Source of the DNA: an uncultured Oscillospiraceae bacterium
Lineage (GTDB): Bacteria; Bacillota; Clostridia; Oscillospirales; Butyricicoccaceae
Reading direction: 5' to 3'
Assembly: GCA_964541085.1 (NCBI GenBank)
Contig: CAZIPA010000006.1
Coordinates: 4,528 to 68,527 of the forward strand
DNA length: 64,000 nucleotides
Numbering within the stretch: the first letter of the stretch is position 1; every line of letters begins with the position of its first letter. This document shows, one piece after another, positions 1-64,000 of this stretch. Made by a program: the position numbers and the translations under genes. A model generated the notes under the pieces. It was given only the letters and a program-made list of their open reading frames with translations, did no database searches and was not told where the DNA came from.

Positions 1-114
1 ATTGGTCTTGCCATTTCCGTTGTCGCCGCAGAGGATATTCACCCCCGGCTGAAAGGAAAAGGCCGCTTGCTCATAGCTGCGAAAATTCTGAAGCTGAATG
101 GAATGCAGGATCAT
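1..114 (-). CDS. recF: RecF N-terminal fragment (gene runs off the left edge)
   Basis: Reverse translation of 114..1 gives [38 protein letters not shown], a RecF-type N-terminus with Walker A GxxGxGKT. The ATG overlaps the yaaA stop (ATGA). The in-window part is too short for the ORF track. Confidence 0.8.
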
Positions 115-329
115 TTCTGCTTGACAATGCGCAGGGTTGCATCGTTTAATGTCACGCTGTCACCCGGACGAATCTTTTTTCCCCGCATGGGGCAGGATTC
201 GCCGTTGACAAACACATAGCCCTCTTCAATAAGGCTCTTGGCCTCGCCGCCGGTGATGCAGAGCCCGGCATATTTCAAAAGGCTGTCCAGCTTGATATGT
301 TCGGATTTGATGGCAATTTCCCGTTCCAT
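111..329 (-). CDS. yaaA: S4-domain RNA-binding protein (YaaA-like)
   Basis: 72-aa ORF with an S4-like pattern ([37 protein letters not shown]). Canonical position between dnaN and recF. G-rich RBS upstream. Confidence 0.8.
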
Positions 330-330
330 C

Positions 331-1446
331 TTATTCCCCCGCTTTCAGCCGCACCGGCAGCACAAGATAGGTATAGCGGTCGCCCTCCGCCGGGGTCATG
401 GTGGCGGGAGAAAGGGCGCTCTTCAGGCCGAGAACAAACTCCTCATCCTGACAGGCCCGCAGGGCGTCCAGCAGATATTTGTTGTTGAAGCCGATCTCCA
501 GCGTGGTGCCGCAGTCGGGAATGTCGATCTCGTCATAGCTGCGGCCCAGAGCGGTGACACAGCACAGCTTGAGCTTGCTGCCTTCAAAGGTGCAGCGCAC
601 GGGATTTTTCAGCCGCTCGGAAATAATCAGACTGACCCGCTCCACGGCAGAGATCAGCTGGCTGCGGTTGAGCTTCAGCTGAATGGGCTGCTCTGCGGGC
701 ACCGCTGCCCGCCAGTTGAGAAACTCACCCTCCAGCAGACGGGTGGTGATCCGGGTGCGGTCAAAGGCAAACAGAGCGTGCTTACGCTGGGGATAAATGG
801 TGCATACGGAGTCATCGGAATCGGGCAGGATCCGGGCGATCTCCTTCAGCGCCTCGCCGGGCACCACAAAGCGGAAGCTCTCCTCCTGAGCGCATTCGAT
901 CTCCTCCTGCCGCACGGCCAGACGGTAGCCGTCCACGCCCACCATGCGGAAAACACGGTCGGTGACCTCCATCAGCGAGCCTGTGATAATGGGCTTGTTT
1001 TCGTTGTCGCCCACGGCAAACAGCACGCCGGAAATCATTTCCCGCAGCAGTCCGGAGGACAGGCGGAAGCATTCGGAAGAGTTCACCTCCGGCATTTCCG
1101 GAAATTCCTCCGGGTCAGAGGCAATCAGCTGAAACTCCGATGCGCCGCCGCGAATGGTGGCCATCAGCCGGTCATCCACATCAATTTCCACGGTTTCCGC
1201 AGGAAGACGGCGTACAATGTCAAACAGGATCCGGGCATTCAGCACTACCCGTCCGTGACGGCGAATATCCGCGTCAATTTCCCGTTGAATGGAGGTTTTG
1301 TAGTTGAAGCCGCTGATGAGCACATTGCCCGCGCCGCTTTCCAGCAGCAGGCCCTCCATCACGGCAGAGGCACTTTTGACACCCACCGCATGACTGCAAA
1401 TGGAGACCGCTTCTGCAAGGGCGGATTTTTCACAGGTGAAACGCAT
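331..1446 (-). CDS. dnaN: DNA polymerase III beta sliding clamp
   Basis: 371 aa, the typical clamp length, with full-length resemblance ([15 protein letters not shown]...). AAAGGAG RBS. Directly downstream of dnaA. Confidence 0.93.
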
Positions 1447-1744
1447 ATGCAGCGCTCCTTTCTATCAAATTTGAAGAAATTCTTTTCGTAGTAGTCGTAG
1501 GGGCTGTGGTAAATTCGGAAAACGCCGGAAACGCCTGAAATGACGGTGCTTTTCCCGTCCACAGCCGCCTGTTGAAAAGGAAATGTTTTTTTCGACGGTT
1601 TTCACAGGCAAATGTTTTTAACAGTTTTAACAGAGTTTTCCACAGAAAACTGTGAAGTGAAGGATGTCATCCCTGTTTTTACAGGGGTTTTCTCCGGCTG
1701 GAGCCCTGTGAAAAGGGGCGATTTTGGCCGAAGTTTTGAACAGG
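1447..1744. promoter_or_regulatory. dnaA-dnaN intergenic region, putative oriC component (DnaA-box cluster)
   Basis: 298-bp non-coding gap with AT-richer tracts. One 8/9 DnaA box TTTTCCACA at 1636-1644 and weaker boxes (TGTGGTAAA at 1505-1513). Gene-strand polarity flips around dnaA. Confidence 0.4.
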
Positions 1745-3037
1745 TTACTGCTCCGTGATGTTTTTTTGCAGATCGGCCACTTTATTTTTCAAAAGCTCAT
1801 CCTCCTGCATGGCCGCCGTGAGCTTTTCCACGCCGTAAATCACAGAGGTGTGATGCTGGTTGAAGACCTTGCCGATCTCCGGATAGCTCATGCCGCCGAT
1901 CTCCCGCATGAGATAGCAGGCCACCTGCCGGGGAACCACGATCTCCTTGCTCCGGGCTTTGGAGGTGAGCCGGGACTGTTCAATGACAAAATAGTCCGCC
2001 ACTTCCTGCAGAATCATCTCCGGCGTGGGATGCAGACCGGGCTTTTCCTTGAAAATGTCCCGAATGGCCGTCTGGGCCAGCTCCATGTCAATGGGTTTGT
2101 TCATCAGCGTGTGAATGGCGGCGATTTTTTTCACCGCGCCCTCCAGCTCACGCACATTGTTGGTGATGTTCTCGGCAATGTAGGTGACCACCCGGGTGGG
2201 AATGGTGATGCCCATACCGGCGGCCTTGGCCTGAATCATGGCCATGCGGGTCTCCAGATCGGGACTCTGAATGTCCGCCATCAGACCGCTTTCAAACCGG
2301 GTGCGCAGACGGTCGTTCAGCGTGGCGATTTCCTTGGGCGGCCGGTCGGAGGTGAGCACGATCTGCTTGCCTGCCTGATACAGCGCCTCAAAGGTGTGGA
2401 AAAATTCCTCCTGCATCCGCACCTTGTTGGCGAGAAACTGTACATCGTCCATGAGCAGCAGGTCTACCTGCCGGTATTTCTGATAAAAATCCGCAAAGCC
2501 GGAGTTCAGCGCGGTCAGCAGATCGTTCATGAAATCCTCACTCTTGATGTAGAGAATGCGGAAGGTGGGATGGGTCTTGCGGATGTAGCCCGCAATGGCG
2601 AACAGCAGATGGGTCTTGCCCAGTCCGGAGCCGCCGTAAAGAAACAGCGGGTTGTACAGGGTGGCCGGCTGCTTTGCCACCGCCAGTGCCGCCGCGTGGG
2701 CAAACTGGTTGCTGCTGCCCACAATAAAGCGCTCAAAGGTGTAACCGGCGTAAACGCTGGTGTCGCTTTGCAGCCGCCAGCTGTCTGCCTCCGGGCCGAA
2801 GACATACAGAGGCCTGGTGGGTGCTTTCAAAAGATGAGAAATAATTTCCGAAACATTGTCGGTAAACTGGGCTGTCAGCGTCTCCTGAAACAGCTCGCTG
2901 GCCGCCTCGATGACAAAGCAGCCGTTTTGAATGGCGATGGGCCGGGCATCCTTGAACCAGGGATCCACGGTGATGGCTCCCAGCTCGTCCCGCAGCTGCC
3001 GCAGGGTTGCGTCCAGCAGGGCTTCGGGCGTATACAT
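1745..3037 (-). CDS. dnaA: Chromosomal replication initiator DnaA
   Basis: 430 aa. AAA+ Walker A GGSGLGKTHLL, Walker B LLLMDDVQF, C-terminal DNA-binding signature HTSVIYGVEK. GGAGG RBS. Confidence 0.95.
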   Translation of the reverse strand: MYTPEALLDATLRQLRDELGAITVDPWFKDARPIAIQNGCFVIEAASELFQETLTAQFTDNVSEIISHLLKAPTRPLYVFGPEADSWRLQSDTSVYAGYTFERFIVGSSNQFAHAAALAVAKQPATLYNPLFLYGGSGLGKTHLLFAIAGYIRKTHPTFRILYIKSEDFMNDLLTALNSGFADFYQKYRQVDLLLMDDVQFLANKVRMQEEFFHTFEALYQAGKQIVLTSDRPPKEIATLNDRLRTRFESGLMADIQSPDLETRMAMIQAKAAGMGITIPTRVVTYIAENITNNVRELEGAVKKIAAIHTLMNKPIDMELAQTAIRDIFKEKPGLHPTPEMILQEVADYFVIEQSRLTSKARSKEIVVPRQVACYLMREIGGMSYPEIGKVFNQHHTSVIYGVEKLTAAMQEDELLKNKVADLQKNITEQ

Positions 3038-3335
3038 GGCTGTGATTTCCTCCTTTTTTCTGTCTCTTTCCTTCTGGCTTTTTCCTCCGAAAATGAAAAA
3101 GCACGGCTGTCCGCGTCAGAAAAAAGCGCCCCCGCCCTCCGGTGCGTACATACCCTTCTCAGTATACCACACATATGATAAAAAGGAAAGTAAAAATTGC
3201 TGTGTTTTGCCCACGGATTTTCGCTCTGCGGGCCAAACAAAGACAGGGGAAGCTTTTCGCCGCCGGAACACTCTGTTGTTCCATTATAGCGCGTTTCCGT
3301 GCACAGAAAAAATGAAGCAGTTCACTTGACAGGTT

Positions 3336-3476
3336 CCCCGCAAAATCGAAGATTTTGCGGGGGCCACTTCAGATTTGACCGCCTCGGTCGCCCCGCTTCC
3401 GGGGCTTCCTGCGGCATGACGCCGCCACTCGGCGGCGGGGGCTTGCGCCTTTTTGCAAAATCGAAGATTTTGCGGG
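3336..3476 (+). repeat. Intergenic hairpin-cassette repeat, 'module B' copy 1
   Basis: Hairpins GCAAAATC-GAA-GATTTTGC (3340-3358, repeated at 3454-3472), GCCCCG-CTTC-CGGGGC (3390-3405) and CGCCGCC-ACTC-GGCGGCG (3420-3437). Homologous copies at 26636-26750 (inverted) and 34839-34958. Confidence 0.8.
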
Positions 3477-3543
3477 AAAGCAGAGCCGATATCATTGCGC
3501 AGCCTCTCTGCCGCCTCTCTTAAAAAATCCGCTAAAACCGCTG

Positions 3544-3552
3544 TGGTATCAT
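3544..3552 (+). promoter_or_regulatory. Candidate extended -10 promoter for the Ubl operon
   Basis: TGgTATCAT (TG-n-TATAAT-like) about 60 nt upstream of the Ubl start. No good -35. Weak call. Confidence 0.25.
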
Positions 3553-3614
3553 TATTTCACAAGCTCCCGCCGGGCACAGCCAGACGGAGAAAAAAAGAAA
3601 AGGAGATCATAAAA

Positions 3615-3932
3615 ATGACGAACCATCCTATCGACGGAGCCCTTGCCGCCAACGAAAAATCCTTTGAGATCGACCTCGTGAACAAGCAGACCGGCGCGAC
3701 CTATGCCCGGGCGAATGTCCTCGAAGACAACACCATGACGCAGATCCTTGGTGAGTATGCCGACGATATCGGCGTGAATCCCAAGAGCAGCAAACTCATT
3801 TTCGAAAACAAGCGCACCGGCGTGTCCACTTCCAATGCTGCCGAAACGGTTCAGGCCATGGGTCTGAAGCAGGGGGATGTGCTGGCAATTACGGATGACG
3901 GCGGTGTTGCGGCGGATGCTGCCGTAGTGTAA
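3615..3932 (+). CDS. Ubiquitin-like (beta-grasp) protein precursor with internal Gly-Gly
   Basis: 105 aa from ATG 3615 (AAAAGGAG RBS); the longer TTG ORF from 3453 runs through a repeat. Size and pattern fit one beta-grasp domain (KLIFENKRTG..QAMGLKQGDVLAITDDGG). G96-G97 (nt 3900-3905) is followed by the tail VAADAAVV. First gene of an E1/E2/JAB operon. Confidence 0.75.
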   Translation: MTNHPIDGALAANEKSFEIDLVNKQTGATYARANVLEDNTMTQILGEYADDIGVNPKSSKLIFENKRTGVSTSNAAETVQAMGLKQGDVLAITDDGGVAADAAVV

Positions 3933-3951
3933 GCGAAGGGGGTATGACCGG

Positions 3952-4377
3952 ATGGTGACGATCTGGATTCTGGTAGCCCTGTGTCTGGCCGCCTGCGGCG
4001 TCATCCTGATCTGTGCAACGGAAAAAGCGCCCCGGCGCCGCACTGTCAGACGGCCGCCTCCGCTCCCTCCCCGGGATCATCGGAACACAGCGCCGCCTCC
4101 GGTCGCTCGCCCCCAGACAGGCACATGCGGTGCCGCCCCCACAAGACCCCTGCCGCCCCGGCGTGTTTCAGCATCGGCAACCGTCAATGCAGCAGCAGGC
4201 ACCGTCCGGGCCGGCAGCGGCCCCCGTGGACTTCAGCCCCATCAGTTTCCCTGCTGTCCCATGGATAAATCGCGGAATGTTCCGGGAATGCAGCAGCTGA
4301 TCTTCTGGGACAGTGGGAAAAACTGCTATCGCTGTTCCCGTGGCCACCGGTTCCGGAGCAACGGAAGGCCGCTCTGA
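3952..4377 (+). CDS. Membrane-anchored Pro/Arg-rich protein with C-terminal Cys cluster
   Basis: 141 aa with a GAAGGGGG RBS. N-terminal TM helix (VTIWILVALCLAACGVILICA), a Pro/Arg-rich linker, and a C-terminal CC..CxxC..H cluster. Two other frames are also open here in this high-GC stretch, so the frame is uncertain. Confidence 0.5.
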   Translation: MVTIWILVALCLAACGVILICATEKAPRRRTVRRPPPLPPRDHRNTAPPPVARPQTGTCGAAPTRPLPPRRVSASATVNAAAGTVRAGSGPRGLQPHQFPCCPMDKSRNVPGMQQLIFWDSGKNCYRCSRGHRFRSNGRPL

Positions 4378-4403
4378 CAACACAAACGAAAGGATCGTGT
4401 CCT

Positions 4404-5675
4404 ATGTCCAAGGTTATTTACAACACATTAAAGCTGTCTGAATACCGGTCGCTGTTTCATGGAATGCGGGTGCTGGTAATCGGCGCAGGTGCGGTGGGCA
4501 CCCATCTTATGGAAAAGTTTGCGAAAATGGGTCTTTCCCCGGATGCGCTGGACTTTGACTTTTTCACGCTGGAAAACGCAGCAAAGCACAGCTGTCTGAT
4601 CCGCACGCCGGAGGATGCCAACCGGAACAAGGCGGAATGCGCCGCCGCCCGGGTACAGCCTCTTCTGGATGACGGCTGCTCCTCCAACGGGATCGACGGT
4701 GATCTTTGCAAAATCGGCCCCGAGGCGCTGGCAGATTATCGCTTTGTGGTGGTGGCTGTGGATAATTTCGATGCCAAGGTGCTGCTGGGCGAGCTGGTCC
4801 GGCAGCTTCCGGAGGAACGGCGGCCCATCGTCATCATGGACGGAACCTATGATGAGCTTGCCCAGAGCGTGATTCTCGATAACAACGACTTCTGTCTGCG
4901 CTGTCTGATCAGCGAAGACTGGATGCCCGACAGCAGCATCCGTACCTCCTGCTCCGGGCCGCAGGTGCGGCAGCGGAACGGTGCGGAGGAGATCGTCCGC
5001 ACCTCCAACCTTGCCAGCTCCATGGCCGCACAGCTCAGCGCAGAACAGCTCCGGGCCTGTGTGATCGGAAACGGCGATGTCATGAACCGCCGGCTGATCT
5101 ATACGGCCTATCCCCATCTGGAGCTGAGCTCCTCCCGGCCCCTGCGGAAGCGTGACTGCTCCGGCTGCGCGATCCATCCGCCCGCAGAGATCCAGTGGCT
5201 CCACGGCAGCGTTCTGGATATCACCCTGAAGGATGCCATGCAGCAGATTTCCGCCATTCTGGGCACGGAGGATTTCGAGCTCTCCGTCCATCAGCTGAAC
5301 TACCGGCGGGTATCCCACGCCCGCTTTATTGTGGATGATGTCTGTCATTCCTGCGGGAAACCCATCCCGGTGATGCGCCATGAGGGCCGCCTGTTTCTGA
5401 ACGATCTGCTGTGTACGGCCTGTGCCGCACAGGGAAAGCAGGCCCGTCAGGATGCCTCCTTTTCCCACGGAGAGGCGCTGGACGCCTTTGTGCCCGGCAG
5501 CCCGGAGGCGCTTCAGGAAATGACGCTCTACGATCTGGGCTATCCTCTCGGCGCACACCTTGCGGTGCTCCAGCGCAATCAGGCCCTGGACCTGCTGGAG
5601 CTGGGAAAAATCACGAAAACCGTGTTTGCATTGGACGGGGATGCCCGGAAGATGCATGAAATCCATAAGCTTTGA
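4404..5675 (+). CDS. E1-like Ubl-activating enzyme (ThiF/MoeB family)
   Basis: 423 aa. Rossmann VLVIGAGAVG (nt 4482-4499), DFDFFTLENAAKH, NKAECAA and VVAVDNFDAK match the E1 adenylation fold. Paired CxxC (CLRC, CSGC). Extra C-terminal CHSC...CTAC domain. Confidence 0.88.
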   Translation: MSKVIYNTLKLSEYRSLFHGMRVLVIGAGAVGTHLMEKFAKMGLSPDALDFDFFTLENAAKHSCLIRTPEDANRNKAECAAARVQPLLDDGCSSNGIDGDLCKIGPEALADYRFVVVAVDNFDAKVLLGELVRQLPEERRPIVIMDGTYDELAQSVILDNNDFCLRCLISEDWMPDSSIRTSCSGPQVRQRNGAEEIVRTSNLASSMAAQLSAEQLRACVIGNGDVMNRRLIYTAYPHLELSSSRPLRKRDCSGCAIHPPAEIQWLHGSVLDITLKDAMQQISAILGTEDFELSVHQLNYRRVSHARFIVDDVCHSCGKPIPVMRHEGRLFLNDLLCTACAAQGKQARQDASFSHGEALDAFVPGSPEALQEMTLYDLGYPLGAHLAVLQRNQALDLLELGKITKTVFALDGDARKMHEIHKL

Positions 5676-5690
5676 TAAGGAGGCTTTTCC

Positions 5691-6326
5691 ATGAGCGATT
5701 ATACTGCCAGCTATACCGATGAAAAGGGCCGTACCAAACAGGCCTCCCTGACCCCGGAGGACTCCATGCTGGCGCTGAAAAACGACTATGAAGAGGTTCT
5801 TCGGCGCTACAATCCCAAATATGTGACCATCCGCCGGATGCAGGCAAAGGCCGGTGAGGCGGCACACCTGCGGGTGACGGTCAACGCCCCTTCCCACTAT
5901 CTCACCGCCATCTCCGACACCGAGCCCAAGGCCTGTGACTCCATGGATGTGGATATCATCTGTTACATGGGCTATCCCCTCAAGCCGGTAAAAGCCTTCT
6001 ATGCCCCGGAGCATTATCTCGCATCCCCCAATGTGTTCCGCTCCGGGCTGGCCTGCATTGATACCTGGGTGCCCTTTACCAGCTCTCTGGTCTCGGTGGT
6101 GGACAAGCTGGTTCACGATATCATCCACGATCCCTGTGTCAGCCGGTATGACAGCGTGGCAAATCACGAAATGGTCCGGTGGCATAAGGACGGCGTTGCC
6201 GCGGGACGCTTTCCCACGCTTGCCCCCAGGCTGCTCAATGTCCCCCAGCAGACGGCGCTCCCGCCCCGCAGAGCACCCGGCAAGCCCGCTGCCGCACCTC
6301 CGTCCCTGCCCGCAAGACGCCGCTGA
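5691..6326 (+). CDS. E2-like Ubl-conjugating enzyme (UBC fold)
   Basis: 211 aa. UBC signature YMGYPLKPVKAFY..LASPNVFRSGLACIDTWVP: an HPN-like SPN motif with catalytic Cys122 at nt 6054-6056. AAGGAGG RBS. Pro/Ala-rich C-terminal tail. Confidence 0.85.
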   Translation: MSDYTASYTDEKGRTKQASLTPEDSMLALKNDYEEVLRRYNPKYVTIRRMQAKAGEAAHLRVTVNAPSHYLTAISDTEPKACDSMDVDIICYMGYPLKPVKAFYAPEHYLASPNVFRSGLACIDTWVPFTSSLVSVVDKLVHDIIHDPCVSRYDSVANHEMVRWHKDGVAAGRFPTLAPRLLNVPQQTALPPRRAPGKPAAAPPSLPARRR

Positions 6327-6347
6327 ACCGAAAGGAGCTGATCTTTT

Positions 6348-7238
6348 ATGACCAATCATGCGGTTCCCCTGCCCACCAGACGCCCGCCCCAGCCGAAAAC
6401 CTATCCCGTTTGCAGCCTGAAGAAGGTGATGGACATGATCCAGACCTCCTGCGGCAATGTTTCCATCAAAGAACGGCATGGCAGCGGCCGGGACAAGGTG
6501 ATCCTGCTTCCCGAGGCGGAGCAGGAGCTGACCACCATCGTCTCCTATGGCCGCCGCTCTCCCATGAATCGCTGCGAACAGAAGCTTGTTGGCATGGGAC
6601 ATTTCCTGCTGAACGACGACGGCGCCGTGATCGTCATCGTCAGCCATTTCATGGAGCTTCAGACCATGAACCGCAGCCCGGTCAGCGCCTCCGGTCTGGG
6701 CCCCAACGGCGAAAACAATCCCGGGCTGGATTTTCTGGAATATCATCGCACGGAGTTTCTCCGGGATGAGGCCAGATTCAACACCGATGCCTATGGCTGT
6801 CTGGTAGACCCATTTCTCAAGCTCTGCGGCCCCAGTGAGTTTGTGATGGATGCCCATACCCATCCGGATCTGGGGGTCTTTTACAGCCATGCTGACCGGG
6901 TGAACGGCGCGGCCCGTGCCGGTTCGTCTCCGGTGTGCATCCTTGTGTGCGATCCCATCCGGAAAAAGCTGCTGGGCAGCATCGGACGGGAGCTGGTGGA
7001 GGCAGAAATTCTGGTGTATTCCCGCAGTGCAGCTCCCCGGAAGGAGCGCAGCGGGGAGCCCTGCGAAGTGCCCTGCGGGGACAGCCGCCTGCTGCCGCCC
7101 ACGGACGAGCTTGTACAGCTGGCCGGTCAGTGTCTCCGCACCCGTGGCTTTTCCGGCAATGTCCGGCTCCGTTCCCGTCTGGACGGCAAATGCTGCCTGA
7201 ACATCCAGATGGTGATCCCCAAAAACAGAAAGGAGTAA
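6348..7238 (+). CDS. JAB/JAMM (MPN+) metallopeptidase, predicted Ubl-processing/deconjugating enzyme
   Basis: 296 aa. Complete JAMM motif: E77 (CEQKLVGMG) ... H170-T-H172-x7-S180-x2-D183 (HTHPDLGVFYSHAD, nt 6855-6896). AAAGGAG RBS. Confidence 0.88.
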   Translation: MTNHAVPLPTRRPPQPKTYPVCSLKKVMDMIQTSCGNVSIKERHGSGRDKVILLPEAEQELTTIVSYGRRSPMNRCEQKLVGMGHFLLNDDGAVIVIVSHFMELQTMNRSPVSASGLGPNGENNPGLDFLEYHRTEFLRDEARFNTDAYGCLVDPFLKLCGPSEFVMDAHTHPDLGVFYSHADRVNGAARAGSSPVCILVCDPIRKKLLGSIGRELVEAEILVYSRSAAPRKERSGEPCEVPCGDSRLLPPTDELVQLAGQCLRTRGFSGNVRLRSRLDGKCCLNIQMVIPKNRKE

Positions 7239-7243
7239 CGCGC

Positions 7244-8224
7244 ATGGCAAACCCTCCGGAAAAACTGGGCTCCGTGTACTACAGGAGCTTTCTCTCCCAC
7301 CAGGGGCAGATTTTTTATGACCGCCTTCAGGCCCAGCTTCTCCGGGGGGATTTTTCGGGCAAAACCGACTTTTCCCTGTGCGATCCCGAAACGGCGGCCT
7401 CCGACGGCTTTGCCGCCTACAAAGCCCTCCGGGACGATCATCCGGAGCACTTTTTTCTGGGAACCCAGAGCGAGTTTACCCGCCGGGGCCTGAGCGGCAC
7501 GCTGACCTATACGATGCTGTATACCCCGGAGATCATCGCACGGGTCCGGCAGCAGCTGCGAAAGACCATCTGCCAGCTTGTGCGCGGCACCGCGGAGCTG
7601 TCCATGCTTCAGCGGGAGGCGCTGGTTTATGAGCGCATCGCAAAGCGCATGACCTACACCAACCATGCGGATGTGCGTGACCACAACATCGTGGGGCCTG
7701 TGCTGAACGCCGAGGGTGTGTGCGAGGGGCAGAACGCGCTGCTGCTGCTGTGCTTCCGGCGGATCGGCATTCCCTGCGTCAAGGTGTACGGCAAAGCCAA
7801 CCCGGACGGCTGGCACTGCTGGACGGTGGCGTGGCCCGACGGAGACCCCGTTCACTGTGATGTGACCTGGGACGGCGCAAAGGGCGGCGTTGTAGGCTTT
7901 CATTATTTCAATCTCCCGGACCGGCAGATCGGGGAAAATCACTTCGCCTTTCAGGGAGAGCGTGTTCCCGTCTGCACTGCGGAAAATCTCACCTATTATC
8001 AGCTGCACGGCCTTTGCGTCCGTTCCCACGCAGAGCTCCGGGCACGGCTGAAGCGGGATTTTCAGCGGGGCGTAATGCCCATCCGGATTCAGTTTCTGTA
8101 CAGTCCCGCCTCCGGCAGCTATCGGGAGGAGGTCAAAAGTGCCCTTTCCGCAGAAAACCTCTATAGCAGCCGCAGACTGTACTGTTATCCCCGCTTAAAA
8201 AACATGGTAATCACCACCGTGTAA
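7244..8224 (+). CDS. Transglutaminase-like cysteine protease-fold protein
   Basis: 326 aa from ATG 7244, 5 nt after the JAB stop, with an AGGAG RBS. Transglutaminase-core Cys-His-Asp: GVCEGQN (C160), GWHCW (H191), HCDVTWD (D206). Confidence 0.82.
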   Translation: MANPPEKLGSVYYRSFLSHQGQIFYDRLQAQLLRGDFSGKTDFSLCDPETAASDGFAAYKALRDDHPEHFFLGTQSEFTRRGLSGTLTYTMLYTPEIIARVRQQLRKTICQLVRGTAELSMLQREALVYERIAKRMTYTNHADVRDHNIVGPVLNAEGVCEGQNALLLLCFRRIGIPCVKVYGKANPDGWHCWTVAWPDGDPVHCDVTWDGAKGGVVGFHYFNLPDRQIGENHFAFQGERVPVCTAENLTYYQLHGLCVRSHAELRARLKRDFQRGVMPIRIQFLYSPASGSYREEVKSALSAENLYSSRRLYCYPRLKNMVITTV

Positions 8225-8248
8225 AATCAAGACAAAGGAGTTGATGCT

Positions 8249-9337
8249 ATGTATCAATCGGTGATCAGAGACCCCGGCGGCGACGGACTGATCCGTGTTC
8301 TGCCGGATGCCTGGGGACAAAACCCCATTGTAAACGGGAGTCTGCTGCTGGTGCCCCCCGGCACGGTGGCGCTGGTGAACATCAACGGCCTGCTGTCCCG
8401 GCCCTATGGCCCCGGCAGATATGAGCTTTTCACCGGCGTGGATCCCTTCTTTGTGCGGCTCCGGAATCTTCTTACCCGTGGAGACCCCGGAACGACCGTA
8501 TCCGTCTTTTTCATTTCCACCGAAAAGACGGTGTTTCTCCGTCTCGGCACGGGTGAGTTCCCCTTCCGGGAGCATCGTTTTCAGCTGACCATGAAGGCCC
8601 TTGCCGCCTGCTGCCTTTCCTTCTCCGTGTCGGATCCCCGGACGCTGCTGGAAAAGCTGGTGGGAAGCTACCGCTCGTCCTTTTCTCAGGAGGATCTGGA
8701 GCCCTGCATCGAGCAGCTGATGCTGGCACCCGTCCGGGAAGCCGTTTCCGAAGCCATTGGCAGGCTGGATATCACGGCCTTCAACAGCCATCTTTCTCAC
8801 ATCGCAAGGCTGTCCACGGCAGCGATCCGCACCCGCCTGTCGGATTACGGCATCCGGCTGGAGCGGTTTGATCTTACAGCGATCAACATTCCCGACGGGG
8901 AAATGCAGCGGCTCTATCGTCTGGAGCAGTCGTTTGCCGAAGGGAAGACCCGCACCGATCTGGAGCTGGATCATCTGCAACGGGTCTGGCAGGGAAGCAC
9001 CGACCGCCGCACCATGAGCGAAATGATGACCGGGCTTCCTTCCCGTGGACAGGCTCCCGCCGGCGGAAACGCAGGGGGCATGGCGCCCATGATGATGCAG
9101 ATGATGATGCTTTCCCAGCTGCTTCCGGCTCTGCGGGAACCCCTTTCCGAAATGACCCGGCACACGGATCTGTTTGGCGGCAGCCCTTCCGGCCCGCAGG
9201 AAAGCACCTCCTCTGCCAACGCCCCTCCGCCCATGCCCGCCAGACACCGGCGCTGCCCCTCCTGCAACGGAGCTGTGGCACGCAGTGCCGTTCTCTGCCC
9301 CATCTGCGGCTATCCTCTGAATGAAAGGAATGACTGA
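8249..9337 (+). CDS. SPFH/band-7-like protein with C-terminal zinc ribbon (COG4260-like)
   Basis: 362 aa. The N-terminal ~250 aa resemble the stomatin/prohibitin-like 'virion core protein' family. Met/Gly-rich linker. C-terminal CPSC-x13-CPIC zinc ribbon. Confidence 0.7.
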   Translation: MYQSVIRDPGGDGLIRVLPDAWGQNPIVNGSLLLVPPGTVALVNINGLLSRPYGPGRYELFTGVDPFFVRLRNLLTRGDPGTTVSVFFISTEKTVFLRLGTGEFPFREHRFQLTMKALAACCLSFSVSDPRTLLEKLVGSYRSSFSQEDLEPCIEQLMLAPVREAVSEAIGRLDITAFNSHLSHIARLSTAAIRTRLSDYGIRLERFDLTAINIPDGEMQRLYRLEQSFAEGKTRTDLELDHLQRVWQGSTDRRTMSEMMTGLPSRGQAPAGGNAGGMAPMMMQMMMLSQLLPALREPLSEMTRHTDLFGGSPSGPQESTSSANAPPPMPARHRRCPSCNGAVARSAVLCPICGYPLNERND

Positions 9338-9338
9338 A

Positions 9339-9872
9339 ATGCAGTACAGAAATACTTCCTGGATCCCCATCCTTGCGGCCATCGTGATGATCCCCCAGCT
9401 GCTGTTCTGGTGGCTTGCGCCCGGCGCTGCCGCCGCCCGTCTCGCAGTGTACATCGGGGGAAGCCTTCTGACGCTGGCCATCCCCCTTTGCTGGCTTCTG
9501 ACCTGCTGGAACAGCAATCTCCGCAAAACGGCGGGGCTTTCTCTGGTGGCCGGGGTGCTGGAGCTGGCAGTGGTCGTGCTCTCCGCCGTTCTGCTGGCCA
9601 TCAATGTCACCGTCCGTTCTGCCGTATTTGCCCTTCTGATTATGGCGCTGGTGTGTCTGATTCTGCTGCTTCCGCTGATCTGCGCCGCCCTGAAGCAGCC
9701 TCGGCAGGGTGTCTATTCTGCCACCATCGCCGGAGAGCCAGGCCGTCCGCAGCCGCGCATCCGTGAGGCTGCTCCAGCGCCCGCACCGGTCTGCCGGCAG
9801 CAGACTGCCGTGACGGAGCCTGCGCCCCGCACGCCCACCGTCAGCAAGCCTCTGCCGCCCCGAAACCGATAA
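9339..9872 (+). CDS. Polytopic membrane protein (about 4 TM) with Pro-rich tail
   Basis: 177 aa from ATG 9339 (GAAAGGA RBS, 1 nt after the SPFH stop; an alternative ATG at 9321 overlaps it). Four hydrophobic helices, then a Pro/Ala-rich C-terminus. Confidence 0.7.
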   Translation: MQYRNTSWIPILAAIVMIPQLLFWWLAPGAAAARLAVYIGGSLLTLAIPLCWLLTCWNSNLRKTAGLSLVAGVLELAVVVLSAVLLAINVTVRSAVFALLIMALVCLILLLPLICAALKQPRQGVYSATIAGEPGRPQPRIREAAPAPAPVCRQQTAVTEPAPRTPTVSKPLPPRNR

Positions 9873-9901
9873 TCCGGCTCTGACAGAAAGGCGGTGATGC
9901 T

Positions 9902-10531
9902 ATGGATCGCGTTTGCAGCCGCTGCGGCGGCTCCAGCTTTCATTACAATCGCAGCCGCATGAGAATGGAATGCGATATCTGCGGCACGCCGGTTTCCGAT
10001 CCCCAGCGGGAACAGCAGCTGATGCAGTTTGACCGGGCCTGTTCTCAGGCGATGGAGCATCTGACTGCCGGAAACTGGGAGATGGCCCTTCAGCTTTTAC
10101 AGCCGCTGCTGCATCAGCATCCCACGGAAAAACGGCTGTATCTTGCGGTGCTGCGGGCGGCCACGAAGGATTTTACCGACATTGCCATGGCAAACGCGGC
10201 AAACCGGCACATTGCCTCGGAAGCCTGGGACAGGCTGGTACGGCTGAACGGTGTCACCGGGGCCATGATCCGGTATGGCAGACAGCGCTATGCTCTGCAC
10301 CGGGGAGAGCTTCTGCGCCAGCGCAGGAAGCTTCTGGCATGGATCTTTGCGGCGGCGCTCTGCTCGCTTCTGGCCGGTATTTTTCTGGAGACAGAGCACG
10401 GCTTTCTGGCGGTGCTGTGTGTGGGCGGTCTTTTTGGCTGCCTGTACCAATTCTCCCGCAGCCAGCCCATCCCTGTGATTCGGCATCTGCTGTGTGCCGT
10501 GCCCGGCGATCAGCACAATCCTTTTCTTTAA
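9902..10531 (+). CDS. Zinc-ribbon protein with helical repeat region and C-terminal TM hairpin
   Basis: 209 aa. N-terminal CSRC-x14-CDIC zinc ribbon, a TPR-like helical segment (AMEHLTAGNWEMALQLLQPLL), and two C-terminal TM helices. Confidence 0.7.
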   Translation: MDRVCSRCGGSSFHYNRSRMRMECDICGTPVSDPQREQQLMQFDRACSQAMEHLTAGNWEMALQLLQPLLHQHPTEKRLYLAVLRAATKDFTDIAMANAANRHIASEAWDRLVRLNGVTGAMIRYGRQRYALHRGELLRQRRKLLAWIFAAALCSLLAGIFLETEHGFLAVLCVGGLFGCLYQFSRSQPIPVIRHLLCAVPGDQHNPFL

Positions 10532-10543
10532 GGGGGTCTTTTC

Positions 10544-13087
10544 ATGAAGAAGTTTTATGATGGCGGAGAATGCTTTGTGCTGACGGCCTGCTCCATTGAG
10601 GCCGCACCCCTTGCAAGCAGCCAGCAGGTGGGCATCAACCTTGCGAAAACCCTCTGTGAGGATGCCTGCTATCTCTCCGCAGAGGGAAACGGGCAGACGG
10701 CACTGGAGCTTTTCCGCATTGCCGGAAAAACCCCCGGCAGTCCCATCCGGCATATTCTGACGATCCGTACCCATGACCGCTCGGAGCGGGATTGTGTGAT
10801 CCGGCAGGAGGCGCTGGAAAGGGGCATTCTGTCCCTGCTGCACCAGTCGGGCTACCGTATCCGTGAACTGCCCTTTGATGACTACCGGAGACAGCTTGCA
10901 CAGCTGGACACTGCCGCTGTCTGGGCGCTGAAAAAGCAGGAGGTGCAGGAATATGGCGTGCAGAACACCTATCGCTCTCCCGCAAGAGTGGAGGAGGTTC
11001 ACTGGGAAGGCATCTATTCCGCGCTGGCCGGCTCCGGCTGCGCCCTGTGCGTGCAGATCATTCCCGCTCTGCTGTCGGAGAACGAACGGCAGCGCATCGC
11101 AAAAAACACCGCCCATTGCTCTCAGGCAGTGGACGGTGTGGTGACAAATCTGCGGGACGGACTGGCTGCCGCCGCTGCGGAACGGTGGAAATACTATGCC
11201 CAGAATGCCTCCCGCCCCTTTGCAGAGGTGAATCTTCTGGTGATCGGCTCCGTTCCCGCCAGCGCCCTGACGGCGGCCCGGCTGAAGCAGTCGGTGCGGG
11301 AAGCCGCCCTGCAAACACTTCCCGTCCCGGATTTTGGCAGCTACACCGTCTACAATCAGCCCTGGCGGCTTGCCCGTGCTTTGCGCTCCGCCGACACCGG
11401 CAGTCTGGATCGGTGGACCTCTGAGGAGGCCGCCCAGATCTTTCAGCTGCCGGTGCAGGGCCATTTTTTCACCGGGCTGGAGGGAAACCCCTTCTCTCTG
11501 ATTCCCGAGCTGGAGCTTTTGCCGGAACAGCTGACCTGCGGCGGCGTGCCGGGGATCGTTCTGGGACGCTCTGTTTTTTCCGCCCGGCAGGTGGGGCTTC
11601 CGCCGGAACAGCTGCTGCTCCATACCGCAGTGATGGGAAAATCCGGCACCGGAAAGACGACGCTCCTGAAGCAGCTGATCGCACAGCTGCGGCGGCAGGG
11701 CATTCCGGTGCTGATTCTGGAGCCGGTGAAGCGGGAATACCGGGATCTGATTGCCGGACTGCCGGGCAGCAAAATCTTTACCGTGGAGCGCCCGGTGACG
11801 CCGCTGCTGATCAACCCCTTTTATGTCCCGAAGGGTGTGCCGCTGGGAGAATACAGAAGCTGTCTGCTGTCTGCCTTCAAGGCTGCCTTTTCCCTGCCCG
11901 ATCCGCTGCCGGCCCTGTTTGAAAAGGCCATCTCCGAGGCTTATACCCTGCACGGCTGGACGGACAGCAGCAGCAGCACCGATCCCGATGTCACCCTTTT
12001 TGACATGGCGGATTTTGTGCGTGTCTTCAAACGCATCATCGCCCGTTCTGGCTACAGCAATGAGGTCAAGGGCAACATGATGTCCGGCGGTGCCTTCCGG
12101 CTGCAAAGCCTGCTCGACCGCTGTCCCCGCACCTTTGATACCATCCATTCCACCGCTGTGGAGGAGCTGCTCTCCGGCTGCGCCGTTCTGGAAATGGGAA
12201 ACCTGGAGCCGGAACAGAAGGCGCTGGTTTCCGCCCTGACCCTCATCAGCATCCTGGCCTGGCTGAAGGCGACCAGAAAAAGTGAGCACCGTCTGAAAAA
12301 CATTCTTCTCATCGACGAGGCCCATGCCCTGCTGGATCAGGGAGAAGGGGCAACCATGGAGGAAAAGGCACTGAACAGCACCATGACCCAGCTGATGATC
12401 AATGTGATCACGGAGATTCGGGCCTATGGAGTGGGGGTCATTTTTTCCGTTCAGTCTCCCTCCCGGGTGGGCGGACGGCTGCTGGACAATGTGGACAACC
12501 TGCTCTCCTTCCGGCTCAGCGGCGAAGAGGCGGAAATGCTCCGGGCGCACATCGGCGCGGACGACAGTCTCTGCACGGTGCTTCCGCTGCTGTCTGCCGG
12601 TGAGCTGCTGGTGAAAAACCGCTTTCTCCGGTCTCCGCTGCCGGTCAGAATGAATGATCCCGCCGGGCTCTCCCGGACAGACCCCGTTTCCGATGAGGCC
12701 ATTGTCCGGGCGCAGACGGGCTATCTGGCGGCCCACGCCGGGGATTATTGTCCCTTTGCCCTCTGCAGGGCTGCCGGGTGCCGCTGCTGCTCCGTTTCCG
12801 TCCGGGAAGAGGCAAAGCTGTTTGCGGAGCAGCTGTTTGCCCAGCGGCAGCACAAGCTGCGCACGCCGGAGGAAGTTGCCGCACACCTGCTGCGTCTCCC
12901 GGCGGCGCTGGCCTCCCGTATTTCCCAGAGTGACAAAGGCGTTTTTCAGAAGCTTTGCGGCTGCACGGCGGTCCATCTCCTGCGGAAATGTGCCCTGGAG
13001 GGGGGCGTTTCCCTTGGCCAACAGGCCGCCGCAGCGCTGCTGACCGAAATGTATCAACAGAAAAAGGAGGAATCTGGCAATGAATGA
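10544..13087 (+). CDS. HerA/FtsK-type (DUF87-like) P-loop ATPase with large unknown N-terminal domain
   Basis: 847 aa. Walker A VMGKSGTGKTTLL followed by PVLILEPVKREY (HerA-like), Walker B NILLIDEAHALL, VIFSVQSP sensor region. Cys-rich C-terminus. AAGGGGG RBS. Confidence 0.82.
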   Translation: MKKFYDGGECFVLTACSIEAAPLASSQQVGINLAKTLCEDACYLSAEGNGQTALELFRIAGKTPGSPIRHILTIRTHDRSERDCVIRQEALERGILSLLHQSGYRIRELPFDDYRRQLAQLDTAAVWALKKQEVQEYGVQNTYRSPARVEEVHWEGIYSALAGSGCALCVQIIPALLSENERQRIAKNTAHCSQAVDGVVTNLRDGLAAAAAERWKYYAQNASRPFAEVNLLVIGSVPASALTAARLKQSVREAALQTLPVPDFGSYTVYNQPWRLARALRSADTGSLDRWTSEEAAQIFQLPVQGHFFTGLEGNPFSLIPELELLPEQLTCGGVPGIVLGRSVFSARQVGLPPEQLLLHTAVMGKSGTGKTTLLKQLIAQLRRQGIPVLILEPVKREYRDLIAGLPGSKIFTVERPVTPLLINPFYVPKGVPLGEYRSCLLSAFKAAFSLPDPLPALFEKAISEAYTLHGWTDSSSSTDPDVTLFDMADFVRVFKRIIARSGYSNEVKGNMMSGGAFRLQSLLDRCPRTFDTIHSTAVEELLSGCAVLEMGNLEPEQKALVSALTLISILAWLKATRKSEHRLKNILLIDEAHALLDQGEGATMEEKALNSTMTQLMINVITEIRAYGVGVIFSVQSPSRVGGRLLDNVDNLLSFRLSGEEAEMLRAHIGADDSLCTVLPLLSAGELLVKNRFLRSPLPVRMNDPAGLSRTDPVSDEAIVRAQTGYLAAHAGDYCPFALCRAAGCRCCSVSVREEAKLFAEQLFAQRQHKLRTPEEVAAHLLRLPAALASRISQSDKGVFQKLCGCTAVHLLRKCALEGGVSLGQQAAAALLTEMYQQKKEESGNE

Positions 13088-13733
13088 ACTGGAAACCATG
13101 GATCTGGACACCGCTGCGGAGGAGGACTTTGACCTTCCCGATGCCGACAGCTGGGCAGAGCTGGACACACCGGAGCCGGAGGACTGCGCCGGGGATATCC
13201 CGGACACACCGGAGCTGCTGTCTGATGGGGAAAAAGCTGCCGATTATGCCCGCTCCTTCGGCTTTGACCGGGCTGCGGACTATATCCAGCGGCATTATGA
13301 CGGGGACGAATACACCCCCGGCGATCCCATCCGCATTTCCACCCGCAACATGGGGCTGGAGGGTCTTGCTGCGGAAAACGGCGTTCCCTTTGAGCGGCGG
13401 ACGGCCCAGCTTGCCGAAGGTCTGTCGGTGGAGGGGGTCTTTCCCGCCTTTGACAGCCGCCATCATGTGGAGCTGGGCGATGCCGCGAAGGATATGAGCC
13501 TTCACCAGCAGTTCAGCGCCTGCAGGGAAGATTTTCAGGATCATATGTATGATTCCCCCGAAAAGCTGGCGGACATCACCTTCGGCGCGATGGAGCGGAT
13601 GGACGCACCCCAGGGCTATACGCCGGAGGGCTTCACCTGGCAGCACAATCCCGAAACCGGCAGCTTTGATCTGGTATCCAAAGACGCTCATTCCGTCGGG
13701 CACACCGGCGGGAACGCTTTGTGGGGGAAATAG
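13080..13733 (+). CDS. Acidic-N-terminus protein with HNH/EndoVII (WHH-like) nuclease motif
   Basis: 217 aa. The start overlaps the ATPase stop by 8 nt. The first ~50 aa are strongly acidic. The C-terminal GFTWQHNPETGSFDLVSKDAHSVGHTGG (nt 13638-13712) resembles the WHH/AHH-type toxin nuclease pattern W-x-H..LV...H...H-T-G-G. Confidence 0.6.
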   Translation: MNELETMDLDTAAEEDFDLPDADSWAELDTPEPEDCAGDIPDTPELLSDGEKAADYARSFGFDRAADYIQRHYDGDEYTPGDPIRISTRNMGLEGLAAENGVPFERRTAQLAEGLSVEGVFPAFDSRHHVELGDAAKDMSLHQQFSACREDFQDHMYDSPEKLADITFGAMERMDAPQGYTPEGFTWQHNPETGSFDLVSKDAHSVGHTGGNALWGK

Positions 13734-13999
13734 TGCGCCGCAGGCGCTGTATGCCTTCTCAGGCGGCCCCCCCACAAACGCAAAGCACCCCTGGGAGACC
13801 CCAGAGGTGCTTTGTCCAATACAGTGAACGGACAACCGGATGTGTTTAAGGAGTTCTTTATGAAAAAAGCGTTTTGCTTTTCCCTGTGTGTCTATAATAT
13901 ATCAAACCCGCAGGCATCTGTCAAGATGAAATCTGAAAATCGTGATGTTGCACAAAATACACAGGTTCCGATTGTGCAGTATGCTCAATGGGCACACGG

Positions 14000-14049
14000 G
14001 CTTTTTCCAAAAGAGCACTCCGGCAGGGCTAGAAGCCGCCGCCGGAGTG
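14000..14049 (-). terminator. Rho-independent terminator of htrA
   Basis: Stem CACTCCGGC (14016-14024) / GCCGGAGTG (14041-14049) with inner pairing. On the minus strand a U-rich CTCTTTTGG follows it. Confidence 0.5.
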
Positions 14050-14077
14050 TAATTGCATTCTGCTGCTTGTCTGCCGG

Positions 14078-15583
14078 TCAGTTGGCGTTGGGGTTTGCCA
14101 CCAGTGTGACGCTGACGGAAACCAGCTTGCCGCTGCGCTCCACATTCAGCTCCACCACATCGCCGGGGGCCTTGTCCGCCAGATAATCCGTCACATCGGT
14201 GCTCTGGGAGACCATCACCGCGTCCACGCTGATGATCCGGTCGCCCACGGCCAGACCAGCTTCCTCGGTGCTCTTTTCCGTAATGCTGGAAACATACACG
14301 CCGGGAGCCATGTTATACTGCGCCGCCGTCTGAGAGGTGAGGGTCTGAACGGTGATGCCCAGAATGGCCCGGTTGGAGGTCTGGGTCACGCCGTTTTCAT
14401 CGGTGTTTGTGCTGCCGTCGCCGTCGGGAGACACATAAACGCCGTTGGCGATGAGCTGAGAAGCGATCTCCATGGCCGTGTTGCTGGGGATGGCGAAGCC
14501 CAGTCCCTCAGAATCGGTGTCCGAGCTCTTGGCGGAAACAATGCCGATGAGCTGGCCGTGATCGTTGAACAGCGCGCCGCCGGAGTTGCCGGGAGAAACC
14601 GCCGCCGTCATCTGGATCACATGGAGGGTCACATTGGTATAATAGCTGGCAGAGCCGCCGTAGAACATATCATAGAGGCTGTTGCCCCGGTTTTTGGCGC
14701 TGGTATCCTCCACCTGCACGGTGATGGTGCGGTCGAGGGCGGACACAATGCCGTCGGAAATGGAGCCGGAAAAGCGGCCCTCCGGGTTGCCCACGGCGTA
14801 GCAGGCGGCACCCTGGCGCACCTGATCGCTGTCGGCGATTTCCGCAGCCTTCAGACCCTGAGCGTCGATCTTCACCACGGCGATATCACCGTTTACATAG
14901 CTGCCGGTGATCTGTGCCGCATGGGTGGTGCCGTCCCGCAGCTCCACGGTGACCTTGGAAGCGCCGTTGATCACATGGGCGGCGGTGAGGATGTAGCCAT
15001 CCTCCGAAATAATCACGCCGGAGCCTGCGCCGGAGGTGACATAATTGCCGAACCAGTAGTTGCTGGTGGTCATGATCTCGGTGGTAATGGCCACCACGGA
15101 ATCCTCCACCTTGGCCGCCACCTGTTCGCTGGTGAGCACACCTTCCGCCACGGCGGCGGGGGTATCGTTGCCGGTGGTGGTCACCTGCTGGAGCACCACA
15201 CGGTTGGTGTTCTGATAGACGATCTGCGCACCCGCATAGCCCGCGCCAAAGCAGATAGCCGCAGCCACCAGCACCGCCAGCACGCTCAGCAGCACCTTTT
15301 TGCCGTTGATCCTTTTCCGGGGCCGGCGCGGGGGCTCGGTCACCGTGGGCTGGGGCGGCGTAAAGGTGGAATCCTGCCATTCTGCCGTGCCAAAGCTGGC
15401 CTGCCGGGGCTCCTCCTCCTGCTGATAGGGGAGACTCTGACTGGTATAATGATATTCACTGCTTTCCGAGGGAGAAGGGGCAGCGAACGGCTCCTGAGGG
15501 ATTTCCTGCTCCGGCTGCCGGGGCTGCTCCTGAGGCTGCTCGGGCTGTTCGGGCTGATATCCGTTGTTTTCAAACTCGTTCAT
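14078..15583 (-). CDS. htrA: HtrA/DegP-family serine protease with PDZ domain
   Basis: 501 aa. Trypsin-like triad context (LTAAHVINGA, GNSGGALFN). C-terminal PDZ-like region. N-terminal Q/P/E-rich segment and a TM anchor. Confidence 0.9.
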   Translation of the reverse strand: MNEFENNGYQPEQPEQPQEQPRQPEQEIPQEPFAAPSPSESSEYHYTSQSLPYQQEEEPRQASFGTAEWQDSTFTPPQPTVTEPPRRPRKRINGKKVLLSVLAVLVAAAICFGAGYAGAQIVYQNTNRVVLQQVTTTGNDTPAAVAEGVLTSEQVAAKVEDSVVAITTEIMTTSNYWFGNYVTSGAGSGVIISEDGYILTAAHVINGASKVTVELRDGTTHAAQITGSYVNGDIAVVKIDAQGLKAAEIADSDQVRQGAACYAVGNPEGRFSGSISDGIVSALDRTITVQVEDTSAKNRGNSLYDMFYGGSASYYTNVTLHVIQMTAAVSPGNSGGALFNDHGQLIGIVSAKSSDTDSEGLGFAIPSNTAMEIASQLIANGVYVSPDGDGSTNTDENGVTQTSNRAILGITVQTLTSQTAAQYNMAPGVYVSSITEKSTEEAGLAVGDRIISVDAVMVSQSTDVTDYLADKAPGDVVELNVERSGKLVSVSVTLVANPNAN

Positions 15584-15681
15584 AAAAAATACTCCTTTCG
15601 GGGGAAACCTTTCTGTTTACAGTCTGATCTTACAACAGAAATATAAACCCTGTTTTTACAAAAGATAAACCCCAGTTAAAA

Positions 15682-16035
15682 TCATTTCGGCACGGTGAGA
15701 ATCAGCGCCAGCATCCGTGCGGGCCGATCCGAACGGTTTTCAATGCTGTGGGAAACGCCGGAGTGGGCATAGGAGGCATCACCGGGACGCAGCACGGTAT
15801 CCTGTCCGTTTTCCGTCAGCGTCAGCTCACCCTCCAGCAGATAATAGACCTCCGCGTCGCTGTCGTGGACATGGGGGCCGATGCTGTCGCCGGGATCGAA
15901 GAAAAACTCTGTCAGCAGGGTAGCGCTGCCAAACATGGCCTCTGCCTCCAGAATGTGCCGGTTTTCCAGACGGCCGCTGCCGCCCCGCACCCCGTCCCGC
16001 ACCTGAAGCCGCTGCTGCTCTTTGCGAATTACCAT
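15682..16035 (-). CDS. Cupin-domain protein
   Basis: 117 aa from ATG 16035 (GAAAGGA RBS). Cupin motifs GPHVHDSDAEVYYLLEGE and VSHSIEN. The upstream part of the longer ORF lies inside a repeat. Confidence 0.75.
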   Translation of the reverse strand: MVIRKEQQRLQVRDGVRGGSGRLENRHILEAEAMFGSATLLTEFFFDPGDSIGPHVHDSDAEVYYLLEGELTLTENGQDTVLRPGDASYAHSGVSHSIENRSDRPARMLALILTVPK

Positions 16036-16074
16036 AAAATCAGTCCTTTCTTTGTCTTTCATGCCTAATTTTCC

Positions 16075-16207
16075 GCCGCCCCGTGTCGGCGTTGTGCCGT
16101 CTGAGGGATTGTTCTCTCGTCCCCCGTCCCTCACGCCCGCAGGCGCATCACGCACGAAGTGCGCATCACGCTGCGAAGCATCGCATCACGCCGCAAGGCG
16201 CATCACT
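16075..16207. repeat. Intergenic hairpin-cassette repeat ('module A', GCGCATCACG units)
   Basis: CCCGCAGGCGCATCACGCACGAAGTGCGCATCACGCTGCGAAGCATCGCATCACGCCGCAAGGCG. Near-identical to 18640-18715 and reverse-complementary to 22830-22905, 27045-27095 and 34505-34560. Confidence 0.8.
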
Positions 16208-16209
16208 TA

Positions 16210-16617
16210 TCAAAGCGCTCCTTTTGCGTCGCGGTAATACTCCAGACTTTTCCGCAGGAATTCCTCCGGCACGGAAAAATAGTCCGCCAGCTCGTCGGGT
16301 CGGGTGAGGCCACGGCGCAGCGCACTTTTCAGCTCCCGCAGCGGCACCAGCCGCCGGATGGCCCAGCGGTCGGCCTTTTGTTCACAGCGGGCCCGCTGGA
16401 TCCGGCTGCTGTCCATGGTATAAAAGCTGCCGGTGGCACAATGCCCCATTTCATGTGCCAGACAGACCAGCTCCTCCGCACCGGTTTTCAGCTTGGAGAC
16501 ATCCATCCCGATATACCCGTCCGGGGTGGAAATGGCGGTGCTGCTCCGCAGCGGAAAGCAGAAAACCTGAAGTCCCAGACGGTCCGCCGTCTGATACAGG
16601 TCCTGCAGGCGGGTCAT
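16210..16617 (-). CDS. ImmA/IrrE-family zinc metallopeptidase
   Basis: 135 aa with an HEMGH zinc motif (CLAHEMGHC). The start overlaps the stop of the upstream XRE gene (ATGA). Confidence 0.85.
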   Translation of the reverse strand: MTRLQDLYQTADRLGLQVFCFPLRSSTAISTPDGYIGMDVSKLKTGAEELVCLAHEMGHCATGSFYTMDSSRIQRARCEQKADRWAIRRLVPLRELKSALRRGLTRPDELADYFSVPEEFLRKSLEYYRDAKGAL

Positions 16618-16940
16618 TCGTTCTGCCTCTTTTCCCGCAGCGCCCGCTTGAAGCGGACAAAATCCAGCACATCCTGCTTGTCCTCCTCCGTGAGCTGCCG
16701 CACCTCGCCAAAGAGGGCAAACTCCAGGGGAGAGGTCTCCTGCTGCCGATCCTCAAAAAAGTAATTGGCCTCCACATTCAGGACGGTGCAGAGCCGCTGG
16801 ATGGTCTTTGCGTCCGGTTGATTCTGTCCCTTCTCCCAGTTGCTGACGGAATTGTGCTTTGCACCTACCGCCTCGGCCAGCTCCTTCTGTGTCAGCTGAC
16901 AGCTTTTCCGGGCATGACGCAGCTTTTCTCCAAATTCCAT
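16614..16940 (-). CDS. XRE-family helix-turn-helix transcriptional regulator
   Basis: 108 aa. Classic Cro/C1 HTH (LTQKELAEAVGAKHNSVSNWEKGQNQP). AAAGGAG RBS. Confidence 0.9.
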   Translation of the reverse strand: MEFGEKLRHARKSCQLTQKELAEAVGAKHNSVSNWEKGQNQPDAKTIQRLCTVLNVEANYFFEDRQQETSPLEFALFGEVRQLTEEDKQDVLDFVRFKRALREKRQNE

Positions 16941-17011
16941 AGCCCATTGCTCCTTTCCGGTTTCCTGTTACCAACACCATATCACATCTTTTTGAAAATG
17001 TAAAGAAATAA

Positions 17012-17133
17012 TTTCGAAAATACTGAAATGTTTTTCTTGACATTTCACTTTTTTAAGATTATGCTGGTGTCAGTTTCGAAATGTTCGAAATTGTCTTCTG
17101 CTTCCCTACAGCTTAAGAACAGAATATCGAAAA
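17012..17133. promoter_or_regulatory. Four TTCGAAA-core operator-like sites in the XRE/Mor divergent region
   Basis: TTTCGAAA at 17012-17019 and 17074-17081, GTTCGAAAT at 17083-17091, TATCGAAAA at 17125-17133. They bracket the predicted promoter. Confidence 0.45.
17037..17065 (+). promoter_or_regulatory. Sigma-70-type promoter for the Mor-like gene
   Basis: TTGACA (17037-17042), 17-nt spacer, TATGCT (17060-17065). Confidence 0.5.
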
Positions 17134-17169
17134 TTGTGTCCGATAAACAGGACAGAAAGGACGGTAGCT

Positions 17170-17475
17170 ATGCAAAATCAACTGACACAGGACCTGGTCC
17201 CACAGGAAATGCACTGGCTGGTGGAGCTGGTGGGCATGGAGCAGTTTTTGCGCATCCTGGATATGGTGGGCGGCGAGAACATTTATTTCCCCAAACGGGA
17301 GACCATCGAGCGGCCGCTGCGCCACCGGGCCATCTGCCGGGAGTTCAACGGTGACAATCTGCGCCAGCTTTCCCGGAAATACGGCCTGACTGAGCGCTGC
17401 ATCCGGAATATTCTCCGGGCAGGCTGCAAACGCTCGGCGGAAACATCTTTTCTTTTTCCAAAGGATGGAGTATAA
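17170..17475 (+). CDS. Mor-family transcriptional activator-like protein
   Basis: 101 aa from ATG 17170 (AAAGGA RBS). Mor signature VGGENIYFPKRE...RHRAICREFNGDNLRQLSRKYGLTERCIRNIL. Confidence 0.8.
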   Translation: MQNQLTQDLVPQEMHWLVELVGMEQFLRILDMVGGENIYFPKRETIERPLRHRAICREFNGDNLRQLSRKYGLTERCIRNILRAGCKRSAETSFLFPKDGV

Positions 17476-17507
17476 TGGGGATATAAAGTCTGAAGGAGGT
17501 TTTCCCC

Positions 17508-18536
17508 ATGCTGTTAGGACATGAAAAAGTATCGTTTCTCCATCTTCCCACGCCGCTGGAATATCTGCCCGGTGTTTCCGCCGATCTGGGCGTGGAATTC
17601 TATATCAAGCGGGATGATCTGACCAATGTGGGTGTGGGCGGCAACAAGCTGCGCAAGCTGGAATATCTGCTGAAGGATGCTCAGGACAAGGGCGCGACCA
17701 TGCTGCTGACGCTGGGCGGCGCACAGACCAACCATGGACGGCTCACCGCTGCCGTGGCGGCCAAGTACGGCATGAAATGTGCCATCGTCTGCGTGGACGA
17801 TTATCCCGGCGAGCTCAGCGCAAACCTGCTGCTGGACCGTCTTTTCGGTGCGGAGGTCATTCTGAAGCACGATGACGGCCGTCCGGAAAACGAGCAGTTT
17901 GCCGAGGTGGCGGCGCAGGTAAAGGCCCGCTATGAGGCGCAGGGGGAGACGGTGTATGAGATCCCCGTGGGCGGCTCCAATGTGGGCGGCATTCTGGGCT
18001 ATTATGAGTGCGCCATGGAGCTGACGGCCCAGGCCCGGGAAATGGGTCTGGAGGATGCCACCGTGTATGATGCCGTGGGCAGCATCGGCACCTATATGGG
18101 TCTGTACTGCGGCCTGAAGAATGAGGGTTCGCCGCTGGGACTGGTGGGCATTGCCATTTCTCCCTTCCTGGAGGCCAAGGACGCCCGCATTGTGGAATAT
18201 TTCCAGCAGGTAAAGGCGGCCTACGGCCTGCATATTGACGCCAAGCGGGAAGATTTCCACATTGAGAAGGATTACACCCGGGGCGCTTACAACAATCCCT
18301 GCAGGGAGGTTCGGGACGCCATCCGCTACATGGCCGGCCGGGAGGGCATCATTCTGGATCCCTGCTACACCGGCAAGGCCTTCGCAGGCATTCTGGATAT
18401 GCTGAAGGAGGGCAAGATCGAAAAGGGCAGCAAGGTGATCTTCCTGCATACCGGCGGTCTGCCCGGCATCTATACGAAACATCATCGGATGGAGCTGGAA
18501 AAGGAGCTGCTGGACGGCGTGACCATTCTGGATTGA
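17508..18536 (+). CDS. PLP-dependent D-cysteine desulfhydrase / ACC-deaminase family enzyme
   Basis: 342 aa. Family signature GGNKLRKLEYLL and TLGGAQTNH. GAAGGAGG RBS. Confidence 0.85.
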   Translation: MLLGHEKVSFLHLPTPLEYLPGVSADLGVEFYIKRDDLTNVGVGGNKLRKLEYLLKDAQDKGATMLLTLGGAQTNHGRLTAAVAAKYGMKCAIVCVDDYPGELSANLLLDRLFGAEVILKHDDGRPENEQFAEVAAQVKARYEAQGETVYEIPVGGSNVGGILGYYECAMELTAQAREMGLEDATVYDAVGSIGTYMGLYCGLKNEGSPLGLVGIAISPFLEAKDARIVEYFQQVKAAYGLHIDAKREDFHIEKDYTRGAYNNPCREVRDAIRYMAGREGIILDPCYTGKAFAGILDMLKEGKIEKGSKVIFLHTGGLPGIYTKHHRMELEKELLDGVTILD

Positions 18537-18565
18537 GACTCCACAACATCGCATTTCAAAAACAG

Positions 18566-18595
18566 ACCCGGCGGAGCTTTTCCGCCGGGTTTTTG
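18566..18595 (+). terminator. Rho-independent terminator
   Basis: ACCCGGCGGA-loop-TCCGCCGGGT followed by TTTTT. Confidence 0.75.
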
Positions 18596-18600
18596 TTGTG

Positions 18601-18745
18601 GCTGGATGCTCGCCTGAGGGATTGTACTTCCGTCCCCCGTCTCCTCACGCCCGCAGGCGCATCACGCACGAAGTGCGCATCACGATGCGAAGCATCGCAT
18701 CACGCCGCAAGGCGGCGATATCACTGCGCCGTAAGGCGCCTCCCT
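18601..18745. repeat. Intergenic hairpin-cassette repeat (module A copy)
   Basis: Same GCGCATCACG-unit array as 16075-16207. Ends with GGCGATATCACTGCGCC. Confidence 0.8.
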
Positions 18746-18885
18746 CCAATTCTTGAGAAAAAAGTTCATGTTCTGGACAAGGGTTGTAACCGTGGTGTAA
18801 TTGATATTTTCCGACGGCTTCGATATAATAAGGGCAGAAACATCCCCTTTATGGGTTCGATTTTCATGGAATGGGAGGCTCCTGC

Positions 18886-20700
18886 ATGGAAGAAAGGAAA
18901 CCTCGGGGCGGCGCACACGCTGCGGGCAAACACGAATCCCCCCGCCGGGCCCGGCCCGCAAAAACGCCCAAGCCCCGGAAGAGCAAGGCAAAAAAAGAAA
19001 AAAAGCGGGGTCTGGGAGCCCTGCTGGCTGCCGGAATCATTCTGGCGCTGGTGATCGGCTTCTGCGGCTACACCGCGTGGCAGCTGTATTTTAACGATAC
19101 CATCCGTCAGGGTGTGTGGATGGGCGACACGGAGCTTTCCGGCATGACACCCCAGGAGGCCCGGGCCGCGCTGCAAAAATCCTACGGCGATTCGCTCAAC
19201 CAGCAGCTGGAAATCACCGCCGCCGGACAGAGCTTTACCCTGTCTGTGGCCGATGCCGGACTGTCCTACGATATCAACGGCAGCACCCAGACCGCCTATG
19301 ATTATGGCCGTCAGGGAAGTCTGCTGCAGCGGGCAAAGGATTTCTGGCAGGCAAAGGGCGGCCGGGTACAGCTGGAGCTGGCCACTACGCTGGACGAAGC
19401 GGCGCTGGAAGCCCAGGTGGATACCATTGCCCAGCAGGTGCAGCAGCCCCTGTCCCCCTCCTCCTATCATTATGTGGACGGAACCCTATCCATCGACAAG
19501 GGTCAGGCGGGCTACACCCTCAACCGGGAAGACCTGTTGAACCAGCTGGTGACGGTGCTGCATACCGCTCAGTTTGACCAGACCGTCGAGGGTCAGCTGG
19601 ACATCACCCAGCCGGAGGCGCTGGATGCGGAAGCCATTGCGGCGGAGATCAACCGGGAGCCGGTGGAAACCTCGCTGGATCTGGCCTCTGACCCCACCGG
19701 CAATACCATTCTGGCAGGACAGGCCGGTGTGACGGTGGATCTGGCCGAGCTGAAGCAGGTGCTGTCCTCGGAAAGCCGCATGGCATCCCTTTCCTGCGCA
19801 GTGCAGGAGCCTCAGTATACCGCCTCGGAGCTGAAGGCGCTGCTCTTCCGGGATGTGCTGGGAGAATGCACCTCCACCTTCAATTCCAAGCTCACCGGCC
19901 GTACCACCAATGTGCTGCTGGCGGCGGATTTCTGCAACGGCGTGATTCTGCTGCCCGGCGACATTTTCTCCTATAATGATACCGTAGGCCCCCGAACCTA
20001 TGAACGGGGATTTATGGATGCCATTGTGTACATCGGAACCTCTGCGGAGGACGGTGTGGGCGGCGGCATCTGTCAGGTGAGCTCCACCATTTATTCCGCC
20101 ATGCTCCGGGCCGATCTGGAAACGGTGGAACGCTATCCCCACAGCCGTGAGGTCACTTATGTGGGCAAGGGCGAGGATGCCACGGTGGCCTGGGGCAGCA
20201 AGGATTTCCGCTTTGCCAACAATACGGAGTTTCCGGTGAAGATGGAGGTCACCCACAAGGAAAACAGTCTGACTGTGCGCCTTTACGGCACCAAAACCCA
20301 GAATAAAACGGTGAAGATCGAGACAAATATTCTGGAAAAGACCCCCTTTGAGACGCTGCGGGTGCTGGATGAGACGCTGGCCCCCGGCACGGAAAAGACG
20401 GAATCCAACGGCTATACCGGCTACAAATCCGAGACTTATCGTGTGGTGTATATCGACGGTGTGCAGATTTCCCGGACGCTGGAGAATACCAGCACCTATA
20501 AGAAATATGACAAGGTGATTCATTACAATCCCGCAAGCACCACGCCCACTCCAACGCCTACACCGACGCCGACACCGACGCCCACGCCTGAGCCCGAGCC
20601 CACACCTGTGCCGGATCCCGTGCCCGAGCCTGCGCCCGATCCCGAGCCCGCACCCGGCGACGACGGCGGCGACGACGATACCTTCCCCCGGTTTTTCTGA
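18886..20700 (+). CDS. VanW-family protein with G5-like domain and (Thr-Pro)n / Pro-Glu tail
   Basis: 604 aa from ATG 18886 (GGGAGG RBS). Lys-rich N-terminus plus a TM helix. VanW core (GGGICQVSSTIYSAMLRADLE..RYPHS). G5-like segment. C-terminal TPTPTPTPTPTPTPEPEP low complexity. Confidence 0.85.
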   Translation: MEERKPRGGAHAAGKHESPRRARPAKTPKPRKSKAKKEKKRGLGALLAAGIILALVIGFCGYTAWQLYFNDTIRQGVWMGDTELSGMTPQEARAALQKSYGDSLNQQLEITAAGQSFTLSVADAGLSYDINGSTQTAYDYGRQGSLLQRAKDFWQAKGGRVQLELATTLDEAALEAQVDTIAQQVQQPLSPSSYHYVDGTLSIDKGQAGYTLNREDLLNQLVTVLHTAQFDQTVEGQLDITQPEALDAEAIAAEINREPVETSLDLASDPTGNTILAGQAGVTVDLAELKQVLSSESRMASLSCAVQEPQYTASELKALLFRDVLGECTSTFNSKLTGRTTNVLLAADFCNGVILLPGDIFSYNDTVGPRTYERGFMDAIVYIGTSAEDGVGGGICQVSSTIYSAMLRADLETVERYPHSREVTYVGKGEDATVAWGSKDFRFANNTEFPVKMEVTHKENSLTVRLYGTKTQNKTVKIETNILEKTPFETLRVLDETLAPGTEKTESNGYTGYKSETYRVVYIDGVQISRTLENTSTYKKYDKVIHYNPASTTPTPTPTPTPTPTPTPEPEPTPVPDPVPEPAPDPEPAPGDDGGDDDTFPRFF

Positions 20701-20708
20701 TAACACAA

Positions 20709-20743
20709 CTCCCCGGAAGCCAAGGCTTTCCGGGGAGGTTTTT
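20709..20743 (+). terminator. Rho-independent terminator
   Basis: CTCCCCGGAA-loop-TTCCGGGGAG followed by GTTTTTG. Confidence 0.7.
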
Positions 20744-20836
20744 GTTGTGGAGCTGCCCCCCTCCTTCGCAGACTTCCTCTTGCGCTGTGGGGCAAAAGCG
20801 GGTATAATCAAAGCAAAGACAGAAGGAGGACAACCT

Positions 20837-22030
20837 ATGTTGAATGCACAGCAGCTGTTACAGCAGGCACAGGCGCTTTTTCCCTATATGCAGTCCGTCC
20901 GGCGGGAGATTCATCAGCACCCCGAGCTGGGCGGCGCGGAGACGCAAACCCAGGCACTGATCCTGCGGGAGCTGGCCGCCATGGGCATTGAAGCCCGAAA
21001 ATGCGCCGACACCGGCGTGGTGGGCATCATCCGAGGCAGCCGGCCCGGAAAAACCATCGGACTGCGGGCGGACATTGATGCGCTGCCCCTGCAGGAGGAA
21101 ACCGGTCTGCCCTTTGCCTCACAGAATCCCGGCGTGATGCACGCCTGCGGACACGATACTCATGCGGCCTCGCTGCTGGGTGCGGCCCGGCTTTTGCAGA
21201 ACAATCGGGACAGCATCCGGGGCAATGTCAAGCTGTTTTTCCAGCCGGATGAGGAACACCGTGGCGGAGCCCAGCGGATGGTGAATGAGGGCTGTCTTCA
21301 GGATCCGCCGGTGAGCGCGGTCTTCTGCGGCCACAGCGCCACCGACTGTGATGCCGGGGAATATGCCCTGAAATATGATCGCTGTTATGCGGCCTCCAAC
21401 CCCTTCAAGGTTACCGTTTATGGAAAAGGCTGCCACGGCGCGTTCCCCGGTGACGGCATTGACGCAGTGCTCATCGGCAGCGAAGTTGTCTGCGCTCTGC
21501 AAACACTGGTCTCCCGGCGCATCTTTGCCACAGACTCTGCCGTGGTAACGGTGGGCTCCTTCCACAGCGGAACCAAGGGCAATATTATTGCGGAAACCGC
21601 TGTGTTGGAGGGCATTATCCGCACCCTCGGCCCGGAAATGCGAAAGAAAATGTGCACCCTGTTCCGGGAGACGGTGGAAGGCATTGCGTCCGCGCTGGGC
21701 GGACGGGCAGAGGTGGAGATCGAGGACGGCTACCCCGGTGTCATCAACACGGATTCCATGACGGCGCTGGTGCAGCGTTCCATGACCGCGCTGGTGGGAG
21801 AGGAGCACATCCATCTGCACACCATTCCGGAAATGGGCTCGGAGGACTTCGGTGCGTTTATGGACGGCATCCCCGGCTGCTACGGCTTTTTCGGCTTTGG
21901 CGACGGCAGACAGAAGTGCGTCCATGCGGCCCACAGCTCCCGGTTTATGCTCAATGAGGACGGGCTTGTGTATGCGGCGGCGCTGCACACCCGGGTGGCG
22001 CTGGATTATCTGAATCAGGATGAATTTTAA
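20837..22030 (+). CDS. M20D-family amidohydrolase (N-acyl-amino-acid amidohydrolase-like)
   Basis: 397 aa from ATG 20837 (GAAGGAGG RBS). REIHQHPELG and MHACGHDTH metal-site signatures. Confidence 0.88.
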   Translation: MLNAQQLLQQAQALFPYMQSVRREIHQHPELGGAETQTQALILRELAAMGIEARKCADTGVVGIIRGSRPGKTIGLRADIDALPLQEETGLPFASQNPGVMHACGHDTHAASLLGAARLLQNNRDSIRGNVKLFFQPDEEHRGGAQRMVNEGCLQDPPVSAVFCGHSATDCDAGEYALKYDRCYAASNPFKVTVYGKGCHGAFPGDGIDAVLIGSEVVCALQTLVSRRIFATDSAVVTVGSFHSGTKGNIIAETAVLEGIIRTLGPEMRKKMCTLFRETVEGIASALGGRAEVEIEDGYPGVINTDSMTALVQRSMTALVGEEHIHLHTIPEMGSEDFGAFMDGIPGCYGFFGFGDGRQKCVHAAHSSRFMLNEDGLVYAAALHTRVALDYLNQDEF

Positions 22031-22045
22031 GAGAAGGAGAAGGCT

Positions 22046-22708
22046 ATGATTGCGATTATTTGTGCCATGAATGTGGAGCTGGAGGAGATTCTCCGGCGGA
22101 TGGAAAATGTCCGGCAGGAGCAGTGCGCCGGTGTGCAGGTGCATCTGGGAACGCTGGAGGGACAGCAGGTGGCGGCCGTGGTTTGCGGCGTGGGAAAGGT
22201 GTCTGCCGCCCTGTGTACCCAGATGCTCATCAGCCGCTATCAGCTCTCGGCCCTGTTCCATTCCGGCATTGCGGGCGGCGTGTCTCCCAATTTGAAGCCC
22301 ATGGATGTGGTGGTGGCACGGGAGCTCACCTATCGGGATATGTCGGAGGACATCAAGCGCTCCTGGCTGCCCTGCGGCGGCGTATTTCTGGCGGATGCAA
22401 AGCTGTCTGCGCTGCTGCGGCAGGCGGCACCGGAGGCGTTGGTGGGATGCATGGCCACCGGCGATCTGTTTTTGGAGAGCAGGGAGGAAAAGCTGCGGCT
22501 CCAGCAGGATTTCAACGCCCTCTGTGCGGATATGGAAAGTGCAGCCGTGGCGCAGGTTTGCGTGGTGAATCAGGTGCCCTTCGCCGTGCTGCGGTGCATT
22601 TCCGATCTGGGCGATGATGAAGCCCGGGGCGATTATGAATGCTTCGAGCAGCGGGCCGCACACCTCTCGGCGGACATCCTGTGCCAGGCCATCGGAAAGA
22701 TGGAATAA
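22046..22708 (+). CDS. mtnN: 5'-methylthioadenosine/S-adenosylhomocysteine nucleosidase
   Basis: 220 aa. Typical MIAIICAM.EL N-terminus, GVGKVSAA, and DMESAAVAQVC. Confidence 0.88.
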   Translation: MIAIICAMNVELEEILRRMENVRQEQCAGVQVHLGTLEGQQVAAVVCGVGKVSAALCTQMLISRYQLSALFHSGIAGGVSPNLKPMDVVVARELTYRDMSEDIKRSWLPCGGVFLADAKLSALLRQAAPEALVGCMATGDLFLESREEKLRLQQDFNALCADMESAAVAQVCVVNQVPFAVLRCISDLGDDEARGDYECFEQRAAHLSADILCQAIGKME

Positions 22709-22726
22709 AAGAACAGCTATAAAACG

Positions 22727-22753
22727 AAAGCTCCCCGCGAGGGGAGCTTTTTT
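22727..22753 (+). terminator. Rho-independent terminator (AAAGCTCCCC family)
   Basis: AAAGCTCCCC-GCGA-GGGGAGCTTTTT. The same stem recurs at 30318-30344 and 40591-40617. Confidence 0.8.
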
Positions 22754-22997
22754 AATGATATCGGCTTCGCCGGTGAAATCTTCTTCGAAGATGAAATCGC
22801 CTTGCGCCGGTGAAATCCCTGCGGGGATGGGAAGAAGTGATGCGCCTGCGGCGTGATGCGATGCCTTGCATCGTGATGCGCACTTCGTGCGTGATGCGCC
22901 TGCGGGCGTTGGGGACGGGGGCGAAAGGACAACCCTCTCAGTCACCTGCGGTGACAGCTCTCCCAGAAGGAGAGCCAAGCCGGGAGAGAGAGCCGCA
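22754..22997. repeat. Composite intergenic repeat (AATGATATC end, module A, GCTCTCCC hairpin module)
   Basis: Starts AATGATATCGGC. Contains ATCTTC-TTC-GAAGAT, the GTGATGCG unit array, GTCAC-CTGCG-GTGAC and GCTCTCC-CAGAA-GGAGAGC hairpins. Matches parts of 27290-27470. Confidence 0.8.
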
Positions 22998-23054
22998 ATA
23001 AATGCGAACCACGCCTGACGCCCCGGCATAGACTGCCTTACAGGAGGGGATCGG

Positions 23055-23477
23055 ATGGCTGTCACGCTGCCGCCCATCGGACTGGGCTTTCACGGGGACC
23101 CGGAGACACAGGCACTGATGACCGGTGCGGTGACGGCGGGCAACCTGTTTACCATCGCCGTGCTGCGGGGCAAGGCCCGACTGCTGAAGCATCCGGAGCT
23201 GGAGGGAAACACGCCGCCGATTCTGGATGTGCTGCCCCGGCTGGGGGCGGTGATTTTTACCGTGACCTCCTTTTATTTTCTGGTGCTGGCCTGGAACGAT
23301 GCCGCCCGGGACGCCAACCGGCAGGACGGAGGCAATCCCCAGCAGGGAACCTCTGCCCAGCTGCGGCTGCTGCTGATGGCAAACCTGCTGGCCACGGCGG
23401 CGGTACTCATGCGTACAAAGGTGGTGTTTTCCTCCCCGCCCCTGTCTGCCCTGTCGGTAGAGGCGCTGGAGACCTGA
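23055..23477 (+). CDS. Hypothetical membrane protein
   Basis: 140 aa with an AGGAGG RBS and several hydrophobic helices. No recognisable family. Confidence 0.6.
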   Translation: MAVTLPPIGLGFHGDPETQALMTGAVTAGNLFTIAVLRGKARLLKHPELEGNTPPILDVLPRLGAVIFTVTSFYFLVLAWNDAARDANRQDGGNPQQGTSAQLRLLLMANLLATAAVLMRTKVVFSSPPLSALSVEALET

Positions 23478-23479
23478 GC

Positions 23480-23755
23480 CTAAGCATCCCCCTTCAGCTG
23501 CTCCAGCTGCTGCTGCAAACGCTTCACCTGCTGCTCCAGTGCGTCCAGACGCCCGCTGTCCGGACCGTCCCCCGCCGAAAGCAGCTGGCTCTGGGCCGAG
23601 CTGGTTTCCAGAATCTGTCCGATGAGCATCAGCCAGTTGCCCAGGGCATTCTGCTGATTATAATCCAGCCGACCCAGCAGGGCAAAGCCCAGCACCGTTC
23701 CCACGGCGGTGAGCAGCGGTGCCGGCAAATCAAAAAAGCCCTCCTTGGACGGCAT
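23480..23755 (-). CDS. Small TM + coiled-coil protein
   Basis: 91 aa from ATG 23755 (AAAGGAG RBS). TM helix (LLTAVGTVLGFALLG) and a C-terminal coiled coil (LDALEQQVKRLQQQLEQLK). The rest of the 490-aa ORF is an antisense shadow of the next gene. Confidence 0.65.
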   Translation of the reverse strand: MPSKEGFFDLPAPLLTAVGTVLGFALLGRLDYNQQNALGNWLMLIGQILETSSAQSQLLSAGDGPDSGRLDALEQQVKRLQQQLEQLKGDA

Positions 23756-23848
23756 GGGACGGCTCCTTTCTTTTCCCCTTGCCAGTGGGGAGAATCTGAT
23801 ATATAATAAGAAAAAGCATTGCGGAAACGGGAAAAGGAGGTCTGTCCG

Positions 23849-24970
23849 GTGAGATCGTGGAAAAATGTGCTTGCGCTGCTGCTGGCGATGTGTCTGCTGC
23901 TGCCCCTGCTGCGGGGAAGCTGTCAGGCGGCGGAAAGCTATATCATCACCGTGACGGAGGACACCGTGCAGGAGGACACTGCCGACCCGGGCATGGCCCT
24001 GTATCTGGACGGCCTGATTTATGTGCCCTATACCACCCTTTCCCAGCTGAACCGCACCTGGGTGGCCTATAACGAGAGCAAAGCGCTGGTGACAGTCTAT
24101 CGGGTGGGCTATATCATTTATTTTGAGCTGGATACCGGCCTGACCTACAATCAGGACAACCGCTATGTACAGGTGTCGGCAAAAATGCGTTCCGGCGTGC
24201 CCTATCTGCCGGTGCAGGTGATCTGCAACTGGATGGGACTGTATTTTTCCTACACCTCCGCGTCGGCCTCCGGGCTGGGCTATCCCATTGTGCGGCTGGC
24301 CCGGGAAACCCCGGCCGTGTCGGATGAGACGCTGTACCGTCAGCAGGCGGCAACGCTGGCCGAGGTGGCAAAAAGCCGGGATATCCGTTCCGGACTGCAA
24401 TCTCCCGAGGTGGACATCCCTGCCCCCGAGCCGGAGGAACGGGACATTACCCTGCTGTTTGCCGGTGTGCCCGAGGGCGATGCGGCCCTGCTGCTGGATA
24501 CGCTGGAGGCAGGACAGACCCCGGCGGCCTTTTTCCTGTCGCCTGAGGATGTCAATGCCCAGGGGGCGCTGCTGCGGGAGGTCTATTGCCGGGGCTTTTC
24601 GCTGGGCATTCTGCTGGCGGGAGAAGACCCGCTGGAGGAGGCAAGGGCCGGATCGGAGGCTTATGCGGACACGCTGCACTGCCGGGTGCGTCTGGTGCTG
24701 TGCGCCCGGGCGCTGACGGAGGAAGAGGTGCGGACGCTGACGGAAAACGGCTTTGTGCCGGTGGCGGCAGAGCAGGATTATTCCCGCACGGAGCTGACCT
24801 CCCAAAAGCTGCTGTCTGCCCTGAAAAGGCTGCTGCGCACCGGAGACGGCGGCGAACGGCTGCTGCTGCGGCCCGACAGCATGGTGCAGGAGCTTTTGCC
24901 GGTGGTTTGCAGCTATCTTGTGGCGCAGAATTACACTGCACTGCCCCTGCACGAATGGACACAGCCTTAA
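23849..24970 (+). CDS. Secreted protein, degenerate polysaccharide-deacetylase (NodB)-like C-terminal domain
   Basis: About 373 aa from GTG 23849 (GGAGG RBS). Signal peptide. A copper-amine-oxidase-N-like 'stalk' segment. A NodB-like region lacking the canonical TFDDG. Function is low confidence. Confidence 0.6.
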   Translation: MRSWKNVLALLLAMCLLLPLLRGSCQAAESYIITVTEDTVQEDTADPGMALYLDGLIYVPYTTLSQLNRTWVAYNESKALVTVYRVGYIIYFELDTGLTYNQDNRYVQVSAKMRSGVPYLPVQVICNWMGLYFSYTSASASGLGYPIVRLARETPAVSDETLYRQQAATLAEVAKSRDIRSGLQSPEVDIPAPEPEERDITLLFAGVPEGDAALLLDTLEAGQTPAAFFLSPEDVNAQGALLREVYCRGFSLGILLAGEDPLEEARAGSEAYADTLHCRVRLVLCARALTEEEVRTLTENGFVPVAAEQDYSRTELTSQKLLSALKRLLRTGDGGERLLLRPDSMVQELLPVVCSYLVAQNYTALPLHEWTQP

Positions 24971-24998
24971 AGTGCGCTGTCAAGAGACGGTGTGACCC

Positions 24999-26633
24999 TT
25001 GACCCTTCCACTCCTTTGCCCTATGCTCATGGGAAAAAGGAGTGGTTTTCTATTGTATGAGCAACTGTTGACGGATATCCCGGCAGAGCAGAGCAGCGTC
25101 TCCCGCCGGGAGCTTTGCGCCGGAGACCCGGCACTGTTTGGGCGCACCTATCTTTCCCATTATCTCACCCTGCCCACACCGACCTTTCACAAAAAGCTGT
25201 GCCGCCTGTGGCAAAAGCAGGTGATGAAGGGCCGCTGTCCCTCGCCGGAAGCCCTGCCGGAGATGCTGGAGGCCAAAGGCTGCCGTCTGGCCATCGCTGC
25301 GCCCCGGGGCCATGCCAAATCCACGGTGATGAGCTTGCAGAATGTGCTCCATGCGGCGCTGTACGGCTACAAAAAATACATTCTGCTGGTGTCGGACACC
25401 GAGGCCCAGGCCTCCTCCTTTCTGGAGGCGGTGAAGGCCGAGCTGGAGGACAATGAAGGGATTTTGCGGGATTTCGGCGATCTGCGGGGAAAGGTGTGGA
25501 AAAGCACGGTGATCCTGCTGCGCACGGGGGTGCGCATTGATGCGGTAGGCTCCGGGCAAAAGCTGCGGGGACGGCGGCACGGGGCACGCAGACCCGATCT
25601 GATTCTGCTGGACGATATCGAAAACGATCAGGAGGTGCTGTCTCCCGACGGACGGCGCAAGCTGGAGCGGTGGTTTTTCGGCGCAGTGAGCAAGGCGGGC
25701 GACCGCTATACGGACATTGTGTGCATCGGAACGGTGCTCCATCATGACAGTCTGCTGGTGCAGCTGCTGCACAATCCGGCCTATCAGAGCCTGTGTCTGC
25801 GGGCGGTGGAGCGGTTTTCCGACCATCCTCTGTGGAAGCGCTGGCGGAGCTATTATACCGACCTGTCCGATCCCCGGCGGGAAAAGACAGCGGAACGGTT
25901 TTTCCAGCGCCACCGGAAGGAGCTTCTGGAGGGAACCAAGGTGCTCTGGCCCAAAAAGCTGTCCTATTATGACCTGATGTGTATGCTGGTCAGCGAGGGC
26001 GAGGGCTCCTTTTACCGGGAGATGCAGAACACGCCCATGGATCCGGCCTCCTGTCTCTTCCCCCGGGAGTGGCTGAAATATTACAATCCGGCAGAGGTGG
26101 ATTTTTCCCGGGGCTTCCGGTTTTTCGGCTATTGCGATCCCAGTCTGGGCAAAACGGCGGAGTCGGATTTTTCGGCCATTCTCACGCTGGCGCAGAATGT
26201 GCGGACCGGCGTGATGTATGTGCTGGACGCGGACATTCTCCGGCGGCATCCCGATGGCATTATTCGGGATATTCTGGAAAAGGCCCGCTGGCTGCTGCGG
26301 GAATATGGCGGGCAATATACGGCCTTTGGCGCGGAGACCAACCAGTTTCAGTGGTTTCTCAAGGAGCGTCTGGCGGCGGAGAGTGCGGCGGCGGGGGTGT
26401 ATCTGCCCATTACCGAGGTGCGTTCGGCAGCGGACAAGACCCTGCGCATTCAGACCCTTCAGCCGGATGTGCGCAACGGCTATCTGCTGTTCCGGCCGGA
26501 GCAGGAGGAGCTTCTGCGCCAGCTGACCCAGTTTCCGCTGGCCCGCCACGACGACGGCCCGGACGCATTAGAGGGCGCGGTTCGGCTCTGTAAGCAGGGG
26601 ATGCGGTTGGGAACATTGAAGCTGCGGGTGTGA
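24999..26633 (+). CDS. Phage terminase large subunit-like protein (orphan)
   Basis: About 530-544 aa; the start is uncertain. ATPase Walker A-like APRGHAKST and Walker B LILLDDIEND. C-terminal RNaseH-like nuclease region (ARHDDGPDALEGA). No portal, capsid or small-terminase neighbours. Confidence 0.8.
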   Translation: MTLPLLCPMLMGKRSGFLLYEQLLTDIPAEQSSVSRRELCAGDPALFGRTYLSHYLTLPTPTFHKKLCRLWQKQVMKGRCPSPEALPEMLEAKGCRLAIAAPRGHAKSTVMSLQNVLHAALYGYKKYILLVSDTEAQASSFLEAVKAELEDNEGILRDFGDLRGKVWKSTVILLRTGVRIDAVGSGQKLRGRRHGARRPDLILLDDIENDQEVLSPDGRRKLERWFFGAVSKAGDRYTDIVCIGTVLHHDSLLVQLLHNPAYQSLCLRAVERFSDHPLWKRWRSYYTDLSDPRREKTAERFFQRHRKELLEGTKVLWPKKLSYYDLMCMLVSEGEGSFYREMQNTPMDPASCLFPREWLKYYNPAEVDFSRGFRFFGYCDPSLGKTAESDFSAILTLAQNVRTGVMYVLDADILRRHPDGIIRDILEKARWLLREYGGQYTAFGAETNQFQWFLKERLAAESAAAGVYLPITEVRSAADKTLRIQTLQPDVRNGYLLFRPEQEELLRQLTQFPLARHDDGPDALEGAVRLCKQGMRLGTLKLRV

Positions 26634-27470
26634 GGGCCGTCGTCCTTCGCCGCCCAGTGGCGGCGTCACGCCGCAGGAAGCCGCAGAAGTGCGGCGACCG
26701 AGGCGGTGAAATAAAAAGGGGCCCCCGCAAAACCTGTTTTGCGGGGAAACCGGCCCGGATGCACTGGAAGGTGCCGTGCGATTGTGCAAGCAGGGGATGC
26801 GGTTGGGGACATTGAAGCTGCGGGTATGAGGCAGCTGCGCCTTGCGGCTTGGCTCTCCCTCTGGGAGAGCTGGCGGCGCAGCCGTCTGAGAGGGTTTTCG
26901 CTGCAAACCATCCCACAGATTTTATCGCTCAATAATTTATAGCATAATCATCCCCTGCCGGGCAGCTTGCGCAGGGATCCTTCGCCGATGAGTGTCGGCG
27001 AGAGGCTACATCTGATGATATCCCTGCGGGGATGGGGGTGATGCACCTGTCGGCGTGATGCGCACTTCGTGCGTGATGCGCCTGCGGGCGTTGGAAGACG
27101 AGAGACGAAGGTACAATCCCTCAGTCGGCACTTCGTGCCGCCAGCTCCCTTTACACAAGGGCGCCTTGGATATTTGCGGAAGCAAACCGCCCTCGCCGGA
27201 GCCGCCCCTGTGTAAGGGGAGGTGGCAAAACCGCCGGTTTTGACGGAAGGGTTGTCACTGCGTCCGGCTGATTCAGCGGCAAATGTCCCCGCCTCCCTCG
27301 TCGGATGGAGCCAAGAACGGGGGGCGAAAGGACAACCCTCTCAGTCACCTGCGGTGACAGCTCTCCCAAAGGGAGAGCCAAGCCCGAAAACCTCACGGCG
27401 CAAGCCGATTTCATCTTCGCAGAAGATTTCACCGGCGCAAGGCGATATCATTGCGCCGTCAGGCGACAAC
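26634..27470. repeat. Largest composite repeat block (modules B-inverted, ghost gene end, D, C, A)
   Basis: About 840 bp non-coding. 26636-26750 is module B inverted. 26840-26990 is the reverse complement of 34945-35100. 27005-27100 is module A. 27290-27470 matches 22900-22990 and the inverted start of 22754-22810. Confidence 0.8.
26752..26829 (+). pseudogene. Ghost copy of the terminase 3' end (last 25 codons + stop)
   Basis: Encodes GPDALEGAVRLCKQGMRLGTLKLRV*, identical to the terminase C-terminus at 26556-26633. 11 of 26 codons differ and every difference is synonymous. No upstream ORF is attached. Confidence 0.8.
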
Positions 27471-27658
27471 TCCCATCCTGCCGAAAAATTTTCGGATTCC
27501 TGCGTTTATTGGTAACAATGCGGTCAAACCGGGGAAAAGGCGGGGGTTTCCACGAAAAAATTTTTGAAATTTGGGGATGAAATTTCACCGGCTTTCTGGT
27601 ATAATAACGGAGATTGGAAAAATCCGCGAAAAACAATTTAATATAAGGAGTGTTACCA

Positions 27659-30286
<2,628 letters not shown>

Positions 30287-30317
30287 GCATCCCTCCGGCC
30301 GCATAAGCAAAATAACG

Positions 30318-30344
30318 AAAGCTCCCCGAAAGGGGAGCTTTTCT
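30318..30344 (+). terminator. Rho-independent terminator (AAAGCTCCCC family)
   Basis: AAAGCTCCCC-GAAA-GGGGAGCTTTT directly after ppdK, followed by AATGATATCC. Confidence 0.8.
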
Positions 30345-30395
30345 TAATGATATCCCTGCGGGATGAGAAGAAGTGATGCGCCTGCATCGCATCAC
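30345..30395. repeat. Short module A fragment
   Basis: AATGATATCCCTGCGGGATGAGAAGAAGTGATGCGCCTGCATCGCATCAC, matching the starts of other module A copies. Confidence 0.65.
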
Positions 30396-30688
30396 CACAC
30401 AGCGCCCGCCATCAGCACACCCACGGCGCACAGCGCCCCGGCGAGAAAGGACAGCACCGGCAGCAGCCAGGCGGGGGCTGACCGGCCCTTCCTGCCCTTC
30501 AGTCCCTTCAGCCGCGGGGGCGAAAGGCTGTATTGTGCCGCCAGCTGCTCTGCCAGCGCCAGCAGCTCCTCCGGCGAAGACAGCGCCCCCGGGCCGCGCT
30601 CCTCCGCCAGCAGAAAAATCGCCTGCTCAAAGGGCCCGTTTTCCGGCGGACGCACCAGAATTGCCTGCCGGGAGATTCCTTTTACCAT
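30392..30688 (-). CDS. Small C-terminally membrane-anchored hypothetical protein
   Basis: 98 aa with a GGAAGGA RBS and a C-terminal TM helix (WLLPVLSFLAGALCAVGVLMAGAVW). Lies downstream of spoIIE. Confidence 0.55.
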   Translation of the reverse strand: MVKGISRQAILVRPPENGPFEQAIFLLAEERGPGALSSPEELLALAEQLAAQYSLSPPRLKGLKGRKGRSAPAWLLPVLSFLAGALCAVGVLMAGAVW

Positions 30689-30736
30689 ATCCTTCCGCCT
30701 CCTTTTCAGAAACAGTATGTCCCGGCATTCATCGGC

Positions 30737-32965
30737 TTATACCGCCTCCGCCTGCTGAAAATCCGCCACCAGCACGGTCATATCATCCCCGGAGCCCGCC
30801 CTGGCCGCCTCCTCCAGCAGCAGACCGGCCAGCGCCGAGCCCTCCAGCGTCCCCTGTTCCCGCAGCAGCGCCGCCGTGCGATCCTCCAGAAAAGCGCCGT
30901 CGCTGAGCAGAATCACCCGATCGCCGGGGGAAAGCCGCAGACGGATGGGCGCAGCCTCTTCCTCCTCCGCCAGACCCGCCGGAAGAGCGCAGCCGTCAAA
31001 GCGGGTGAGCCGTCCTTCCCGCAGAAGAAAGCTGGGCGCAGCCCCATATTTCAGCAGATTGCACCGTCCGGAGAACAGATTGACCTCCAGCAGATCCAGC
31101 GTCACAAAGCCCCACTGGGGAAACCGGGCCGCCAGCACCGGCAGCACCGCCGCCACACTCTCCCCCAGAGCGCAGCCCGAGCGCACAAAGGAGCACAGCA
31201 GCTCCAGCGCCTGACGGGAGCACACACCGGCAGCCTCGCCCGTGCCCATGCCGTCAGACAGCAGCACCGCCGCCCGGCCGTCATCGGTATGCAGCGCCCG
31301 ATATTCGTCCCCGCAGAGAACCTCCCCCGCCTTTTTTCGCCGGGCCGGACTGAGCAGCAGCACACATCGCTCCTGCTGCCGCAGACGAATCACCGTGCCG
31401 GAGGCACTTTCCACCCGCTCCGGCGGCAAAAGGGTCATTTGCAGCGCCCCCTGCAACGATCGCCGCAGGGCATCACAGTCCTCCAGCGCCTGAGAGGAGG
31501 GCTGCTTCAGACGGATATCCGCCTGCAACCGTCCGCCGGTGAGACAGACCGCCGCCTTCGCCCCGGGAAGATAGGCCCGCACAATCCGCCGCACCTGCCC
31601 CTCCAGCCGGGCATCATAGAGGGTTCCCGTGCCGGTCTGCACCGCGGCCGATTCCAGCAGCGCTCCCAGCCGGGCATATTGCCGTCCCAGCAGAGCCTGC
31701 CCTTCCCGCTCCTGCCGCAGACGGGCTTCCCGCCGGAGGGCATCCCGAAAGGCATCGTTGATGCTGCCGCAAAAGCGTTCCGGCGTGAGACAGCTGCCCG
31801 CGAACCACGGAGGAAGATCGGAAAGCCGCAAGGCATGACGGCTGCGCAGAGGCTGGGCCAGATGACACAGCACATCCCGCATGGCCTCATAATCCCGCTG
31901 CCAGCATTGGGAAAACCGGGGACAGCTTCGGCAGGCCAGCTCACAGCCGCTGCGGAACACCGGCCCCAGCAGCTCCGGCGGCCCGGCGGGCGTATCCGGC
32001 ACCATGGCCTGTCCCAGACCGGCCAGCGCCTGAGAAAGTCCCCGGAGGGCCTGTCCACCGCCGCACATCACAGGCAGCACCGGCTCGGAGGAAAGTGCGG
32101 CACAGCCGGTTTCCACCCGCAGCCAGAGCTTTCCCGGCAGCAAAATGAGGATTCCTCCGGCCAGCAGACTTTCATAAAAGGCCGCTCCGGCCCCTTCCCG
32201 CTGATAGAGCCAGAGGCACAGCAGCCCGGTGAGGATGGAAAAGCGCAGCGCCGCCGTCAGCCGTTCCCGCCGTCCAAAGGCACCTGCTGCCAGAGCGGAA
32301 GCACACCACAGCAGGGCAAAAAAGGGACTCTGCCCCAGTGCCAGATCCATCGCCGCACCAAAGGCCGCACCCACCAGCGCGCCTGCCGTTCCGCCGCCGC
32401 AGCAGGAAATGGCCTCCACTACTCCCACCGCCAGCAGCCGGGCCGGACGCAGCCCACAGACGGTCAGGGGAAGCCACGCCAGCAGTCCTGCCAGCAGCGC
32501 TCCCAGCCGTCCCCAGGGCATAAGGGGCGATTTTCCCTCCCGGGCTTCCCGCAGCAGCAGGGCAAAGCCGCCGCACAGCAGAGCCTGTCCCCCCAGCGTC
32601 AGCAGATCCTCTCCCCGCTCCACCTGCACCAGTCCCGTGGAAATCAGGGCGATCATGGCACACAGTGGGAAAAAGCCCCGCCGCCGGCCCACCGCCGTTC
32701 CCTCCAGCACCAGCCGGCAGGTGAGCACCACTGCACAGGCCGCGCCATAAAGAAGTCCGTTTTCTCCCCCGCCCAGCACATACCGGCAAAAGGCCCCCAG
32801 CGCCGCCAGTGCCGGATGGGCCGAGGCCGCACAGTAGGCCACCCCAAAGGGCCGCAGCTCTCCGGCGGCAGCCGCTGCCGCAAACAGCACCCCCATTCCC
32901 AGCGCCCCCAGAGGCCCGGCCAGACGCCTGATTGCTTTTGTATGCTGCTTTGTTTCCAGCTCCAT
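30737..32965 (-). CDS. spoIIE: Stage II sporulation protein E (PP2C phosphatase, polytopic membrane)
   Basis: About 742 aa from ATG 32965 (GAAGGGAG RBS). About 10 N-terminal TM helices. C-terminal PP2C motifs (GEVLCGDEY, VLLSDGMGTGEAA, LLSDGA..., GSGDDMTVLV). Confidence 0.88.
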   Translation of the reverse strand: MELETKQHTKAIRRLAGPLGALGMGVLFAAAAAAGELRPFGVAYCAASAHPALAALGAFCRYVLGGGENGLLYGAACAVVLTCRLVLEGTAVGRRRGFFPLCAMIALISTGLVQVERGEDLLTLGGQALLCGGFALLLREAREGKSPLMPWGRLGALLAGLLAWLPLTVCGLRPARLLAVGVVEAISCCGGGTAGALVGAAFGAAMDLALGQSPFFALLWCASALAAGAFGRRERLTAALRFSILTGLLCLWLYQREGAGAAFYESLLAGGILILLPGKLWLRVETGCAALSSEPVLPVMCGGGQALRGLSQALAGLGQAMVPDTPAGPPELLGPVFRSGCELACRSCPRFSQCWQRDYEAMRDVLCHLAQPLRSRHALRLSDLPPWFAGSCLTPERFCGSINDAFRDALRREARLRQEREGQALLGRQYARLGALLESAAVQTGTGTLYDARLEGQVRRIVRAYLPGAKAAVCLTGGRLQADIRLKQPSSQALEDCDALRRSLQGALQMTLLPPERVESASGTVIRLRQQERCVLLLSPARRKKAGEVLCGDEYRALHTDDGRAAVLLSDGMGTGEAAGVCSRQALELLCSFVRSGCALGESVAAVLPVLAARFPQWGFVTLDLLEVNLFSGRCNLLKYGAAPSFLLREGRLTRFDGCALPAGLAEEEEAAPIRLRLSPGDRVILLSDGAFLEDRTAALLREQGTLEGSALAGLLLEEAARAGSGDDMTVLVADFQQAEAV

Positions 32966-33073
32966 CGCTGCCCACTCCCTTCGTTTTTCCCCATTGTAGC
33001 GGCTTTTTTCCACGGAAAAGGTCAGGAAATCGCCGGGGAAATGCAGGATTCAGAAACTTTTCAGAACTATGGC

Positions 33074-33103
33074 TTGAAAGGGCGGGGAGAAGCATAGTAT
33101 AAT
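33074..33103 (+). promoter_or_regulatory. Sigma-70-type promoter for the MFS transporter gene
   Basis: TTGAAA (33074-33079), 18-nt spacer, TATAAT (33098-33103). Confidence 0.45.
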
Positions 33104-33158
33104 AGAATGGACAAAGTATCAATCCCGGCGGCGCAGCTGCCCCAAAGGAGGAGCCAAA

Positions 33159-34478
33159 ATGAAGCTGAATACCAAACGCACCGTGCTCATCGGACTGGCG
33201 TTTATGTCGATTCTGGCATTCTGGCAGTTTTACGATCAGGTGATACCCCATCTGCTGGAAAATGTCTTTGGTCTGCGCACACTGACCACCAACGCCATCA
33301 TGGCGGCGGACAATGTGCTGGCCCTGTTTATGCTGCCCCTGTTCGGAGCCCTCTCCGACAAAACCCACACCCCTCTGGGGCGGCGCACCCCCTATATTCT
33401 CTTTGGCACGGTGGGGGCCGTGACTCTGCTGCTGCTGCTGGCAAAGGCCCAGGCAAGCCGCAGTCTGCCCCTGTTTCTGGGCTGTCTCTTTGCCCTGCTG
33501 GTGGTGATGAGCATCTACCGCTCTCCCGCCGTGGCCTATATGCCCGATGTGACGCCCAAGCCTCTGCGTTCCCGGGCCAACGCCATCATCAATCTGGTGG
33601 GCTATGTGGGCGGCATCTTTTCCACGCTGATGATGATGCTGCTGCTCAAGAGCGAAACCGCCGCCGACGGCTCCAGCTATTATCCGCCGGATCAGTCCTT
33701 CACCCCCATTTTTCTGGTGGTGGCGGCGTTTATGGCGGTGAGCGTTGCGGTGATGGTGCTGACGGTAAAGGAAAATAAGGTGGCTGCGGAGACCTGGGCA
33801 CAGGTGGCCGGATCGGAACAGGCCGAGGCGGGACGGGCACCCCGGAAGGGTGAAAAAATGCCCCGGGAGGTTCGCCGGAGCCTGATCTTCATTCTGCTGT
33901 CGGTATTTCTGTGGTTTACCGCCTACAATGCCGTGACCACGGCCTTTTCCCGCTATTGCGTGGCTGTGTGGGGCGCGGACCTCAGCGCCTCCTCCGGCTA
34001 TCTGATGACGGCGACGCTGGTGGCCATCGCCAGCTTTATCCCGCTGGGCAGCCTTTCGGGCCGGGTGGGACGGAAAAATACCGTGCTGCTGGGCATCGTG
34101 CTCATGTCCTTCTGCTATCTCTGCGCCATTTTCATCCAGCGCCAGACCCCGCTGATGTATCTGCTCTTCGGACTGGTGGGCATCGGCTGGGCCGCCATCA
34201 ATGTCAATTCCTTCCCCATGGTGGTGGAGATGAGCCCGGCGGGAGATTCCGGACGGTATACCGGCTATTATTACGCCTTTTCCATGGCGGCGCAGATCAT
34301 CACGCCGCTGCTGTCCGGTCTGCTCATAGACCGGTTCCGGCTGGGCTATCAGGTGCTGTTCCCCTATGCCCTGCTGTTCTCTCTGCTGTCCCTGTTGACC
34401 ATGCTGCAGGTTCGCCACGGCGACAGCCGTCCCCAACCCAAAAAGGATCGGCTGGAGGCGTTTGATACGCCGGATTAA
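33159..34478 (+). CDS. MFS transporter (GPH/SLC45-like sugar:cation symporter family)
   Basis: 439 aa, about 12 TM helices. Signature LPLFGALSDKTHTPLGRRTPYILFG. AAAGGAGG RBS. Confidence 0.85.
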   Translation: MKLNTKRTVLIGLAFMSILAFWQFYDQVIPHLLENVFGLRTLTTNAIMAADNVLALFMLPLFGALSDKTHTPLGRRTPYILFGTVGAVTLLLLLAKAQASRSLPLFLGCLFALLVVMSIYRSPAVAYMPDVTPKPLRSRANAIINLVGYVGGIFSTLMMMLLLKSETAADGSSYYPPDQSFTPIFLVVAAFMAVSVAVMVLTVKENKVAAETWAQVAGSEQAEAGRAPRKGEKMPREVRRSLIFILLSVFLWFTAYNAVTTAFSRYCVAVWGADLSASSGYLMTATLVAIASFIPLGSLSGRVGRKNTVLLGIVLMSFCYLCAIFIQRQTPLMYLLFGLVGIGWAAINVNSFPMVVEMSPAGDSGRYTGYYYAFSMAAQIITPLLSGLLIDRFRLGYQVLFPYALLFSLLSLLTMLQVRHGDSRPQPKKDRLEAFDTPD

Positions 34479-34485
34479 GGCCTGC

Positions 34486-35110
34486 GGCCAATGATATCGC
34501 CGCTTTGCGGCGTGATGCGATGCTTCGCATCGTGATGCGCACTTCGTGCGTGATGCGCCTGCGGGCGTGGGAAGACGGGGGACGAAGGGGTTTTTACTGC
34601 GTCCCGCTTCCTCAGAGGGCAGCCCCGCGGCGACTGAGCGGGCGTTAGGGGTGGAACTCTTCGTCCCCGCCGGGAGGCCGGAAGAGGTTTACGGGGAAAC
34701 TGGTTTCCCCGTCAGACCGCACGCAGCCCGCTATGCGGTGCTGCTACGGTGTTTCCGCAGAAACGCCTGCGGTCGAGGGGGGTATCGCAACACCCCTCCG
34801 CTGGCCTTTGGGTACTTTCGGCCACACGAAAGCACCATCCCCACAAAATCTTCGATTTTGCAGGGCCCCCGGTGGATTTAACCGCCTCGGTCGGCGCACT
34901 GCTGCGCCTCCCTGCGGCATGACGCCGCCACTGGGCTGCGAAGGCTTGCTGCGCAAGCTGCCCGGCAGGGGATGATAATGCTACAAAAATATTGAGCGAT
35001 AAAATCTGTGGGATTGTTTGCAGGTCTATTAAAAACCCTCTCAGTCGGCACACCGTGCCGCCAGCTCTCCCAGAGGGAGAGCCAAGCAGCGAAGAGCGGG
35101 CATCTCCGTT
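34486..35110. repeat. Composite repeat block (modules A, unique hairpin array, B, C, D)
   Basis: 34489-34570 is module A. 34570-34838 is a string of perfect hairpins (e.g. ACGGGGAAAC-TG-GTTTCCCCGT). 34839-34958 is module B. 34945-35100 is the inverted copy of 26840-26990. Confidence 0.8.
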
Positions 35111-35165
35111 TTCCGCTTTCACATTTCACTGAAACTACCTCCAATAAGCAAAGGAGTTATCCATC

Positions 35166-36821
35166 ATGCATCTGTTTTCTACAACCAAAGAGCAGACGCT
35201 GCCGCCCATGCTGAAAAAGGCGGGACTGTATCTGCTGCTGTTTCTCTGCGTGTTCATTCCCTTCCGCACACCCCTTGCCGACCTCACCGTTTCCGGCATC
35301 AAGGCCCTGCCCGATGTGCTGATTCTGGCGCTGGCCGGATGGTATGTGCTGGCGGTGCGCTTCCGTCTGCGCTTTACCCTGCCCGATGTGCTGTTTCTGG
35401 CCTTTGAGGGGCTGGCGCTGGTGAGCACCCTGAAAAACGGCATCCCCGTCACCCTGTGGATCTATGAGACCCGCAGCATCGGCATTTATTATATCCTCTA
35501 TTTTGTGGTGCGCAATTTCGGCTTTGGCAAAAAGGAGCTGACCCTGCTCACCCGCACCCTGCAAGGGGTGTCCCTGCCTCTGTTTGCGCTGGCGCTGGTG
35601 GAAAAGATCAGCAGCAAGACCCTGCTGTTCAGCCCTGCGGCACTGGCCAACATCAACATCAGCACCAATTTCAGCCGGGTGTACAGTATGTTCTACAATC
35701 CCAACACCTACGGCCTGTTCCTCACCTTTGTGATCCTGCTGTCCCTGTGGCTGGCCCTGCGGCTGGAGGAAAAAACCCCCGTGTGGATGTATGTGCTGCT
35801 GGGGGCGGCCCTGTATTTCACCATGTCCCGCAGCTCCATGCTGATTCTTGCGGCGGGGCTGGCGGTGCTTTTCGTGTGCGCTCTGCGGGAAAAGAAGCTG
35901 CGCTGGAAGCGGCTGGCCCTGCAGCTGCTGGCCGTGGTGGCCGGTGTGGTGGTGCTGTTTCAGGGCGCGGGCTGGGCCGCCGGAAAATATTACACCGCAA
36001 AGGCCCAGTACAAGCTCACCGACAAGGTGATGGAGGGCTACAGCGAGGCCCAGTATATCGTGGAGGTTCCCTATGTGACCCCCGACGGGGTGGAGCATAC
36101 GGGCTATGTCTATCATGACATCACCTATATTGACAGGGAATGCACCACCACCCTGAACGAATACGGCAGCATCGTCTACAGCACCGGCAACGGCAAGACC
36201 ACGGCCTATATTCTCACGAAAAACGGCGGCATGAAGCTGACGGAGTTTCAGCAGCTTCCGGCGGAAACGCAGGCTGATCTGATTACCGGCGAAGGCCAGC
36301 GGCGGGATGAAAACCGCACCAGCCAGATTCTGGACGCCGCCAGGGATTCCATGAACATCAGCGCCGGAGACCGCTTTACCGAGCTGGGCGATTCCAATAT
36401 GTACACCGCCGATTTCAACGGCCGGTTTTACTCTCTCATGATGGCCTGGAAGGTGATCGAGGATTATCCCCTGCTGGGCACGGGCTTCGGCACCTTCGGT
36501 TCCTCTGCGTCCCTCACCTGGACGCCGCCCACCTATGGCACCTATGTGCTGCGGGAAAACTTCTATGCGGACAATCAGTATGCCTGCGTCATGGCCGAGA
36601 CGGGTCTGCTGGGGCTGGCGGTATTTCTGGCCTTCCTGTTTACCACCCTGTTCGGCTGGCGCAGGAGCCTGCTGAAGGTGATGGCCTGTGTCATCATCGG
36701 CTGGTTCGGCCTGTTCTATAACATTCTGGAGGTGCAGATCGGCGCATTTCTCCTGTGGGCCATTCTTTCCATGGAGGTTTCCGGAGAGGAGACGGCTGCC
36801 GGGGAAGGAAGCGACCTATGA
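35166..36821 (+). CDS. O-antigen ligase/polymerase (Wzy_C)-family membrane protein, paralog 1
   Basis: 551 aa. Polytopic, with YNPNTYGLFL, YFTMSRSSML and PLLGTGFGTFGSSASLTW motifs and a ~200-aa extracytoplasmic insert. Confidence 0.8.
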   Translation: MHLFSTTKEQTLPPMLKKAGLYLLLFLCVFIPFRTPLADLTVSGIKALPDVLILALAGWYVLAVRFRLRFTLPDVLFLAFEGLALVSTLKNGIPVTLWIYETRSIGIYYILYFVVRNFGFGKKELTLLTRTLQGVSLPLFALALVEKISSKTLLFSPAALANINISTNFSRVYSMFYNPNTYGLFLTFVILLSLWLALRLEEKTPVWMYVLLGAALYFTMSRSSMLILAAGLAVLFVCALREKKLRWKRLALQLLAVVAGVVVLFQGAGWAAGKYYTAKAQYKLTDKVMEGYSEAQYIVEVPYVTPDGVEHTGYVYHDITYIDRECTTTLNEYGSIVYSTGNGKTTAYILTKNGGMKLTEFQQLPAETQADLITGEGQRRDENRTSQILDAARDSMNISAGDRFTELGDSNMYTADFNGRFYSLMMAWKVIEDYPLLGTGFGTFGSSASLTWTPPTYGTYVLRENFYADNQYACVMAETGLLGLAVFLAFLFTTLFGWRRSLLKVMACVIIGWFGLFYNILEVQIGAFLLWAILSMEVSGEETAAGEGSDL

Positions 36822-38371
36822 GCGCCGCTGTGCGTCCCTTCCGGCTGAAGACTGCGGCGGAGGGTGTGCTGCTGTTTTTCTGCGTGTTTCTGCCCTTCCG
36901 CACCCCGCTGGCCGGGCTGCTGGGAGACTGGGTGCGTGTGGTGCCCGACGGACTGATTCTGATTCTGCTGCTGTGGCAGGGGGTGGAATGCAGACTGCGC
37001 TTCCGCCTGAAAGCCTCGGAGGGAATCCTGCTGGGCTTTCTGCTGCTGGCGCTGGTGAGCACCTGCTGGGTGAACGGACAGCGGCTGTTTCTCTTTCTGC
37101 ACCAGAGCCGGAGCCTGTGTCTTTATGTGCTGTTTGCGTTGGTGTTGCGGCAGCAGCACTATGGGAAGGAAACCCTGCTGCGTGTGACCCGGGCTTTGCA
37201 GCTGGCATCCTGGCCGCTGTGTGTGCTGGGACTGGTAGAGCGGGTGTGCTCCAAGACGGTGCTGTTTGATACGGCCTTCGCCCGGAGCATTTACTCCTTC
37301 GACAACATGGGAAGAGTATACGGAATGTTTTATAATCCGAATATCTACGGATTGTTTTTGCTGGCGGTGCTGCTGCTCAGCCTGTGTACCCGTGTGCTCC
37401 ACGGACAGAAAACCGGGCTGGCCCTGTATGTCCAGCTTTCCGTGATGCTCTGGCTCACCATGTCCCGCAGCGGTCTGCTGGCGCTGGCCGGTGTGGCGGT
37501 GCTGGCGCTTGCGGTGCTGCGCAGACCCCTGCTCCGGCTGTGGAAGCGGCTCTGGTGGCGGGCGGCGATCTGTGTGGGAGTGACGGCACTGGCGGCGCTG
37601 ACGCTGCCCCGCATGGCCGAGGCTTATTATTTCGCCCGGGTGCAGCCCATGCTGGAGGGCGATGCCCTGCGCACCCTCTCCATGGAGACAGAGGAGGTCA
37701 CCTTTACGCTGGAGGGAGAGACCTATCCCGGCTGGCGCTTTAACGGCGTGACCTATGTGGATGCCCGCTGTGCTGTGCCTCTGCGGGAGGCGGGCGCGGT
37801 GATCCATCTGCCCGACGGAGATATCACCCTGCCGGTGGAGGACAACGACCTGCGGGAGACCTATATCTATTCCAATGCCATTCTGAAATCCTTCCATGTG
37901 AGCTCTGCCACCCGGATGAATGCCCTCACCCAGTCCCGCACCTATCAGGTTTCGGTCAACGGGCGGCTGTTCTCCGTGCAAAAGGCCCTGGCCGTGGCAA
38001 AGGATCATCCCCTGCTGGGCACGGGCTTTGGCACCTTCGGCTCGGCGGCGTCCCTCACCTGGACCCCGGACACCTATGGGGACTATGGCCTGTACAGCGG
38101 CTTTTATTCCGACTGTCAGTATTCCAGCATTCTGGGCGAGACAGGCTTTCTGGGGCTGGCGGTATTTCTGGCGTGGCTGTGCGCCTTTCTGCTGGAGCGG
38201 AGAAAGCATTGCCTGCTGGTGCTGCTGTGTGTGCTCATGGGCTGGTACGGCCTGTTTTTCAATATGCTGGAGGTGCATATGGCGGCGCTTCTGCTGTGGT
38301 GTCTGCCCACGCTGGCAGAGGGAAAAGCCCTGTCGGTAAAGGAGCTGGAGGCGGCCTGTCTCCGGCTGTGA
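36818..38371 (+). CDS. O-antigen ligase/polymerase (Wzy_C)-family membrane protein, paralog 2
   Basis: 517 aa from ATG 36818, overlapping the paralog-1 stop (ATGA). Same motif set (YNPNIYGLFL, WLTMSRSGLL, PLLGTGFGTFGSAASLTW). Confidence 0.8.
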   Translation: MSAAVRPFRLKTAAEGVLLFFCVFLPFRTPLAGLLGDWVRVVPDGLILILLLWQGVECRLRFRLKASEGILLGFLLLALVSTCWVNGQRLFLFLHQSRSLCLYVLFALVLRQQHYGKETLLRVTRALQLASWPLCVLGLVERVCSKTVLFDTAFARSIYSFDNMGRVYGMFYNPNIYGLFLLAVLLLSLCTRVLHGQKTGLALYVQLSVMLWLTMSRSGLLALAGVAVLALAVLRRPLLRLWKRLWWRAAICVGVTALAALTLPRMAEAYYFARVQPMLEGDALRTLSMETEEVTFTLEGETYPGWRFNGVTYVDARCAVPLREAGAVIHLPDGDITLPVEDNDLRETYIYSNAILKSFHVSSATRMNALTQSRTYQVSVNGRLFSVQKALAVAKDHPLLGTGFGTFGSAASLTWTPDTYGDYGLYSGFYSDCQYSSILGETGFLGLAVFLAWLCAFLLERRKHCLLVLLCVLMGWYGLFFNMLEVHMAALLLWCLPTLAEGKALSVKELEAACLRL

Positions 38372-38387
38372 GCCTGCGAAAATATCC

Positions 38388-38416
38388 TTGCATTCTGACA
38401 GAAACAGGATTATCAT
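38388..38416 (+). promoter_or_regulatory. Sigma-70-type promoter
   Basis: TTGCAT (38388-38393), 17-nt spacer, TATCAT (38411-38416), upstream of the DUF362 gene. Confidence 0.45.
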
Positions 38417-38450
38417 AAAAACAATCAAACTGAAAAGGGAGGCTTTGCCT

Positions 38451-39572
38451 ATGTCATCGTCCAAGGTCTATATGACTGATTTTACCGCCCGGGGAGAAAC
38501 GCTGCCCCAAAAGCTGCGTCGGCTGCTGCTGGCGGCGGGTATCCGGGACATTGATTTTGAAAACAAGTTCACCTGCATCAAAATGCATCTGGGCGAGCCG
38601 GGCAATCTGGGCTATCTGCGGCCCAATTATGCCAAGGCCGTGGCCGATCTGGTGCGGGAGCTGGGAGGCAAGCCCTTCCTCAGCGATGCCAACACCCTCT
38701 ATGTGGGACGGCGGAAAAACGCGCTGGAGCATCTGGAGGCGGCCTATGAAAACGGCTTTTCCCCCTTCTCCACCGGCTGTCATGTGATCATCGCCGACGG
38801 CCTGAAGGGCACGGATGAGGCGCTGGTTCCCGTGGAGGGCGGCGAATATGTCCGGGAAGCCAAAATCGGCCGGGCCTTTATGGATGCGGATGTGTTCCTT
38901 TCCCTGACCCATTTCAAGGGCCACGCCATGGCGGGCTTCGGCGGTACGCTGAAAAATATCGGCATGGGCTGCGGCTCCCGGGCAGGCAAGATGGAAATGC
39001 ACTCTCAGGGTCTGCCGGCCATTGTGGAGGAAAACTGCGTGGGCTGCGGTCTGTGCGGCAAAAACTGCGCCCAGAATGCCCTTTCCGTAAAGGACGGCAA
39101 GGCCGTGATCGATGATGAAAAATGCGCCGGCTGCGGCCGCTGTATCACCGTCTGTCCCCGGGATGCCATCGTGTGCCGGTGGGACGAGGCGACTGCCGTG
39201 ATGAACTGCAAGATCGCCGAATATACCAAGGCCGTGGTGCAGAACCGCCCCGCCTTCCACATCAGTCTGGTGTGCGATGTGTCCCCCTCCTGCGACTGCG
39301 ACCGCTGCAACGATGTGCCCATCATTCCCGATGTGGGAATGTTTGCCTCCTTTGACCCGGTGGCGCTGGATCAGGCCTGTGTGGATGCGGTGAACGCCCA
39401 GACGGTAACGGCCGGAAGTCTGCTGGAGCAGGCCGTGCGGGAGCAGGGCCTGGAAAAGCCCCAGGGAGAATATTTCGGCACCATCCATCCCGATGCCTGC
39501 TGGGAAGCGGGCCTCGTCCACGGAGAAAAGCTGGGTCTGGGAACCCGGGAGTATGAGCTGATCCGGGTGTAA
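38451..39572 (+). CDS. DUF362-domain protein with two 4Fe-4S ferredoxin motifs
   Basis: 373 aa from ATG 38451 (GGGAGG RBS). DUF362-like N-terminus (IKMHLGEPGN..THFKGH). CVGCGLCGKNCAQ and CAGCGRCITVCP clusters. Confidence 0.85.
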   Translation: MSSSKVYMTDFTARGETLPQKLRRLLLAAGIRDIDFENKFTCIKMHLGEPGNLGYLRPNYAKAVADLVRELGGKPFLSDANTLYVGRRKNALEHLEAAYENGFSPFSTGCHVIIADGLKGTDEALVPVEGGEYVREAKIGRAFMDADVFLSLTHFKGHAMAGFGGTLKNIGMGCGSRAGKMEMHSQGLPAIVEENCVGCGLCGKNCAQNALSVKDGKAVIDDEKCAGCGRCITVCPRDAIVCRWDEATAVMNCKIAEYTKAVVQNRPAFHISLVCDVSPSCDCDRCNDVPIIPDVGMFASFDPVALDQACVDAVNAQTVTAGSLLEQAVREQGLEKPQGEYFGTIHPDACWEAGLVHGEKLGLGTREYELIRV

Positions 39573-39623
39573 CCTGCGAAAGATTCCAGAAATCGGAAAT
39601 TATAAAAAATCCGAAAAAACGCC

Positions 39624-39652
39624 TTGACATTTGTCGTCCTTCGCCGTATACT
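39624..39652 (+). promoter_or_regulatory. Consensus-like promoter of tRNA-Val
   Basis: TTGACA (39624-39629), 17-nt spacer, TATACT (39647-39652), about 20 nt upstream of the tRNA. Confidence 0.6.
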
Positions 39653-39671
39653 ATAAAGGCACTGATGCGAT

Positions 39672-39748
39672 GGACGATTAGCTCACTTGGCTAGAGCGCC
39701 TGTTTGACGTACAGGAGGTAACAGGTTCGATTCCTGTATCGTCCACCA
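39672..39748 (+). tRNA. tRNA-Val (anticodon GAC), CCA encoded
   Basis: Full cloverleaf read by hand. Acceptor GGACGAT/ATCGTCC, D stem GCTC/GAGC, anticodon stem CCTGT/ACAGG with loop TTGACGT, T stem ACAGG/CCTGT with TTCGATT loop, discriminator A plus CCA. Confidence 0.92.
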
Positions 39749-39755
39749 GAAAAAA

Positions 39756-39787
39756 GCCCCTTTTGTCTCCGGACAGAAGGGGTTTTT
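39756..39787 (+). terminator. Rho-independent terminator after tRNA-Val
   Basis: GCCCCTTTTGTC-TCCG-GACAGAAGGGG followed by TTTTT. Confidence 0.75.
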
Positions 39788-39811
39788 CCGTATGGATTGG
39801 AGGATGGGTTT

Positions 39812-40498
39812 ATGGAATATTCCACGGTGCTGCCGGCGGTGTTTCTGTCCCGGCCCAACCGGTTTGTGGCCCGGGTGCTGCTGGAGGGCAGAGAGCACAC
39901 CGTTCATGTGAAAAATACCGGCCGCTGCCGGGAGCTGCTGCTGCCCGGGGCCCGGGTCTGGCTGACACCGGGGGAAAATCCCGCCAGAAAAACGGCCTAT
40001 GACCTCATCGCCGTGGAAAAGGGACAGACCCTCATCAATCTGGATTCCGCCGCCCCCAACCGGGTGTTTGGAGAATATGCCCGGCAGGGCCTGTTTTTGC
40101 CGGAGACGGCGTGGGTGCGTCCCGAGGTGCGCTATGGAGAGTCCCGGTTTGATTTTCAGCTGGAGGCCGGGGGCCGGCTGCATTTTGTGGAGGTCAAGGG
40201 GGTCACGCTGGAGGAGGCGGGACACACCCGCTTTCCCGACGCCCCTACCCTCCGGGGGACAAAGCATCTGTATGAGCTGATCCGTGCCCGGCAGGAGGGC
40301 TATGGCGCTCACGCGGTGTTTGTGATTCAGCTGGAGCAGGCCCTTTCCTTCGCCCCCAACCGGGAAACCGACCCGGCCTTTGCCCGTGCGCTGGAGCAGG
40401 CGGAGGCCGCCGGTGTGTGTATCCACGCCTTCCGCTGCCATGTCACCCCCGGCAGGATGAGCATCGCAGCGCCGGTAAAGCGGCAGGAGCCGCAATGA
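39812..40498 (+). CDS. sfsA: Sugar fermentation stimulation protein A
   Basis: 228 aa from ATG 39812 (GGAGG RBS). SfsA signature FLSRPNRFVA.V...G....VHV.NTGRC.ELL. Confidence 0.88.
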   Translation: MEYSTVLPAVFLSRPNRFVARVLLEGREHTVHVKNTGRCRELLLPGARVWLTPGENPARKTAYDLIAVEKGQTLINLDSAAPNRVFGEYARQGLFLPETAWVRPEVRYGESRFDFQLEAGGRLHFVEVKGVTLEEAGHTRFPDAPTLRGTKHLYELIRARQEGYGAHAVFVIQLEQALSFAPNRETDPAFARALEQAEAAGVCIHAFRCHVTPGRMSIAAPVKRQEPQ

Positions 40499-40587
40499 TA
40501 TCGGCTTCGCTATATTTTTCGGGCTTGGCTCTCCCAGAGGGAGAGCCAAGCTTGAAATACAAAGCGCCGCTCTGCGCCGATATCATT
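40494..40587. repeat. 94-bp MITE-like element with perfect 12-bp terminal inverted repeats
   Basis: Left end AATGATATCGGC (40494-40505), right end GCCGATATCATT (40576-40587). Central perfect palindrome GGCTTGGCTCTCCC-AGA-GGGAGAGCCAAGC (40522-40551). The left TIR contains the sfsA stop codon. Confidence 0.7.
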
Positions 40588-40590
40588 CAA

Positions 40591-40617
40591 AAAAAGCTCC
40601 CCTTGTGGGGAGCTTTT
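40591..40617. terminator. Bidirectional terminator (AAAGCTCCCC family)
   Basis: AAAAAGCTCCCC-TTGT-GGGGAGCTTTT, with A/T runs on both sides, between the convergent sfsA and EIIC-like genes. Confidence 0.75.
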
Positions 40618-40633
40618 GCATTTACACTTCTGT

Positions 40634-41719
40634 TTACAGCTTCAGGTCGCCTTCTTTGATCCAGCCCAGCTTGCGGCAGACAAGGCCAAAGGCCCAGGTG
40701 AGCACGGCGGGCAGGACAAAGCAGATGAGCACCAGTCCCACCCAGTCAAAAGCGGTGATGGCACTCTTTGCGCCGGTGGTCACATCATTCACCCAGCCGG
40801 CATACACACCGATGGGGCCCACCATGCCGCAGGTTCCCATACCGGAAGCCACGCCGGAGGCGGGATCGTTCATCTCCAGATGGAACACACAGGTGGCCAG
40901 CGGGCCGGTGACGGCAGAGGCGGCGATGGCGGGGATCCAGATTTTCGGATTCTTCACAATGTTGCCCATCTGGAGCATGGAGGTGCCCAGACCCTGACTC
41001 ACCAGACCGCCCCAGCGGTTTTCCCGGAAGGACAGCACGGCAAAGCCCACCATATTGGCGCAGCAGCCGGCTACCGCGGCACCTCCGGCCAGACCGGTGA
41101 GACCGATGGCGGCGCAGATGGCGGCGGAGGAAATGGGCAGCGTCAGGGCAATGCCGATCACGACGCTCACCAGAATGCCCATCCAGAAGGGCTGGAGCAC
41201 CGTGGCCCAGCGAACAAAATCACCCACGGCGGAGGCTGCGGTTCCAATGGCGGGGGCAATGGCATAGGACAGGGCTACGCCGGAGAGGATGGTCACCAGC
41301 GGCGTCACCAGAATATCCACCCGGGTTTCCTTGGAGACGGCCTTGCCCAGCTCGGCTGCCACAATGGCGATGAGGAGCACGGCCAGCGGGCCGCCCGCAC
41401 CCTTGCTGCCGTCCAGCGTCGTGCTGCCCAGCAGGTTGGCCGCATAGCCCACGGTTGCCAGAGAAAACAGCACCAGCGGCGGAGCCTTCAGCGCCCAGCC
41501 GATGGCCACAGCCATAGCAGCACCGCTCATGGCAGAGGCAAAGGAGCCTACGCTCACCAGAAATTCCAAATGCAGCTGACTGCCCAGCGTATCCAGAATG
41601 GTGCCGATGAGCAGCGAACAGAACAGGCCCTGAGCCATGGCGCTCATTGCGTCGATGCCATAGCGCTTGCCGGAAAAAACAATATCCTTGCGCTTGAGAA
41701 ATGCCTTGAAGCCTTCCAT
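40634..41719 (-). CDS. Polytopic permease, PTS EIIC-2-like family
   Basis: 361 aa from ATG 41719 (GGGAGG RBS). N-terminus FKAFLKRKDIVFSGKRYGIDAMSAMAQGLF resembles PTS_EIIC_2-type proteins. No EIIA or EIIB nearby. Confidence 0.7.
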   Translation of the reverse strand: MEGFKAFLKRKDIVFSGKRYGIDAMSAMAQGLFCSLLIGTILDTLGSQLHLEFLVSVGSFASAMSGAAMAVAIGWALKAPPLVLFSLATVGYAANLLGSTTLDGSKGAGGPLAVLLIAIVAAELGKAVSKETRVDILVTPLVTILSGVALSYAIAPAIGTAASAVGDFVRWATVLQPFWMGILVSVVIGIALTLPISSAAICAAIGLTGLAGGAAVAGCCANMVGFAVLSFRENRWGGLVSQGLGTSMLQMGNIVKNPKIWIPAIAASAVTGPLATCVFHLEMNDPASGVASGMGTCGMVGPIGVYAGWVNDVTTGAKSAITAFDWVGLVLICFVLPAVLTWAFGLVCRKLGWIKEGDLKL

Positions 41720-41835
41720 AGAAGTACCTCCCAAAAGACCGTATTTTTTTCATCATAGCACAAGCGGATGGAGAAAGCAATCGTTGCTGACACACAAACA
41801 ACAGAAATATTTCTTCCTTTTGTTAAGATTGCCCA

Positions 41836-41863
41836 TTGAAAGGTTCTGCGTTTTGTGTATAAT
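41836..41863 (+). promoter_or_regulatory. Sigma-70-type promoter with extended -10
   Basis: TTGAAA (41836-41841), 16-nt spacer ending in TG, TATAAT (41858-41863), upstream of the antiporter gene. Confidence 0.45.
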
Positions 41864-41927
41864 GAGAACGGCCCTGAAAACGGGGCCGTTTTTGACTTTT
41901 TCGCAAATCAAAGGAGAAAAGAGATTT

Positions 41928-43226
41928 ATGGACTTTCTGATTCCTGTGGCCATCGCGCTGGTTGCCGGTCTGCTGATGACCCGTGTTTTCAAGCTGATGC
42001 ATCTGAACTTCCCCGATGTCACCGCCTTCCTGCTGGCAGGCGTGGCTGTGGGCCCCTATTGTCTGGGCCGTCTGGGCATTCCCGGGCTGGGCTTTACCTC
42101 CATGGAGGCGCTGGAGCAGGTGAGCGCCATTTCCAGCGTGGCGCTGGGCTTTATCGCCTTCGCCATCGGCAACGAGTTCCGCCTGTCCCAGCTGAAGCAT
42201 ACCGGAAAGCAGGCTGCTGTCATCGGCGTGTTGCAGGCGCTGGTTGCCACGCTGACGGTGGATGTGGCCCTGCTGGTGCTGCATTTCATTCTGGGCGGCG
42301 ACATTCTGCCGGTGCCTGTGGTGCTGACGCTGGGTGCCATTGCCGCCGCTACCGCACCCGCCGCCACCCTGATGGTGGTGCGGCAGTATAAGGCCAAGGG
42401 TAAGCTCACCGATCTGCTGCTGCCCATTGTGGCCTTGGATGATGCGGTGGGTCTGGTGATCTTTGCCGTGTCCTTCGGTGTGGCTGAGGCTATGGTGGGC
42501 GGCCATATGAGTCTGGCCTCCGTAGTGGTGGAGCCGTTGCTGGAGATCGTGGGTTCGCTGGTGCTGGGCTCGCTGCTGGGCGTGATCCTCACCCTGCTGG
42601 AAAAGCTGTTCTTCTCCAACACCAACCGTCTGTCCCTGACCATCGCCTTTGTGCTGGCTACCATCGCCCTGTCTGCCACGGAGATTCCCATGGGCAGCGC
42701 CACCATGCGGTTTTCCAACCTGCTGGTGTGCATGATGCTGGGCACGGTGTTCTGCAATCTGTGCCCCCGTTCCGCCGATATTATGGATCGTGCCGACAAG
42801 TGGACGGCCCCCATTTACTGCCTGTTCTTCGTGCTCAGCGGTGCGGAGCTGGAGCTCAGCGTCTTTACCGATCTGGCCGTGGTGGGCATCGGCGTGGCCT
42901 ATATCGTGTTCCGCTCTCTGGGCAAATATTTCGGCGCACAGAGCTCTGCCACGCTGGTACACTGTGACCACAAGGTGCGGAAGTATCTGGGCATCACCCT
43001 GCTGCCCCAGGCCGGTGTGGCGCTGGGCATGAGTGCTACCGCAGCCTCGCTGGGCACCACCGAGGGCCGTCTGATCCGCAACATCACCCTGTTCGGCGTG
43101 ATGATCTATGAGCTGGCCGGTCCCGCCCTCACCCGCTGGGCCCTGCAAAAGGCCGGCGAGATTCAGCCTGCCTCTGCGGAGAAAAAGTCGGTGGAGCGCT
43201 TCAACCGCCCTGCCGCCCATCGCTGA
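41928..43226 (+). CDS. Cation:proton antiporter (Na+/H+ exchanger family)
   Basis: 432 aa from ATG 41928 (AAAGGAG RBS). About 12 TM helices. The N-terminus MDFLIPVAIALVAGLLMTRVFK..PDVTAFLLAGVAVGP is typical of CPA-type antiporters. Confidence 0.85.
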   Translation: MDFLIPVAIALVAGLLMTRVFKLMHLNFPDVTAFLLAGVAVGPYCLGRLGIPGLGFTSMEALEQVSAISSVALGFIAFAIGNEFRLSQLKHTGKQAAVIGVLQALVATLTVDVALLVLHFILGGDILPVPVVLTLGAIAAATAPAATLMVVRQYKAKGKLTDLLLPIVALDDAVGLVIFAVSFGVAEAMVGGHMSLASVVVEPLLEIVGSLVLGSLLGVILTLLEKLFFSNTNRLSLTIAFVLATIALSATEIPMGSATMRFSNLLVCMMLGTVFCNLCPRSADIMDRADKWTAPIYCLFFVLSGAELELSVFTDLAVVGIGVAYIVFRSLGKYFGAQSSATLVHCDHKVRKYLGITLLPQAGVALGMSATAASLGTTEGRLIRNITLFGVMIYELAGPALTRWALQKAGEIQPASAEKKSVERFNRPAAHR

Positions 43227-43266
43227 GAGACGGCAAAGAACCGCAAAGCTTTCGCAAGCTTTTCTT

Positions 43267-43305
43267 CCCGCTTCCGGATATTTCCGGCGGCGGGAATTTT
43301 TTTTT
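43267..43305 (+). terminator. Rho-independent terminator
   Basis: CCCGCTTCCGG-loop-CCGGCGGCGGG followed by a 9-T run. Confidence 0.6.
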
Positions 43306-43380
43306 GCCCGGGAAAGGCCTGATTTTTCAGGTTTTTTCGAGAAAAACATTGCAAAAATTAAACTTTTTTCAAAATTGCTA

Positions 43381-43409
43381 TTGCGCAAACGGAGAAACTT
43401 TGGTATACT
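43381..43409 (+). promoter_or_regulatory. Promoter of the AraC-family gene
   Basis: TTGCGC (43381-43386), 17-nt spacer ending TGg, TATACT (43404-43409). Confidence 0.4.
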
Positions 43410-43462
43410 TACCCCAATCAATACCGGAACCCCAAAAAAACAAACAGGAAAGGAGACAGCTT

Positions 43463-44335
43463 ATGAACAGCTGGTACCGGCGCTTTCTCTTCGAAGGAAA
43501 GCACAACTATCACATCTATCTCGGCGAAGGCTTTGTTGGTCCCGTGGGTCAGCACAAGCATGAATTCTACCATGTCACCTATGTAATCGAAGGTGAAATT
43601 CTGGAAAGCCAGTATGGCACCGAAACCCTGCAAAAGGCGGGCGAATGCTTTTTCACGCCCCCGGGTGTGGAGCACAGCCTGCACATCTATGAGCACACCC
43701 GTTACTTCTGCCTGTCCTTCTCCCAGAATATCGCGGACATCCTCTATTCTCACATCTCCGGTCTGCGGCGGGATCTGAAGAATCTTCCCAGCCCCATCGA
43801 GGTGCCCGGGGATGTGCGCTCCCGGCTGGAGCATCTGATGTACGGCCTGATGGACGAGCAGAACTTTGACGGCCCGGCTTCCTATGAGACAGCCCATTTT
43901 CTGGTGGTCTCTGTCCTGCTGATGATGCTGCGGGGCGCTTTCCCGGCAGAAAAAATCCCCAGTATGCGGGAATCTGACCGGATCAAGTCCGAGGTGCTGG
44001 CCTGCGTGCGGCACATTCAGGCCAATTACGATCAGGAGCTGACGGCGGAAACGCTGTCCCAAATCACCACCCTGTCCCGCAGCGCCTTTATGAAGGCGTT
44101 CCAGCTGCAAACCGGCAAGACCGTCAAGCAGTATGTCACCCAGATCCGCATCAAGGAGGCCCGCCACCGCATCGTCATGGGCAAGGGCAACCTCCAGCAG
44201 ATCGCAAAGCAGGTGGGCTATAAGGATTTCTCCACCTTCTTCCGCAACTTTGTACAGATCGTGGGCGTTTCTCCCACAGAATACCGCAAGCGGGTTGCCG
44301 CCGGTCTGGACAGCAGCGACGGCCGCGACGCGTAA
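43463..44335 (+). CDS. AraC-family transcriptional regulator (cupin + HTH)
   Basis: 290 aa from ATG 43463 (AAAGGAG RBS). N-terminal cupin (HKHEFYHVTYVIEGE). C-terminal AraC HTH pair (LSRSAFMKAFQ..., IAKQVGYKDFSTFFRNF). Confidence 0.88.
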   Translation: MNSWYRRFLFEGKHNYHIYLGEGFVGPVGQHKHEFYHVTYVIEGEILESQYGTETLQKAGECFFTPPGVEHSLHIYEHTRYFCLSFSQNIADILYSHISGLRRDLKNLPSPIEVPGDVRSRLEHLMYGLMDEQNFDGPASYETAHFLVVSVLLMMLRGAFPAEKIPSMRESDRIKSEVLACVRHIQANYDQELTAETLSQITTLSRSAFMKAFQLQTGKTVKQYVTQIRIKEARHRIVMGKGNLQQIAKQVGYKDFSTFFRNFVQIVGVSPTEYRKRVAAGLDSSDGRDA

Positions 44336-44451
44336 GCGGCAGTTATTTTTCAAAGGTCAACCTGTCCCCGGTTTCCGGGGACAGACTATAAAATGAAGTT
44401 TATCATCAGGCTTTTCTGAAAAGCCGGTCAAGTGAAAAAGGAGGGTATTTT

Positions 44452-45366
44452 ATGAGTCTTGAAAAAGTAAGGCAGATCGCGGAGCGGTATCAGACCAACA
44501 GCAAAGCGCCGCTGGGATTTGTGTTCCGCGATCTGAAAACGGGGGAGTGCATCGCGTTTCACGGTGACGAGCCCTTTCCCACCGCAAGCGCCTACAAGGT
44601 GTATATCCTTGCAGAGCTCTTCCGGAAGGTTTATGCCGGAGAGTGCTCGTTGACAGATCGGTATCCTCTTCCGGAGGAGGTCAAGGCCAACGGCAGCGGT
44701 GTGCTGGCGTTGATGGATGCGGGACTGAATCTGACGCTGAAAGACTATGCCACGCTGATGATGATCCTTTCGGACAACACGGCAACGGATTTCCTCTTTC
44801 AGTTCCTTGGCCGGGACAACATTAAAAAGAATGTAATTGACGCGCTGGGTCTGGAAAAGACCAAATGCGACTGGGGCTGCGGCAAGCTCATTGAAATTTA
44901 TTATGAGATGCACGGCAGAACCTTTGCCCAGCTGCGAGCAGACAACGGCGGCGTCAATCCCAGCTATCACAATTCCAAATGGTATCAGTGTATCACCGAG
45001 GAGAACAACCAGACCACGCCGCTGGAGGCGGCAAAGATGCTGACGCTGCTGTATCAGGGTCAGTGGGTCTGTCCCGAGGCCAGCGCGGCCATGCTGGATA
45101 TCATGAAGGAATGTCAGACCAACTCCCGGATCCCGCTGCGGCTGCCGCCCTCTGTGGAGGTAGCCCACAAAACGGGCACCATGGACAAGCTGAATGTGGA
45201 TATCGGTATCGTCTATGCGCCCAGGGGGGATTATATCCTCTGTATGTTCTATAACGGCAACCTGGCCAGTGCGGAGGATTATGCCGCCAATGACCGGGGC
45301 CGTGTGGGTGACGCCTATCTGGCAGAGCTCTCCGGTGCCATTTATCAGGCATACATGGAAGACTGA
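44452..45366 (+). CDS. Class A beta-lactamase-related serine hydrolase
   Basis: 304 aa with no signal peptide. S-x-x-K (SAYK), S-D-N (LSDNTATD) and K-T-G (HKTG) motifs. AAGGAGGG RBS. Confidence 0.8.
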   Translation: MSLEKVRQIAERYQTNSKAPLGFVFRDLKTGECIAFHGDEPFPTASAYKVYILAELFRKVYAGECSLTDRYPLPEEVKANGSGVLALMDAGLNLTLKDYATLMMILSDNTATDFLFQFLGRDNIKKNVIDALGLEKTKCDWGCGKLIEIYYEMHGRTFAQLRADNGGVNPSYHNSKWYQCITEENNQTTPLEAAKMLTLLYQGQWVCPEASAAMLDIMKECQTNSRIPLRLPPSVEVAHKTGTMDKLNVDIGIVYAPRGDYILCMFYNGNLASAEDYAANDRGRVGDAYLAELSGAIYQAYMED

Positions 45367-45428
45367 CCCGCTGCCCGTCCCGGGGCAGGATTCCCGGGAG
45401 GGCGCATCCATCGAAGGGAGATGTAATT

Positions 45429-46367
45429 TTGCAGTACATTATCAAACGATTGCTCGTAGGCGTGGCCCTGATCCTGTGTGTTTCCTTTCTGGTGTTCAGT
45501 ATGCTGTATCTGATGCCCGGAAGCCCGGTCACGCTGATGGCGGGCGAAGGCGCAAGTCAGGAGCGGCTGGCGGAAATCGAAAGGGAATACGGTCTGGACA
45601 AACCGCTGCTGGTGCAGTATTTCAACTGGATCCGCAACATCGTGTTCCATCAGGATTTCGGCATTTCCTTTAAGTATAAGCTGCCGGTGTGGGATCTGGT
45701 GTCCGAGCGGATTCCCGTCAGTCTGAAGCTGTCGGTGATTACCGCCGTGATCCAGTATGCGCTGGCCATCCCGCTGGGCCTGCTGTGTGCCTATAAAAAA
45801 GACTCCATTCTGGACAAGCTGACAGTGTATACCTCGCTGATCCTGACCTCCATCCCGTCGTTCTGGATCTCCGTGCTGCTGATGCTGCTGTTTGCCGTGA
45901 AGCTGCAATGGCTTCCCATGACCGAGCTGCAAAGCTGGAAGAGCTATATCCTTCCCATTTCCGCCGGCGTGCTCAGCGGCCTTGCCAGCACCATCCGTCT
46001 GACCAAAAGCGAGGCGCTGGATGCTCTTCAGGAAAAATATGTGACCACCGCCTATGCCAAGGGTCTGCATGAGCGGGCCGTGCGCATCGGCCATGTGCTC
46101 CGCAATTCTCTGATTATCATCTGTGTGCAGGTGTTCCAGTCGCTGCCCTGGCTGATTTCCGGCTATATCATCATCGAAAAGATTTTCGTCATCAACGGCA
46201 TGGGCAGCCTGCTGATTACCTCGATTATTTATCAGGATTTCAACATCGTCCAGTGTCTGGTGTTCATCATTTCCATCCTGACGGTCATCTGCAATATTAT
46301 GGCCGACATCGTTCTGGGGCTTCTGGATCCCCGGATCCGCATCTCTACCGGCGGAGGTGACAAATAA
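45429..46367 (+). CDS. Peptide/nickel ABC transporter permease (DppB/OppB-like)
   Basis: 312 aa with a TTG start after GGGAG. The typical N-terminus QYIIKRLL and the EAA-loop region (YVTTAYAKGL.E). Confidence 0.88.
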   Translation: MQYIIKRLLVGVALILCVSFLVFSMLYLMPGSPVTLMAGEGASQERLAEIEREYGLDKPLLVQYFNWIRNIVFHQDFGISFKYKLPVWDLVSERIPVSLKLSVITAVIQYALAIPLGLLCAYKKDSILDKLTVYTSLILTSIPSFWISVLLMLLFAVKLQWLPMTELQSWKSYILPISAGVLSGLASTIRLTKSEALDALQEKYVTTAYAKGLHERAVRIGHVLRNSLIIICVQVFQSLPWLISGYIIIEKIFVINGMGSLLITSIIYQDFNIVQCLVFIISILTVICNIMADIVLGLLDPRIRISTGGGDK

Positions 46368-47218
46368 TGCAGGATAGCCCGTGGAAGAGCTTTTTCAAAA
46401 GCTGTTGGAAAAACCTCAACTTCATGGTGGGCATCATCATGCTGCTGAGCGTCATATTTGTGGCGGTATTTGCCGATCAGGTGGCTCCCTATGCCTATGA
46501 TGAAGGCAATCCGCTGGTGAAGTTTTCGCCTCCCAGTGCGGAGCATCTGCTGGGTACCGACTATATGGGCCGTGACCAGCTGAGCCGTATCATCCACGGC
46601 GCCCGCATCACCCTGAAGGTGGCGCTGCTGGGCGGCAGCATCCAGCTGGCGCTGGGCGTGATCGTGGGTCTGTTCTGCGGCTTCTATGGCGGCATTGTGG
46701 ATCGGATCATGCTGTTCTTCGCAGACCTGACCTGGTGCGTTCCCGGCACCGTGATGGCTCTGGCTGTGGTTACGGTGGTGGGTACCAACCTGACCAACGC
46801 CATCATCGCCATTGCCATGGTCAACTGGGCCTCCATGGCCCGAACTGTCCGGGCAAAAACCATGTCCCTGAAGAATATGGCCTTTATCGAGACGGGCGTT
46901 GCCTTCGGTGAAAGCAATCTGGCCCTGATGTTCCGCTATATTCTTCCCAATATCGTTCCCGCGCTGATCGTCATGGTGTCCATGGCACTGCCCGGAACCA
47001 TCATGTCCACCACCACCCTGTCCTTCCTGGGCGTGGGCTCTCAGCCCCCCTCTCCCGACTGGGGCCTGATGGTGTCGGACGGCATCAAGTACATTACCAA
47101 GGCACCCTGGCTGGCCATTTACCCCGGCCTGGCTCTGGTGTATACCGTGTTGAGCTTTACCATTCTGGGCGAGGGCCTGCGGGACCTGCTGGATCCCAGA
47201 ATGAAGTCTCAGGGCTAA
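46367..47218 (+). CDS. Peptide/nickel ABC transporter permease (DppC/OppC-like)
   Basis: 283 aa. The start overlaps the previous stop (TAATG). Typical LGTDYMGRD motif. Confidence 0.88.
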   Translation: MQDSPWKSFFKSCWKNLNFMVGIIMLLSVIFVAVFADQVAPYAYDEGNPLVKFSPPSAEHLLGTDYMGRDQLSRIIHGARITLKVALLGGSIQLALGVIVGLFCGFYGGIVDRIMLFFADLTWCVPGTVMALAVVTVVGTNLTNAIIAIAMVNWASMARTVRAKTMSLKNMAFIETGVAFGESNLALMFRYILPNIVPALIVMVSMALPGTIMSTTTLSFLGVGSQPPSPDWGLMVSDGIKYITKAPWLAIYPGLALVYTVLSFTILGEGLRDLLDPRMKSQG

Positions 47219-47231
47219 GGAGGTGCGGAGC

Positions 47232-48206
47232 ATGAGTAACGAAAAGCTGCTTCAACTGGAAAACCTGTCCATCGACTACAAGGTGCGGGACGGTTATCTC
47301 AGCGCCGTCAAGGATGTCTCCTTTGATATCAACCGGGGCGAAATCTTCGCCGTGGTGGGAGAATCCGGCTGCGGCAAATCCACCATCGCCCATTCTATCA
47401 TGCGGCTGCTGGACAAAAATGCCCGCGTCACCGGCAGCATCGTCTATAACGGCACCGATCTGCAATCGCTGACTGACAAACAGATCACCGAGGTGCGCGG
47501 CCGGGATATCGGCATGATCTTCCAGAATCCGCTGGATTCCCTGAACCCGGTGTATACCACCGGCCATCAGGTGAACGAGGCCATTATGCTGGACGGCGTC
47601 AACAAGCTGGAGGGCTGGCAGAAGGTCATCGAGCTGTACCGGAGCATCAAAATGCCCGACCCGGAAAAGCGGGCCAAGGCCTTCCCCCACGAGATGAGCG
47701 GCGGTATGCGCCAGCGTGTCATGATCGCCATGATGCTCAGCCGCAACCCCTCCCTGCTCATCGCCGACGAACCAACCACTGCGCTGGATGTGACCATCGA
47801 GGCACAGATTCTGGAGATCATCAGCCAGCTGAAAAATGAGTTCCACAGCTCTGTCATGATGATTACCCACAACTTTGGTCTGGTGGCGGAGATCGCCGAC
47901 CGTGTGGCCATCATGTACGCCGGTGAGCTGGTGGAGCAGGGCGATGTGTATGAGGTCTTTGCCAACCCCATCCATCCCTATACCCGTCTGTTGATGAAGG
48001 CGCTGCCCCGGGGCTCCAAGCGGGACGGCCGTCTGCAAACCATTGACGGCTCCGTGCCCCGCCTGACAGAGAAAAAGCCCGGCTGCCGCTTTGCCAACCG
48101 CTGTCCCATGGCCAAAGAGATCTGCTCTCAGCAGGATCCCCAGGTTCGCAGTGTCAGCGCCACCCATACATTCCGGTGCCACTTTGCAGAGGAGGGTGTG
48201 TTATGA
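47232..48206 (+). CDS. Peptide ABC transporter ATP-binding protein (DppD/OppD-like)
   Basis: 324 aa from ATG 47232 (AAGGAGG RBS). Walker A GESGCGKST, signature MSGGMRQR, Walker B LLIADEPTTALD. Confidence 0.9.
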   Translation: MSNEKLLQLENLSIDYKVRDGYLSAVKDVSFDINRGEIFAVVGESGCGKSTIAHSIMRLLDKNARVTGSIVYNGTDLQSLTDKQITEVRGRDIGMIFQNPLDSLNPVYTTGHQVNEAIMLDGVNKLEGWQKVIELYRSIKMPDPEKRAKAFPHEMSGGMRQRVMIAMMLSRNPSLLIADEPTTALDVTIEAQILEIISQLKNEFHSSVMMITHNFGLVAEIADRVAIMYAGELVEQGDVYEVFANPIHPYTRLLMKALPRGSKRDGRLQTIDGSVPRLTEKKPGCRFANRCPMAKEICSQQDPQVRSVSATHTFRCHFAEEGVL

Positions 48207-49189
48207 AGCAAGAACAGCAAGCGATTTGCATCGAGCATCTGTACAAGCAGTTTTCTGTGGACAACGGCTTTTTCAGCAAGGGCAAAAACAGCGTCAAGGC
48301 CGTGAACGATGTGAGCCTGACCCTGAACAAGGGTGAGATTCTGGGTCTGGTGGGTGAATCCGGCTCCGGCAAAACCACGCTGGCCCGGCTGATCCTCAAC
48401 CTGACCAAGGCAACCAGCGGCTCTGTCACCATCGACGGCATCAATCTTTCCAGGGCATCCGCCGCCGAGGTAAAGCTGCTGCGGCAGAAAATCGCCGTGG
48501 TATTTCAGGACCCGGCCTCCAATCTGAACCCCCGGGAAACGGTCATGAGCAGCATCATGCGTCCGCTGGTGCTCCATGGAATGTCCAAGGCCGAGGCTCG
48601 GGAAAAGGCCCGGGAGACCCTGCGCAGCGTGAAGATGGACGAGCATTATCTGAACAGCTATCCCCACCAGCTTTCCGGCGGCCAGCTGCAAAGAATCGCC
48701 ATCGCCCGCGCGCTGGCGGTGAATCCGGAGATCATGATTCTGGACGAGCCCACCTCCGCGCTGGATGTTTCCGTGCAGGCACAGATTCTGAACCTGCTGC
48801 TGGATCTGCAGGAGCAGCATCAGCTGACCTATCTGGTCATTACCCACGACCTGAATGTGATCCGCTATATCAGCGATCGGGTGGCGGTGATGTATCTGGG
48901 CAAGCTGGTGGAATACGGCCCCACGGACATCATCTGCGCCAACCCCAGCCACCCCTATACCAAGGCGCTGATGGCAGCCTCTCCCATTCTGGATCCCACC
49001 CTGCGCGGCCGGGAGAAGCACATCATGAAGGGCGACCCCGGCAGTCTCATCCATCTGCCCGAGGGCTGTCACTTCCATCCCCGTTGTCCCTATGCACAGG
49101 AACAGTGCCTGAAGCAGGAGCCGGAAATGCTCCAGCTGGCGGAAAATCACTGGGCCTGCTGCCACCTCTGCGGCAGGACAGAGGAATAA
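48203..49189 (+). CDS. Peptide ABC transporter ATP-binding protein (DppF/OppF-like)
   Basis: 328 aa; the ATG overlaps the previous stop (ATGA). Walker [10 protein letters not shown], signature LSGGQLQR, Walker [12 protein letters not shown]. Confidence 0.9.
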
Positions 49190-49254
49190 CATCCGTCTGA
49201 TGCCCCGTCTGCGGGGAATTGGAAATAACACAAAAATTGAATGGAGGAAGCAAA

Positions 49255-50895
49255 ATGAAGAAGTATGTAGCTCTGCTGCTGGCAGCAATGATGGTACTTG
49301 CCATGCTTGCCGGTTGCGGCAACAACGACAACAGCAACAACAGCAACCCCGGCGAAAACAGCAACCCCGGAAATCAGGCAGCAACCAATGAGGGCGGAAA
49401 GAAAATTCCCGAGCAGCTCACCATCGTGGGCAACACCTGGGACGGCATTGATATGTACCAGGTTACTTCCTGGAACGATGGCGCACAGGGCCTGGCCGCG
49501 GACAGCATTCTGACCATGGGCGACGATGGCCGCGCGATTCCCCAGATTGCTTCCAACTCCGTCTGGAGCGAAGATGGTCTGACCTGGACGCTGACTTTCC
49601 CCGAGGGAATGTACTACAGCACCGGCGAGCAGCTGGAGCCCGAGGATGTGGTGGCCAGCATTGAGCATGGTCTGGAATACAGCAGCTGGGCAGACGGCTA
49701 TGCCGCCATCGAATCCATGGAGATCAATGGCCGGGATGTCATCTTCCACCTCACCGAGTATCAGGCCGATATGGAGTTCAACTTCATGAGCAGCTTTGTG
49801 GGCGTCATCGACAAGGATGAGCTGGACACCATGAGCAACGAAGAGCTGCTGTGGGGCTGCCATCCCTATGGCGCTTACTACATCGACGAGTTCCAGGCCG
49901 GCGCCTATGTGATCCTGAAGGCCAACCCCGGCTATGTCACTCACAATCCCCTGGTGGAGAACAAGGGCAAGGTGCCCGTGGAGACCGTCAAGGTGGTCAT
50001 GGGCGGCGAAGATTTCACCTATTATACCGGCCTGATCAACGGCGAGTATGATCTGCTGAACTCTGCTCCCGCCGATTACCTCACCGATCTGCAGGCTGCG
50101 GAAAATGTCACGCTGGTGGAAAGCAGCTGCGCCATCACCGGCTACTGCGAGCTCAACACCAAGAACGAGTTCCTGGCGGAAGAAAATGTCCGTCTGGCCA
50201 TCATCCGCGGCTTTGACCGTGACAAGTGGGAAGCCTACAGCGACGATTACAACGATCTGACCTATGCGCTGATTCAGGACAACAGCCTGAACTACAGCCA
50301 GGAAGTCTGGGACTACTACAAGGAAAACTATGGCTATGATGTGGAAGCTGCCAAGCAGCTGCTGGCGGATGCCGGCTGGGCCGACACCGATGGCGACGGC
50401 TTTGTGGACAAGGGCGGCAAAAAGCTGGCCTTCACCTTCAGCTCCCGTGACTCTGACAACTCTGTGACCGTGGCTCAGTCCCTGCAGGAGGACATGAAGG
50501 CCATCGGCATTGATATGAACATCACCACGCAGGACTGGTCCTATGTCAACCAGGATGTGCGCGAAGGCAACTTCGACATGGCCTACATGAGCCTGGGCTG
50601 GTCCGAACCCCTGCTGCTTCTGAACAACTTCTGCAACCGCAGCGAAATCGACGCGGAATGCACCAACCTGGATCTGGAAGGCTATCTGGAGCTGGTTGCC
50701 AAGGTTCGCAGCACTGTGGACTATGACGAGCGCACCCAGGCTGTGGCCGATGTGCAGATGAAGCTGTTCAGCTACGCCACCATCATGCCTCTGCTGAGAG
50801 GTACCGCCTTCCGTTGCTGGAACAGCAGCCTGCAGGGTGTGGTGAGCACCGCCACCGGCAACCTGTTCCTGAACGATGTGTATGTGGTGGAATAA
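49255..50895 (+). CDS. ABC transporter substrate-binding lipoprotein (family 5, peptide-type)
   Basis: 546 aa from ATG 49255 (GGAGG RBS). Lipobox LAGC after the signal peptide. An Asn/Ser-rich linker, then an SBP_bac_5-like body. Confidence 0.88.
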   Translation: MKKYVALLLAAMMVLAMLAGCGNNDNSNNSNPGENSNPGNQAATNEGGKKIPEQLTIVGNTWDGIDMYQVTSWNDGAQGLAADSILTMGDDGRAIPQIASNSVWSEDGLTWTLTFPEGMYYSTGEQLEPEDVVASIEHGLEYSSWADGYAAIESMEINGRDVIFHLTEYQADMEFNFMSSFVGVIDKDELDTMSNEELLWGCHPYGAYYIDEFQAGAYVILKANPGYVTHNPLVENKGKVPVETVKVVMGGEDFTYYTGLINGEYDLLNSAPADYLTDLQAAENVTLVESSCAITGYCELNTKNEFLAEENVRLAIIRGFDRDKWEAYSDDYNDLTYALIQDNSLNYSQEVWDYYKENYGYDVEAAKQLLADAGWADTDGDGFVDKGGKKLAFTFSSRDSDNSVTVAQSLQEDMKAIGIDMNITTQDWSYVNQDVREGNFDMAYMSLGWSEPLLLLNNFCNRSEIDAECTNLDLEGYLELVAKVRSTVDYDERTQAVADVQMKLFSYATIMPLLRGTAFRCWNSSLQGVVSTATGNLFLNDVYVVE

Positions 50896-50942
50896 GCAGC
50901 CCCTGAATATTGCCCTTTCCTATTAACCGAGTATTGATGCAG

Positions 50943-50975
50943 AAGGTCCCTCCGTGGAAACACGGAGGGCCTTTT
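50943..50975 (+). terminator. Rho-independent terminator of the ABC operon
   Basis: AAGGTCCCTCCGTG-GAAA-CACGGAGGGCCTT followed by TTT. Confidence 0.75.
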
Positions 50976-50981
50976 GCGTAC

Positions 50982-51006
50982 AAAAAGCTCCGTCTTTCGA
51001 CGGAGC
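50982..51006 (-). terminator. Rho-independent terminator of the ATPase gene
   Basis: On the minus strand: GCTCCGTC-GAAA-GACGGAGC followed by TTTTT. Confidence 0.7.
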
Positions 51007-51017
51007 CGCAGGCCGCA

Positions 51018-52337
51018 TTATGCTTCGGCTGTCTCTGCCTGTATTTGCGGGAGCTGGTCGATGGCATACAGCGGCAGATTGATAAGTCCTTCTTCTTTTT
51101 TATAGTCCGCCATGGATGTGCGAACGGAAATTTCAGGAGAAAACCGTTCCCGATAGGCTTTCAGACTTTTGGCTTTGAGATTGACCTCCGCTTTCACTTC
51201 GACAGGAATGATCCCTTCTCCGGTGTCAACCACAAAGTCCACTTCGCAGGAGCCTCTGTCGTTGGTATAATAGTAAATATCCAGATCCCGGAGGGTTTTT
51301 AACTGCTGACAGACATACTGCTCTGTCAGAGCACCCTTGAATTCCACAAAAAGGTCGTTGCCATCCAGCAGAGTGCGGGGGCGCAGCCCGGACATACAAC
51401 CCAGAAGCCCCACATCTACCAGAAACAGCTTAAATGCTTTCAAGTCCTCATAAGCCCGCAGGGGGATGCCTGCTGCATTGACACGGCTGACCTTGTGAAC
51501 AAGGCCGCAATCGCTCAGCCACATAATTGCAGTTTCATAGTCCTTGGCACGGGCGCCTTCACGAACAAGACCGTAAATGAACTTTCTGTTTTCTTTTGCC
51601 AACTGAGAAGGTATGCTGTTCCATAGCATACGGAGTCTCGGCACAATTTCGTTCGGAGCGTGTTTGGAAAAATCCTGTTCGTAAGCTGCAAGGATTCGCT
51701 TTTGAATTTCACGAACTTCGTTAAAGTCCCTGTTCTCCGCAAAGCTTTGCACGGCTTCCGGCATACCGCCGACGAAGTAATAGTGCTTCAGGGCATCCAT
51801 ATAAGTCTGCTTAAAGCTGGTAATCATCGGAAAGTCTCGCTTATCAAGCAATTCGGCAAATCGCTCTTTATCGGTTGCCATCAAAAATTCCTTGAAGGAA
51901 AGGGGATACAGTTTTAAGAAATCCACTTTGCCCACAGGGAAAGATGTGCCTTGATGCAAGGCAATACCAAGTAACGAACCGGCGCATACAATGTGATACT
52001 GCGGCGCATTTTCATAAAAATATTTCAGAGAAGCCAACGCTCTCGGAACTTCCTGCACTTCGTCAAAAATCAGCAAAGCCTTTTCGGGATCAATTTTATG
52101 TCCCGCATACAACTCCAGCCCCAGAAGCAGGCGATCCGTATCCAGATCAGAGGCAAACAGCTCTGCCATTCTGGGATTGGAGTCAAAATTGATATAGATG
52201 GTATCCGCATACGCCTGCCGGCCAAACTCTTTCATCAGCCAGGTCTTGCCCACCTGACGGGCGCCTTCGATAATTAAAGGCTTGCGGCGTTTGCTTTCCT
52301 TCCATTGTAACAGCGCTTCCATGGCAATCCGGTACAT
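51018..52337 (-). CDS. AAA+ ATPase (AAA_14 + DUF4143-type)
   Basis: 439 aa from ATG 52337 (GGAGG RBS). Walker A GARQVGKTWL, Walker B LLIFDEVQ. The C-terminal part (DRGSCEVDFVV, VEVK) resembles a DUF4143 nuclease-like fold. Visibly lower G+C than its neighbours. Confidence 0.82.
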   Translation of the reverse strand: MYRIAMEALLQWKESKRRKPLIIEGARQVGKTWLMKEFGRQAYADTIYINFDSNPRMAELFASDLDTDRLLLGLELYAGHKIDPEKALLIFDEVQEVPRALASLKYFYENAPQYHIVCAGSLLGIALHQGTSFPVGKVDFLKLYPLSFKEFLMATDKERFAELLDKRDFPMITSFKQTYMDALKHYYFVGGMPEAVQSFAENRDFNEVREIQKRILAAYEQDFSKHAPNEIVPRLRMLWNSIPSQLAKENRKFIYGLVREGARAKDYETAIMWLSDCGLVHKVSRVNAAGIPLRAYEDLKAFKLFLVDVGLLGCMSGLRPRTLLDGNDLFVEFKGALTEQYVCQQLKTLRDLDIYYYTNDRGSCEVDFVVDTGEGIIPVEVKAEVNLKAKSLKAYRERFSPEISVRTSMADYKKEEGLINLPLYAIDQLPQIQAETAEA

Positions 52338-52561
52338 ATGCACACCTCCATTCGCAGAATGCAAGTATAGTATACCACCAATTACAAAAAATGCAACGAA
52401 TTTTAGCACAATGACAACATTTTTTACGATGAATAAAGTGTTGCTCCTGTCTTTCCCCGGCTGCGAACGAGAAAAAGCGATACCCGGCTGCGAAAACCGG
52501 ATATCGCCAGTTTTTTATGGTATCTTTGAAAGGCGGAGCCTGCGGTCTCTCCGAGGGAAAC

Positions 52562-53407
52562 TCAGCGGTAAAGATCCGCGTCGTCCCGGAAGGCGGCGGC
52601 CAGAGAGGTGCCGATCATAAAGGCATTGTAAGCCGTGAGATAATCCGGGCCAAAATAGCGCACCCGGTTTTCATCCAGCCGGAGGGTGTTCTGGGCGGTG
52701 GCAGCCCGGGCGGCCTGCACCTCGGCAGAATAGCGCACATCAATGTGAACCTCTCCCTCCAGACGCATGGGACGAATGCCGTCCTTCTGCCAGTTCAGCA
52801 GCGCCTGCCGGACAGCTTCTGTAATGGCCTGGGCGGTTCGCTGGGGATGATGGCACAGGGCCGCGTTGTTGCTGATGGCGGTTTTGGTTTCCACGGTATA
52901 CACACCGGGAATGCTCTCCCGGGCATCGGCACACACCAGATCATCGCCGGACAGGAACACCACGGGAATGTTGTACGCACCCAGACAATAGCCCACAAGG
53001 TCATGCTCAGAGGCCAGCTTGCCGTTGATGACCAGCTCTACCATGGAGCCATAGGAATAGCTGTGGCTGGCAACACCCTTGGCACCCTTTCTCCGGTGAT
53101 AGCCAATGAGCAGCGCCGCGTCAAAGCCCAGCTGTGCGCCCTCGGCCATGCCCAGCGGACGCAGAGAGCCGGAGATCAGGTCGATGCGGGGATCCAGCTG
53201 TTCGATCAGGAGATTGTTGCCGTTGTTGTGGGCATCGTTGACCACCACCAGCTCTGCCCCGGCCTGATAGGCACCCTCGGCGGCGGCGTTGATATCGCTG
53301 GCCATCATGCGGCGGGCAAAGGCATATTCCACATTGCTGCTCATGACCTGTCCCAGATTGAAGATGCCGGAAACGCCCTCTGCATCCATGGAAATATATA
53401 CGCGCAT
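52562..53407 (-). CDS. dppA: M55-family D-aminopeptidase (DppA-like)
   Basis: 281 aa. N-terminus MRVYISMDAEGVSGI and NDAHNNGNN are typical of Peptidase_M55. Confidence 0.82.
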   Translation of the reverse strand: MRVYISMDAEGVSGIFNLGQVMSSNVEYAFARRMMASDINAAAEGAYQAGAELVVVNDAHNNGNNLLIEQLDPRIDLISGSLRPLGMAEGAQLGFDAALLIGYHRRKGAKGVASHSYSYGSMVELVINGKLASEHDLVGYCLGAYNIPVVFLSGDDLVCADARESIPGVYTVETKTAISNNAALCHHPQRTAQAITEAVRQALLNWQKDGIRPMRLEGEVHIDVRYSAEVQAARAATAQNTLRLDENRVRYFGPDYLTAYNAFMIGTSLAAAFRDDADLYR

Positions 53408-53565
53408 TTTTGCTTCATCCCTTCTTTTTCGCGGTGAACACGGTATTTTTCCCGGCGGAGCTGCCGGAAGCTCTTTGACTTTATTATAACAGATTTTGAA
53501 GAAAATGGCTATACTATTTCCGGTTTTTCTATGAATCCTGCGGCATTGCGGATTTTCCGAAGGAG

Positions 53566-53672
53566 GAGCGCACTGCGCCTTTGGCGCAATGATATCTTCT
53601 TCGAAGGTGAAATCGCCTTCGGCAATGATATCCCTGCGGGGATGGGAGAGAAGTGAAGCACCTGCGGGCGTT
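53566..53672. repeat. Intergenic repeat (two AATGATATC motifs + module A start)
   Basis: AATGATATC at 53588-53596 and 53623-53631, ATCTTC-TTC-GAAG hairpin, CCCTGCGGGGATGGG...CCTGCGGGCG as in the other copies. Confidence 0.7.
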
Positions 53673-53694
53673 AGGGAGGCAAGCGGCAGCCCGC

Positions 53695-56310
<2,616 letters not shown>

Positions 56311-56346
56311 ACTGCAAACCTCCCTGTTATGTCACGCTTCCCGCAG

Positions 56347-56982
56347 TCAGATGGCGGGATAGCGGCTGTAATAGCCTTCACAGGCATTCCGCACCGCTGC
56401 CGGTGCGCCGGTGCCGTCCTCCGGATTGCTGAAAAAGTCCTTCATGCCTGTCTGCATGGCCCGGATATAGGCCGCCAGCACCGCCCCCTGCTCCCGTTCG
56501 CTGAGACTCTGGGGCAGGAAAAAGCGGCGGGAAAAGCGGCTTTCCTCCAGAATACAGTCGGGCATTCCGCAAATGGCCTTTTCCACACCGGCCCACAGAC
56601 GGAAAAACCGGTTAAAATACAGAATCAAAGCATCGCTCCGGCTGCGCAGCGACACCCGCAGCTCTCCCGCACCCGGCCTGCCGGGGAACAGCTCCACACT
56701 GTACCGCACGGTGGGATTGTATTTGTACCGCAGAGCCGAACGAAAGCTCATCATGCTCTCCGAGGATTGCAGCAGCGTCTGAAACACGCCGCCGTCGGTG
56801 AGCAGACTTTCCGCCTGACCAAAGATTTCCCGCATCCGCATTTCCGGCGTGACGCAGGACACCGCCTCTGCCAGCAGGCGGTTCATCATGGCAGAACGGC
56901 TGAGCCCGTGGGCATAGGCCGCCTGATCCACCGCCTGCACCACCTCATCGGACAGAACGATGGAATAGACACTTTTGCTCAT
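56347..56982 (-). CDS. Ribbon-helix-helix (CopG-like) N-terminal domain protein
   Basis: 211 aa. RHH pattern SVYSIVLSDEVVQAVDQAAYAHGLSRSAMMNRLLAE. 36 nt upstream of clpB on the same strand. GGGAGG RBS. Confidence 0.7.
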   Translation of the reverse strand: MSKSVYSIVLSDEVVQAVDQAAYAHGLSRSAMMNRLLAEAVSCVTPEMRMREIFGQAESLLTDGGVFQTLLQSSESMMSFRSALRYKYNPTVRYSVELFPGRPGAGELRVSLRSRSDALILYFNRFFRLWAGVEKAICGMPDCILEESRFSRRFFLPQSLSEREQGAVLAAYIRAMQTGMKDFFSNPEDGTGAPAAVRNACEGYYSRYPAI

Positions 56983-57012
56983 GCTGTGGCCTCCCTTCCT
57001 GTTTTCGCCTTC

Positions 57013-57040
57013 AGTATACCACGGTTTGAAACTTTGTCAA
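57013..57040 (-). promoter_or_regulatory. Strong promoter for the RHH-clpB unit
   Basis: Minus strand: TTGACA (57040-57035), 16-nt spacer ending TGg, TATACT (57018-57013). Confidence 0.55.
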
Positions 57041-57054
57041 CGGTTTTATATAAT
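57026..57054 (+). promoter_or_regulatory. Divergent promoter for the DUF11 gene
   Basis: TTGAAA (57026-57031), 17-nt spacer, TATAAT (57049-57054). It overlaps the minus-strand -35. Confidence 0.5.
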
Positions 57055-57194
57055 TTTGAATGCAAATTATTCGTGAACGGTGAAAAATCTTCTGTCACCC
57101 TCCGGCCATCTCCCGCATAGAGATGGAGTGCGGGCACAAAGTCCGCCGCCCGGAAACGCACTCTCCGGGCTCTCTGAAAGGAGCAGATCACCCA

Positions 57195-58049
57195 ATGGCA
57201 CAGTTTACCAATCAGGCCACCCTTTCCTATAACGGGCTCACCGCCAGCTCCAATATTGTCACCGGAAATATCACCCAGGTGCTGGAGCTGCGCAAAGCCG
57301 TCACCCCCGCCACCTATCGGACGGGGGATATTCTCACCTATGTTGTCACCCTGCGGAATGCCGGCGCTACGGACTTTACCGGGCTGACCGTCACCGATGA
57401 TCTGGGAGCGTATGCCTTCGGCGCGGGGACGGTGACGCCGCTGCGCTTTACCGGCGATCCCGTGCTCTATGACAGCAGCGGCCTGCCCCAGCCCACGCCC
57501 ACCGTCAACGCCGGGCCGCCCCTGACCGTCACCGGTCTGACCGTTCCCGCCGGCGGGAATATTACGCTGGTGTATCGGGCGCAGGTGAATGCCTATGGGC
57601 CCCAGGGACCCGCAGCCGCCATCACCAACACCGCCACCCTCACCGGCACGGGGGTCTCCGGCGCTGTCACCGATTCGGCCACCGTCACGGCAGAGCAGAG
57701 TGCCGCCCTCACCATTACCAAGGCGCTGAATCCGGCCTCCGTGGTGGAAAACGGCGTGCTCACCTACACCTTCACGCTGGAAAATTACGGCGGGGAGGCG
57801 GCAGACGCCGCTGCGGGAACGGTATTGCGGGATGTATTTTCTCCGCCGCTGCGGGATATTTCCGTGACGCTCAACGGAGACAGCTGGCCTGCCGCCGGAA
57901 ATTACAGCTATGACCCGGCCACCGGCATCTTTGCCACCGTGGCGGGCCGACTGACCGTTCCCGCCGCCGCCTTTACCCAGAGCGCAGCCACCGGCCTGTG
58001 GACTGCAACCCCCGGCACGACTGTGGTCACCGTCACCGGAAGAATCTGA
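57195..58049 (+). CDS. DUF11 (conserved repeat domain) protein, two repeats
   Basis: 284 aa from ATG 57195 (AAAGGAG RBS). Two DUF11-like units (GDILTYVVTLRNAGATDFTGLTVTDDLG, and LTYTFTLENYGGEAA..VLRDVF). No signal peptide. Confidence 0.75.
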   Translation: MAQFTNQATLSYNGLTASSNIVTGNITQVLELRKAVTPATYRTGDILTYVVTLRNAGATDFTGLTVTDDLGAYAFGAGTVTPLRFTGDPVLYDSSGLPQPTPTVNAGPPLTVTGLTVPAGGNITLVYRAQVNAYGPQGPAAAITNTATLTGTGVSGAVTDSATVTAEQSAALTITKALNPASVVENGVLTYTFTLENYGGEAADAAAGTVLRDVFSPPLRDISVTLNGDSWPAAGNYSYDPATGIFATVAGRLTVPAAAFTQSAATGLWTATPGTTVVTVTGRI

Positions 58050-58061
58050 AAATACCGCCGC

Positions 58062-58102
58062 AAAACAAAACAGCCCTGACCGAGGTCAGGGCTGCTTTTC
58101 TG
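58062..58102. terminator. Bidirectional rho-independent terminator
   Basis: CAGCCCTGACC-GAG-GGTCAGGGCTG flanked by an A-run and CTTTTCT, between the convergent DUF11 and restriction genes. Confidence 0.75.
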
Positions 58103-58127
58103 TGGTTACCTGTCATTGTAAATGCGT

Positions 58128-59399
58128 TTATTCTTCAATAATGCCCAAGATCCAATTTACCCAGCTAATAACTGTGGAAGAGCGCCGCAGATAGGTACTG
58201 TCAGCCTCGACCCGGCACAGGTTGGAACGCTTCATGATCTGAATTATGGTTTGCTTGTCCGGCATCTCACCGCATTGCAAATGAAGCTTTAAGGTTTCGT
58301 TAAATACTTCATGAGTCAATATCTGGGCGGCAAGTGCAAGCTGGCGTTCTTTATACTCCAAGCCCATTATACGATGTCCGCAAGCAGAAAGGCGGAACAG
58401 AATATTTCCATCTTCATCGTGTTCTTTCTCAATGAGTCCCAGATACCGGCCTGCATCTGTGTAATAATTGGTCTGGCGTTCATCAAAGGCATATTCCGAA
58501 GTGATATCCTGTTTCGTCATTGGCCGTTCGTTTAATAATTCAATAAGATTGACTATCCGGGACATCCGATCTGCTTGTGGGAACGGCATATCGGGTTCCT
58601 GTGTCAAGGGAACAGCTCTCAAAAGATTTTCAATATCAGCCAAACAAATCTCCGTTGCAATTACATAGTTTTTCTGCTTTACCAAGCGCAGGGAATTATA
58701 GTTGCGCAGATTTTCAAACTGGTATTGATACAAGTTGAACATACCATTTGAAAAAATCAGGAAAACAGGTTTTACTGTTTTCGTCACACGGCTGCTCCAA
58801 ACGCGGAATGGGTAATAAAGCTGGCGCACGAGGAAATCGTCAGACAAGTCCCGCTTGGCTTCAAATAAGGACAGGTAATGGATCCCTTCGTATGCCGCAT
58901 CAATTTCAATTTGAGAATTGCTAACGGCAATGCTTTTTGCACCGACGGCAGTGTTTATGTCAAAATCAAAACTACCGGAACTCATACGACCGCTAACCGT
59001 AGGAATAAGCATATCGTCTTCTAAAAAGTCTGCAAGGATTCCGCAAGCGTTTGCACAATTCAGTGCGATTGCTTCGCTCACCAGAAACTGCGGCATGAGA
59101 CTTTGAATGTGCGCAGGAATGGAAATCCTCTGAACATCTTGAGAAGGCTCTTCAAATTCCTTATATGCAGAAAAGGAAGAAATCACATAATCGCCGCGTG
59201 TTATCGGCAAAAGGGATAAGTTGTTGACCGCAAAAATGTTTGGAAGATTTACTTTGTGGTCAAACTTGGTCATGAGCCGAGGCTCTCTGAATTCCCGTAT
59301 CTGATTTGCGGAAATGATGAAATGTCCGTTTTGTTCAACTTCAGCAAGAATTTGATATCTATCAAACAATTGCTCCCAAGCAGTGTCATTCAGTCCCAT
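58128..59399 (-). CDS. Putative type II restriction endonuclease (PD-(D/E)XK)
   Basis: 423 aa. The start overlaps the methylase stop by 14 nt. Candidate catalytic IEID(167)...FE(180)AK(182) at nt 58854-58901. C-terminal winged-helix-like region. Low G+C. Confidence 0.65.
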   Translation of the reverse strand: MGLNDTAWEQLFDRYQILAEVEQNGHFIISANQIREFREPRLMTKFDHKVNLPNIFAVNNLSLLPITRGDYVISSFSAYKEFEEPSQDVQRISIPAHIQSLMPQFLVSEAIALNCANACGILADFLEDDMLIPTVSGRMSSGSFDFDINTAVGAKSIAVSNSQIEIDAAYEGIHYLSLFEAKRDLSDDFLVRQLYYPFRVWSSRVTKTVKPVFLIFSNGMFNLYQYQFENLRNYNSLRLVKQKNYVIATEICLADIENLLRAVPLTQEPDMPFPQADRMSRIVNLIELLNERPMTKQDITSEYAFDERQTNYYTDAGRYLGLIEKEHDEDGNILFRLSACGHRIMGLEYKERQLALAAQILTHEVFNETLKLHLQCGEMPDKQTIIQIMKRSNLCRVEADSTYLRRSSTVISWVNWILGIIEE

Positions 59400-60228
59400 A
59401 GTTTCTAATCAGCACCTCCTCTACAGCTCCGCGCCGAGTTGCGTCTGAGTTAATGGCTCGCTTTGCCTGCACAATAGAGATATCGTAACCTTTGTACAGT
59501 TCTTTGATGAAATCTGTGGCAGAATTGGACAGCATAAATTTTATGCCTCGCTGTGTCAGAACATCACAGCACTGTTTTAGTCTGAGCTGTTCGCTTTTGT
59601 CAAAACCGCCTTTATGATAGCCTGTAAAACTTGCAGTATCAGAAACTGGATCGTATGGGGGATCAAGATAGACAAAACAGCCTTTACCAACTCTATCGAG
59701 AGTCGTTGCAAAATCCTCGTTGAAAAAGGTAATATTGGCAGATGAAAAATACTTGCTTACTGCCCGCAGGACGGGTTCGTTTATGATGTTGGGATTTCTG
59801 TAATGACCAAAAGGAGAGTTAAATTCTCCAGAGGAATTGACGCGGAACAGACCATTAAAACAAGTTTTATTTAAGTAAATCAATCTCGATGCGCGCGCAA
59901 CCTTTGACATGGCTTGGTAGGCGGCTTTATCTCTATCCAAATCTCGAATGGTATAGAAATATTCAGGCGTATTTTCGTGTTTTTTGAGATCGGCGATAAG
60001 AGATTCAACATCATCACGGATGGTTTCGTAAACGGCAATTAAATCCCCATTCAAGTCATTTACAATGGCGGTGGAAGGCTGAATAGATAACAAAACAGCG
60101 CCGCCGCCTAAAAAAGGCTCGCAATAAGAAGAGATTTGCCTGGGAAGCAACGGAGCAATTTCGCCTAACAGCTGACGCTTTCCGCCAACCCATTTGACAA
60201 CGGGGGCAACAAGCTTATTCTTTGACAC
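59386..60228 (-). CDS. Dam-family (MethyltransfD12) N6-adenine DNA methyltransferase
   Basis: 280 aa with a GTG start after AAGGAGG. KWVGGKRQLL, SAM motif EPFLGGGAV, catalytic DPPY (YLDPPYDP). Low G+C. Confidence 0.88.
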   Translation of the reverse strand: MSKNKLVAPVVKWVGGKRQLLGEIAPLLPRQISSYCEPFLGGGAVLLSIQPSTAIVNDLNGDLIAVYETIRDDVESLIADLKKHENTPEYFYTIRDLDRDKAAYQAMSKVARASRLIYLNKTCFNGLFRVNSSGEFNSPFGHYRNPNIINEPVLRAVSKYFSSANITFFNEDFATTLDRVGKGCFVYLDPPYDPVSDTASFTGYHKGGFDKSEQLRLKQCCDVLTQRGIKFMLSNSATDFIKELYKGYDISIVQAKRAINSDATRRGAVEEVLIRNYGTE

Positions 60229-60317
60229 ATCCGCACCTCCTTGCTTCAGGTTGATTGATCTGCGTTAATTATAACAATGTGTTGTTCATTTTACAAGGGG
60301 TGCTTTTCTGCAAATTT

Positions 60318-61301
60318 TTATTTGATATACTCCGTCAGATTGCTCAGGTTGATCTTTTCCGCCACCGGCTGCACCGTGACGGTATATTCGCCCTTCCATT
60401 CCTCCAGCAGCTGGGAAAACCGCCAGCTCAGGGCCTCCTGATAGATGTCCGCCTGATTTTCGTCATAATAGGAAACGGTCAGCGGGCAGCGCTTGAGGAT
60501 GTAAAAGCCATCCTCCTTTTCGATGGCGGTGCTCACCTGATTTTCCGCCAGATCAAACAGGGTGTCCAGATAATAGGTGCTGGCCGCTTCCTGCCGTCCG
60601 ATGGGAACCTCCATGGGCACAGAGGGGTCTTCGTTGTATTCGTCCCACAGCAGATCAAAATCCGCCCCTTCGGTCTGAGCCTGCGCCGCCACCGATGCCG
60701 CCAGCAGCGCCTTGCTGCGGATATCCTGGGCCGGGAGGGGATCGCCGTTGTCGTCCAGCGTACTGATACAGATGCATTTCACCGTGGCATAATTTTCGGA
60801 AAAATACTGCCGCAGAGTCTCGTCGGTGAAATAGGCGGCGCTTTCCTCCAGCGTGTAATCGTACAGCAGGTCATAGTACAGGGCATTTTCCTGAAATTTG
60901 TCATAGGCCCGGTCGGTGAGATAGGACTGATGGAGATATTCCAGATAGGCTGCCTTGCCGCCCAGCGATTCGATCAGTGCGGCCTTGTCGGCTTTCAGCG
61001 TCTCCTGCTGCTCCTCCGAGAGGGTCAGCTCCAGCTCCGCGCATTTCAGACGCACGGTTTCGTTGGCCACAATCTGATCCAGCGCCGCCTGATGCACCAG
61101 CTCCATGGCCGCGTCGTCATAGACCACCGTGCCCGAGGCCGCCGCGTCGGGACGGTTGTAATAAAGATAAAAGGCATATTCCGAGGCATCCACCTTCCGG
61201 CTGCCCACCGTCACCGCTGTGGGACTGGGGCTGCATCCGGAAAGCAGGGCCGCGCACAGCACGGCTGCCAGGAACATACAAATCTGCTTGCTGTGTTTCA
61301 T
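60318..61301 (-). CDS. Lipoprotein, SurA-N/PrsA-like chaperone domain (no obvious PPIase domain)
   Basis: 327 aa. Signal peptide with lipobox LSGC. Helical SurA_N-like body. Sits downstream of mfd, as is common in Clostridia. Function is low confidence. Confidence 0.6.
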   Translation of the reverse strand: MKHSKQICMFLAAVLCAALLSGCSPSPTAVTVGSRKVDASEYAFYLYYNRPDAAASGTVVYDDAAMELVHQAALDQIVANETVRLKCAELELTLSEEQQETLKADKAALIESLGGKAAYLEYLHQSYLTDRAYDKFQENALYYDLLYDYTLEESAAYFTDETLRQYFSENYATVKCICISTLDDNGDPLPAQDIRSKALLAASVAAQAQTEGADFDLLWDEYNEDPSVPMEVPIGRQEAASTYYLDTLFDLAENQVSTAIEKEDGFYILKRCPLTVSYYDENQADIYQEALSWRFSQLLEEWKGEYTVTVQPVAEKINLSNLTEYIK

Positions 61302-61347
61302 GGGTCCTCCTTGTTGAAAAACGGGGCTTGATTCATAACTATCTATT

Positions 61348-64000
61348 TTAGCACGGTTTTTCGCCGCTGTAAAGAGAAACCAGCGTCTTTGCCTGCTCCA
61401 GCGGGTCGTCGGTGGGACGAAGCTTCAGGGTGATGTAGGGCTTTTCTCCGGCGGAAAGGAAGATTCTCCCCCGCAGAGAGGGCTGGGCACACACCCCCGC
61501 CGCACCCTCCAGCGCCTCCGGCCGGAAGAACAGCAGCAGTGCCCCGTTTTTCTGGGCGATTTCATAAATGCCCGCCCGGGATGCGTTGGCCCGCAAAAGG
61601 GCGATATCCAGCAGCGCCTGTGCCGCCCGGGGCGGATCGCCGAACCGGTCGATGAGCTCATCCTGCATATCCCGCAGATCCTCCTCCGTGGAGATCATGG
61701 CAATGCGGCGGTACAAATCTACCCGGGTAGCCGCGTCGGCCACATAGGTCTGGGGCAGTCCGGCCGACACCAGAATATCCGCCGTGCATTCCGTCCGGCG
61801 CACCGGGGCCTCACCCCTGAGCTCTGCCGTGGCCTCCTGCAGCAGCTGCAAATAGAGGTCATAGCCCACATCCATCATATGTCCGCTCTGCTCCGCACCC
61901 AGCACATTGCCCGCGCCCCGAATCTCCAGATCCCGCATGGCGATTTTGAAGCCCGAGCCAAACTCCGCAAACTCCCGGATGGCCGACAGCCGCTTTTGGG
62001 AAATCTCCGTAAGCACCTTTCCCCGGCGATAGGTGAGATAGGCATAGGCATGACGGCTGGAGCGTCCCACCCGTCCCCGCAGCTGGTGCAGCTGGGCCAG
62101 ACCCATATGGTCGGCATCCTCGATAATCAGCGTGTTCACATTGGGGATATCCACGCCGGTTTCGATGATGGTGGTGCATACCAGCAGGTCGATTTCTCCC
62201 TGATACATCCGGCCCATGACGCTGCTCATCTGCTCCTCCGTCATGCGGCCGTGGGCCACGGCGATGGAAGCCTCGGGAAAGGCCGTTTGCAGTCTTGCCG
62301 CCACCCGGTCGATATCGTCAATGCGGTTGTGAAGATAATACACCTGTCCGCCCCGGCTGAGCTCCCGGCGGATGGCATCCCGGAGAACGGCGTCATTCTG
62401 TTCCAGCACATAGGTCTGCACCGGCTGACGGCCCTGGGGCGCTTCTTCCAGCACGGACATATCCCGAATGCCGGAAAGAGCCATGTTCAGCGTCCGGGGA
62501 ATGGGCGTTGCCGTGAGGGTGAGCACATCCACACCGGTGGCCATCTGCTTGATGCGCTCCTTGTGCTGCACGCCAAAGCGCTGTTCCTCGTCAATCACCA
62601 GAAGGCCCAGATCCTTAAAGCGCACATCCTTTTGCAGCATCCGGTGGGTGCCCACCAGCAAGTCTACGCTGCCTGCCTTCACCTTCCGCAGAATCTCCTC
62701 CTGCTGTTTGGGGGTGCGGAAGCGGCTGAGCAGCTCCACCTTCAGGGGATAGCCGGAAAAGCGCTCGACGGCGCTGAAATAATGCTGTCTTGCCAGCACC
62801 GTGGTGGGTGCCAGCAGAGCCGCCTGCTTTCCCGCCAGCAGACATTTCATAATGGCACGGAAGGCAACCTCCGTCTTGCCAAAGCCCACATCGCCGCACA
62901 GCAGACGATCCATGGGCGCACCCCGCTGCATATCCTCCTTGATCTCCTGGGCGCACAGCAGCTGATCCTCCGTTTCCTCATAGGGAAAGGCTTCTTCAAA
63001 GGCCCGCTGCCAGTCATCGTCCCCGGGAAAGGCAAAGCCCTCGGCCTTCTGTCGGGCGGCATAGAGCTGCAGCAGCTGCTGAGCCAGATCGGCGGCGCTC
63101 TTTTTCGCCCGCTGCTTGGTTTTCTGCCAGGCTGCGCCGCCCAGCCTGGACAGCCGCACCGTTTCCGTCTCCGCCGTGCCGATATACTTGCTCACCAGAT
63201 CCAGACCGGTGGCCGGGACAAATACCACATCCGTTCCGGCAAAGGCGATTTTCATATAATCCCGCCACACCTTGTCCACCTGAATGCGCTCCACGCCCAC
63301 AAACCGGCCGACACCGTGATGCTCATGCACCACCAGATCGCCGGGATGAAGATCGGAAAAGCTCTGGATGGCATCCTTTTTCCGGGCCTTTCGCCGGCGG
63401 GGTGCCGGCTGCCGGGCGGGCTGACCGTCACACAGCAGCACAGTTTTCAGAGAGGGATATTCCATACCGGCGCTGAGACTCAGGGGCAGTACACACACCC
63501 GCTTTAGCGCGGCCTGTGCCAGAAACCGGGTGCAGGGAATGTCCTGATCCTCCAGCAGCTGACACAGGCTCTGGGCCCGTGCCTCGCCACCGGCCAGCAG
63601 CAGCACGGTATCCTCCGCCCGGAGATGATCGTCAATATCCCGCAGCAGATTGTCAAAGCCGCCGCTGACGGCAGACAGCTGACGCAGGGGCAGGGAGATC
63701 AGTGCGGTAGGCGCAAAGCCCGTGGCTGCAAGAAAGCTGTCCAGCAGAGCCACGCTGCCGTGAATGGCGGAGCGGAACTGCTTTTCGTCCAGAGAAAAGC
63801 CCGTTTTGGAAGGGGGGATCAGACCGTTTTCCAGCAGCTGCTCCACCGTTTCCTGCTGGCGCAGCTGGGTTCCCTGGGCATTTTCCACCACGGCAGGGGT
63901 GTCGCACAGGAGGAAAATGGTATCCTCCGGCAGATAGGAAAAGCCGCAGGCAAAATCGGGATAGATTTCCGGCAGATAGCGGTCGGCGGCGGGCAGTGTG
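61348..64000 (-). CDS. mfd: Transcription-repair coupling factor Mfd (N-terminus off the right edge)
   Basis: The frame stays open to position 64000 (..LPAADRYLPEIYPDFACGFSYLPEDTIFLLCDTPAVVENAQ..). CarD/TRCF domain, helicase motifs (GDVGFGKTEVA, LVIDEEQRFG) and a TRG/D7 region. Confidence 0.93.
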   Translation of the reverse strand, partial: TLPAADRYLPEIYPDFACGFSYLPEDTIFLLCDTPAVVENAQGTQLRQQETVEQLLENGLIPPSKTGFSLDEKQFRSAIHGSVALLDSFLAATGFAPTALISLPLRQLSAVSGGFDNLLRDIDDHLRAEDTVLLLAGGEARAQSLCQLLEDQDIPCTRFLAQAALKRVCVLPLSLSAGMEYPSLKTVLLCDGQPARQPAPRRRKARKKDAIQSFSDLHPGDLVVHEHHGVGRFVGVERIQVDKVWRDYMKIAFAGTDVVFVPATGLDLVSKYIGTAETETVRLSRLGGAAWQKTKQRAKKSAADLAQQLLQLYAARQKAEGFAFPGDDDWQRAFEEAFPYEETEDQLLCAQEIKEDMQRGAPMDRLLCGDVGFGKTEVAFRAIMKCLLAGKQAALLAPTTVLARQHYFSAVERFSGYPLKVELLSRFRTPKQQEEILRKVKAGSVDLLVGTHRMLQKDVRFKDLGLLVIDEEQRFGVQHKERIKQMATGVDVLTLTATPIPRTLNMALSGIRDMSVLEEAPQGRQPVQTYVLEQNDAVLRDAIRRELSRGGQVYYLHNRIDDIDRVAARLQTAFPEASIAVAHGRMTEEQMSSVMGRMYQGEIDLLVCTTIIETGVDIPNVNTLIIEDADHMGLAQLHQLRGRVGRSSRHAYAYLTYRRGKVLTEISQKRLSAIREFAEFGSGFKIAMRDLEIRGAGNVLGAEQSGHMMDVGYDLYLQLLQEATAELRGEAPVRRTECTADILVSAGLPQTYVADAATRVDLYRRIAMISTEEDLRDMQDELIDRFGDPPRAAQALLDIALLRANASRAGIYEIAQKNGALLLFFRPEALEGAAGVCAQPSLRGRIFLSAGEKPYITLKLRPTDDPLEQAKTLVSLYSGEKPC

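Follow-up and report, generated by a model that had tools for sequence, protein, structure and literature searches.

The locus analysed here raises the question of whether three adjacent genes for E1-, E2- and JAB-like proteins make up a bacterial ubiquitin-like (Ubl) conjugation system and, if so, whether it belongs to any of the known ones. Within a window of 64,000 nucleotides from an uncultured Oscillospiraceae bacterium we identified E1 (4404-5675), E2 (5691-6326) and JAB (6348-7238) as separate genes on the forward strand, with intergenic spacings of 15 and 21 nt and GC3 values of 0.72-0.74 that match those of the real genes of the window. An ORF check bore out the coordinates and strand given in the first-pass annotation, and all the motifs it quoted for the three proteins are present, the residues it named being invariant in alignments of 31-32 homologues (49-79 % identity). 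The three-gene set stands as it was described there but is only the core of a conserved 11-gene operon (3615-13733) with a membrane arm and a nuclease/ATPase arm, in the order Ubl, membrane/zinc protein (TM1), E1, E2, JAB, transglutaminase-like Cys peptidase, a trio of SPFH, zinc-ribbon and transmembrane proteins, HerA-like ATPase and WHH/colicin-type HNH nuclease. The order of the first five genes, also proposed earlier, recurs in related loci. We estimate at roughly 70 % the probability that the operon encodes a complete thioester-type Ubl conjugation and deconjugation core within a membrane/ATPase-nuclease setting and acts as a conflict or defence module.

The assignments of the three enzymes are upheld by Pfam, Foldseek, the JAMM motif and profile comparisons. 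E1 (423 aa) consists of one ThiF-type adenylation domain (~21-250) and an extra C-terminal domain (~258-423). Residues 21-250 match Pfam ThiF (PF00899) at 54.8 bits (cut-off 28.1; E-value 9.4e-15), the AF2 model (pLDDT 82.8) was matched in Foldseek by UBA3 (1.3e-13) and ThiF (3e-10; TM-score normalised to target 0.64), and a profile search of the PDB returned the active adenylation domain of Uba1 (1.8e-7) in an alignment spanning residues 14-129. The ATP/Mg-binding motifs of the ThiF/E1 superfamily (GxGxxG, DxD...N..R and the DN aspartate) are present with Lys in place of Arg, and their residues are invariant, including G27, G29 and G32 of GAGAVG, D50, D52, E57, N58 and K61 within DFDFFTLENAAKH, and D120-N121. 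K61 occupies the Arg position of what we take to be the MoeB motif, DFDTVSLSNLQRQ. The invariant Cys residues include two pairs forming a structural Zn site in the adenylation domain (C164/C167 and C252/C255), a second C4 site in the C-terminal domain (C314/C317/C337/C340), and C183 in the crossover region. Because Cys183 is invariant, sits between the two CxxC pairs of the adenylation domain and is conserved in a relative of 27 % identity, we infer that it is the candidate catalytic Cys; it is also kept in a natural E1-E2 fusion.

ThiF is the best NCBIfam match of E1 (TIGR02356, 1.9e-11) and among its best folds, and ThiF too has a Cys in the crossover loop and CxxC pairs that bind Zn, as might be expected if the enzyme carried out ThiF/MoeB-like sulfur-carrier or adenylation chemistry leading to a thiocarboxylate or peptide modification, not conjugation. 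We consider this highly improbable, since E1 reaches 43.7 for TIGR02356 (cut-off 275.25) and 17.6 for MoeB (cut-off 266), and Uba1 and UBA3 score as well as ThiF or better. The operon contains no thiamine or molybdopterin genes and E1 has no ThiS/MoaD-type biosynthetic neighbours, being flanked by membrane proteins and always adjoined by a JAMM peptidase and a UBC-fold E2 with an invariant Cys, to which it is naturally fused in some relatives. An affiliation with sulfur-carrier enzymes that have MoaD/ThiS partners, which would have spoken against the first-pass annotation, is not supported by these scores and neighbours.

The AF2 model of E2 (pLDDT 89.3) adopts a UBC fold; the best 50 PDB matches listed by Foldseek are all eukaryotic E2s at probability 1.00, Cdc34 being the best (4.6e-5) and TM-scores normalised to the target lying mostly between 0.45 and 0.64. 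Among the 31-32 homologues G94-Y95-P96, S112-P113-N114 and C122 are invariant, and N114 and C122 remain so across 43 sequences down to ~20 % identity. Cys122 lies eight residues past Asn114 of the SPN motif, an HPN-like motif with Ser in place of the His, and an S-x-A-N motif follows downstream. A broad E2 family profile matched UBE2A/Rad6 (1.3e-8) and placed Cys122 opposite the catalytic Cys of 'HPNVYADGSICLD', so the proposed catalytic Cys does fall at the conserved position. The E2 of the window itself has no Pfam match at E <= 0.1, and hence none to UQ_con (PF00179), a model matched by 9 of 43 distant family members (best 3.2e-15), and one distant relative additionally matches Clp_protease. 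More generally, no Pfam, NCBIfam or PADLOC model scored above threshold for E2, JAB or TM1. The Pro/Ala/Arg-rich tail ascribed to E2 is present; it carries two LPxRR motifs and shares one docking-type motif with the start of the ~70-aa N-terminal extension of JAB. A RING or HECT E3 was recognised neither in the first-pass annotation nor in our Pfam, NCBIfam and PADLOC searches.

JAB (296 aa) contains an H-x-H-x7-S-x2-D zinc-site motif (H170, H172, S180, D183), a PLPxRR motif at its N-terminus and a C-terminal beta-rich extension. E77, H170, H172, S180 and D183 are invariant in the 31-32 homologues. The Prok-JAB match of the protein is below cut-off (0.003; 17.9 bits against 25), as are those of 25 of 31 homologues, and hhalign against a Pfam-positive JAB gave 94 % probability over the C-terminal half only, with His, Ser and Asp aligned. 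We assign the protein as a JAB/JAMM metallopeptidase because of the exact JAMM motif in combination with these sub-threshold and hhalign matches. Rpn11 is its top PDB match, with the JAMM residues aligned to 'HSHPGFGCWLSGVD', and the His, Ser and Asp residues, as had been claimed, occupy the conserved positions. Glu77, followed by the invariant G82/G84, is a candidate catalytic Glu; further invariant Glu residues exist, and hhalign against a bacterial JAB and an approximate Rpn11 sequence covered the C-terminal half only and did not reproduce E77 as the catalytic Glu.

The likely modifier is encoded by the first gene of the operon (3615-3932, +), which is preceded by an AAGGAG Shine-Dalgarno-like sequence and specifies a 105-aa beta-grasp protein of Ub/SUMO type. 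Its family profile best matches the Ddi1 UBL (0.0021), followed by NPL4 and SUMO1, and individual members match Pfam Rad60-SLD (5 of 20) and UN_NPL4 (9 of 20). Fused di-Ubl genes occur at some loci and arrays of up to four Ubl genes at others. The protein of the window ends in ...DDG96G97-V98A99-ADAAVV; nearly all homologues terminate in ...[AG]GVA, most relatives having ...AG-VA, and the GG of the window is therefore not a gene-encoded terminus. In Bil, BilC must remove the native C-terminal Ala of BilA (Gly97-Ala98; PMC10557695). By analogy with Bil, and because a distant relative's Ubl ends in ...VAG (a Ubl-E2 fusion has the junction ...NVAG|L), trimming by the JAMM peptidase most likely makes Gly the reactive C-terminus. 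Alternatively, given how strongly V-A is conserved past the Gly, the conjugated residue could be Ala, an Ala C-terminus being possible in CBASS cyclases (PMC11153139).

We compared the operon with the closest known conjugation systems. Like Bil, it encodes Ubl, E2, JAB and E1 as separate genes of one operon with no E3, its predicted E1 and E2 Cys residues imply thioester chemistry, and its Ubl has extra residues past the reactive Gly for JAB to remove (PMC10557695). However, the Bil E1 is an IAD-AAD tandem with an inserted helical CYS domain, whereas the present E1 has a single ThiF domain with its Cys in a short crossover segment, together with an unrelated Zn domain at the C-terminus. The present E2 is nearer to canonical UQ_con/HPN-type E2s than to the CEHH-type BilB, and the gene order differs, with seven extra conserved genes (TM1, the transglutaminase-like gene, the SPFH trio, ATPase and nuclease). 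The PADLOC Bil models, which include BilD, gave zero matches to Ubl, E1, E2 or JAB at E <= 0.1; on this result and the E1 architecture we rejected membership in Bil. Type II CBASS (Cap2/Cap3) shares an E2, a JAB peptidase and a ThiF-type E1 whose Cys lies in the crossover loop, and E1 weakly matches the CBASS E1-E2 (Cap2) models, the only PADLOC models it matches; none was matched by E2, JAB or Ubl. A further parallel is that CBASS in Bacillus is tied to the PspA/SPFH-YdjGHI membrane system (PMC11153139). The difference from the fused Cap2 that had been pointed out was confirmed: E1 and E2 are encoded as two proteins, a Ubl dedicated to that role takes the place of a CD-NTase as modifier, and neither a CD-NTase/cyclase nor a nucleotide-activated effector in the operon was matched by Pfam or PADLOC, on which grounds type II CBASS was rejected as well. 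Bub (6E/DUF6527) operons likewise combine Ubl, E1, E2 and in some cases JAB, and relatives of the present family include Ubl-E2 and E1-E2 fusions akin to BubAB and BubBD, but Bub enzymes are without a catalytic Cys and use Tyr/Ser oxyesters and a DUF6527 serine protease (PMC11601596); as C183 and C122 are invariant and the operon has no DUF6527 match, this assignment was also rejected. In structure and profile searches E1, E2 and JAB match eukaryotic proteins best (UBA3/Uba1, Cdc34/Ube2G/Rad6/UbcH5 and Rpn11, respectively). The HPN Asn, Cys and SPAN-like motifs of eukaryotic E2s align with the present E2 apart from the His to Ser change, and the fused Ubl precursors of some relatives resemble polyubiquitin. 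Unlike the eukaryotic machinery, the operon lacks a RING/HECT E3 as well as an inactive adenylation domain or partner protein, a UFD is only hypothetical, and identities are just 11-20 %. By analogy the system appears to resemble Bil in its working, from thioester E1 to E2 and JAB processing, but it falls outside Bil, Cap2 and Bub.

The membrane arm begins with TM1 (3952-4377, +), a single-pass protein (TM residues 4-22) whose Pro-rich linker contains two PPLPPR-type motifs ahead of a conserved C-terminal Cys/His domain (FPCCPxDxxRN...CYxCxxGH). TM1 lies between Ubl and E1 in the large majority of loci covering the position (28 of 32 by tblastn, 26 by ORF clustering). Downstream of JAB, a transglutaminase-like (papain-fold) Cys peptidase or transamidase (7244-8224, +; start corrected to the ATG at 7244) matches Pfam Transglut_core above cut-off (3.2e-6); its conserved Cys-His-Asp residues lie in GVCEG, HCW and DVTWD motifs kept in 27 homologues, and the gene is present in 25 loci. 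[quoted passage not shown]

The trio can be likened, by architecture alone, to the B. subtilis PspA-YdjGHI (SamGHI) system: the SPFH protein has the architecture of YdjI with its C-terminal zinc ribbon (PMC8581546), ZnTM matches that described for YdjG (PMC9239133) and TM2 takes a YdjH-like position, the order here being I-H-G. As the Ydj proteins recruit PspA in membrane stress (PMC8581546, PMC9239133), the operon might serve membrane protein quality control, the Ubl marking proteins of the membrane, or those associated with SPFH, to be extracted or degraded, with the trio as platform and ClpP or the ATPase as the downstream machine. A true ClpP gene lies 3' of the module in ~10 loci, one distant E2 relative has the Clp_protease match given above, and conjugation of a CBASS cyclase to PspA indicates that Psp can be a bacterial conjugation target (PMC11153139). 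We nevertheless consider this role unlikely: ClpP is missing from the window, no pspA was found in the operon, the operon includes a WHH nuclease toxin domain, and its sporadic distribution among families is unlike that of a housekeeping pathway.

The other arm comprises an 847-aa HerA/FtsK-superfamily P-loop ATPase (10544-13087, +) and a WHH/colicin-DNase-type HNH (EndoVII-fold) nuclease (13080-13733, +). The ATPase matches Pfam HerA_C, DUF87 and AAA_22 and the PADLOC models mad8 (2.7e-17) and HerA (6e-14), its Walker A (GKSGTGKTT) and Walker B (LLIDEAH) motifs are conserved in homologues, and the gene is present in 11 loci. The nuclease domain, preceded by an acidic N-terminal region, matches Pfam Colicin-DNase (46.0 against a cut-off of 25; 9.6e-12) and WHH (32.9 against 25.1; 5.4e-8), and its C-terminal WQHNPETG...GHTGGNALWG is conserved. 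In related loci the nuclease gene always comes after the ATPase gene; here the two overlap by 8 nt and are translationally coupled. Half of the loci are without the ATPase-nuclease pair, which is therefore not obligatory, while the Ubl core is kept throughout. WHH/colicin-DNase domains commonly form the toxic heads of polymorphic toxins, there are weak matches of the ATPase to VirB4, TraC, TrwB and CedD models, T4SS coupling-protein-like genes recur beside the module and YukD-type Ubl proteins associate with FtsK-like ATPases (PMC1779556), all of which would suit a conjugative-element accessory or a type VII-like apparatus of ATPase and membrane proteins exporting the nuclease in inter-bacterial competition. 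Type VII secretion loci likewise combine nuclease toxins and an FtsK-like ATPase with a Ubl, YukD, which is not conjugated. The constant retention of the Ubl core in loci lacking the pair makes this quite improbable, as do the intact catalytic residues of E1, E2 and JAB, which would be needless in a YukD-type system, and a nuclease that has neither an LXG/WXG-type nor a signal sequence and no obvious immunity gene downstream within the window.

We identified relatives of the operon at 32 loci in several families of Clostridia and Erysipelotrichaceae (50-77 % identity). Ubl-TM1-E1-E2-JAB is complete in 28 of these and the other four are cut by contig ends. The module is rare, occurring in 32 of 185,579 species genomes and in 83 clusters among 1.84 billion representatives. 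One MAG has two copies, chromosomal contexts vary between loci, and recurrent accessory genes include a T4CP-like ATPase, ClpP and a kinase/PP2C. These features, rarity included, suggest a conflict system, and the module most likely serves in conflict or defence, occurs sporadically and has probably spread by horizontal transfer. Against this reading, no known defence gene adjoins the operon in the window, the nearest candidate being a methyltransferase locus ~45 kb away, and searches of plasmid and phage collections yielded no E2. The conserved gene order, the natural E1-E2 and Ubl-E2 fusions and a distant ThiF-Ubl-UQ_con-JAB operon, which adjoins restriction-like and HipA genes, argue for a functional linkage of the genes.

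In the mechanism that we propose, the Ubl would be made as a precursor (...GG-VA-ADAAVV) and trimmed by the JAMM peptidase; the single-domain, presumably homodimeric E1 would adenylate its C-terminus and load it onto Cys183, from which it would pass to Cys122 of E2, with Asn114 as the putative oxyanion residue, and on to lysines with no dedicated E3. The modification may be reversed by JAB and possibly also by the adjacent transglutaminase-like peptidase. TM1 and the SPFH trio would provide a membrane platform, and Ubl conjugation may control or accompany the ATPase-nuclease effector. An SH3-ligand-like PPLPxR motif recurs in TM1 and TM2, the SPFH protein, the tail of E2 and the N-terminus of JAB. 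The module (3,319 aa) contains it seven times, whereas 15,673 aa from the rest of the window contain it once (Poisson P ~3e-9). It is conserved on these five proteins from locus to locus, with tandem copies in some E2 tails. Judging from this pattern the motif probably serves to dock all five on a single shared reader, for which the C-terminal domain of E1 and the Ubl are the most plausible candidates. The E1-E2-JAB set together with its Ubl would represent a previously uncatalogued bacterial protein-tagging system, and docking onto a common reader, if true, would concentrate its conjugation cascade at the membrane.

The E1, E2 and JAB-type peptidase genes form part of a tightly packed run of 11 plus-strand genes (3615-13733), in which neighbours overlap or are separated by no more than 30 nt. 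The five core genes encode a ubiquitin-like protein (Ubl, 3615-3932), a single-pass membrane/zinc protein (TM1, 3952-4377), the E1 (4404-5675), the E2 (5691-6326) and the JAB peptidase (6348-7238). These are followed by genes for a transglutaminase-like cysteine peptidase (TGL, 7244-8224), an SPFH/zinc-ribbon protein (8249-9337), a multi-pass membrane protein (TM2, 9321-9872), a zinc-ribbon membrane protein (ZnTM, 9902-10531), a HerA-like ATPase (10544-13087) and a nuclease (13080-13733). The E1, E2 and JAB ORFs, along with every motif quoted for them in the first-pass annotation, were recovered at exactly the positions given there. Genes were called using codon-position GC in combination with homology, as greedy longest-ORF calling is unreliable in this 60% GC sequence owing to long antisense ORFs. 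Two such stop-free ORFs on the minus strand opposite the operon genes, one of 940 codons (4428-7250) and one of 1,036 codons (10097-13207), were rejected as high-GC artefacts by codon-position GC, while the plus-strand ORFs of the operon have a GC3 of 0.72-0.74, the level of real genes in the window.

The operon adjoins the region of the chromosomal replication origin, with dnaA (1745-3037) and dnaN (331-1446) on the minus strand and a YaaA/S4-like gene at 111-329. The spacer beside the operon (3038-3614) shows no enrichment in perfect DnaA boxes, and a promoter and terminator scan of 3000-14200 returned nothing informative. Between dnaA and the operon lie two copies (3340-3358 and 3455-3473) of a 19-bp GC-clamped palindromic hairpin, GCAAAATCGAAGATTTTGC. 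It was rejected as an operator given a third copy at 34843-34861 and its absence from 32 related loci; a repeat specific to this genome, or an element resembling a terminator, is more probable. Regulators of types typical of integrated mobile elements lie 2.5 kb downstream of the operon (16210-17475), comprising an IrrE/ImmA-like M78 peptidase and a Cro/C1-type HTH protein on the minus strand, then a Mor-family activator on the plus strand. Further away, a locus of restriction-modification type, probably acquired, lies on the minus strand in a low-GC island (58128-60228; 0.44 vs 0.60), with genes for a DUF6996/DUF6997/DUF7226 protein and a D12-class N6-adenine DNA methyltransferase.

The E1 belongs to the ThiF family (Pfam 9.4e-15, residues 21-250). 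Invariant residues among 32 homologues of 58-79% identity include the nucleotide-binding glycines, D50/D52/E57/N58/K61, D120-N121, the CxxC pairs 164/167 and 252/255, the intervening Cys183 and a further C4 set at 314/317/337/340. The best fold match of the AF2 model (pLDDT 82.8) was the NEDD8 E1 subunit UBA3 (1.3e-13, with near full-length alignments), while the family profile best matched the active adenylation domain of yeast Uba1 (1.8e-7), then TcdA, UBA3 and Cap2. ThiF is the next fold match of the model (3e-10), ahead of UBA7, SAE2, Atg7, MccB, Uba4, Cap2 and BubCD. Sulfur transfer is an improbable rival explanation; against the NCBIfam ThiF and MoeB models the protein scores far under the cut-offs. 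As it has only one adenylation domain, the E1 presumably acts as a homodimer like ThiF, MoeB or Cap2. The segment around Cys183, modelled by AF2 with lower confidence, is probably mobile. The E1 of a distant operon, at 27% identity, shares Cys183 in the form R-x-S-C, as does a natural fusion of E1 and E2. The C-terminal 165 residues form an extra domain with a predicted C4 zinc site, the sole sequence hint to which is a weak match to a TraR/DksA-type zinc finger.

The E2 of the window had no matches in Pfam, NCBIfam or PADLOC; against the PDB the single sequence returned one match at E = 1, and a narrow profile of close relatives only antibody light-chain noise. Its identity was taken only from structure prediction together with a broader profile built after a search of 1.84 billion representative proteins, which recovered just 83 relatives. 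The top 50 PDB matches to the AF2 model (pLDDT 89.3) are all eukaryotic E2 enzymes, including Cdc34, Ube2G1/2, Ubc9, Rad6 and UbcH5. The broad profile matches UBE2A/Rad6 at 1.3e-8, aligning 'SPNVF..G.aC' with 'HPNVYADGSIC' and the downstream 'S-x-A-N' with 'SPAN'. Asn114 and Cys122 are invariant in 43 aligned relatives with identity down to ~20%, nine of which match Pfam UQ_con (best 3.2e-15). The fold matches and the profile alignment thus identify this protein as a divergent canonical UBC enzyme with Ser in place of the HPN His. Among its distant relatives (P0368, 640 aa; P0435, 320 aa; P0361; P0381) are the natural E1-E2 fusion, a fusion of Ubl to E2, and E2s whose tails carry 4-6 tandem LPPRR or RPALPG repeats.

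In JAB, the residues H170, H172, S180, D183 and E77 are all invariant in homologues, and Prok-JAB is matched below threshold by the window protein and by 25/31 homologues. The single sequence found nothing in the PDB; the profile had Rpn11 as its top match at only E = 0.29, with the zinc motif aligned. hhalign paired JAB with the Pfam-positive JAB of a distant operon at 94% probability over the C-terminal half only and never aligned the N-terminal half containing Glu77, so that a catalytic role for this candidate residue is at most plausible.

The Ubl family profile matches the Ddi1 UBL (0.0021), the NPL4 Ubl domain and SUMO1, and family members match Rad60-SLD and UN_NPL4. Homologues terminate almost uniformly in [A/G]-G-V-A-stop, and the window protein in GGVA plus six residues (3900-3932); the conserved end is G-V-A, not GG. 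Four loci (L002, L003, L006 and L015) encode head-to-tail di-Ubl fusions (...AGVA|ANEE...), and an array of four Ubl genes, the maximum among the loci, is present in L008 (5022-6521). The polyubiquitin-like fusions and the conserved G-V-A end imply that processing by a peptidase is obligatory. We favour a cut by JAB after the Gly, by analogy with Type II Bil, in which the JAB must trim a native Gly-Ala terminus to expose the Gly (PMC10557695), and because distant Ubl relatives end in ...VAG or are fused to an E2 with the junction ...NVAG|L. Alternatively the Ubl might be conjugated through its terminal Ala, as are some CBASS cyclases (PMC11153139).

A short proline-rich motif, searched as P-[LMIV]-P-x-[RK] or [LM]-P-P-[RK], recurs across the operon. 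PPLPxR corresponds to the class II SH3-ligand consensus. Strict matches number two in TM1 (within 3952-4377) and one each in the E2 tail (6260-6326, which has in addition a looser C-terminal SLPARRR), the JAB N-terminus (6366-6380), the SPFH protein (9230-9245), the extreme C-terminus of TM2 (9849-9869) and, poorly conserved, the ATPase. Over its 3,319 aa the module thus has 7 matches where 0.21 would be expected, vs 1 over the 15,673 aa encoded elsewhere in the window (Poisson P ~3e-9). Across 32 loci the same five proteins (TM1, E2, JAB, SPFH and TM2) carry it, at mean counts of 0.85-1.84 per protein vs a background of 0.05 per 1,000 aa, and some E2 relatives have four to six tandem copies; the families of the Ubl, TGL, ZnTM, ATPase and nuclease lack it. 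Its persistence in minimal five-gene loci makes the E1, through its extra C-terminal domain, or the Ubl the likely reader.

The downstream genes add membrane and nuclease arms. TGL homologues keep a Cys-His-Asp triad; against the PDB the protein had no matches. [quoted passage not shown] YdjG, YdjH and YdjI (SamGHI) recruit PspA to the membrane (PMC8581546, PMC9239133), and in Bacillus a CBASS Cap2 is known to act on PspA as a target of conjugation (PMC11153139). A membrane quality-control pathway is a less likely, rival reading of the system. The ATPase is HerA/FtsK-like with Walker A and B kept, and its gene overlaps by 8 nt that of the nuclease, which combines an acidic N-terminal region with a Colicin-DNase/WHH HNH domain (9.6e-12). 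Toxin export is another rival reading of the system, and an unlikely one. No obvious immunity gene follows the nuclease in the window; in several relatives the gene after it is a 91-97 aa ORF (family F19).

A scan of 185,579 species genomes identified 32 loci, in Lachnospiraceae, Oscillospiraceae, Anaerovoracaceae, Butyricicoccaceae, Erysipelotrichaceae and unclassified Clostridia, with two module copies in one MAG. The order Ubl-TM1-E1-E2-JAB, noted at first from the window alone, is the same in all 28 loci reaching far enough upstream, the remaining four ending at contig ends. By ORF clustering, to which tblastn gives similar or slightly higher counts, TGL is present in 25 loci, the SPFH protein and ZnTM in ~20, TM2 in 14 and the ATPase-nuclease pair in 11. 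The E2 had no matches in PLSDB plasmids or INPHARED phages and was found on one IMG/VR contig only. When 138 de-duplicated ORFs from the flanks were pooled and scanned with Pfam, the matches were largely to housekeeping families of many kinds, and the most frequent families showed no excess of integrases or phage proteins; we infer mobility of the module from its patchy distribution. Accessory genes are found repeatedly beside the module elsewhere. Upstream of it (L001, L006, L013, L014, L017, L031 and L035) they encode a T4SS coupling-protein-like ATPase, TPR and YbjN-like proteins and a putative SprT-like metallopeptidase, and downstream (L005-L008, L029, L030 and L035) ClpP with an uncharacterised 272-aa protein; further loci have a set of PP2C, an uncharacterised protein and a Ser/Thr kinase. 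None of these recurrent families occurs in the window. A distant relative (L033, 4621-7208) consists of a ThiF E1 (379 aa), a Ubl (83 aa, ending in VAG), a UQ_con E2 with a C-terminal zinc ribbon and a JAB, and neighbours a restriction-modification-like pair of ResIII helicase and N6_N4 DNA methyltransferase, HipA, an integrase and a PDC-S11 candidate; it may be one of a broader class of bacterial Ubl operons with a canonical E2, as yet uncharacterised.

In its predicted mechanism the system resembles Bil, yet it is not a member of it, differing in E1 architecture and E2 type and having no matches to Bil HMMs. In contrast to Cap2/Cap3 of CBASS the E1 and E2 are unfused and a cyclase is absent, bearing out the separation from Cap2 proposed in the first-pass annotation, and unlike Bub both predicted catalytic Cys are present and the DUF6527 protein is missing (PMC11601596). 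In the accessible part of a 2006 survey of prokaryotic Ub-related operons, this composition is not among classes 6a-6c (PMC1779556). The 6C and 6E operons of the Bil and Bub papers have different gene contents (PMC10557695, PMC11601596, PMC11601603), and literature searches found no published description of this operon. Among bacterial ubiquitination-like operons it is new in its motif network, in the C-terminal domain of its E1 and in having arms devoted to the membrane and to a nuclease.

Conserved catalytic residues and predicted folds suggest that E1, E2, peptidase and Ubl make up a complete, genetically linked set. JAB would trim the Ubl precursor, which the E1 would adenylate and load on Cys183, before transfer to Cys122 of the E2 and conjugation to lysines without an E3; JAB, and perhaps TGL, would reverse the conjugation. 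The motif would mediate assembly of the components at the membrane, and conjugation would be coupled to the ATPase-nuclease pair as effector. A role in conflict or defence seems likelier to us than one in housekeeping because of the rarity and patchy phylogenetic spread of the operon, its duplication in one genome, the toxin-type nuclease, the accessory kinase/PP2C and ClpP genes, and the defence-island context of the distant relative (ResIII/N6_N4 methyltransferase pair, HipA and PDC-S11 candidate). More tentatively, at a probability of roughly one in four, we propose a membrane-tethered 'ubiquitination hub', in which the eukaryote-style, class II SH3-ligand-like PPLPxR motif would dock the E2 tail, the deubiquitinase, the single-pass zinc protein and the SPFH/YdjGHI-like platform on one reader. 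This would be either the E1 C-terminal zinc domain, functionally replacing a UFD, or the Ubl, making the motif a bacterial counterpart of SIM/UIM motifs. Ubl conjugation there would sense envelope perturbation at phage or plasmid entry and license the HerA-like ATPase/HNH nuclease as a suicide effector.

CBASS Cap2/3, Bil and Bub are the only three types of bacterial ubiquitination-like pathway that have been worked out, and this family represents a fourth architecture, found mainly in gut Clostridia, which are not mentioned in the Bil and Bub papers (PMC10557695, PMC11601596, PMC11601603). At present no Pfam, NCBIfam or PADLOC model captures its E2, JAB or TM1 families above threshold. Its E2 is the most eukaryote-like so far suggested by sequence (HPN/Cys/SPAN-type and UQ_con-linked), and the family combines a minimal single-domain E1 bearing a new C-terminal domain with polyubiquitin-like Ubl precursors, a predicted docking network of linear motifs, and membrane and nuclease arms that are built in. 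The system would be compact and testable as a model for the assembly of E1, E2 and deubiquitinase without a UFD or E3, for the coupling of a Ubl pathway to an effector, and for the pre-eukaryotic origin of interaction motifs, poly-Ubl genes and similar features of the ubiquitin system.

Follow-up and report, generated by a model that had tools for sequence, protein, structure and literature searches.

The window examined here, a 64,000-nucleotide stretch of DNA, carries an ATPase gene that overlaps the gene for an acidic HNH nuclease of the kind found in toxins, and no immunity gene accompanies them. This raises the question of what the two proteins do together and how such a nuclease is tolerated. 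The explanation that we favour, with confidence standing near the even mark, is that the pair would work inside the cell as a DNase gated by its ATPase and would serve as the effector module within a Ubl-linked defence system. All genes and gene parts given with coordinates below lie on the forward strand.

A coupled ATPase and nuclease gene pair

The ATPase gene (10544 to 13087) encodes 847 amino acids and the nuclease gene (13080 to 13733) encodes 217, both as stated in a first-pass annotation made from the sequence. The 8-nucleotide overlap that it described (ATGAATGA, 13080 to 13087) joins the start codon of the nuclease gene to the stop codon of the ATPase gene, and of 54 related loci 46 retain it, while another three have a 4-nucleotide overlap. 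A Shine-Dalgarno sequence for the nuclease gene (AAGGAGG, 13064 to 13070) lies within the ATPase coding sequence, 9 nucleotides upstream of the ATG at 13080. The ATPase gene is directly upstream of the nuclease gene in 45 of 48 informative metagenome loci, and the remaining three carry decayed nuclease remnants that are truncated or contain stop codons. In the lineage of loci L068 and L069, where the ATPase is only 29% identical, the pair is retained along with the genes for Ubl, E1, E2, JAB and SPFH proteins. These sequence features indicate that the ATPase and nuclease genes are translationally coupled and almost never apart.

The ATPase is an FtsK/HerA-superfamily motor (HerA/VirB4-like P-loop) with intact catalytic motifs. 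The HerA/FtsK-type identity proposed earlier is upheld by Pfam matches above the cut-offs for DUF87 (26.8 bits; cut-off 23.2) and HerA_C (25.9 bits; cut-off 22). AAA_22 also exceeds its cut-off, and NCBIfam matches support the assignment. The PADLOC models for mad8 (2.7e-17), HerA (6e-14) and DndH (9e-12) match the protein, and a profile search against PDB sequences retrieves HerA (4d2i, 4.8e-11). The three motifs listed in the first-pass annotation are all found in the translation: Walker A GKSGTGKTT (amino acids 365-373; 11636 to 11662), LILEPVKREY (390-399) and Walker B LLIDEAH (588-594; 12305 to 12325). Residues G365, G368, K371 and T373 of Walker A are invariant in a 27-sequence alignment; D591, E592 and H594 of Walker B and also R626 are invariant. 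When the AF2 model (pLDDT 88) is searched with Foldseek, the matches comprise VirB4, DndH-C, HerA, Sir2-HerA and HerA-DUF4297, with E-values from 1e-17 to 1e-11. DndH-C (7es4) is found at 7e-15 with a TM-score of 0.72. The best match, VirB4/TrwK (2e-17), is a secretion ATPase.

There are two further domains in this protein. The N-terminal domain (amino acids 1-335; 10544 to 11548), about 330 residues of which had been called unknown, indeed matches no Pfam family and no PDB sequence, and yet it is conserved across the family and is confidently folded as an alpha/beta domain in the AF2 model. A HerA HAS-barrel is not recognisable in the ATPase. The Cys-rich C-terminus noted earlier is a helical domain in the AF2 model (713-847; 12680 to 13084), in which four Cys residues (C741, C746, C749 and C807) never vary and H811 hardly does. 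It likely holds a Zn site, matches no Pfam family, and is retained in the deep variant L069.

A nuclease domain drawn from toxins

The nuclease exceeds the Pfam cut-offs for Colicin-DNase (46.0 bits, 9.6e-12; cut-off 25; profile positions 3-96 of 96) and WHH (32.9 bits, 5.4e-8; cut-off 25.1). Its beta-beta-alpha-metal motif (13638 to 13712) reads W187-Q188-H189...H204...H208-T-G-G, and residues 186-211, TWQHNPETGSFDLVSKDAHSVGHTGG, are present as originally reported. The three His residues of this motif are invariant among the homologues (225 were recovered). The position equivalent to His102 of colicin E9, a constant metal ligand, is Gln in 120 of 120 close homologues. The earlier description of a WHH-like HNH nuclease stands by its Pfam families, but the triad is W-Q-H and not W-H-H. 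Because Gln replaces a metal-ligand His, the nuclease activity may be weak or the metal preference unusual. Strands at 185-190 and 195-200 followed by a short helix are predicted in a model of low confidence (pLDDT 54), and a fold search with that poor model gave nothing meaningful. However, there are weak profile matches to the Rhs toxin 8bd1 and to colicin E7, and the catalytic motif aligns with the WHH motif of 8bd1. As judged from sequence, the protein carries a Colicin-DNase/WHH-type HNH domain with one His as general base and two as metal ligands.

The relatives of this domain are about 30-35% identical over about 135 amino acids, and both Pfam domains (PF12639 and PF14414) recur in each of the 50 outgroup relatives that were scanned together with the window nuclease. 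One relative from Bacillus cereus is a WXG100 toxin followed by an SMI1/KNR4 immunity protein, and others are C-terminal toxin domains behind PT-HINT, Tle1-like or DUF4280 N-termini. These relationships indicate that the domain is drawn from the pool of polymorphic toxins, with which it shares its catalytic domain family (PMC3482391). In contrast to those WHH/Colicin-DNase toxins, this nuclease has Gln in place of the first His of the WHH triad and begins with a short tail that is acidic and disordered, and it is encoded in strict coupling with an ATPase. The absence of a trafficking domain and an immunity gene, as previously noted, is another difference. No Pfam domain is found in the N-terminal half of the nuclease, and the protein lacks a signal peptide and any LXG, WXG, Rhs or PAAR domain. 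Downstream of its gene there is no ORF conserved in relatives, and a SUKH homologue is absent from the window and from every locus.

The protein has a pI of 4.19, and the highly acidic character reported for its first 50 or so residues is confirmed for a disordered tail (amino acids 1-48; 13080 to 13223) that includes 18 D/E and no K/R residues (net charge -18.5), wherein residues 1-44 have pLDDT values below 50. Tails across the family average 31% D/E and 2% K/R. Their sole conserved element is W-x-x-hydrophobic, found in 107 of 120 homologues and represented here by D-A-D-S-W25-A-E-L28-D (13140 to 13166; family consensus [DE]T[ST][DE]-W-x-x-[FL]-D). Conservation of a W-x-x-F/L-D motif, beyond bulk charge, points to docking of the tail on a partner. 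The autoinhibitory or DNA-mimic function that the first-pass annotation suggested for this segment is hypothetical. The middle region (49-114; 13224 to 13421) consists of a predicted helical pair, EKAADYARSFGFDRAADYIQRHY, with helices at 49-59 and 63-72 in the low-confidence model, followed by beta strands. Many of its residues are invariant (e.g. K52, Y56, R58, Y68 and R71), and it is a candidate for the part that docks on the ATPase.

The operon and its distribution

The pair closes an 11-gene operon, and its placement with Ubl, E1, E2 and JAB genes agrees with the first-pass annotation. The upstream block (3615 to 10531), defined by translations, Pfam matches and co-conservation, encodes the Ubl (3615-3932), a TM/Zn-ribbon protein (3952-4377), E1 (4404-5675), E2 (5691-6326), JAB (6348-7238), a transglutaminase-like protein (7247-8224), an SPFH protein with a Zn-ribbon (8249-9337), a 4-TM protein (9321-9872) and a Zn-ribbon protein with TM (9902-10531). 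Pfam matches in these genes include ThiF, Transglut_core, Band_7_1 and, weakly, Prok-JAB; apart from this last match, curated HMMs find nothing in the E2, JAB and Ubl proteins. Dozens of loci conserve the full upstream set together with the pair, and genes for Ubl, E1, E2, JAB and SPFH always accompany the pair.

A hairpin with a 15-pair stem in the RNA fold (13780 to 13815) lies between the nuclease gene and a convergent HtrA-like gene and probably marks the end of the operon. It was not called in a terminator scan because no T-run follows it. Flanking genes vary between loci, and the dnaA and HtrA flanks of the window are common to none. Four divergent lineages are flanked by different NACHT/STAND genes, a conflict-system context. 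In half of the related loci the nuclease gene is followed either by ClpP, which comes with a small protein and a VirD4-like ATPase, or by a Lon-like protease of 1088 amino acids. A separate, soluble VirD4/TraG-like ATPase gene is found in 26 of 51 loci, but not in the window.

The separate Ubl, E1, E2 and JAB genes correspond to the component set of the Bil (type I/II) and Bub operons (PMC11601603; 10.1101/2023.09.26.559546). The Ubl is a further point of resemblance, with its one or two beta-grasp units and a C-terminus that contains Gly and carries a short tail. However, the gene order here is Ubl, TM protein, E1, E2, JAB, and the operon has another seven conserved genes, the ATPase-nuclease pair among them. 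In the two Bil/Bub papers searched there is no mention of an ATPase, nuclease, SPFH or transglutaminase partner. No PADLOC system model fits the operon and no description was found in the literature searched, so this large Ubl operon of human-gut Clostridia is apparently undescribed.

Possible functions of the pair

The pair probably forms the killing or DNA-destroying arm of the operon. The most likely role of the operon, as read from genomic context only, is to protect the cell from phages or other incoming DNA. The effector arm suggested in the first-pass annotation would fit the 45 of 48 synteny, the conserved translational coupling and the structural kinship of the ATPase to the HerA proteins that partner Sir2, DUF4297 and NurA. 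We propose that the module would be the output end of a membrane-associated operon built around the Ubl conjugation set. The ATPase ring may bind the nuclease, probably via the helical middle region and/or the W-x-x-F/L-D tail, and hold it inactive or off DNA pending a signal from the upstream Ubl and membrane module. Perhaps DNA is then translocated by the ATPase into the HNH sites, as in HerA-NurA, HerA-DUF4297 and the proposed 'HerA/FtsK capture' (PMC10853773). This would explain how a toxin-derived DNase is tolerated without immunity: its partner ATPase and its tail, not an antidote protein, would keep it in check. The ClpP, VirD4-like and Lon-like additions in half of the loci are left unexplained by this gated-DNase model.

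In HerA-DUF4297 (PMC11291478) and Sir2-HerA (PMC11472057), an ATPase gene also lies beside a toxic-effector gene with no antidote gene. Their ATPase is a HerA-clade hexamer whose assembly with the effector is what activates the latter. In Foldseek the core of the window ATPase matches theirs (8ziq, 8xau and 8wld; E about 1e-11 to 1e-13). However, those are two-gene systems in which HerA has a HAS-barrel and the effector is a Cap4-like nuclease or a Sir2 NADase, whereas the ATPase described here has the 335-residue alpha/beta fold and an extra Cys-rich domain, and the effector is a colicin/WHH-type HNH protein with an acidic tail inside an 11-gene Ubl operon. The capture systems, including DndFGH/DptFGH, likewise combine a HerA/FtsK translocase with a nuclease in a conflict system, and DndH is among the best structural matches and also has the PADLOC match given above. 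They differ from this locus, which has no Orc/Cdc6, wHTH, REase or kinase partners, and in which the HNH partner is a separate protein in a context of Ubl conjugation, SPFH and membrane proteins.

One alternative is that the ATPase acts on proteins and not on DNA. It might, for example, extract Ubl-tagged proteins at the membrane or unfold them there and, in sister loci, pass them on to ClpP or Lon. The nuclease would then be a separate effector armed by removal of its acidic tail or of an inhibitor. FtsK/HerA-superfamily motors can also move proteins, and VirB4, VirD4 and EssC relatives handle protein substrates. The protease genes directly 3' of the nuclease gene in sister loci and the many peptidases in the operon (JAB, transglutaminase-like, SprT-like and M50) would suit such a role. 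We regard it as unlikely, since the pair is kept in the window and in about half of the loci despite the lack there of any ATP-dependent protease module, the nearest characterised sequence relatives of the ATPase (HerA, DndH, CedD and mad8) are DNA-associated, and strict translational coupling to a DNase better suits a shared DNA substrate. It is also quite improbable that the nuclease is an antibacterial toxin exported to competitors, in the manner of a T4SS or T7SS, by the VirB4-like ATPase, the VirD4-like ATPase of sister loci and the membrane proteins. Sibling cells would be unprotected because no lineage has an immunity gene; the nuclease has none of the export features listed above; and no VirB3/6/8/10, EssB, EsaA, WXG100 or relaxase genes were found. 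The full E1/E2/JAB set plays no part in known secretion systems. These points outweigh, in our view, the toxin domains nearest to the nuclease (type VII targets and an Rhs toxin in the PDB among them), the four membrane proteins and a YbjN/T3SS-chaperone-like gene upstream in locus L087. The VirD4/TraG-like gene is missing from half of the loci although the pair is kept throughout, and the N-terminus of its product has no hydrophobic stretch for a TM anchor (L008 translation). TrwK heads the Foldseek matches with an end-to-end alignment and a similar overall size, but global TM-scores are only about 0.3, AAA_10 falls below its Pfam cut-off and CagE_TrbE_VirB gives no match. The first-pass annotation had raised a conjugative coupling protein with relaxase partners as a competing identity, but the ATPase does not classify as one, and neither a relaxase nor T4SS channel genes occur in any locus.

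A selfish role is very unlikely. The pair would then serve its island (DNA transfer, partition or addiction), with the ATPase pumping DNA for an HNH enzyme that nicks or homes. The operon does change location between genomes, and mobile operons of Firmicutes commonly encode HerA/FtsK ATPases (PMC10853773). However, there are no integrase, relaxase, replication or partition genes within 10 kb in the loci with annotated flanks (L006, L008, L069, L087 and L028), there is one match among 2.9 million viral contigs and no close match in plasmid and phage collections, and the nuclease is of a non-specific toxin type, not a homing endonuclease. It is scarcely credible that the pair is a housekeeping counterpart of archaeal HerA-NurA end resection, despite HerA-NurA structures (9x1m and 9x1l) among the Foldseek matches of the ATPase. 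The distribution is patchy and island-like (5 of about 185,000 species representatives in a motif-based scan that recovers close relatives only), the pair sits inside a Ubl and membrane operon, its nuclease is toxin-derived and is not NurA, and Mre11/Rad50 genes were not noted in the annotated loci.

The gated-DNase arrangement is reminiscent of Septu, a defence pair of the PtuA ATPase and the PtuB HNH nuclease, which has the same two-protein logic and no immunity protein. PtuA is an ABC/SMC-type ATPase and not a member of the FtsK/HerA superfamily, PtuB belongs to a different HNH family, and Septu has no Ubl genes.

The coupled ATPase and nuclease genes

The genes for the 847 amino acid ATPase (window 10544-13087, + strand) and the 217 amino acid nuclease (13080-13733, + strand) are the last two of an 11-gene operon (3615-13733) that was delineated from translations and Pfam matches. 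Both open reading frames, and the motifs quoted for them in the first-pass annotation, are recovered in translation. The two genes overlap by 8 nucleotides (ATGAATGA), and an AAGGAGG Shine-Dalgarno sequence is located 9 nucleotides upstream of the second start codon. The translational coupling read from this overlap extends to the relatives, as 46 of 54 related loci keep the 8-nucleotide overlap and another 3 of the 54 have an overlap of 4 nucleotides. Thus, the arrangement is not a quirk of the window genome.

The pairing is also obligate: among the 48 loci with 2.7 kb or more of sequence upstream, 45 have the ATPase gene directly before the nuclease gene. The other three (L077-L079) are pseudogene remnants in which an N-terminally truncated nuclease is found beside transglutaminase-like and Lon-like genes and there is no ATPase. 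These remnants (around 9940-10240) preserve a nuclease C-terminus that is 81-82% identical to that of the window, and in L078 the WQH motif is interrupted by an in-frame stop. They look like what is left of a decayed system.

The other operon genes encode a ubiquitin-like protein (Ubl) and its candidate enzymes. The Ubl has no HMM match and ends in DDGG plus 10 residues; the E1 is of the ThiF type (54.8 bits, Pfam ThiF); the E2 has no HMM match and carries SPNVFRSGLAC; and the JAB protein scores below the cut-off (17.9 bits) and has an HxH-x7-S-xx-D motif. The Ubl gene comes first and is separated from the E1 gene by one for a small TM/Zn-ribbon protein. The E1, E2 and JAB genes are followed in turn by genes for a transglutaminase-like Cys-His-Asp protein, a Zn-ribbon-bearing SPFH protein, a 4-TM protein and a Zn-ribbon/TM protein, after which come the ATPase and the nuclease. 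PADLOC returned nothing for the Ubl/E1/E2/JAB set except CBASS E1-E2 models on the E1. Separate Ubl, E1, E2 and JAB genes are the hallmark of Bil-type operons; the candidate genes here would make up a similar component set, and no curated Bil model matches. The window Ubl (3615-3932) consists of one beta-grasp unit. In most relatives a single frame encodes a tandem di-Ubl (as in the related locus L001, 2837-3379), and in the related locus L003 a single unit in the normal position is accompanied by another Ubl-like ORF (9323-9493) at the site that the 4-TM gene normally occupies.

Several lines of evidence assign the ATPase to the HerA/VirB4 branch of the FtsK-HerA superfamily, where it falls into no named subfamily. 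It exceeds the Pfam cut-offs for DUF87 (26.8 bits, cut-off 23.2), HerA_C (25.9 bits, cut-off 22) and AAA_22, wherein the DUF87 and HerA_C matches are partial and lie around the P-loop. With Walker A and B also intact, the earlier HerA/DUF87-type assignment stands. The top PADLOC matches are mad8 (2.7e-17), HerA (6e-14) and DndH (9e-12), and NCBIfam gives only sub-threshold matches to CedD, VirB4 and HerA. Searched against PDB sequences, a profile of 27 ATPase sequences finds Sulfolobus HerA (4d2i, 4.8e-11) as well as HerA subunits from Sir2-HerA and related complexes. Residues G365, G368, K371 and T373 of Walker A, D591 and E592 of Walker B, and R626 are invariant across these 27 sequences. 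The AF2 model is confident (pLDDT 88, pTM 0.79), and Foldseek aligns it end to end with TrwK/VirB4 as the top PDB match (2e-17), at a TM-score of only ~0.3. This is followed by the DndH C-domain (7e-15, TM 0.72), Sulfolobus HerA and Sir2-HerA, and lower still by the VirB4 C-terminal domain (TM 0.70) and HerA-DUF4297.

The N-terminal 335 residues are modelled as a well-predicted alpha/beta domain of repeated beta-beta-alpha units, with no match in Pfam or among PDB sequences. Their predicted secondary structure includes no obvious small barrel, and no HAS-barrel of the HerA kind is visible. The C-terminal 135 residues are helical and have no Pfam match. Residues C741, C746, C749 and C807 are invariant and H811 is nearly so, and together they probably form a Zn site.

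The ATPase is not a conjugative coupling protein with relaxase partners, an alternative that the first-pass annotation had raised. Pfam finds neither T4SS-DNA_transf nor TraG-D_C in it, TrwB_AAD_bind matches only 43 residues at the P-loop (21.4 bits), no TM-like hydrophobic segment is evident by eye in the translation, and there is no relaxase or T4SS channel gene in any annotated locus. Likewise, the VirB4 models fall short (Pfam AAA_10, 16.5 bits versus a cut-off of 27.5; NCBIfam VirB4 models far below cut-off). Unlike VirB4 of type IV secretion systems, this ATPase has no T4SS partner genes, as VirB3/6/8/10 genes are not found in the annotated loci.

A toxin-derived nuclease with an acidic tail

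The nuclease matches Pfam Colicin-DNase (PF12639) over residues 115-210 (46.0 bits, cut-off 25; profile positions 3-96 of 96) and WHH (PF14414) over residues 179-217 (32.9 bits, cut-off 25.1). The second match bears out the earlier description of the protein as WHH-like, but the literal W-H-H triad is replaced by W187-Q188-H189. This W-Q-H triad is found in the window protein and in all 120 close homologues (Trp in 119 and Cys in one), whereas the sequence is W-N-H in L069, a deep variant of the operon, and W-H-H in L008, a more distant relative, and in the outgroup toxins that are not linked to the ATPase.

Residues H189, H204 and H208 are invariant in the nuclease family alignments. Judging by motif order and weak profile matches, they would correspond to H103, H127 and H131 of colicin E9, in which H103 is the general base and H102, H127 and H131 are the metal-ligand residues, H102 being a constant metal ligand (10.1101/2020.04.29.068437). 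At the position equivalent to H102, all 120 close homologues have Gln, whereas L069 has Asn and L008 has His. Activity is probable, as amide oxygens can serve as Mg ligands, although Gln at this position is a real caveat.

The AF2 model of the nuclease, built from a shallow alignment of 25 sequences, has a pLDDT of 54 and depicts two strands (185-190 and 195-200) and a short helix; it yields no Foldseek match at E <= 0.001. Searches of PDB sequences with the single sequence and the family profile give only chance matches to Dps/ferritin. The outgroup profile gives two kinds of weak match: across the WHH motif to the Rhs toxin 8bd1 (4e-4), and across the helices preceding that motif to the colicin E7/E2 DNases (0.008-0.07).

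There are 676 relatives of the nuclease among 1.8 billion cluster representatives searched with its profile. Beyond the immediate family, these are proteins of 180-840 amino acids that carry the same ~135-residue domain at their extreme C-terminus. Both Pfam domains are present in all 50 outgroup relatives sampled, a few of which have PT-HINT, Tle1-like or DUF4280 N-termini. Relatives on annotated Bacillus plasmids are labelled 'WXG100 family type VII secretion targets', and one of these has an SMI1/KNR4 immunity gene directly after the toxin gene.

The N-terminal half (residues 1-114) has no Pfam domain. Residues 1-48 include 18 D/E and no K/R, and residues 1-44 are predicted to be disordered. 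This is in accord with the earlier statement that there is no trafficking domain. Among the 120 homologues, tails range from 13 to 208 residues, with a mean composition of 31% D/E and 2% K/R. The sole conserved element of the tail is [DE]-T-[ST]-[DE]-W-x-x-[FL]-D, which is present in 107 of the 120 and reads D-A-D-S-W25-A-E-L28-D in the window. Such a motif favours docking on a partner over simple charge mimicry. A conserved pair of helices at residues 49-75 is limited to ATPase-linked proteins and a few outgroup toxins.

Two other features were considered and set aside. The nuclease has a pI of 4.2, and its catalytic domain has a net charge of about -12, which seemed a possible mark of the ATPase-linked family. 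However, the outgroup toxin domains are also acidic (median -7.9), and therefore the acidity of this domain is not diagnostic. The C-terminal ALWG-X was likewise considered as a Ubl-like Gly for activation by the E1, as with cGAS in CBASS. This reading was rejected because the W-G end is also conserved in outgroup toxins, which have no Ubl genes. Separately, two nuclease homologues (P0004 and P0036) include a degenerate second copy of the C-terminal catalytic motif inside the acidic N-terminal region (SHDPETGSFDLVAMEDGHTGGNALWG in P0036), which indicates that the gene has undergone internal duplication or that its two ends have recombined.

Related loci and the variable 3' slot

The operon is widespread in human-gut Clostridia. 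Four Clostridia genomes have all 11 genes at 51-77% identity, the same operon is found in more distant members (ATPase 45-49% identical), and a nuclease-motif scan of metagenome contigs gave 75 loci, mostly from the human gut. In the deep variant represented by L068 and L069, the ATPase and E1 are each 29% identical to those of the window and the nuclease is 66% identical. Because this variant retains Ubl, E1, E2, JAB, SPFH, ATPase and HNH genes, we regard these as the conserved core; it also keeps the small TM/Zn-ribbon protein. The gene order in L069 (36-10528) is NACHT, small TM/Zn-ribbon protein, E1, E2, JAB, Ubl (here after JAB), SPFH, ATPase and nuclease. The identities run the opposite way in L008, where the ATPase is 49% and the nuclease 34% identical to the window proteins. 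The nuclease and ATPase trees thus disagree, which suggests either effector exchange or very uneven rates.

In the window, dnaN and dnaA are located immediately upstream on the minus strand (331-3037), and the operon is therefore inserted beside a likely replication origin. A hairpin and a convergent HtrA-like gene follow downstream. None of the related loci have the dnaA, dnaN or HtrA-like flanks, and four divergent lineages are flanked by different NACHT/STAND genes. Such a pattern would be expected of a horizontally moving conflict island. Plasmid and phage collections gave only distant relatives of the ATPase core (at most 30% identity) and no copy of the operon. Elsewhere in the window, among the stretches at 30000-33000 and 58000-60000, one has a G+C content of 0.66-0.67, a strongly negative GC skew and a positive AT skew, and the second has a G+C content of 0.44.

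No immunity gene follows the nuclease, as had been noted, given that only the hairpin and the HtrA-like gene lie beyond it in the window and that downstream ORFs are not shared across lineages. A search for SUKH homologues came up empty in the window and in all loci, and the Bacillus locus taken as a control does carry SMI1/KNR4. An ORF at 13861-14186 with a good RBS was rejected as a candidate, since it runs antisense to the HtrA-like gene, overlapping its 3' end, and no relative has an equivalent ORF after the nuclease.

The 3' side of the nuclease gene is otherwise variable. There is nothing at this position in the window or in the related locus L002, whereas in 26 of 51 loci there is a small protein, ClpP, a ~275 amino acid protein and a soluble VirD4/TraG-like ATPase. 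The VirD4-like gene, found in these 26 relatives and absent from the window, is separate from the ATPase gene discussed here. In six loci, the position is occupied by an 82 amino acid protein, a 1088 amino acid Lon-like double-AAA+ protease and an SprT-like zincin. Examples of occupied slots lie downstream of the nuclease in L001, L003, L004, L006, L008 and L087, and at 10883-15594 in L028. By this gene content, the 3' end of the operon is a variable slot for ATP-dependent proteolysis, and the window has neither module. Together with the Ubl/E1/E2/JAB set, the slot hints at a link between Ubl tagging and proteolysis. In L087 (238-2721), a locus of the common L001 type, the Ubl gene is closely preceded by two genes for SprT-like zincins and one for a YbjN/T3SS-chaperone-like protein, and the VirD4-like gene is followed by one for an M50 site-2 protease; the window has none of these.

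Possible functions of the pair

The best-supported reading, to which we give roughly an even chance, is that the ATPase and nuclease form an intracellular effector complex. By analogy, the pair would work like HerA-effector defence pairs, with which it shares the obligate genomic pairing of an ATPase with an effector. In HerA-DUF4297 and Sir2-HerA, the effector is nearly inactive until assembled on the HerA ring (PMC11291478, PMC11472057), and the nuclease might similarly be held near-inactive, through its tail or the ATPase, until it assembles on the ATPase ring. Perhaps the ATPase acts as a translocase that feeds invader DNA to the nuclease, as in HerA-NurA and as described for 'HerA/FtsK capture' systems (PMC10853773). 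The Ubl and membrane modules might then supply the signal for what would be a defence function. The identities of the two genes, their coupling, their joint inheritance and the absence of immunity and export signals are established, whereas the complex, its gating, the DNA substrate, the upstream signal and the part in defence are inferred.

A different substrate is conceivable, wherein the ATPase works on Ubl-tagged proteins with ClpP or Lon acting downstream. The protease modules of sister loci suggest this view, but neither the window nor about half of the loci have them, and we consider it unlikely. Export of the nuclease as an antibacterial toxin, for which its toxin ancestry, the membrane proteins and the presence of both VirB4-like and VirD4-like ATPases could be cited, is distinctly unlikely given the absence of immunity, a trafficking domain and channel genes. 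A related analogy with type VII secretion (FtsK-like ATPase, YukD-like Ubl and nuclease toxin) finds no counterpart in Pfam, where the YukD, EssB, EsaA and WXG100 families were not detected. It is very unlikely that the pair serves a selfish element, and a role in HerA-NurA-like repair is extremely improbable.

Within the effector-complex reading, a more speculative and decidedly improbable proposal concerns the tail motif, which has the shape of LIR/AIM and SIM elements in that an acidic run precedes W-x-x-hydrophobic. If it were a Ubl-interacting element of this kind, the Ubl of the operon could recruit or unlock the ATPase-nuclease complex after its conjugation to a target, for example a protein of an invader at the membrane. 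In sister loci, the ClpP or Lon modules might remove the tail or a Ubl-tagged inhibitor. A ubiquitin-like signal in bacteria would then direct a DNase by being read non-covalently, and to our knowledge such reading has so far been seen only in eukaryotes.

The bacterial ubiquitin-like systems CBASS type II, Bil and Bub tag proteins, and what follows tagging is largely open. In the operon, a complete Ubl/E1/E2/JAB set is tied to what looks plainly like a killing device, made up of a motor ATPase and a toxin-derived DNase. It offers a tractable case for studying how a Ubl signal becomes an effector response. The Bil/Bub papers searched do not mention ATPase, nuclease, SPFH or transglutaminase partners, and no description combining Ubl genes with HerA/DUF87 and HNH was found in the literature searched. 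The nuclease, which differs from polymorphic toxin systems in having no trafficking-domain and immunity architecture and from the WHH family in its triad, is an example of a polymorphic-toxin nuclease that has been domesticated for intracellular use and has no immunity protein. In the process it seems to have lost the trafficking domain, gained an acidic tail that bears a motif, had one of its metal ligands altered and become obligately coupled to an ATPase. If the pair is a DNA-capture nuclease, it would add an HNH branch to the HerA-effector theme.

A Pro-rich motif, P-[LM]-P-[PAT]-R-[RNH], recurs in tails and linkers of five operon proteins (3952-4377, 5691-6326, 6348-7238, 8249-9337 and 9321-9872). 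It is present twice in the small TM/Zn-ribbon protein, in the E2 C-tail (ALPPRR and SLPARRR), in the JAB N-tail, in the SPFH linker and at the extreme C-terminus of the 4-TM protein (KPLPPRNR*). The motif is absent from the ATPase and nuclease, and only three other matches occur in the window among all six-frame ORFs of at least 100 amino acids. Its distribution suggests that one common docking partner may bind these sites and gather the Ubl enzymes at the membrane. The L008 homologues have the motif at the same places.

Follow-up and report, generated by a model that had tools for sequence, protein, structure and literature searches.

The window analysed here is a stretch of 64,000 nt on contig C6 of a 1.94-Mb, 68-contig metagenome-assembled genome (MAG) built from short reads. 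It contains a gene for a terminase large subunit, followed by a short inverted copy of the gene's own sequence (a′), a non-coding repeat (module B) and a second, displaced copy of the gene's 3′ end, here termed the ghost (Table 1). The terminase ORF has no stop codon from position 24,999 onward, and its likely start is the TTG codon at 25,053, 9 nt downstream of AAAGGAG, which also agrees with homologues of 511–527 aa. Other ORFs near the locus encode PALP, VanW, M20, PNP_UDP_1, PPDK and MFS proteins. The ghost sets in 1–2 nt past the last hairpin of module B; downstream of the ghost, the copy-number profile shows no unique DNA other than the 14 nt at 26,832–26,845 before the ppdK promoter region is reached. 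A weak, sub-threshold match to the Gut-1 RNA of Rfam is found at 27,385–27,453 on the minus strand, in a module other than B. Independent translation of the ghost is not possible: 15 codons upstream there is an in-frame TAA, after which no ATG, GTG or TTG occurs, and a ribosome-binding site is missing as well.

Table 1. Features of the terminase locus (positions within the window).
Feature	Position	Strand	Remarks
Terminase large-subunit gene, live copy	25053..26633	+	phrog_38 match, E = 8.8e-99
Arm a (GACGACGGCCC)	26550..26560	+	codons H-D-D-G-P; spans the left duplication edge (starts 26555)
Live copy, duplicated segment	26555..26635	+	last 25 codons, then TGA, then GG
Arm a′ (GGGCCGTCGTC)	26634..26644	+	between terminase stop codon and module B; exact reverse complement of 26550-26560
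Module B	26648..26749	+	three-hairpin, ~100-nt non-coding repeat; linker CTT in front
Ghost copy of terminase 3′ end	26751..26831	+	coding-like portion 26752-26829
Other repeat modules, array between ghost and ppdK promoter region	26846..27465	.	from copy-number profile
PPDK gene	27650-30286		downstream of repeat array

The initial annotation had described a 78-nt terminase end that recurs at 26,752–26,829. This is borne out, as that segment and 26,556–26,633 give the identical translation GPDALEGAVRLCKQGMRLGTLKLRV followed by a stop, and the direct repeat spans 81 nt at 84% identity, reaching 1 nt further upstream and 2 nt further downstream. The 11 differing codons, all synonymous, were likewise recovered; they hold 13 nucleotide differences, 11 at third codon positions and 2 at first positions of Leu codons. 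Nine of these codons fall within the first 12, as had been stated, and the ~42-nt tail is nearly identical, with differing bases at 11/36 positions of the first part versus 2/42 of the last part (Fisher p = 0.005). Merely 26–32% of random substitutions in this repeat would be synonymous, and the probability of 13/13 is therefore about 3e-8 to 3e-7. The synonymous-only differences support the view that the copies behave like two functional alleles and not like a decaying slippage product. The coding-like copies are separated by 118 nt, 102 nt of which are repeat, and the 81-nt copies lie 115 nt apart.

Of all features at the joint, the 11-nt inverted copy a′, which had been overlooked, is the most telling. 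Arms a and a′ pair as an 11-bp stem in the MFE as well as the centroid DNA fold, and an inverted match of this length occurred in 1 of 2000 shuffles (0–8 of 2000 across the tested loci). Such a′ sequences, which are perfect inverted copies of 9–15 nt (12/13 matching at one locus) of the sequence straddling the left duplication edge, are present at 11 loci, 28–100 nt away from their template. The edge falls 3–7 nt inside the a/a′ stem and often reads GA/CG, the slash marking the edge, while the joints at the 3′ end of the module show 0–4 nt of microhomology. At three loci (terminase, pth and L029 of the relative G009), a′ opens with 2–4 nt that are common to the downstream flank of the ghost; for the terminase, these are the first two bases, GG, also found directly after the ghost's stop codon. 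Ghost copies are not accompanied by an a′. A filler of 2–27 nt separates duplication and a′ at several loci, and four ghost loci in relatives have no clear a′.

Module B is built as CGCCGCC-CAGT-GGCGGCG ... CCCCGCAAAA-CCTG-TTTTGCGGGG. It had been described as an inverted repeat between the two copies; its presence holds, and so does the inversion relative to the reference copy used then, but here the module, read as CGCCGCC...TTTTGCGGGGAA, runs in the same direction as the terminase gene. It has 31–37 BLAST matches in its own genome, some copies forming tandem arrays with a period of 117–118 nt. Module B occurs in 9 of 17 genomes of the genus and is confined to this genus in a family-level sample of 27 genera; no Rfam family covers it. 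Like MITEs and REP/BIME elements it is short, multicopy, hairpin-forming and intergenic, while its flanks show neither terminal inverted repeats nor a short fixed target duplication, but duplications of 28–107 nt instead. As a parallel to these long duplications, another repeat type of this genome bears terminal inverted repeats and is flanked by exact duplications of 27–41 nt, which correspond to whole terminator hairpins to within 0–2 nt.

The arrangement is not peculiar to the terminase gene. A whole-genome scan at the protein level found exactly five real loci with a gene tail repeated downstream, namely terminase, alr (alanine racemase), pth (peptidyl-tRNA hydrolase), prfB (release factor) and a gene for an M55 peptidase. 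Module B lies between the copies at all five, always in one orientation. The common architecture consists of the gene with arm a and its live end and stop codon, then a′, 2–17 nt, module B, the ghost end with its stop codon, and the original downstream DNA. The 17 genomes of the genus that were examined for relatives are all short-read MAGs, none of them closed, and the relatives represent other species only. In sister species, at least 12 further loci with the same architecture were found among seven species, one of them a tRNA-Gln gene; G006, G008, G009, G011, G015 and G016 all have such cases. The ghosts are intact throughout. The number of codons that differ from the live copy is 11 in terminase, 12 in alr, 4 in pth and 5 in prfB, which amounts to 32 synonymous and 0 non-synonymous codons, and in the prfB of G011 all 6 of 6 differences are synonymous. 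Several duplications, of 28–62 nt, are 100% identical. In G009, module B also stands right behind the terminase gene, whose 3′ end is interrupted by a 65-N gap; no second copy is assembled there, and the contig stops 4 nt past the module.

Empty sites define the state without the module. The alr site is empty in 14/14 readable relatives. A single terminase end is present in 12 other species, which supply the empty-site evidence for this gene, and a′ is absent after the terminase stop codon in 13/13 relatives examined, as it is from empty sites of relatives in general. At the M55 gene, a′ tracks each species' own allele. The prfB site is empty in the closest species G009 and G008, and also in G004, G002 and G014, and occupied in the studied genome (G000), G011 and G016, with an identical a′ and an identical edge in the three assemblies.

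The initial annotation interpreted the repeated end as an attL/attR-like trace of integration into the 3′ end of the gene, or else as the residue of a deleted second terminase-bearing element. One part of this proposal stands, in that DNA with a replacement gene end, in frame, lies between the live end and the retained, displaced end; the att or prophage part does not. The copies are separated by 115 nt of non-coding repeat, housekeeping genes adjoin the locus, and tyrosine integrases, the recombinase class searched here (PF00589), have three matches in the genome, on contigs C5, C50 and C11, and none on C6. Neither the 81-nt copy nor its near-identical 42-nt part, the proposed att core, recurs elsewhere in the 1.94-Mb assembly by BLAST or tblastn. 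The same searches found one terminase gene in the assembly, and thus no paralogue whose 3′ end matches the second copy. The second-terminase reading fails because of this single gene and because the identical architecture occurs at alr, pth, prfB and the M55 peptidase gene, as well as at tRNA-Gln in relatives. In all 12 species with a terminase gene (12/12), its end matches neither the live copy nor the ghost; homologues at 88%, 87% and 84% identity, the closest ones, likewise have ends unlike either copy. Degenerate and exact pattern scans for a donor allele of the ghost gave no match in metagenome_contigs or genome_contigs, two public collections from which near relatives may be missing, and neither copy nor the 42-nt part is present there. 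Both versions of the att or second-element explanation are therefore highly improbable.

Since the genome is a 68-contig MAG, and since a contig break and a gap occur at the corresponding place in G009, a strain mixture of the metagenome stitched into one contig has to be considered as well. The joint between module and ghost shares at most 9–10 nt with the live locus, which would not suffice for a de Bruijn mis-join. Moreover, the architecture with its locus-specific a′ is found at five loci here and in seven independently assembled species, and the prfB edge is the same in three assemblies. An assembly artefact is accordingly very unlikely.

A different question is when the two ends became different. 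In one scenario, DNA of a diverged lineage that already carried the terminase end, a′ and module B entered in a single step of homology-facilitated illegitimate recombination, by a homologous crossover inside the terminase gene and an illegitimate joint at 26,555. In that case the recipient's own end would survive as the ghost, next to a foreign live end, and the two would have differed from birth. This scenario fits the prfB locus, where the live end moves with the module across species: the live end of G000 shows 5/66 differences to that of the distant G011, versus 10 and 9 to the sisters G009 and G008, and one codon reads GCT in all three live copies, GCC in the three ghosts and in 4 of 5 empty alleles (G009, G008, G004 and G002), and GCA in the empty allele of G014. 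The scant microhomology at the 3′ joints of the module also agrees with it, and such events are known from competent bacteria and from E. coli conjugation, as described in PMC3240628. However, it leaves the first origin of a′ unaccounted for, gives no reason why the joint should at all loci lie 3–7 nt inside the a/a′ stem, and does not suit the duplications that are fully identical. In addition, the 42-nt tail of the terminase gene is nearly identical in live copy and ghost, yet variable between species, so that a second event, gene conversion, would be needed anyway. We therefore regard a one-step origin as unlikely.

Transposition by an enzyme acting in trans would provide another route. Such an enzyme would recognise a target that forms a hairpin or cruciform and would cut the two strands at the two feet of this structure, after which gap repair would create the duplication and alleles would be exchanged later. 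The constant orientation of the module relative to the gene and the frequent GA/CG edges are compatible with this, as are the inverted termini and exact hairpin duplications of the second repeat type. On the other hand, the duplications of 28–107 nt are far beyond the staggers of DDE-type enzymes, the ghost has no a′, and because the a/a′ stem is missing at empty sites, coding targets offer no hairpin to recognise. No mobility gene lies within the insert or nearby. Y1 transposases (PF01797) are absent from the module-rich genomes G000, G009, G006, G008 and G011, all incomplete MAGs, and RAYT/IS200-type mobilisation was rejected on this ground. Retro-mobilisation was likewise rejected, since reverse transcriptase genes do not track module B across the genus; in the studied genome, the sole RVT_1 match is on contig C22. 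Overall, an enzyme in trans appears improbable.

We consider it rather probable that the ghost arose as the second copy in a long target duplication, when module B was installed just behind the terminase stop codon, and that this process has recurred at gene 3′ ends throughout the genus. The duplication itself probably originated by template switching at a nascent hairpin. From the anatomy of the junctions alone, we infer a birth by three switches. In the course of replication or of repair synthesis, the growing strand would leave its template just past the stop codon, fold back via 2–4 nt of microhomology and copy 9–13 nt, which would give rise to a′. It would then switch to a copy of module B elsewhere, copy it as far as the terminal hairpin, and finally return to its first template, annealing where the a/a′ stem has its 5′ foot, so that the gene end would be replicated again. 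Re-annealing at the stem foot would place the ghost flush with the 3′ end of the module and the duplication's left edge 3–7 nt inside the stem. The fold-back would in each case prime near the loop's base. Tandem-inversion-duplication and Campbell-type circle models were also worked through by hand and rejected, as they did not reproduce the order a′, module and ghost.

Under this template-switching model the two copies would be identical at birth, and divergence would follow when homologous recombination with diverged functional alleles overwrites part of one copy, which in the case of terminase could be either. The live end would pair with such alleles on its left, while the ghost together with its downstream flank would pair with empty-site alleles. 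Overwriting by alleles would produce a mosaic with synonymous differences only, as in terminase, where divergence is concentrated in the first 36 nt while the remaining 42 nt are nearly identical. Arm a lies in the diverged half of the terminase repeat, yet the a/a′ stem is still perfect, and the incoming allele must therefore share that 11-mer, which is present in 5 of the 13 relatives examined. Module and adjoining live end may also pass between lineages, with the two coding copies as homology arms.

The intactness of all ghosts, together with the species' own amino-acid variant, Ser or Ala, that the prfB ghosts contain, could also be taken to mean that the ghost is maintained by selection as a spare cassette, an alternative gene end for recombinational swaps. 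We give this hardly any credence. Recombination with empty-site alleles accounts for the intactness without a function, and the ghost has neither a start codon nor a ribosome-binding site. A swap would change nothing, since the peptide encoded by the live end and by the ghost is identical.

Insertion with long target duplication has been described by Nobusato et al. (2000) and by Furuta, Abe and Kobayashi (2010, PMC2853133). In such cases the insert lies between direct repeats of more than 30 bp, which occur once in relatives with an empty site, have no further copies in the genome, and often overlap a gene 3′ end or a tRNA gene. The published inserts are kb-sized restriction-modification gene units without transposase or integrase; a tie to the DNA breakage that these units cause is proposed, and the mechanism is left open. 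The loci studied here share the flanking repeats of more than 30 bp, their single copy at empty sites, their uniqueness in the genome and the lack of a mobility gene. They differ in that the insert is a multicopy, non-coding hairpin module of ~100 nt, found at many loci per genome in one orientation. Module B is not a restriction-modification unit and thus falls outside the published set, and nothing like the 9–15-nt a′, an inverted copy templated by the target edge, is mentioned in the abstract, the discussion or the consulted results of PMC2853133.

Several other systems show partial likeness. Short inverted copies of nearby DNA (<~100 nt) at a junction with 2–4 nt of microhomology are typical of snap-back insertion of the SD-MMEJ type, which the a′ junctions resemble at the level of sequence. 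SD-MMEJ-type scars result from break repair and measure a few to ~30 nt, whereas here the scar is coupled to the capture of a whole repeat and would involve copying the looped-out gene end a second time. Homology-facilitated illegitimate recombination (PMC3240628) and transformation-triggered merodiploidy (PMC3784515) share the integration of repeated or foreign DNA by a single homologous anchor, and duplications via alternative pairing; in contrast to these, the present joints are fixed relative to the stem and not at random microhomologies, and they involve ~0.2 kb, not 100–900 kb. REP/BIME, BOX-type and MITE elements are, like module B, short, hairpin-rich, modular and multicopy, lie in intergenic regions, often after stop codons, and form arrays. 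Module B lacks their terminal inverted repeats, 2–10-bp target duplications or RAYT/Y1 transposase, and its solo insertions duplicate 28–107 nt of the upstream gene. A diversity-generating retroelement also places a near-copy of a gene 3′ end ~100–200 nt downstream; it was rejected, since the differences are not adenine-specific (3/13 have A downstream) and all synonymous, and no reverse transcriptase lies nearby.

In E. coli, integration of prophage e14 at icd brings a new icd 3′ end. As in e14/icd and in tRNA-gene integration, the gene next to module B stays intact because the incoming DNA brings an equivalent end, the original end persists as a downstream fragment, and the two show allele-like differences. 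Integration of the e14 type involves an integrase, a fixed attP, a kb-scale element and one target, whereas here no recombinase was found at the locus, and many unrelated genes are targeted, each receiving a copy of itself as the "replacement".

As a tentative extension, module B might be a mobile element without a transposase that spreads by copy-choice, its coding copies serving as portable homology arms, which ordinary recombination would carry between species. Re-priming at the foot of the a′ hairpin would then make each insertion duplicate the end of the upstream gene, and this reading, if true, would tell how insertion with long target duplication comes about. Such duplications at gene ends, on record since 2000, have lacked a mechanism and been described for restriction-modification units only. 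In this genus, one ~100-nt element has given rise to about twenty independent events, all of them small and some very young, with readable junctions, most of which have a templated inverted copy, and this opens to dissection a rearrangement class that had been anecdotal. For annotation, such ghosts should be taken neither for phage att sites nor for pseudogenes. Non-coding repeats can settle harmlessly at the 3′ ends of essential genes such as alr, pth and prfB, and untranslated ghost gene ends can persist intact through recombination with functional alleles.

The 3' end of the terminase gene in the window is present twice: a live end, belonging to the intact ORF, and beyond a ~100-nt three-hairpin non-coding repeat (module B) a second copy, the ghost. 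Both encode GPDALEGAVRLCKQGMRLGTLKLRV* in translation. The initial annotation described this duplicate as synonymous-only, and all 13 nucleotide differences, spread over 11 codons, are indeed synonymous. Random substitutions in this repeat would be synonymous in 26-32% of cases, and the probability of 13/13 is therefore ~3e-8 to 3e-7. The differences are skewed towards the start of the repeat, with 11 in the first 36 nt and two in the last 42 nt (Fisher p = 0.005). The ghost is not translatable alone, because its frame is closed by a stop 15 codons upstream, with no start codon after that. The spacer between the copies (118 nt) is nearly all module B, which has 31-37 matches in this genome. 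Downstream of the ghost, 14 nt separate it from an array (620 nt) of different repeat modules, one of which matches Rfam Gut-1 RNA below threshold (RF01706; 34 bits, gathering score 50; E = 1.3e-4). Judged from this match, part of the modular repeat family may be a motif recorded earlier in gut metagenomes.

Two independent scans of this genome, a self-comparison for local low-copy direct repeats and a protein-level search for gene tails repeated downstream, converge on five loci (Table). All five share one layout, in which the live gene end is followed by module B in the gene's own orientation and then by the ghost, beginning 0-2 nt past the last hairpin of module B. Summed over the loci, 32 codons differ synonymously and none non-synonymously, a count that leaves out boundary codons and stop variants. 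Every module B of this genome with a gene end on its left has a ghost; all other copies have repeat modules on their left. Module B also occurs in head-to-tail arrays (period 117-118 nt), in which a small hairpin (GCTTGC-GCA-GCAAGC) precedes each unit and the terminal hairpin of internal units is missing its last arm. A second repeat type, ~184-300 nt long and with inverted ends (CAGCGTGTCAAAAAA... / ...TTTTCTGACAGTCTC), contains module B in some copies. It is flanked by exact duplications of 27-41 nt, each comprising a whole terminator hairpin with 0-2 nt on either side.

Table. Terminase locus, the five duplicated gene ends of this genome (G000), and repeats elsewhere (G, genome; C, contig; L, locus in a relative's genome)
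Feature	Location	Length	Differing codons	a' length
Terminase large subunit gene (phrog_38, E = 8.8e-99)	window 25053 (TTG, probable start) to 26633	probably 526 aa		
Orphan terminase interval	window 23819-26633			
Terminase duplication	window 26555-26635 and 26751-26831	81 nt	11, all synonymous	11 nt
Second copy of last 25 codons + stop	window 26752-26829	78 nt		
Arm a, GACGACGGCCC	window 26550-26560			
Inverted copy a', GGGCCGTCGTC	window 26634-26644			
Module B	window 26648-26749			
Gut-1 RNA match	window 27385-27453 (-)			
Alanine racemase (alr) duplication		~90 nt	12, all synonymous	10 nt
Peptidyl-tRNA hydrolase (pth) duplication		39 nt	4, all synonymous	13 nt
Peptide chain release factor, PCRF + RF-1 domains (prfB), duplication		105 nt	5, all synonymous	10 nt
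M55 D-aminopeptidase duplication		~35 nt	0	15 nt
Module B arrays	G000 C23:13389-13728; C31:5711-6049; C15:26828-27037			
Second repeat type (outside window)	G000 C47:3154-3516; C11:49406-49645; C12:38437-38675; C10:32678-32928; G008 L114, L047			
tRNA-Gln(CTG) duplications	L054 1148-1625 (G008); L131 302-576 (G009)			
Terminase module B of G009	L027 5556-5754 (G009:C30)			
Ghost with altered tail, G006	L055, C9:2038-2138			

The duplicate had been read as an att-like scar or as the residue of a second terminase-bearing element. Both readings fail at every testable point and are rejected. The 1.94-Mb assembly, a MAG of 68 contigs, contains a single terminase gene and no further copy of either 78-mer; a genome search for a paralog ending like the second copy returns nothing, and no 42-nt core is reused elsewhere as an att site. 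No element accompanies the duplicate, a search for tyrosine integrases found no recombinase on the contig (the genome's three are all on other contigs), and housekeeping genes are targeted likewise. The terminase lies among genes for an M20 peptidase, a PNP_UDP_1 nucleosidase, a 383-aa partner ORF and pyruvate phosphate dikinase. Terminase and partner are kept in 13/16 other species of the genus, with wider surroundings that vary, and each relative shows just one terminase end, behind which lies an ordinary terminator. The terminase is an orphan: the neighbouring ORFs that were examined include neither an integrase nor any further phage gene. Its family has >3000 homologues in public data, and the partner ORF weakly matches Cu_amine_oxidN1 and polysaccharide-deacetylase.

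The structure fits the class 'insertion with long target duplication' as outlined in PMC2853133, where flanking direct repeats of >30 bp are single-copy in empty genomes, mobility genes are absent, the mechanism is given as unknown, and gene 3' ends or tRNA genes are often the sites. The insert outlined there is a restriction-modification unit, whereas here it is a ~100-nt non-coding repeat.

A further shared feature, absent from the initial annotation, is a short inverted copy, a', of the coding sequence across the left edge of the duplication (arm a). It is found shortly before module B at all five loci and at six in relatives, measures 9-15 nt, and its template starts 2-7 nt upstream of that edge. 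For the window, both the MFE and the centroid DNA folds contain the a/a' stem. Chance inverted matches of this length occur in 0-8/2000 shuffles per locus. No a' lies behind the stop codon at relatives' empty sites, nor behind the ghost except where the entire unit forms a tandem repeat. The first 2-4 nt of a' are common to the ancestral downstream flank at three loci (GG after TGA in the window); at other loci, 2-27 nt of unexplained filler take their place. In the M55 gene, arm a differs synonymously between this genome and G008, and each species' a' fits its own version. All 17 genomes of the genus are short-read MAGs. An assembly artefact is unlikely judging from the joints, which have too little common sequence for a mis-join, and because the same architecture with a locus-specific a' occurs in eight independent assemblies.

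Schematically, the arrangement is gene - a1 a2 - Q - stop / a2'a1' - linker - module / a2 - Q - stop - downstream, Q being the duplicated end between arm a and stop. It is most likely explained by a copy-choice path, in which the nascent strand would quit its template just beyond the stop codon, snap back onto its own arm a and be extended by ~10 nt, as in the synthesis step described for SD-MMEJ (PMC5728401). It would then switch to a module B copy elsewhere, copy it as far as the terminal hairpin, and re-prime on the original template at the foot of the a/a' stem, where it lies exposed, so that the gene end is replicated again. Such a path would account for the flush module-ghost joint, the edge within the stem and the 0-4-nt microhomologies; five edges read GA|C against the module end GGGGAA. 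The whole-terminator-hairpin duplications of the second repeat type would be the expected product of the same process at a hairpin that was already there. Less likely, though possible, are a transposase that acts in trans and is directed by structure, and one-step homology-facilitated illegitimate recombination. No Y1 transposase was found in the module-rich genomes, and reverse transcriptase presence does not follow that of module B.

Module B is present in 9/17 genomes of the genus and was not found outside it in a family-level sample of 27 genera. Other genes in G009, G008, G011, G015, G006 and G016 share this layout, and several of these duplications (28-62 nt) look recent because they are 100% identical. 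tRNA-Gln(CTG) is also hit, its last 22 nt being duplicated in the same layout. In G008 and G009 the tRNA 3' end and terminator are duplicated on the module's far side, and the a' of G009 (GGATTCGAACCC) is templated on the T-arm. Some ghosts are unlike the live end in the variable last residues of the protein (FTRQLGWGK* vs FTRQSEWNH* in G006 L055; a Gly/Lys change in G009 L029), so alleles encoding another tail can give rise to ghosts. In G009, the closest named species, module B also lies behind the terminase stop codon, 5 nt past it, and has the AAATAAAAAGGGG variant in common with the window's module. The gene end contains a 65-N gap, the contig ends 4 nt beyond the module and no ghost is assembled; the assembly seems to have broken at a duplicated gene end.

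The second copy had been attributed to a diverged but selected homologue, and this view holds in part: the differences point to functional alleles, but the copies would have been identical at birth, as several pairs in relatives are, and overwritten later. A neutral ghost would collect mostly non-synonymous changes, and none occur in this genome; we therefore infer that the synonymous-only pattern stems from functional alleles. The live end would be open to overwriting by recombination from the left, and the ghost with its downstream flank, collinear with empty-site alleles, from the right. The heterologous module would make recombination tracts stop inside the duplicated segment, producing mosaics. 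In the terminase repeat, divergence over the first 36 nt is at about the between-species level and the last 42 nt, encoding the species-variable tail, are nearly identical; one of the two copies, either live or ghost, was presumably overwritten. The alr and pth mosaics show the reverse pattern. Diverged duplicates should persist longer, since deletion is easy between identical repeats of 80-100 nt at a spacing of 100 nt.

The alr site is occupied in this genome alone, with a single end in 14/14 relatives with a readable gene end. The prfB site is empty in the closest species, G009 and G008 (PrfB 97% and 96% identical), and in G004, G002 and G014, and occupied in the more distant G011 and G016 (87%), with the same a' (CGCCGTCCAT) and left edge as here. 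All prfB ghosts are intact, their Ser or Ala variant matches their own species, and live and ghost copies show only synonymous differences (5, 6 and 1 in the three occupied species). The live end of this genome differs at 5/66 positions from that of G011, vs 10 from G009 and 9 from G008, whereas the remainder of the gene is much closer to G009 and G008 than to G011. One codon is GCT in 3/3 live copies and GCC in 3/3 ghosts and 4/5 empty alleles (GCA in G014). Small as the prfB numbers are, these sequence comparisons suggest that module B moves between lineages along with the adjoining live end.
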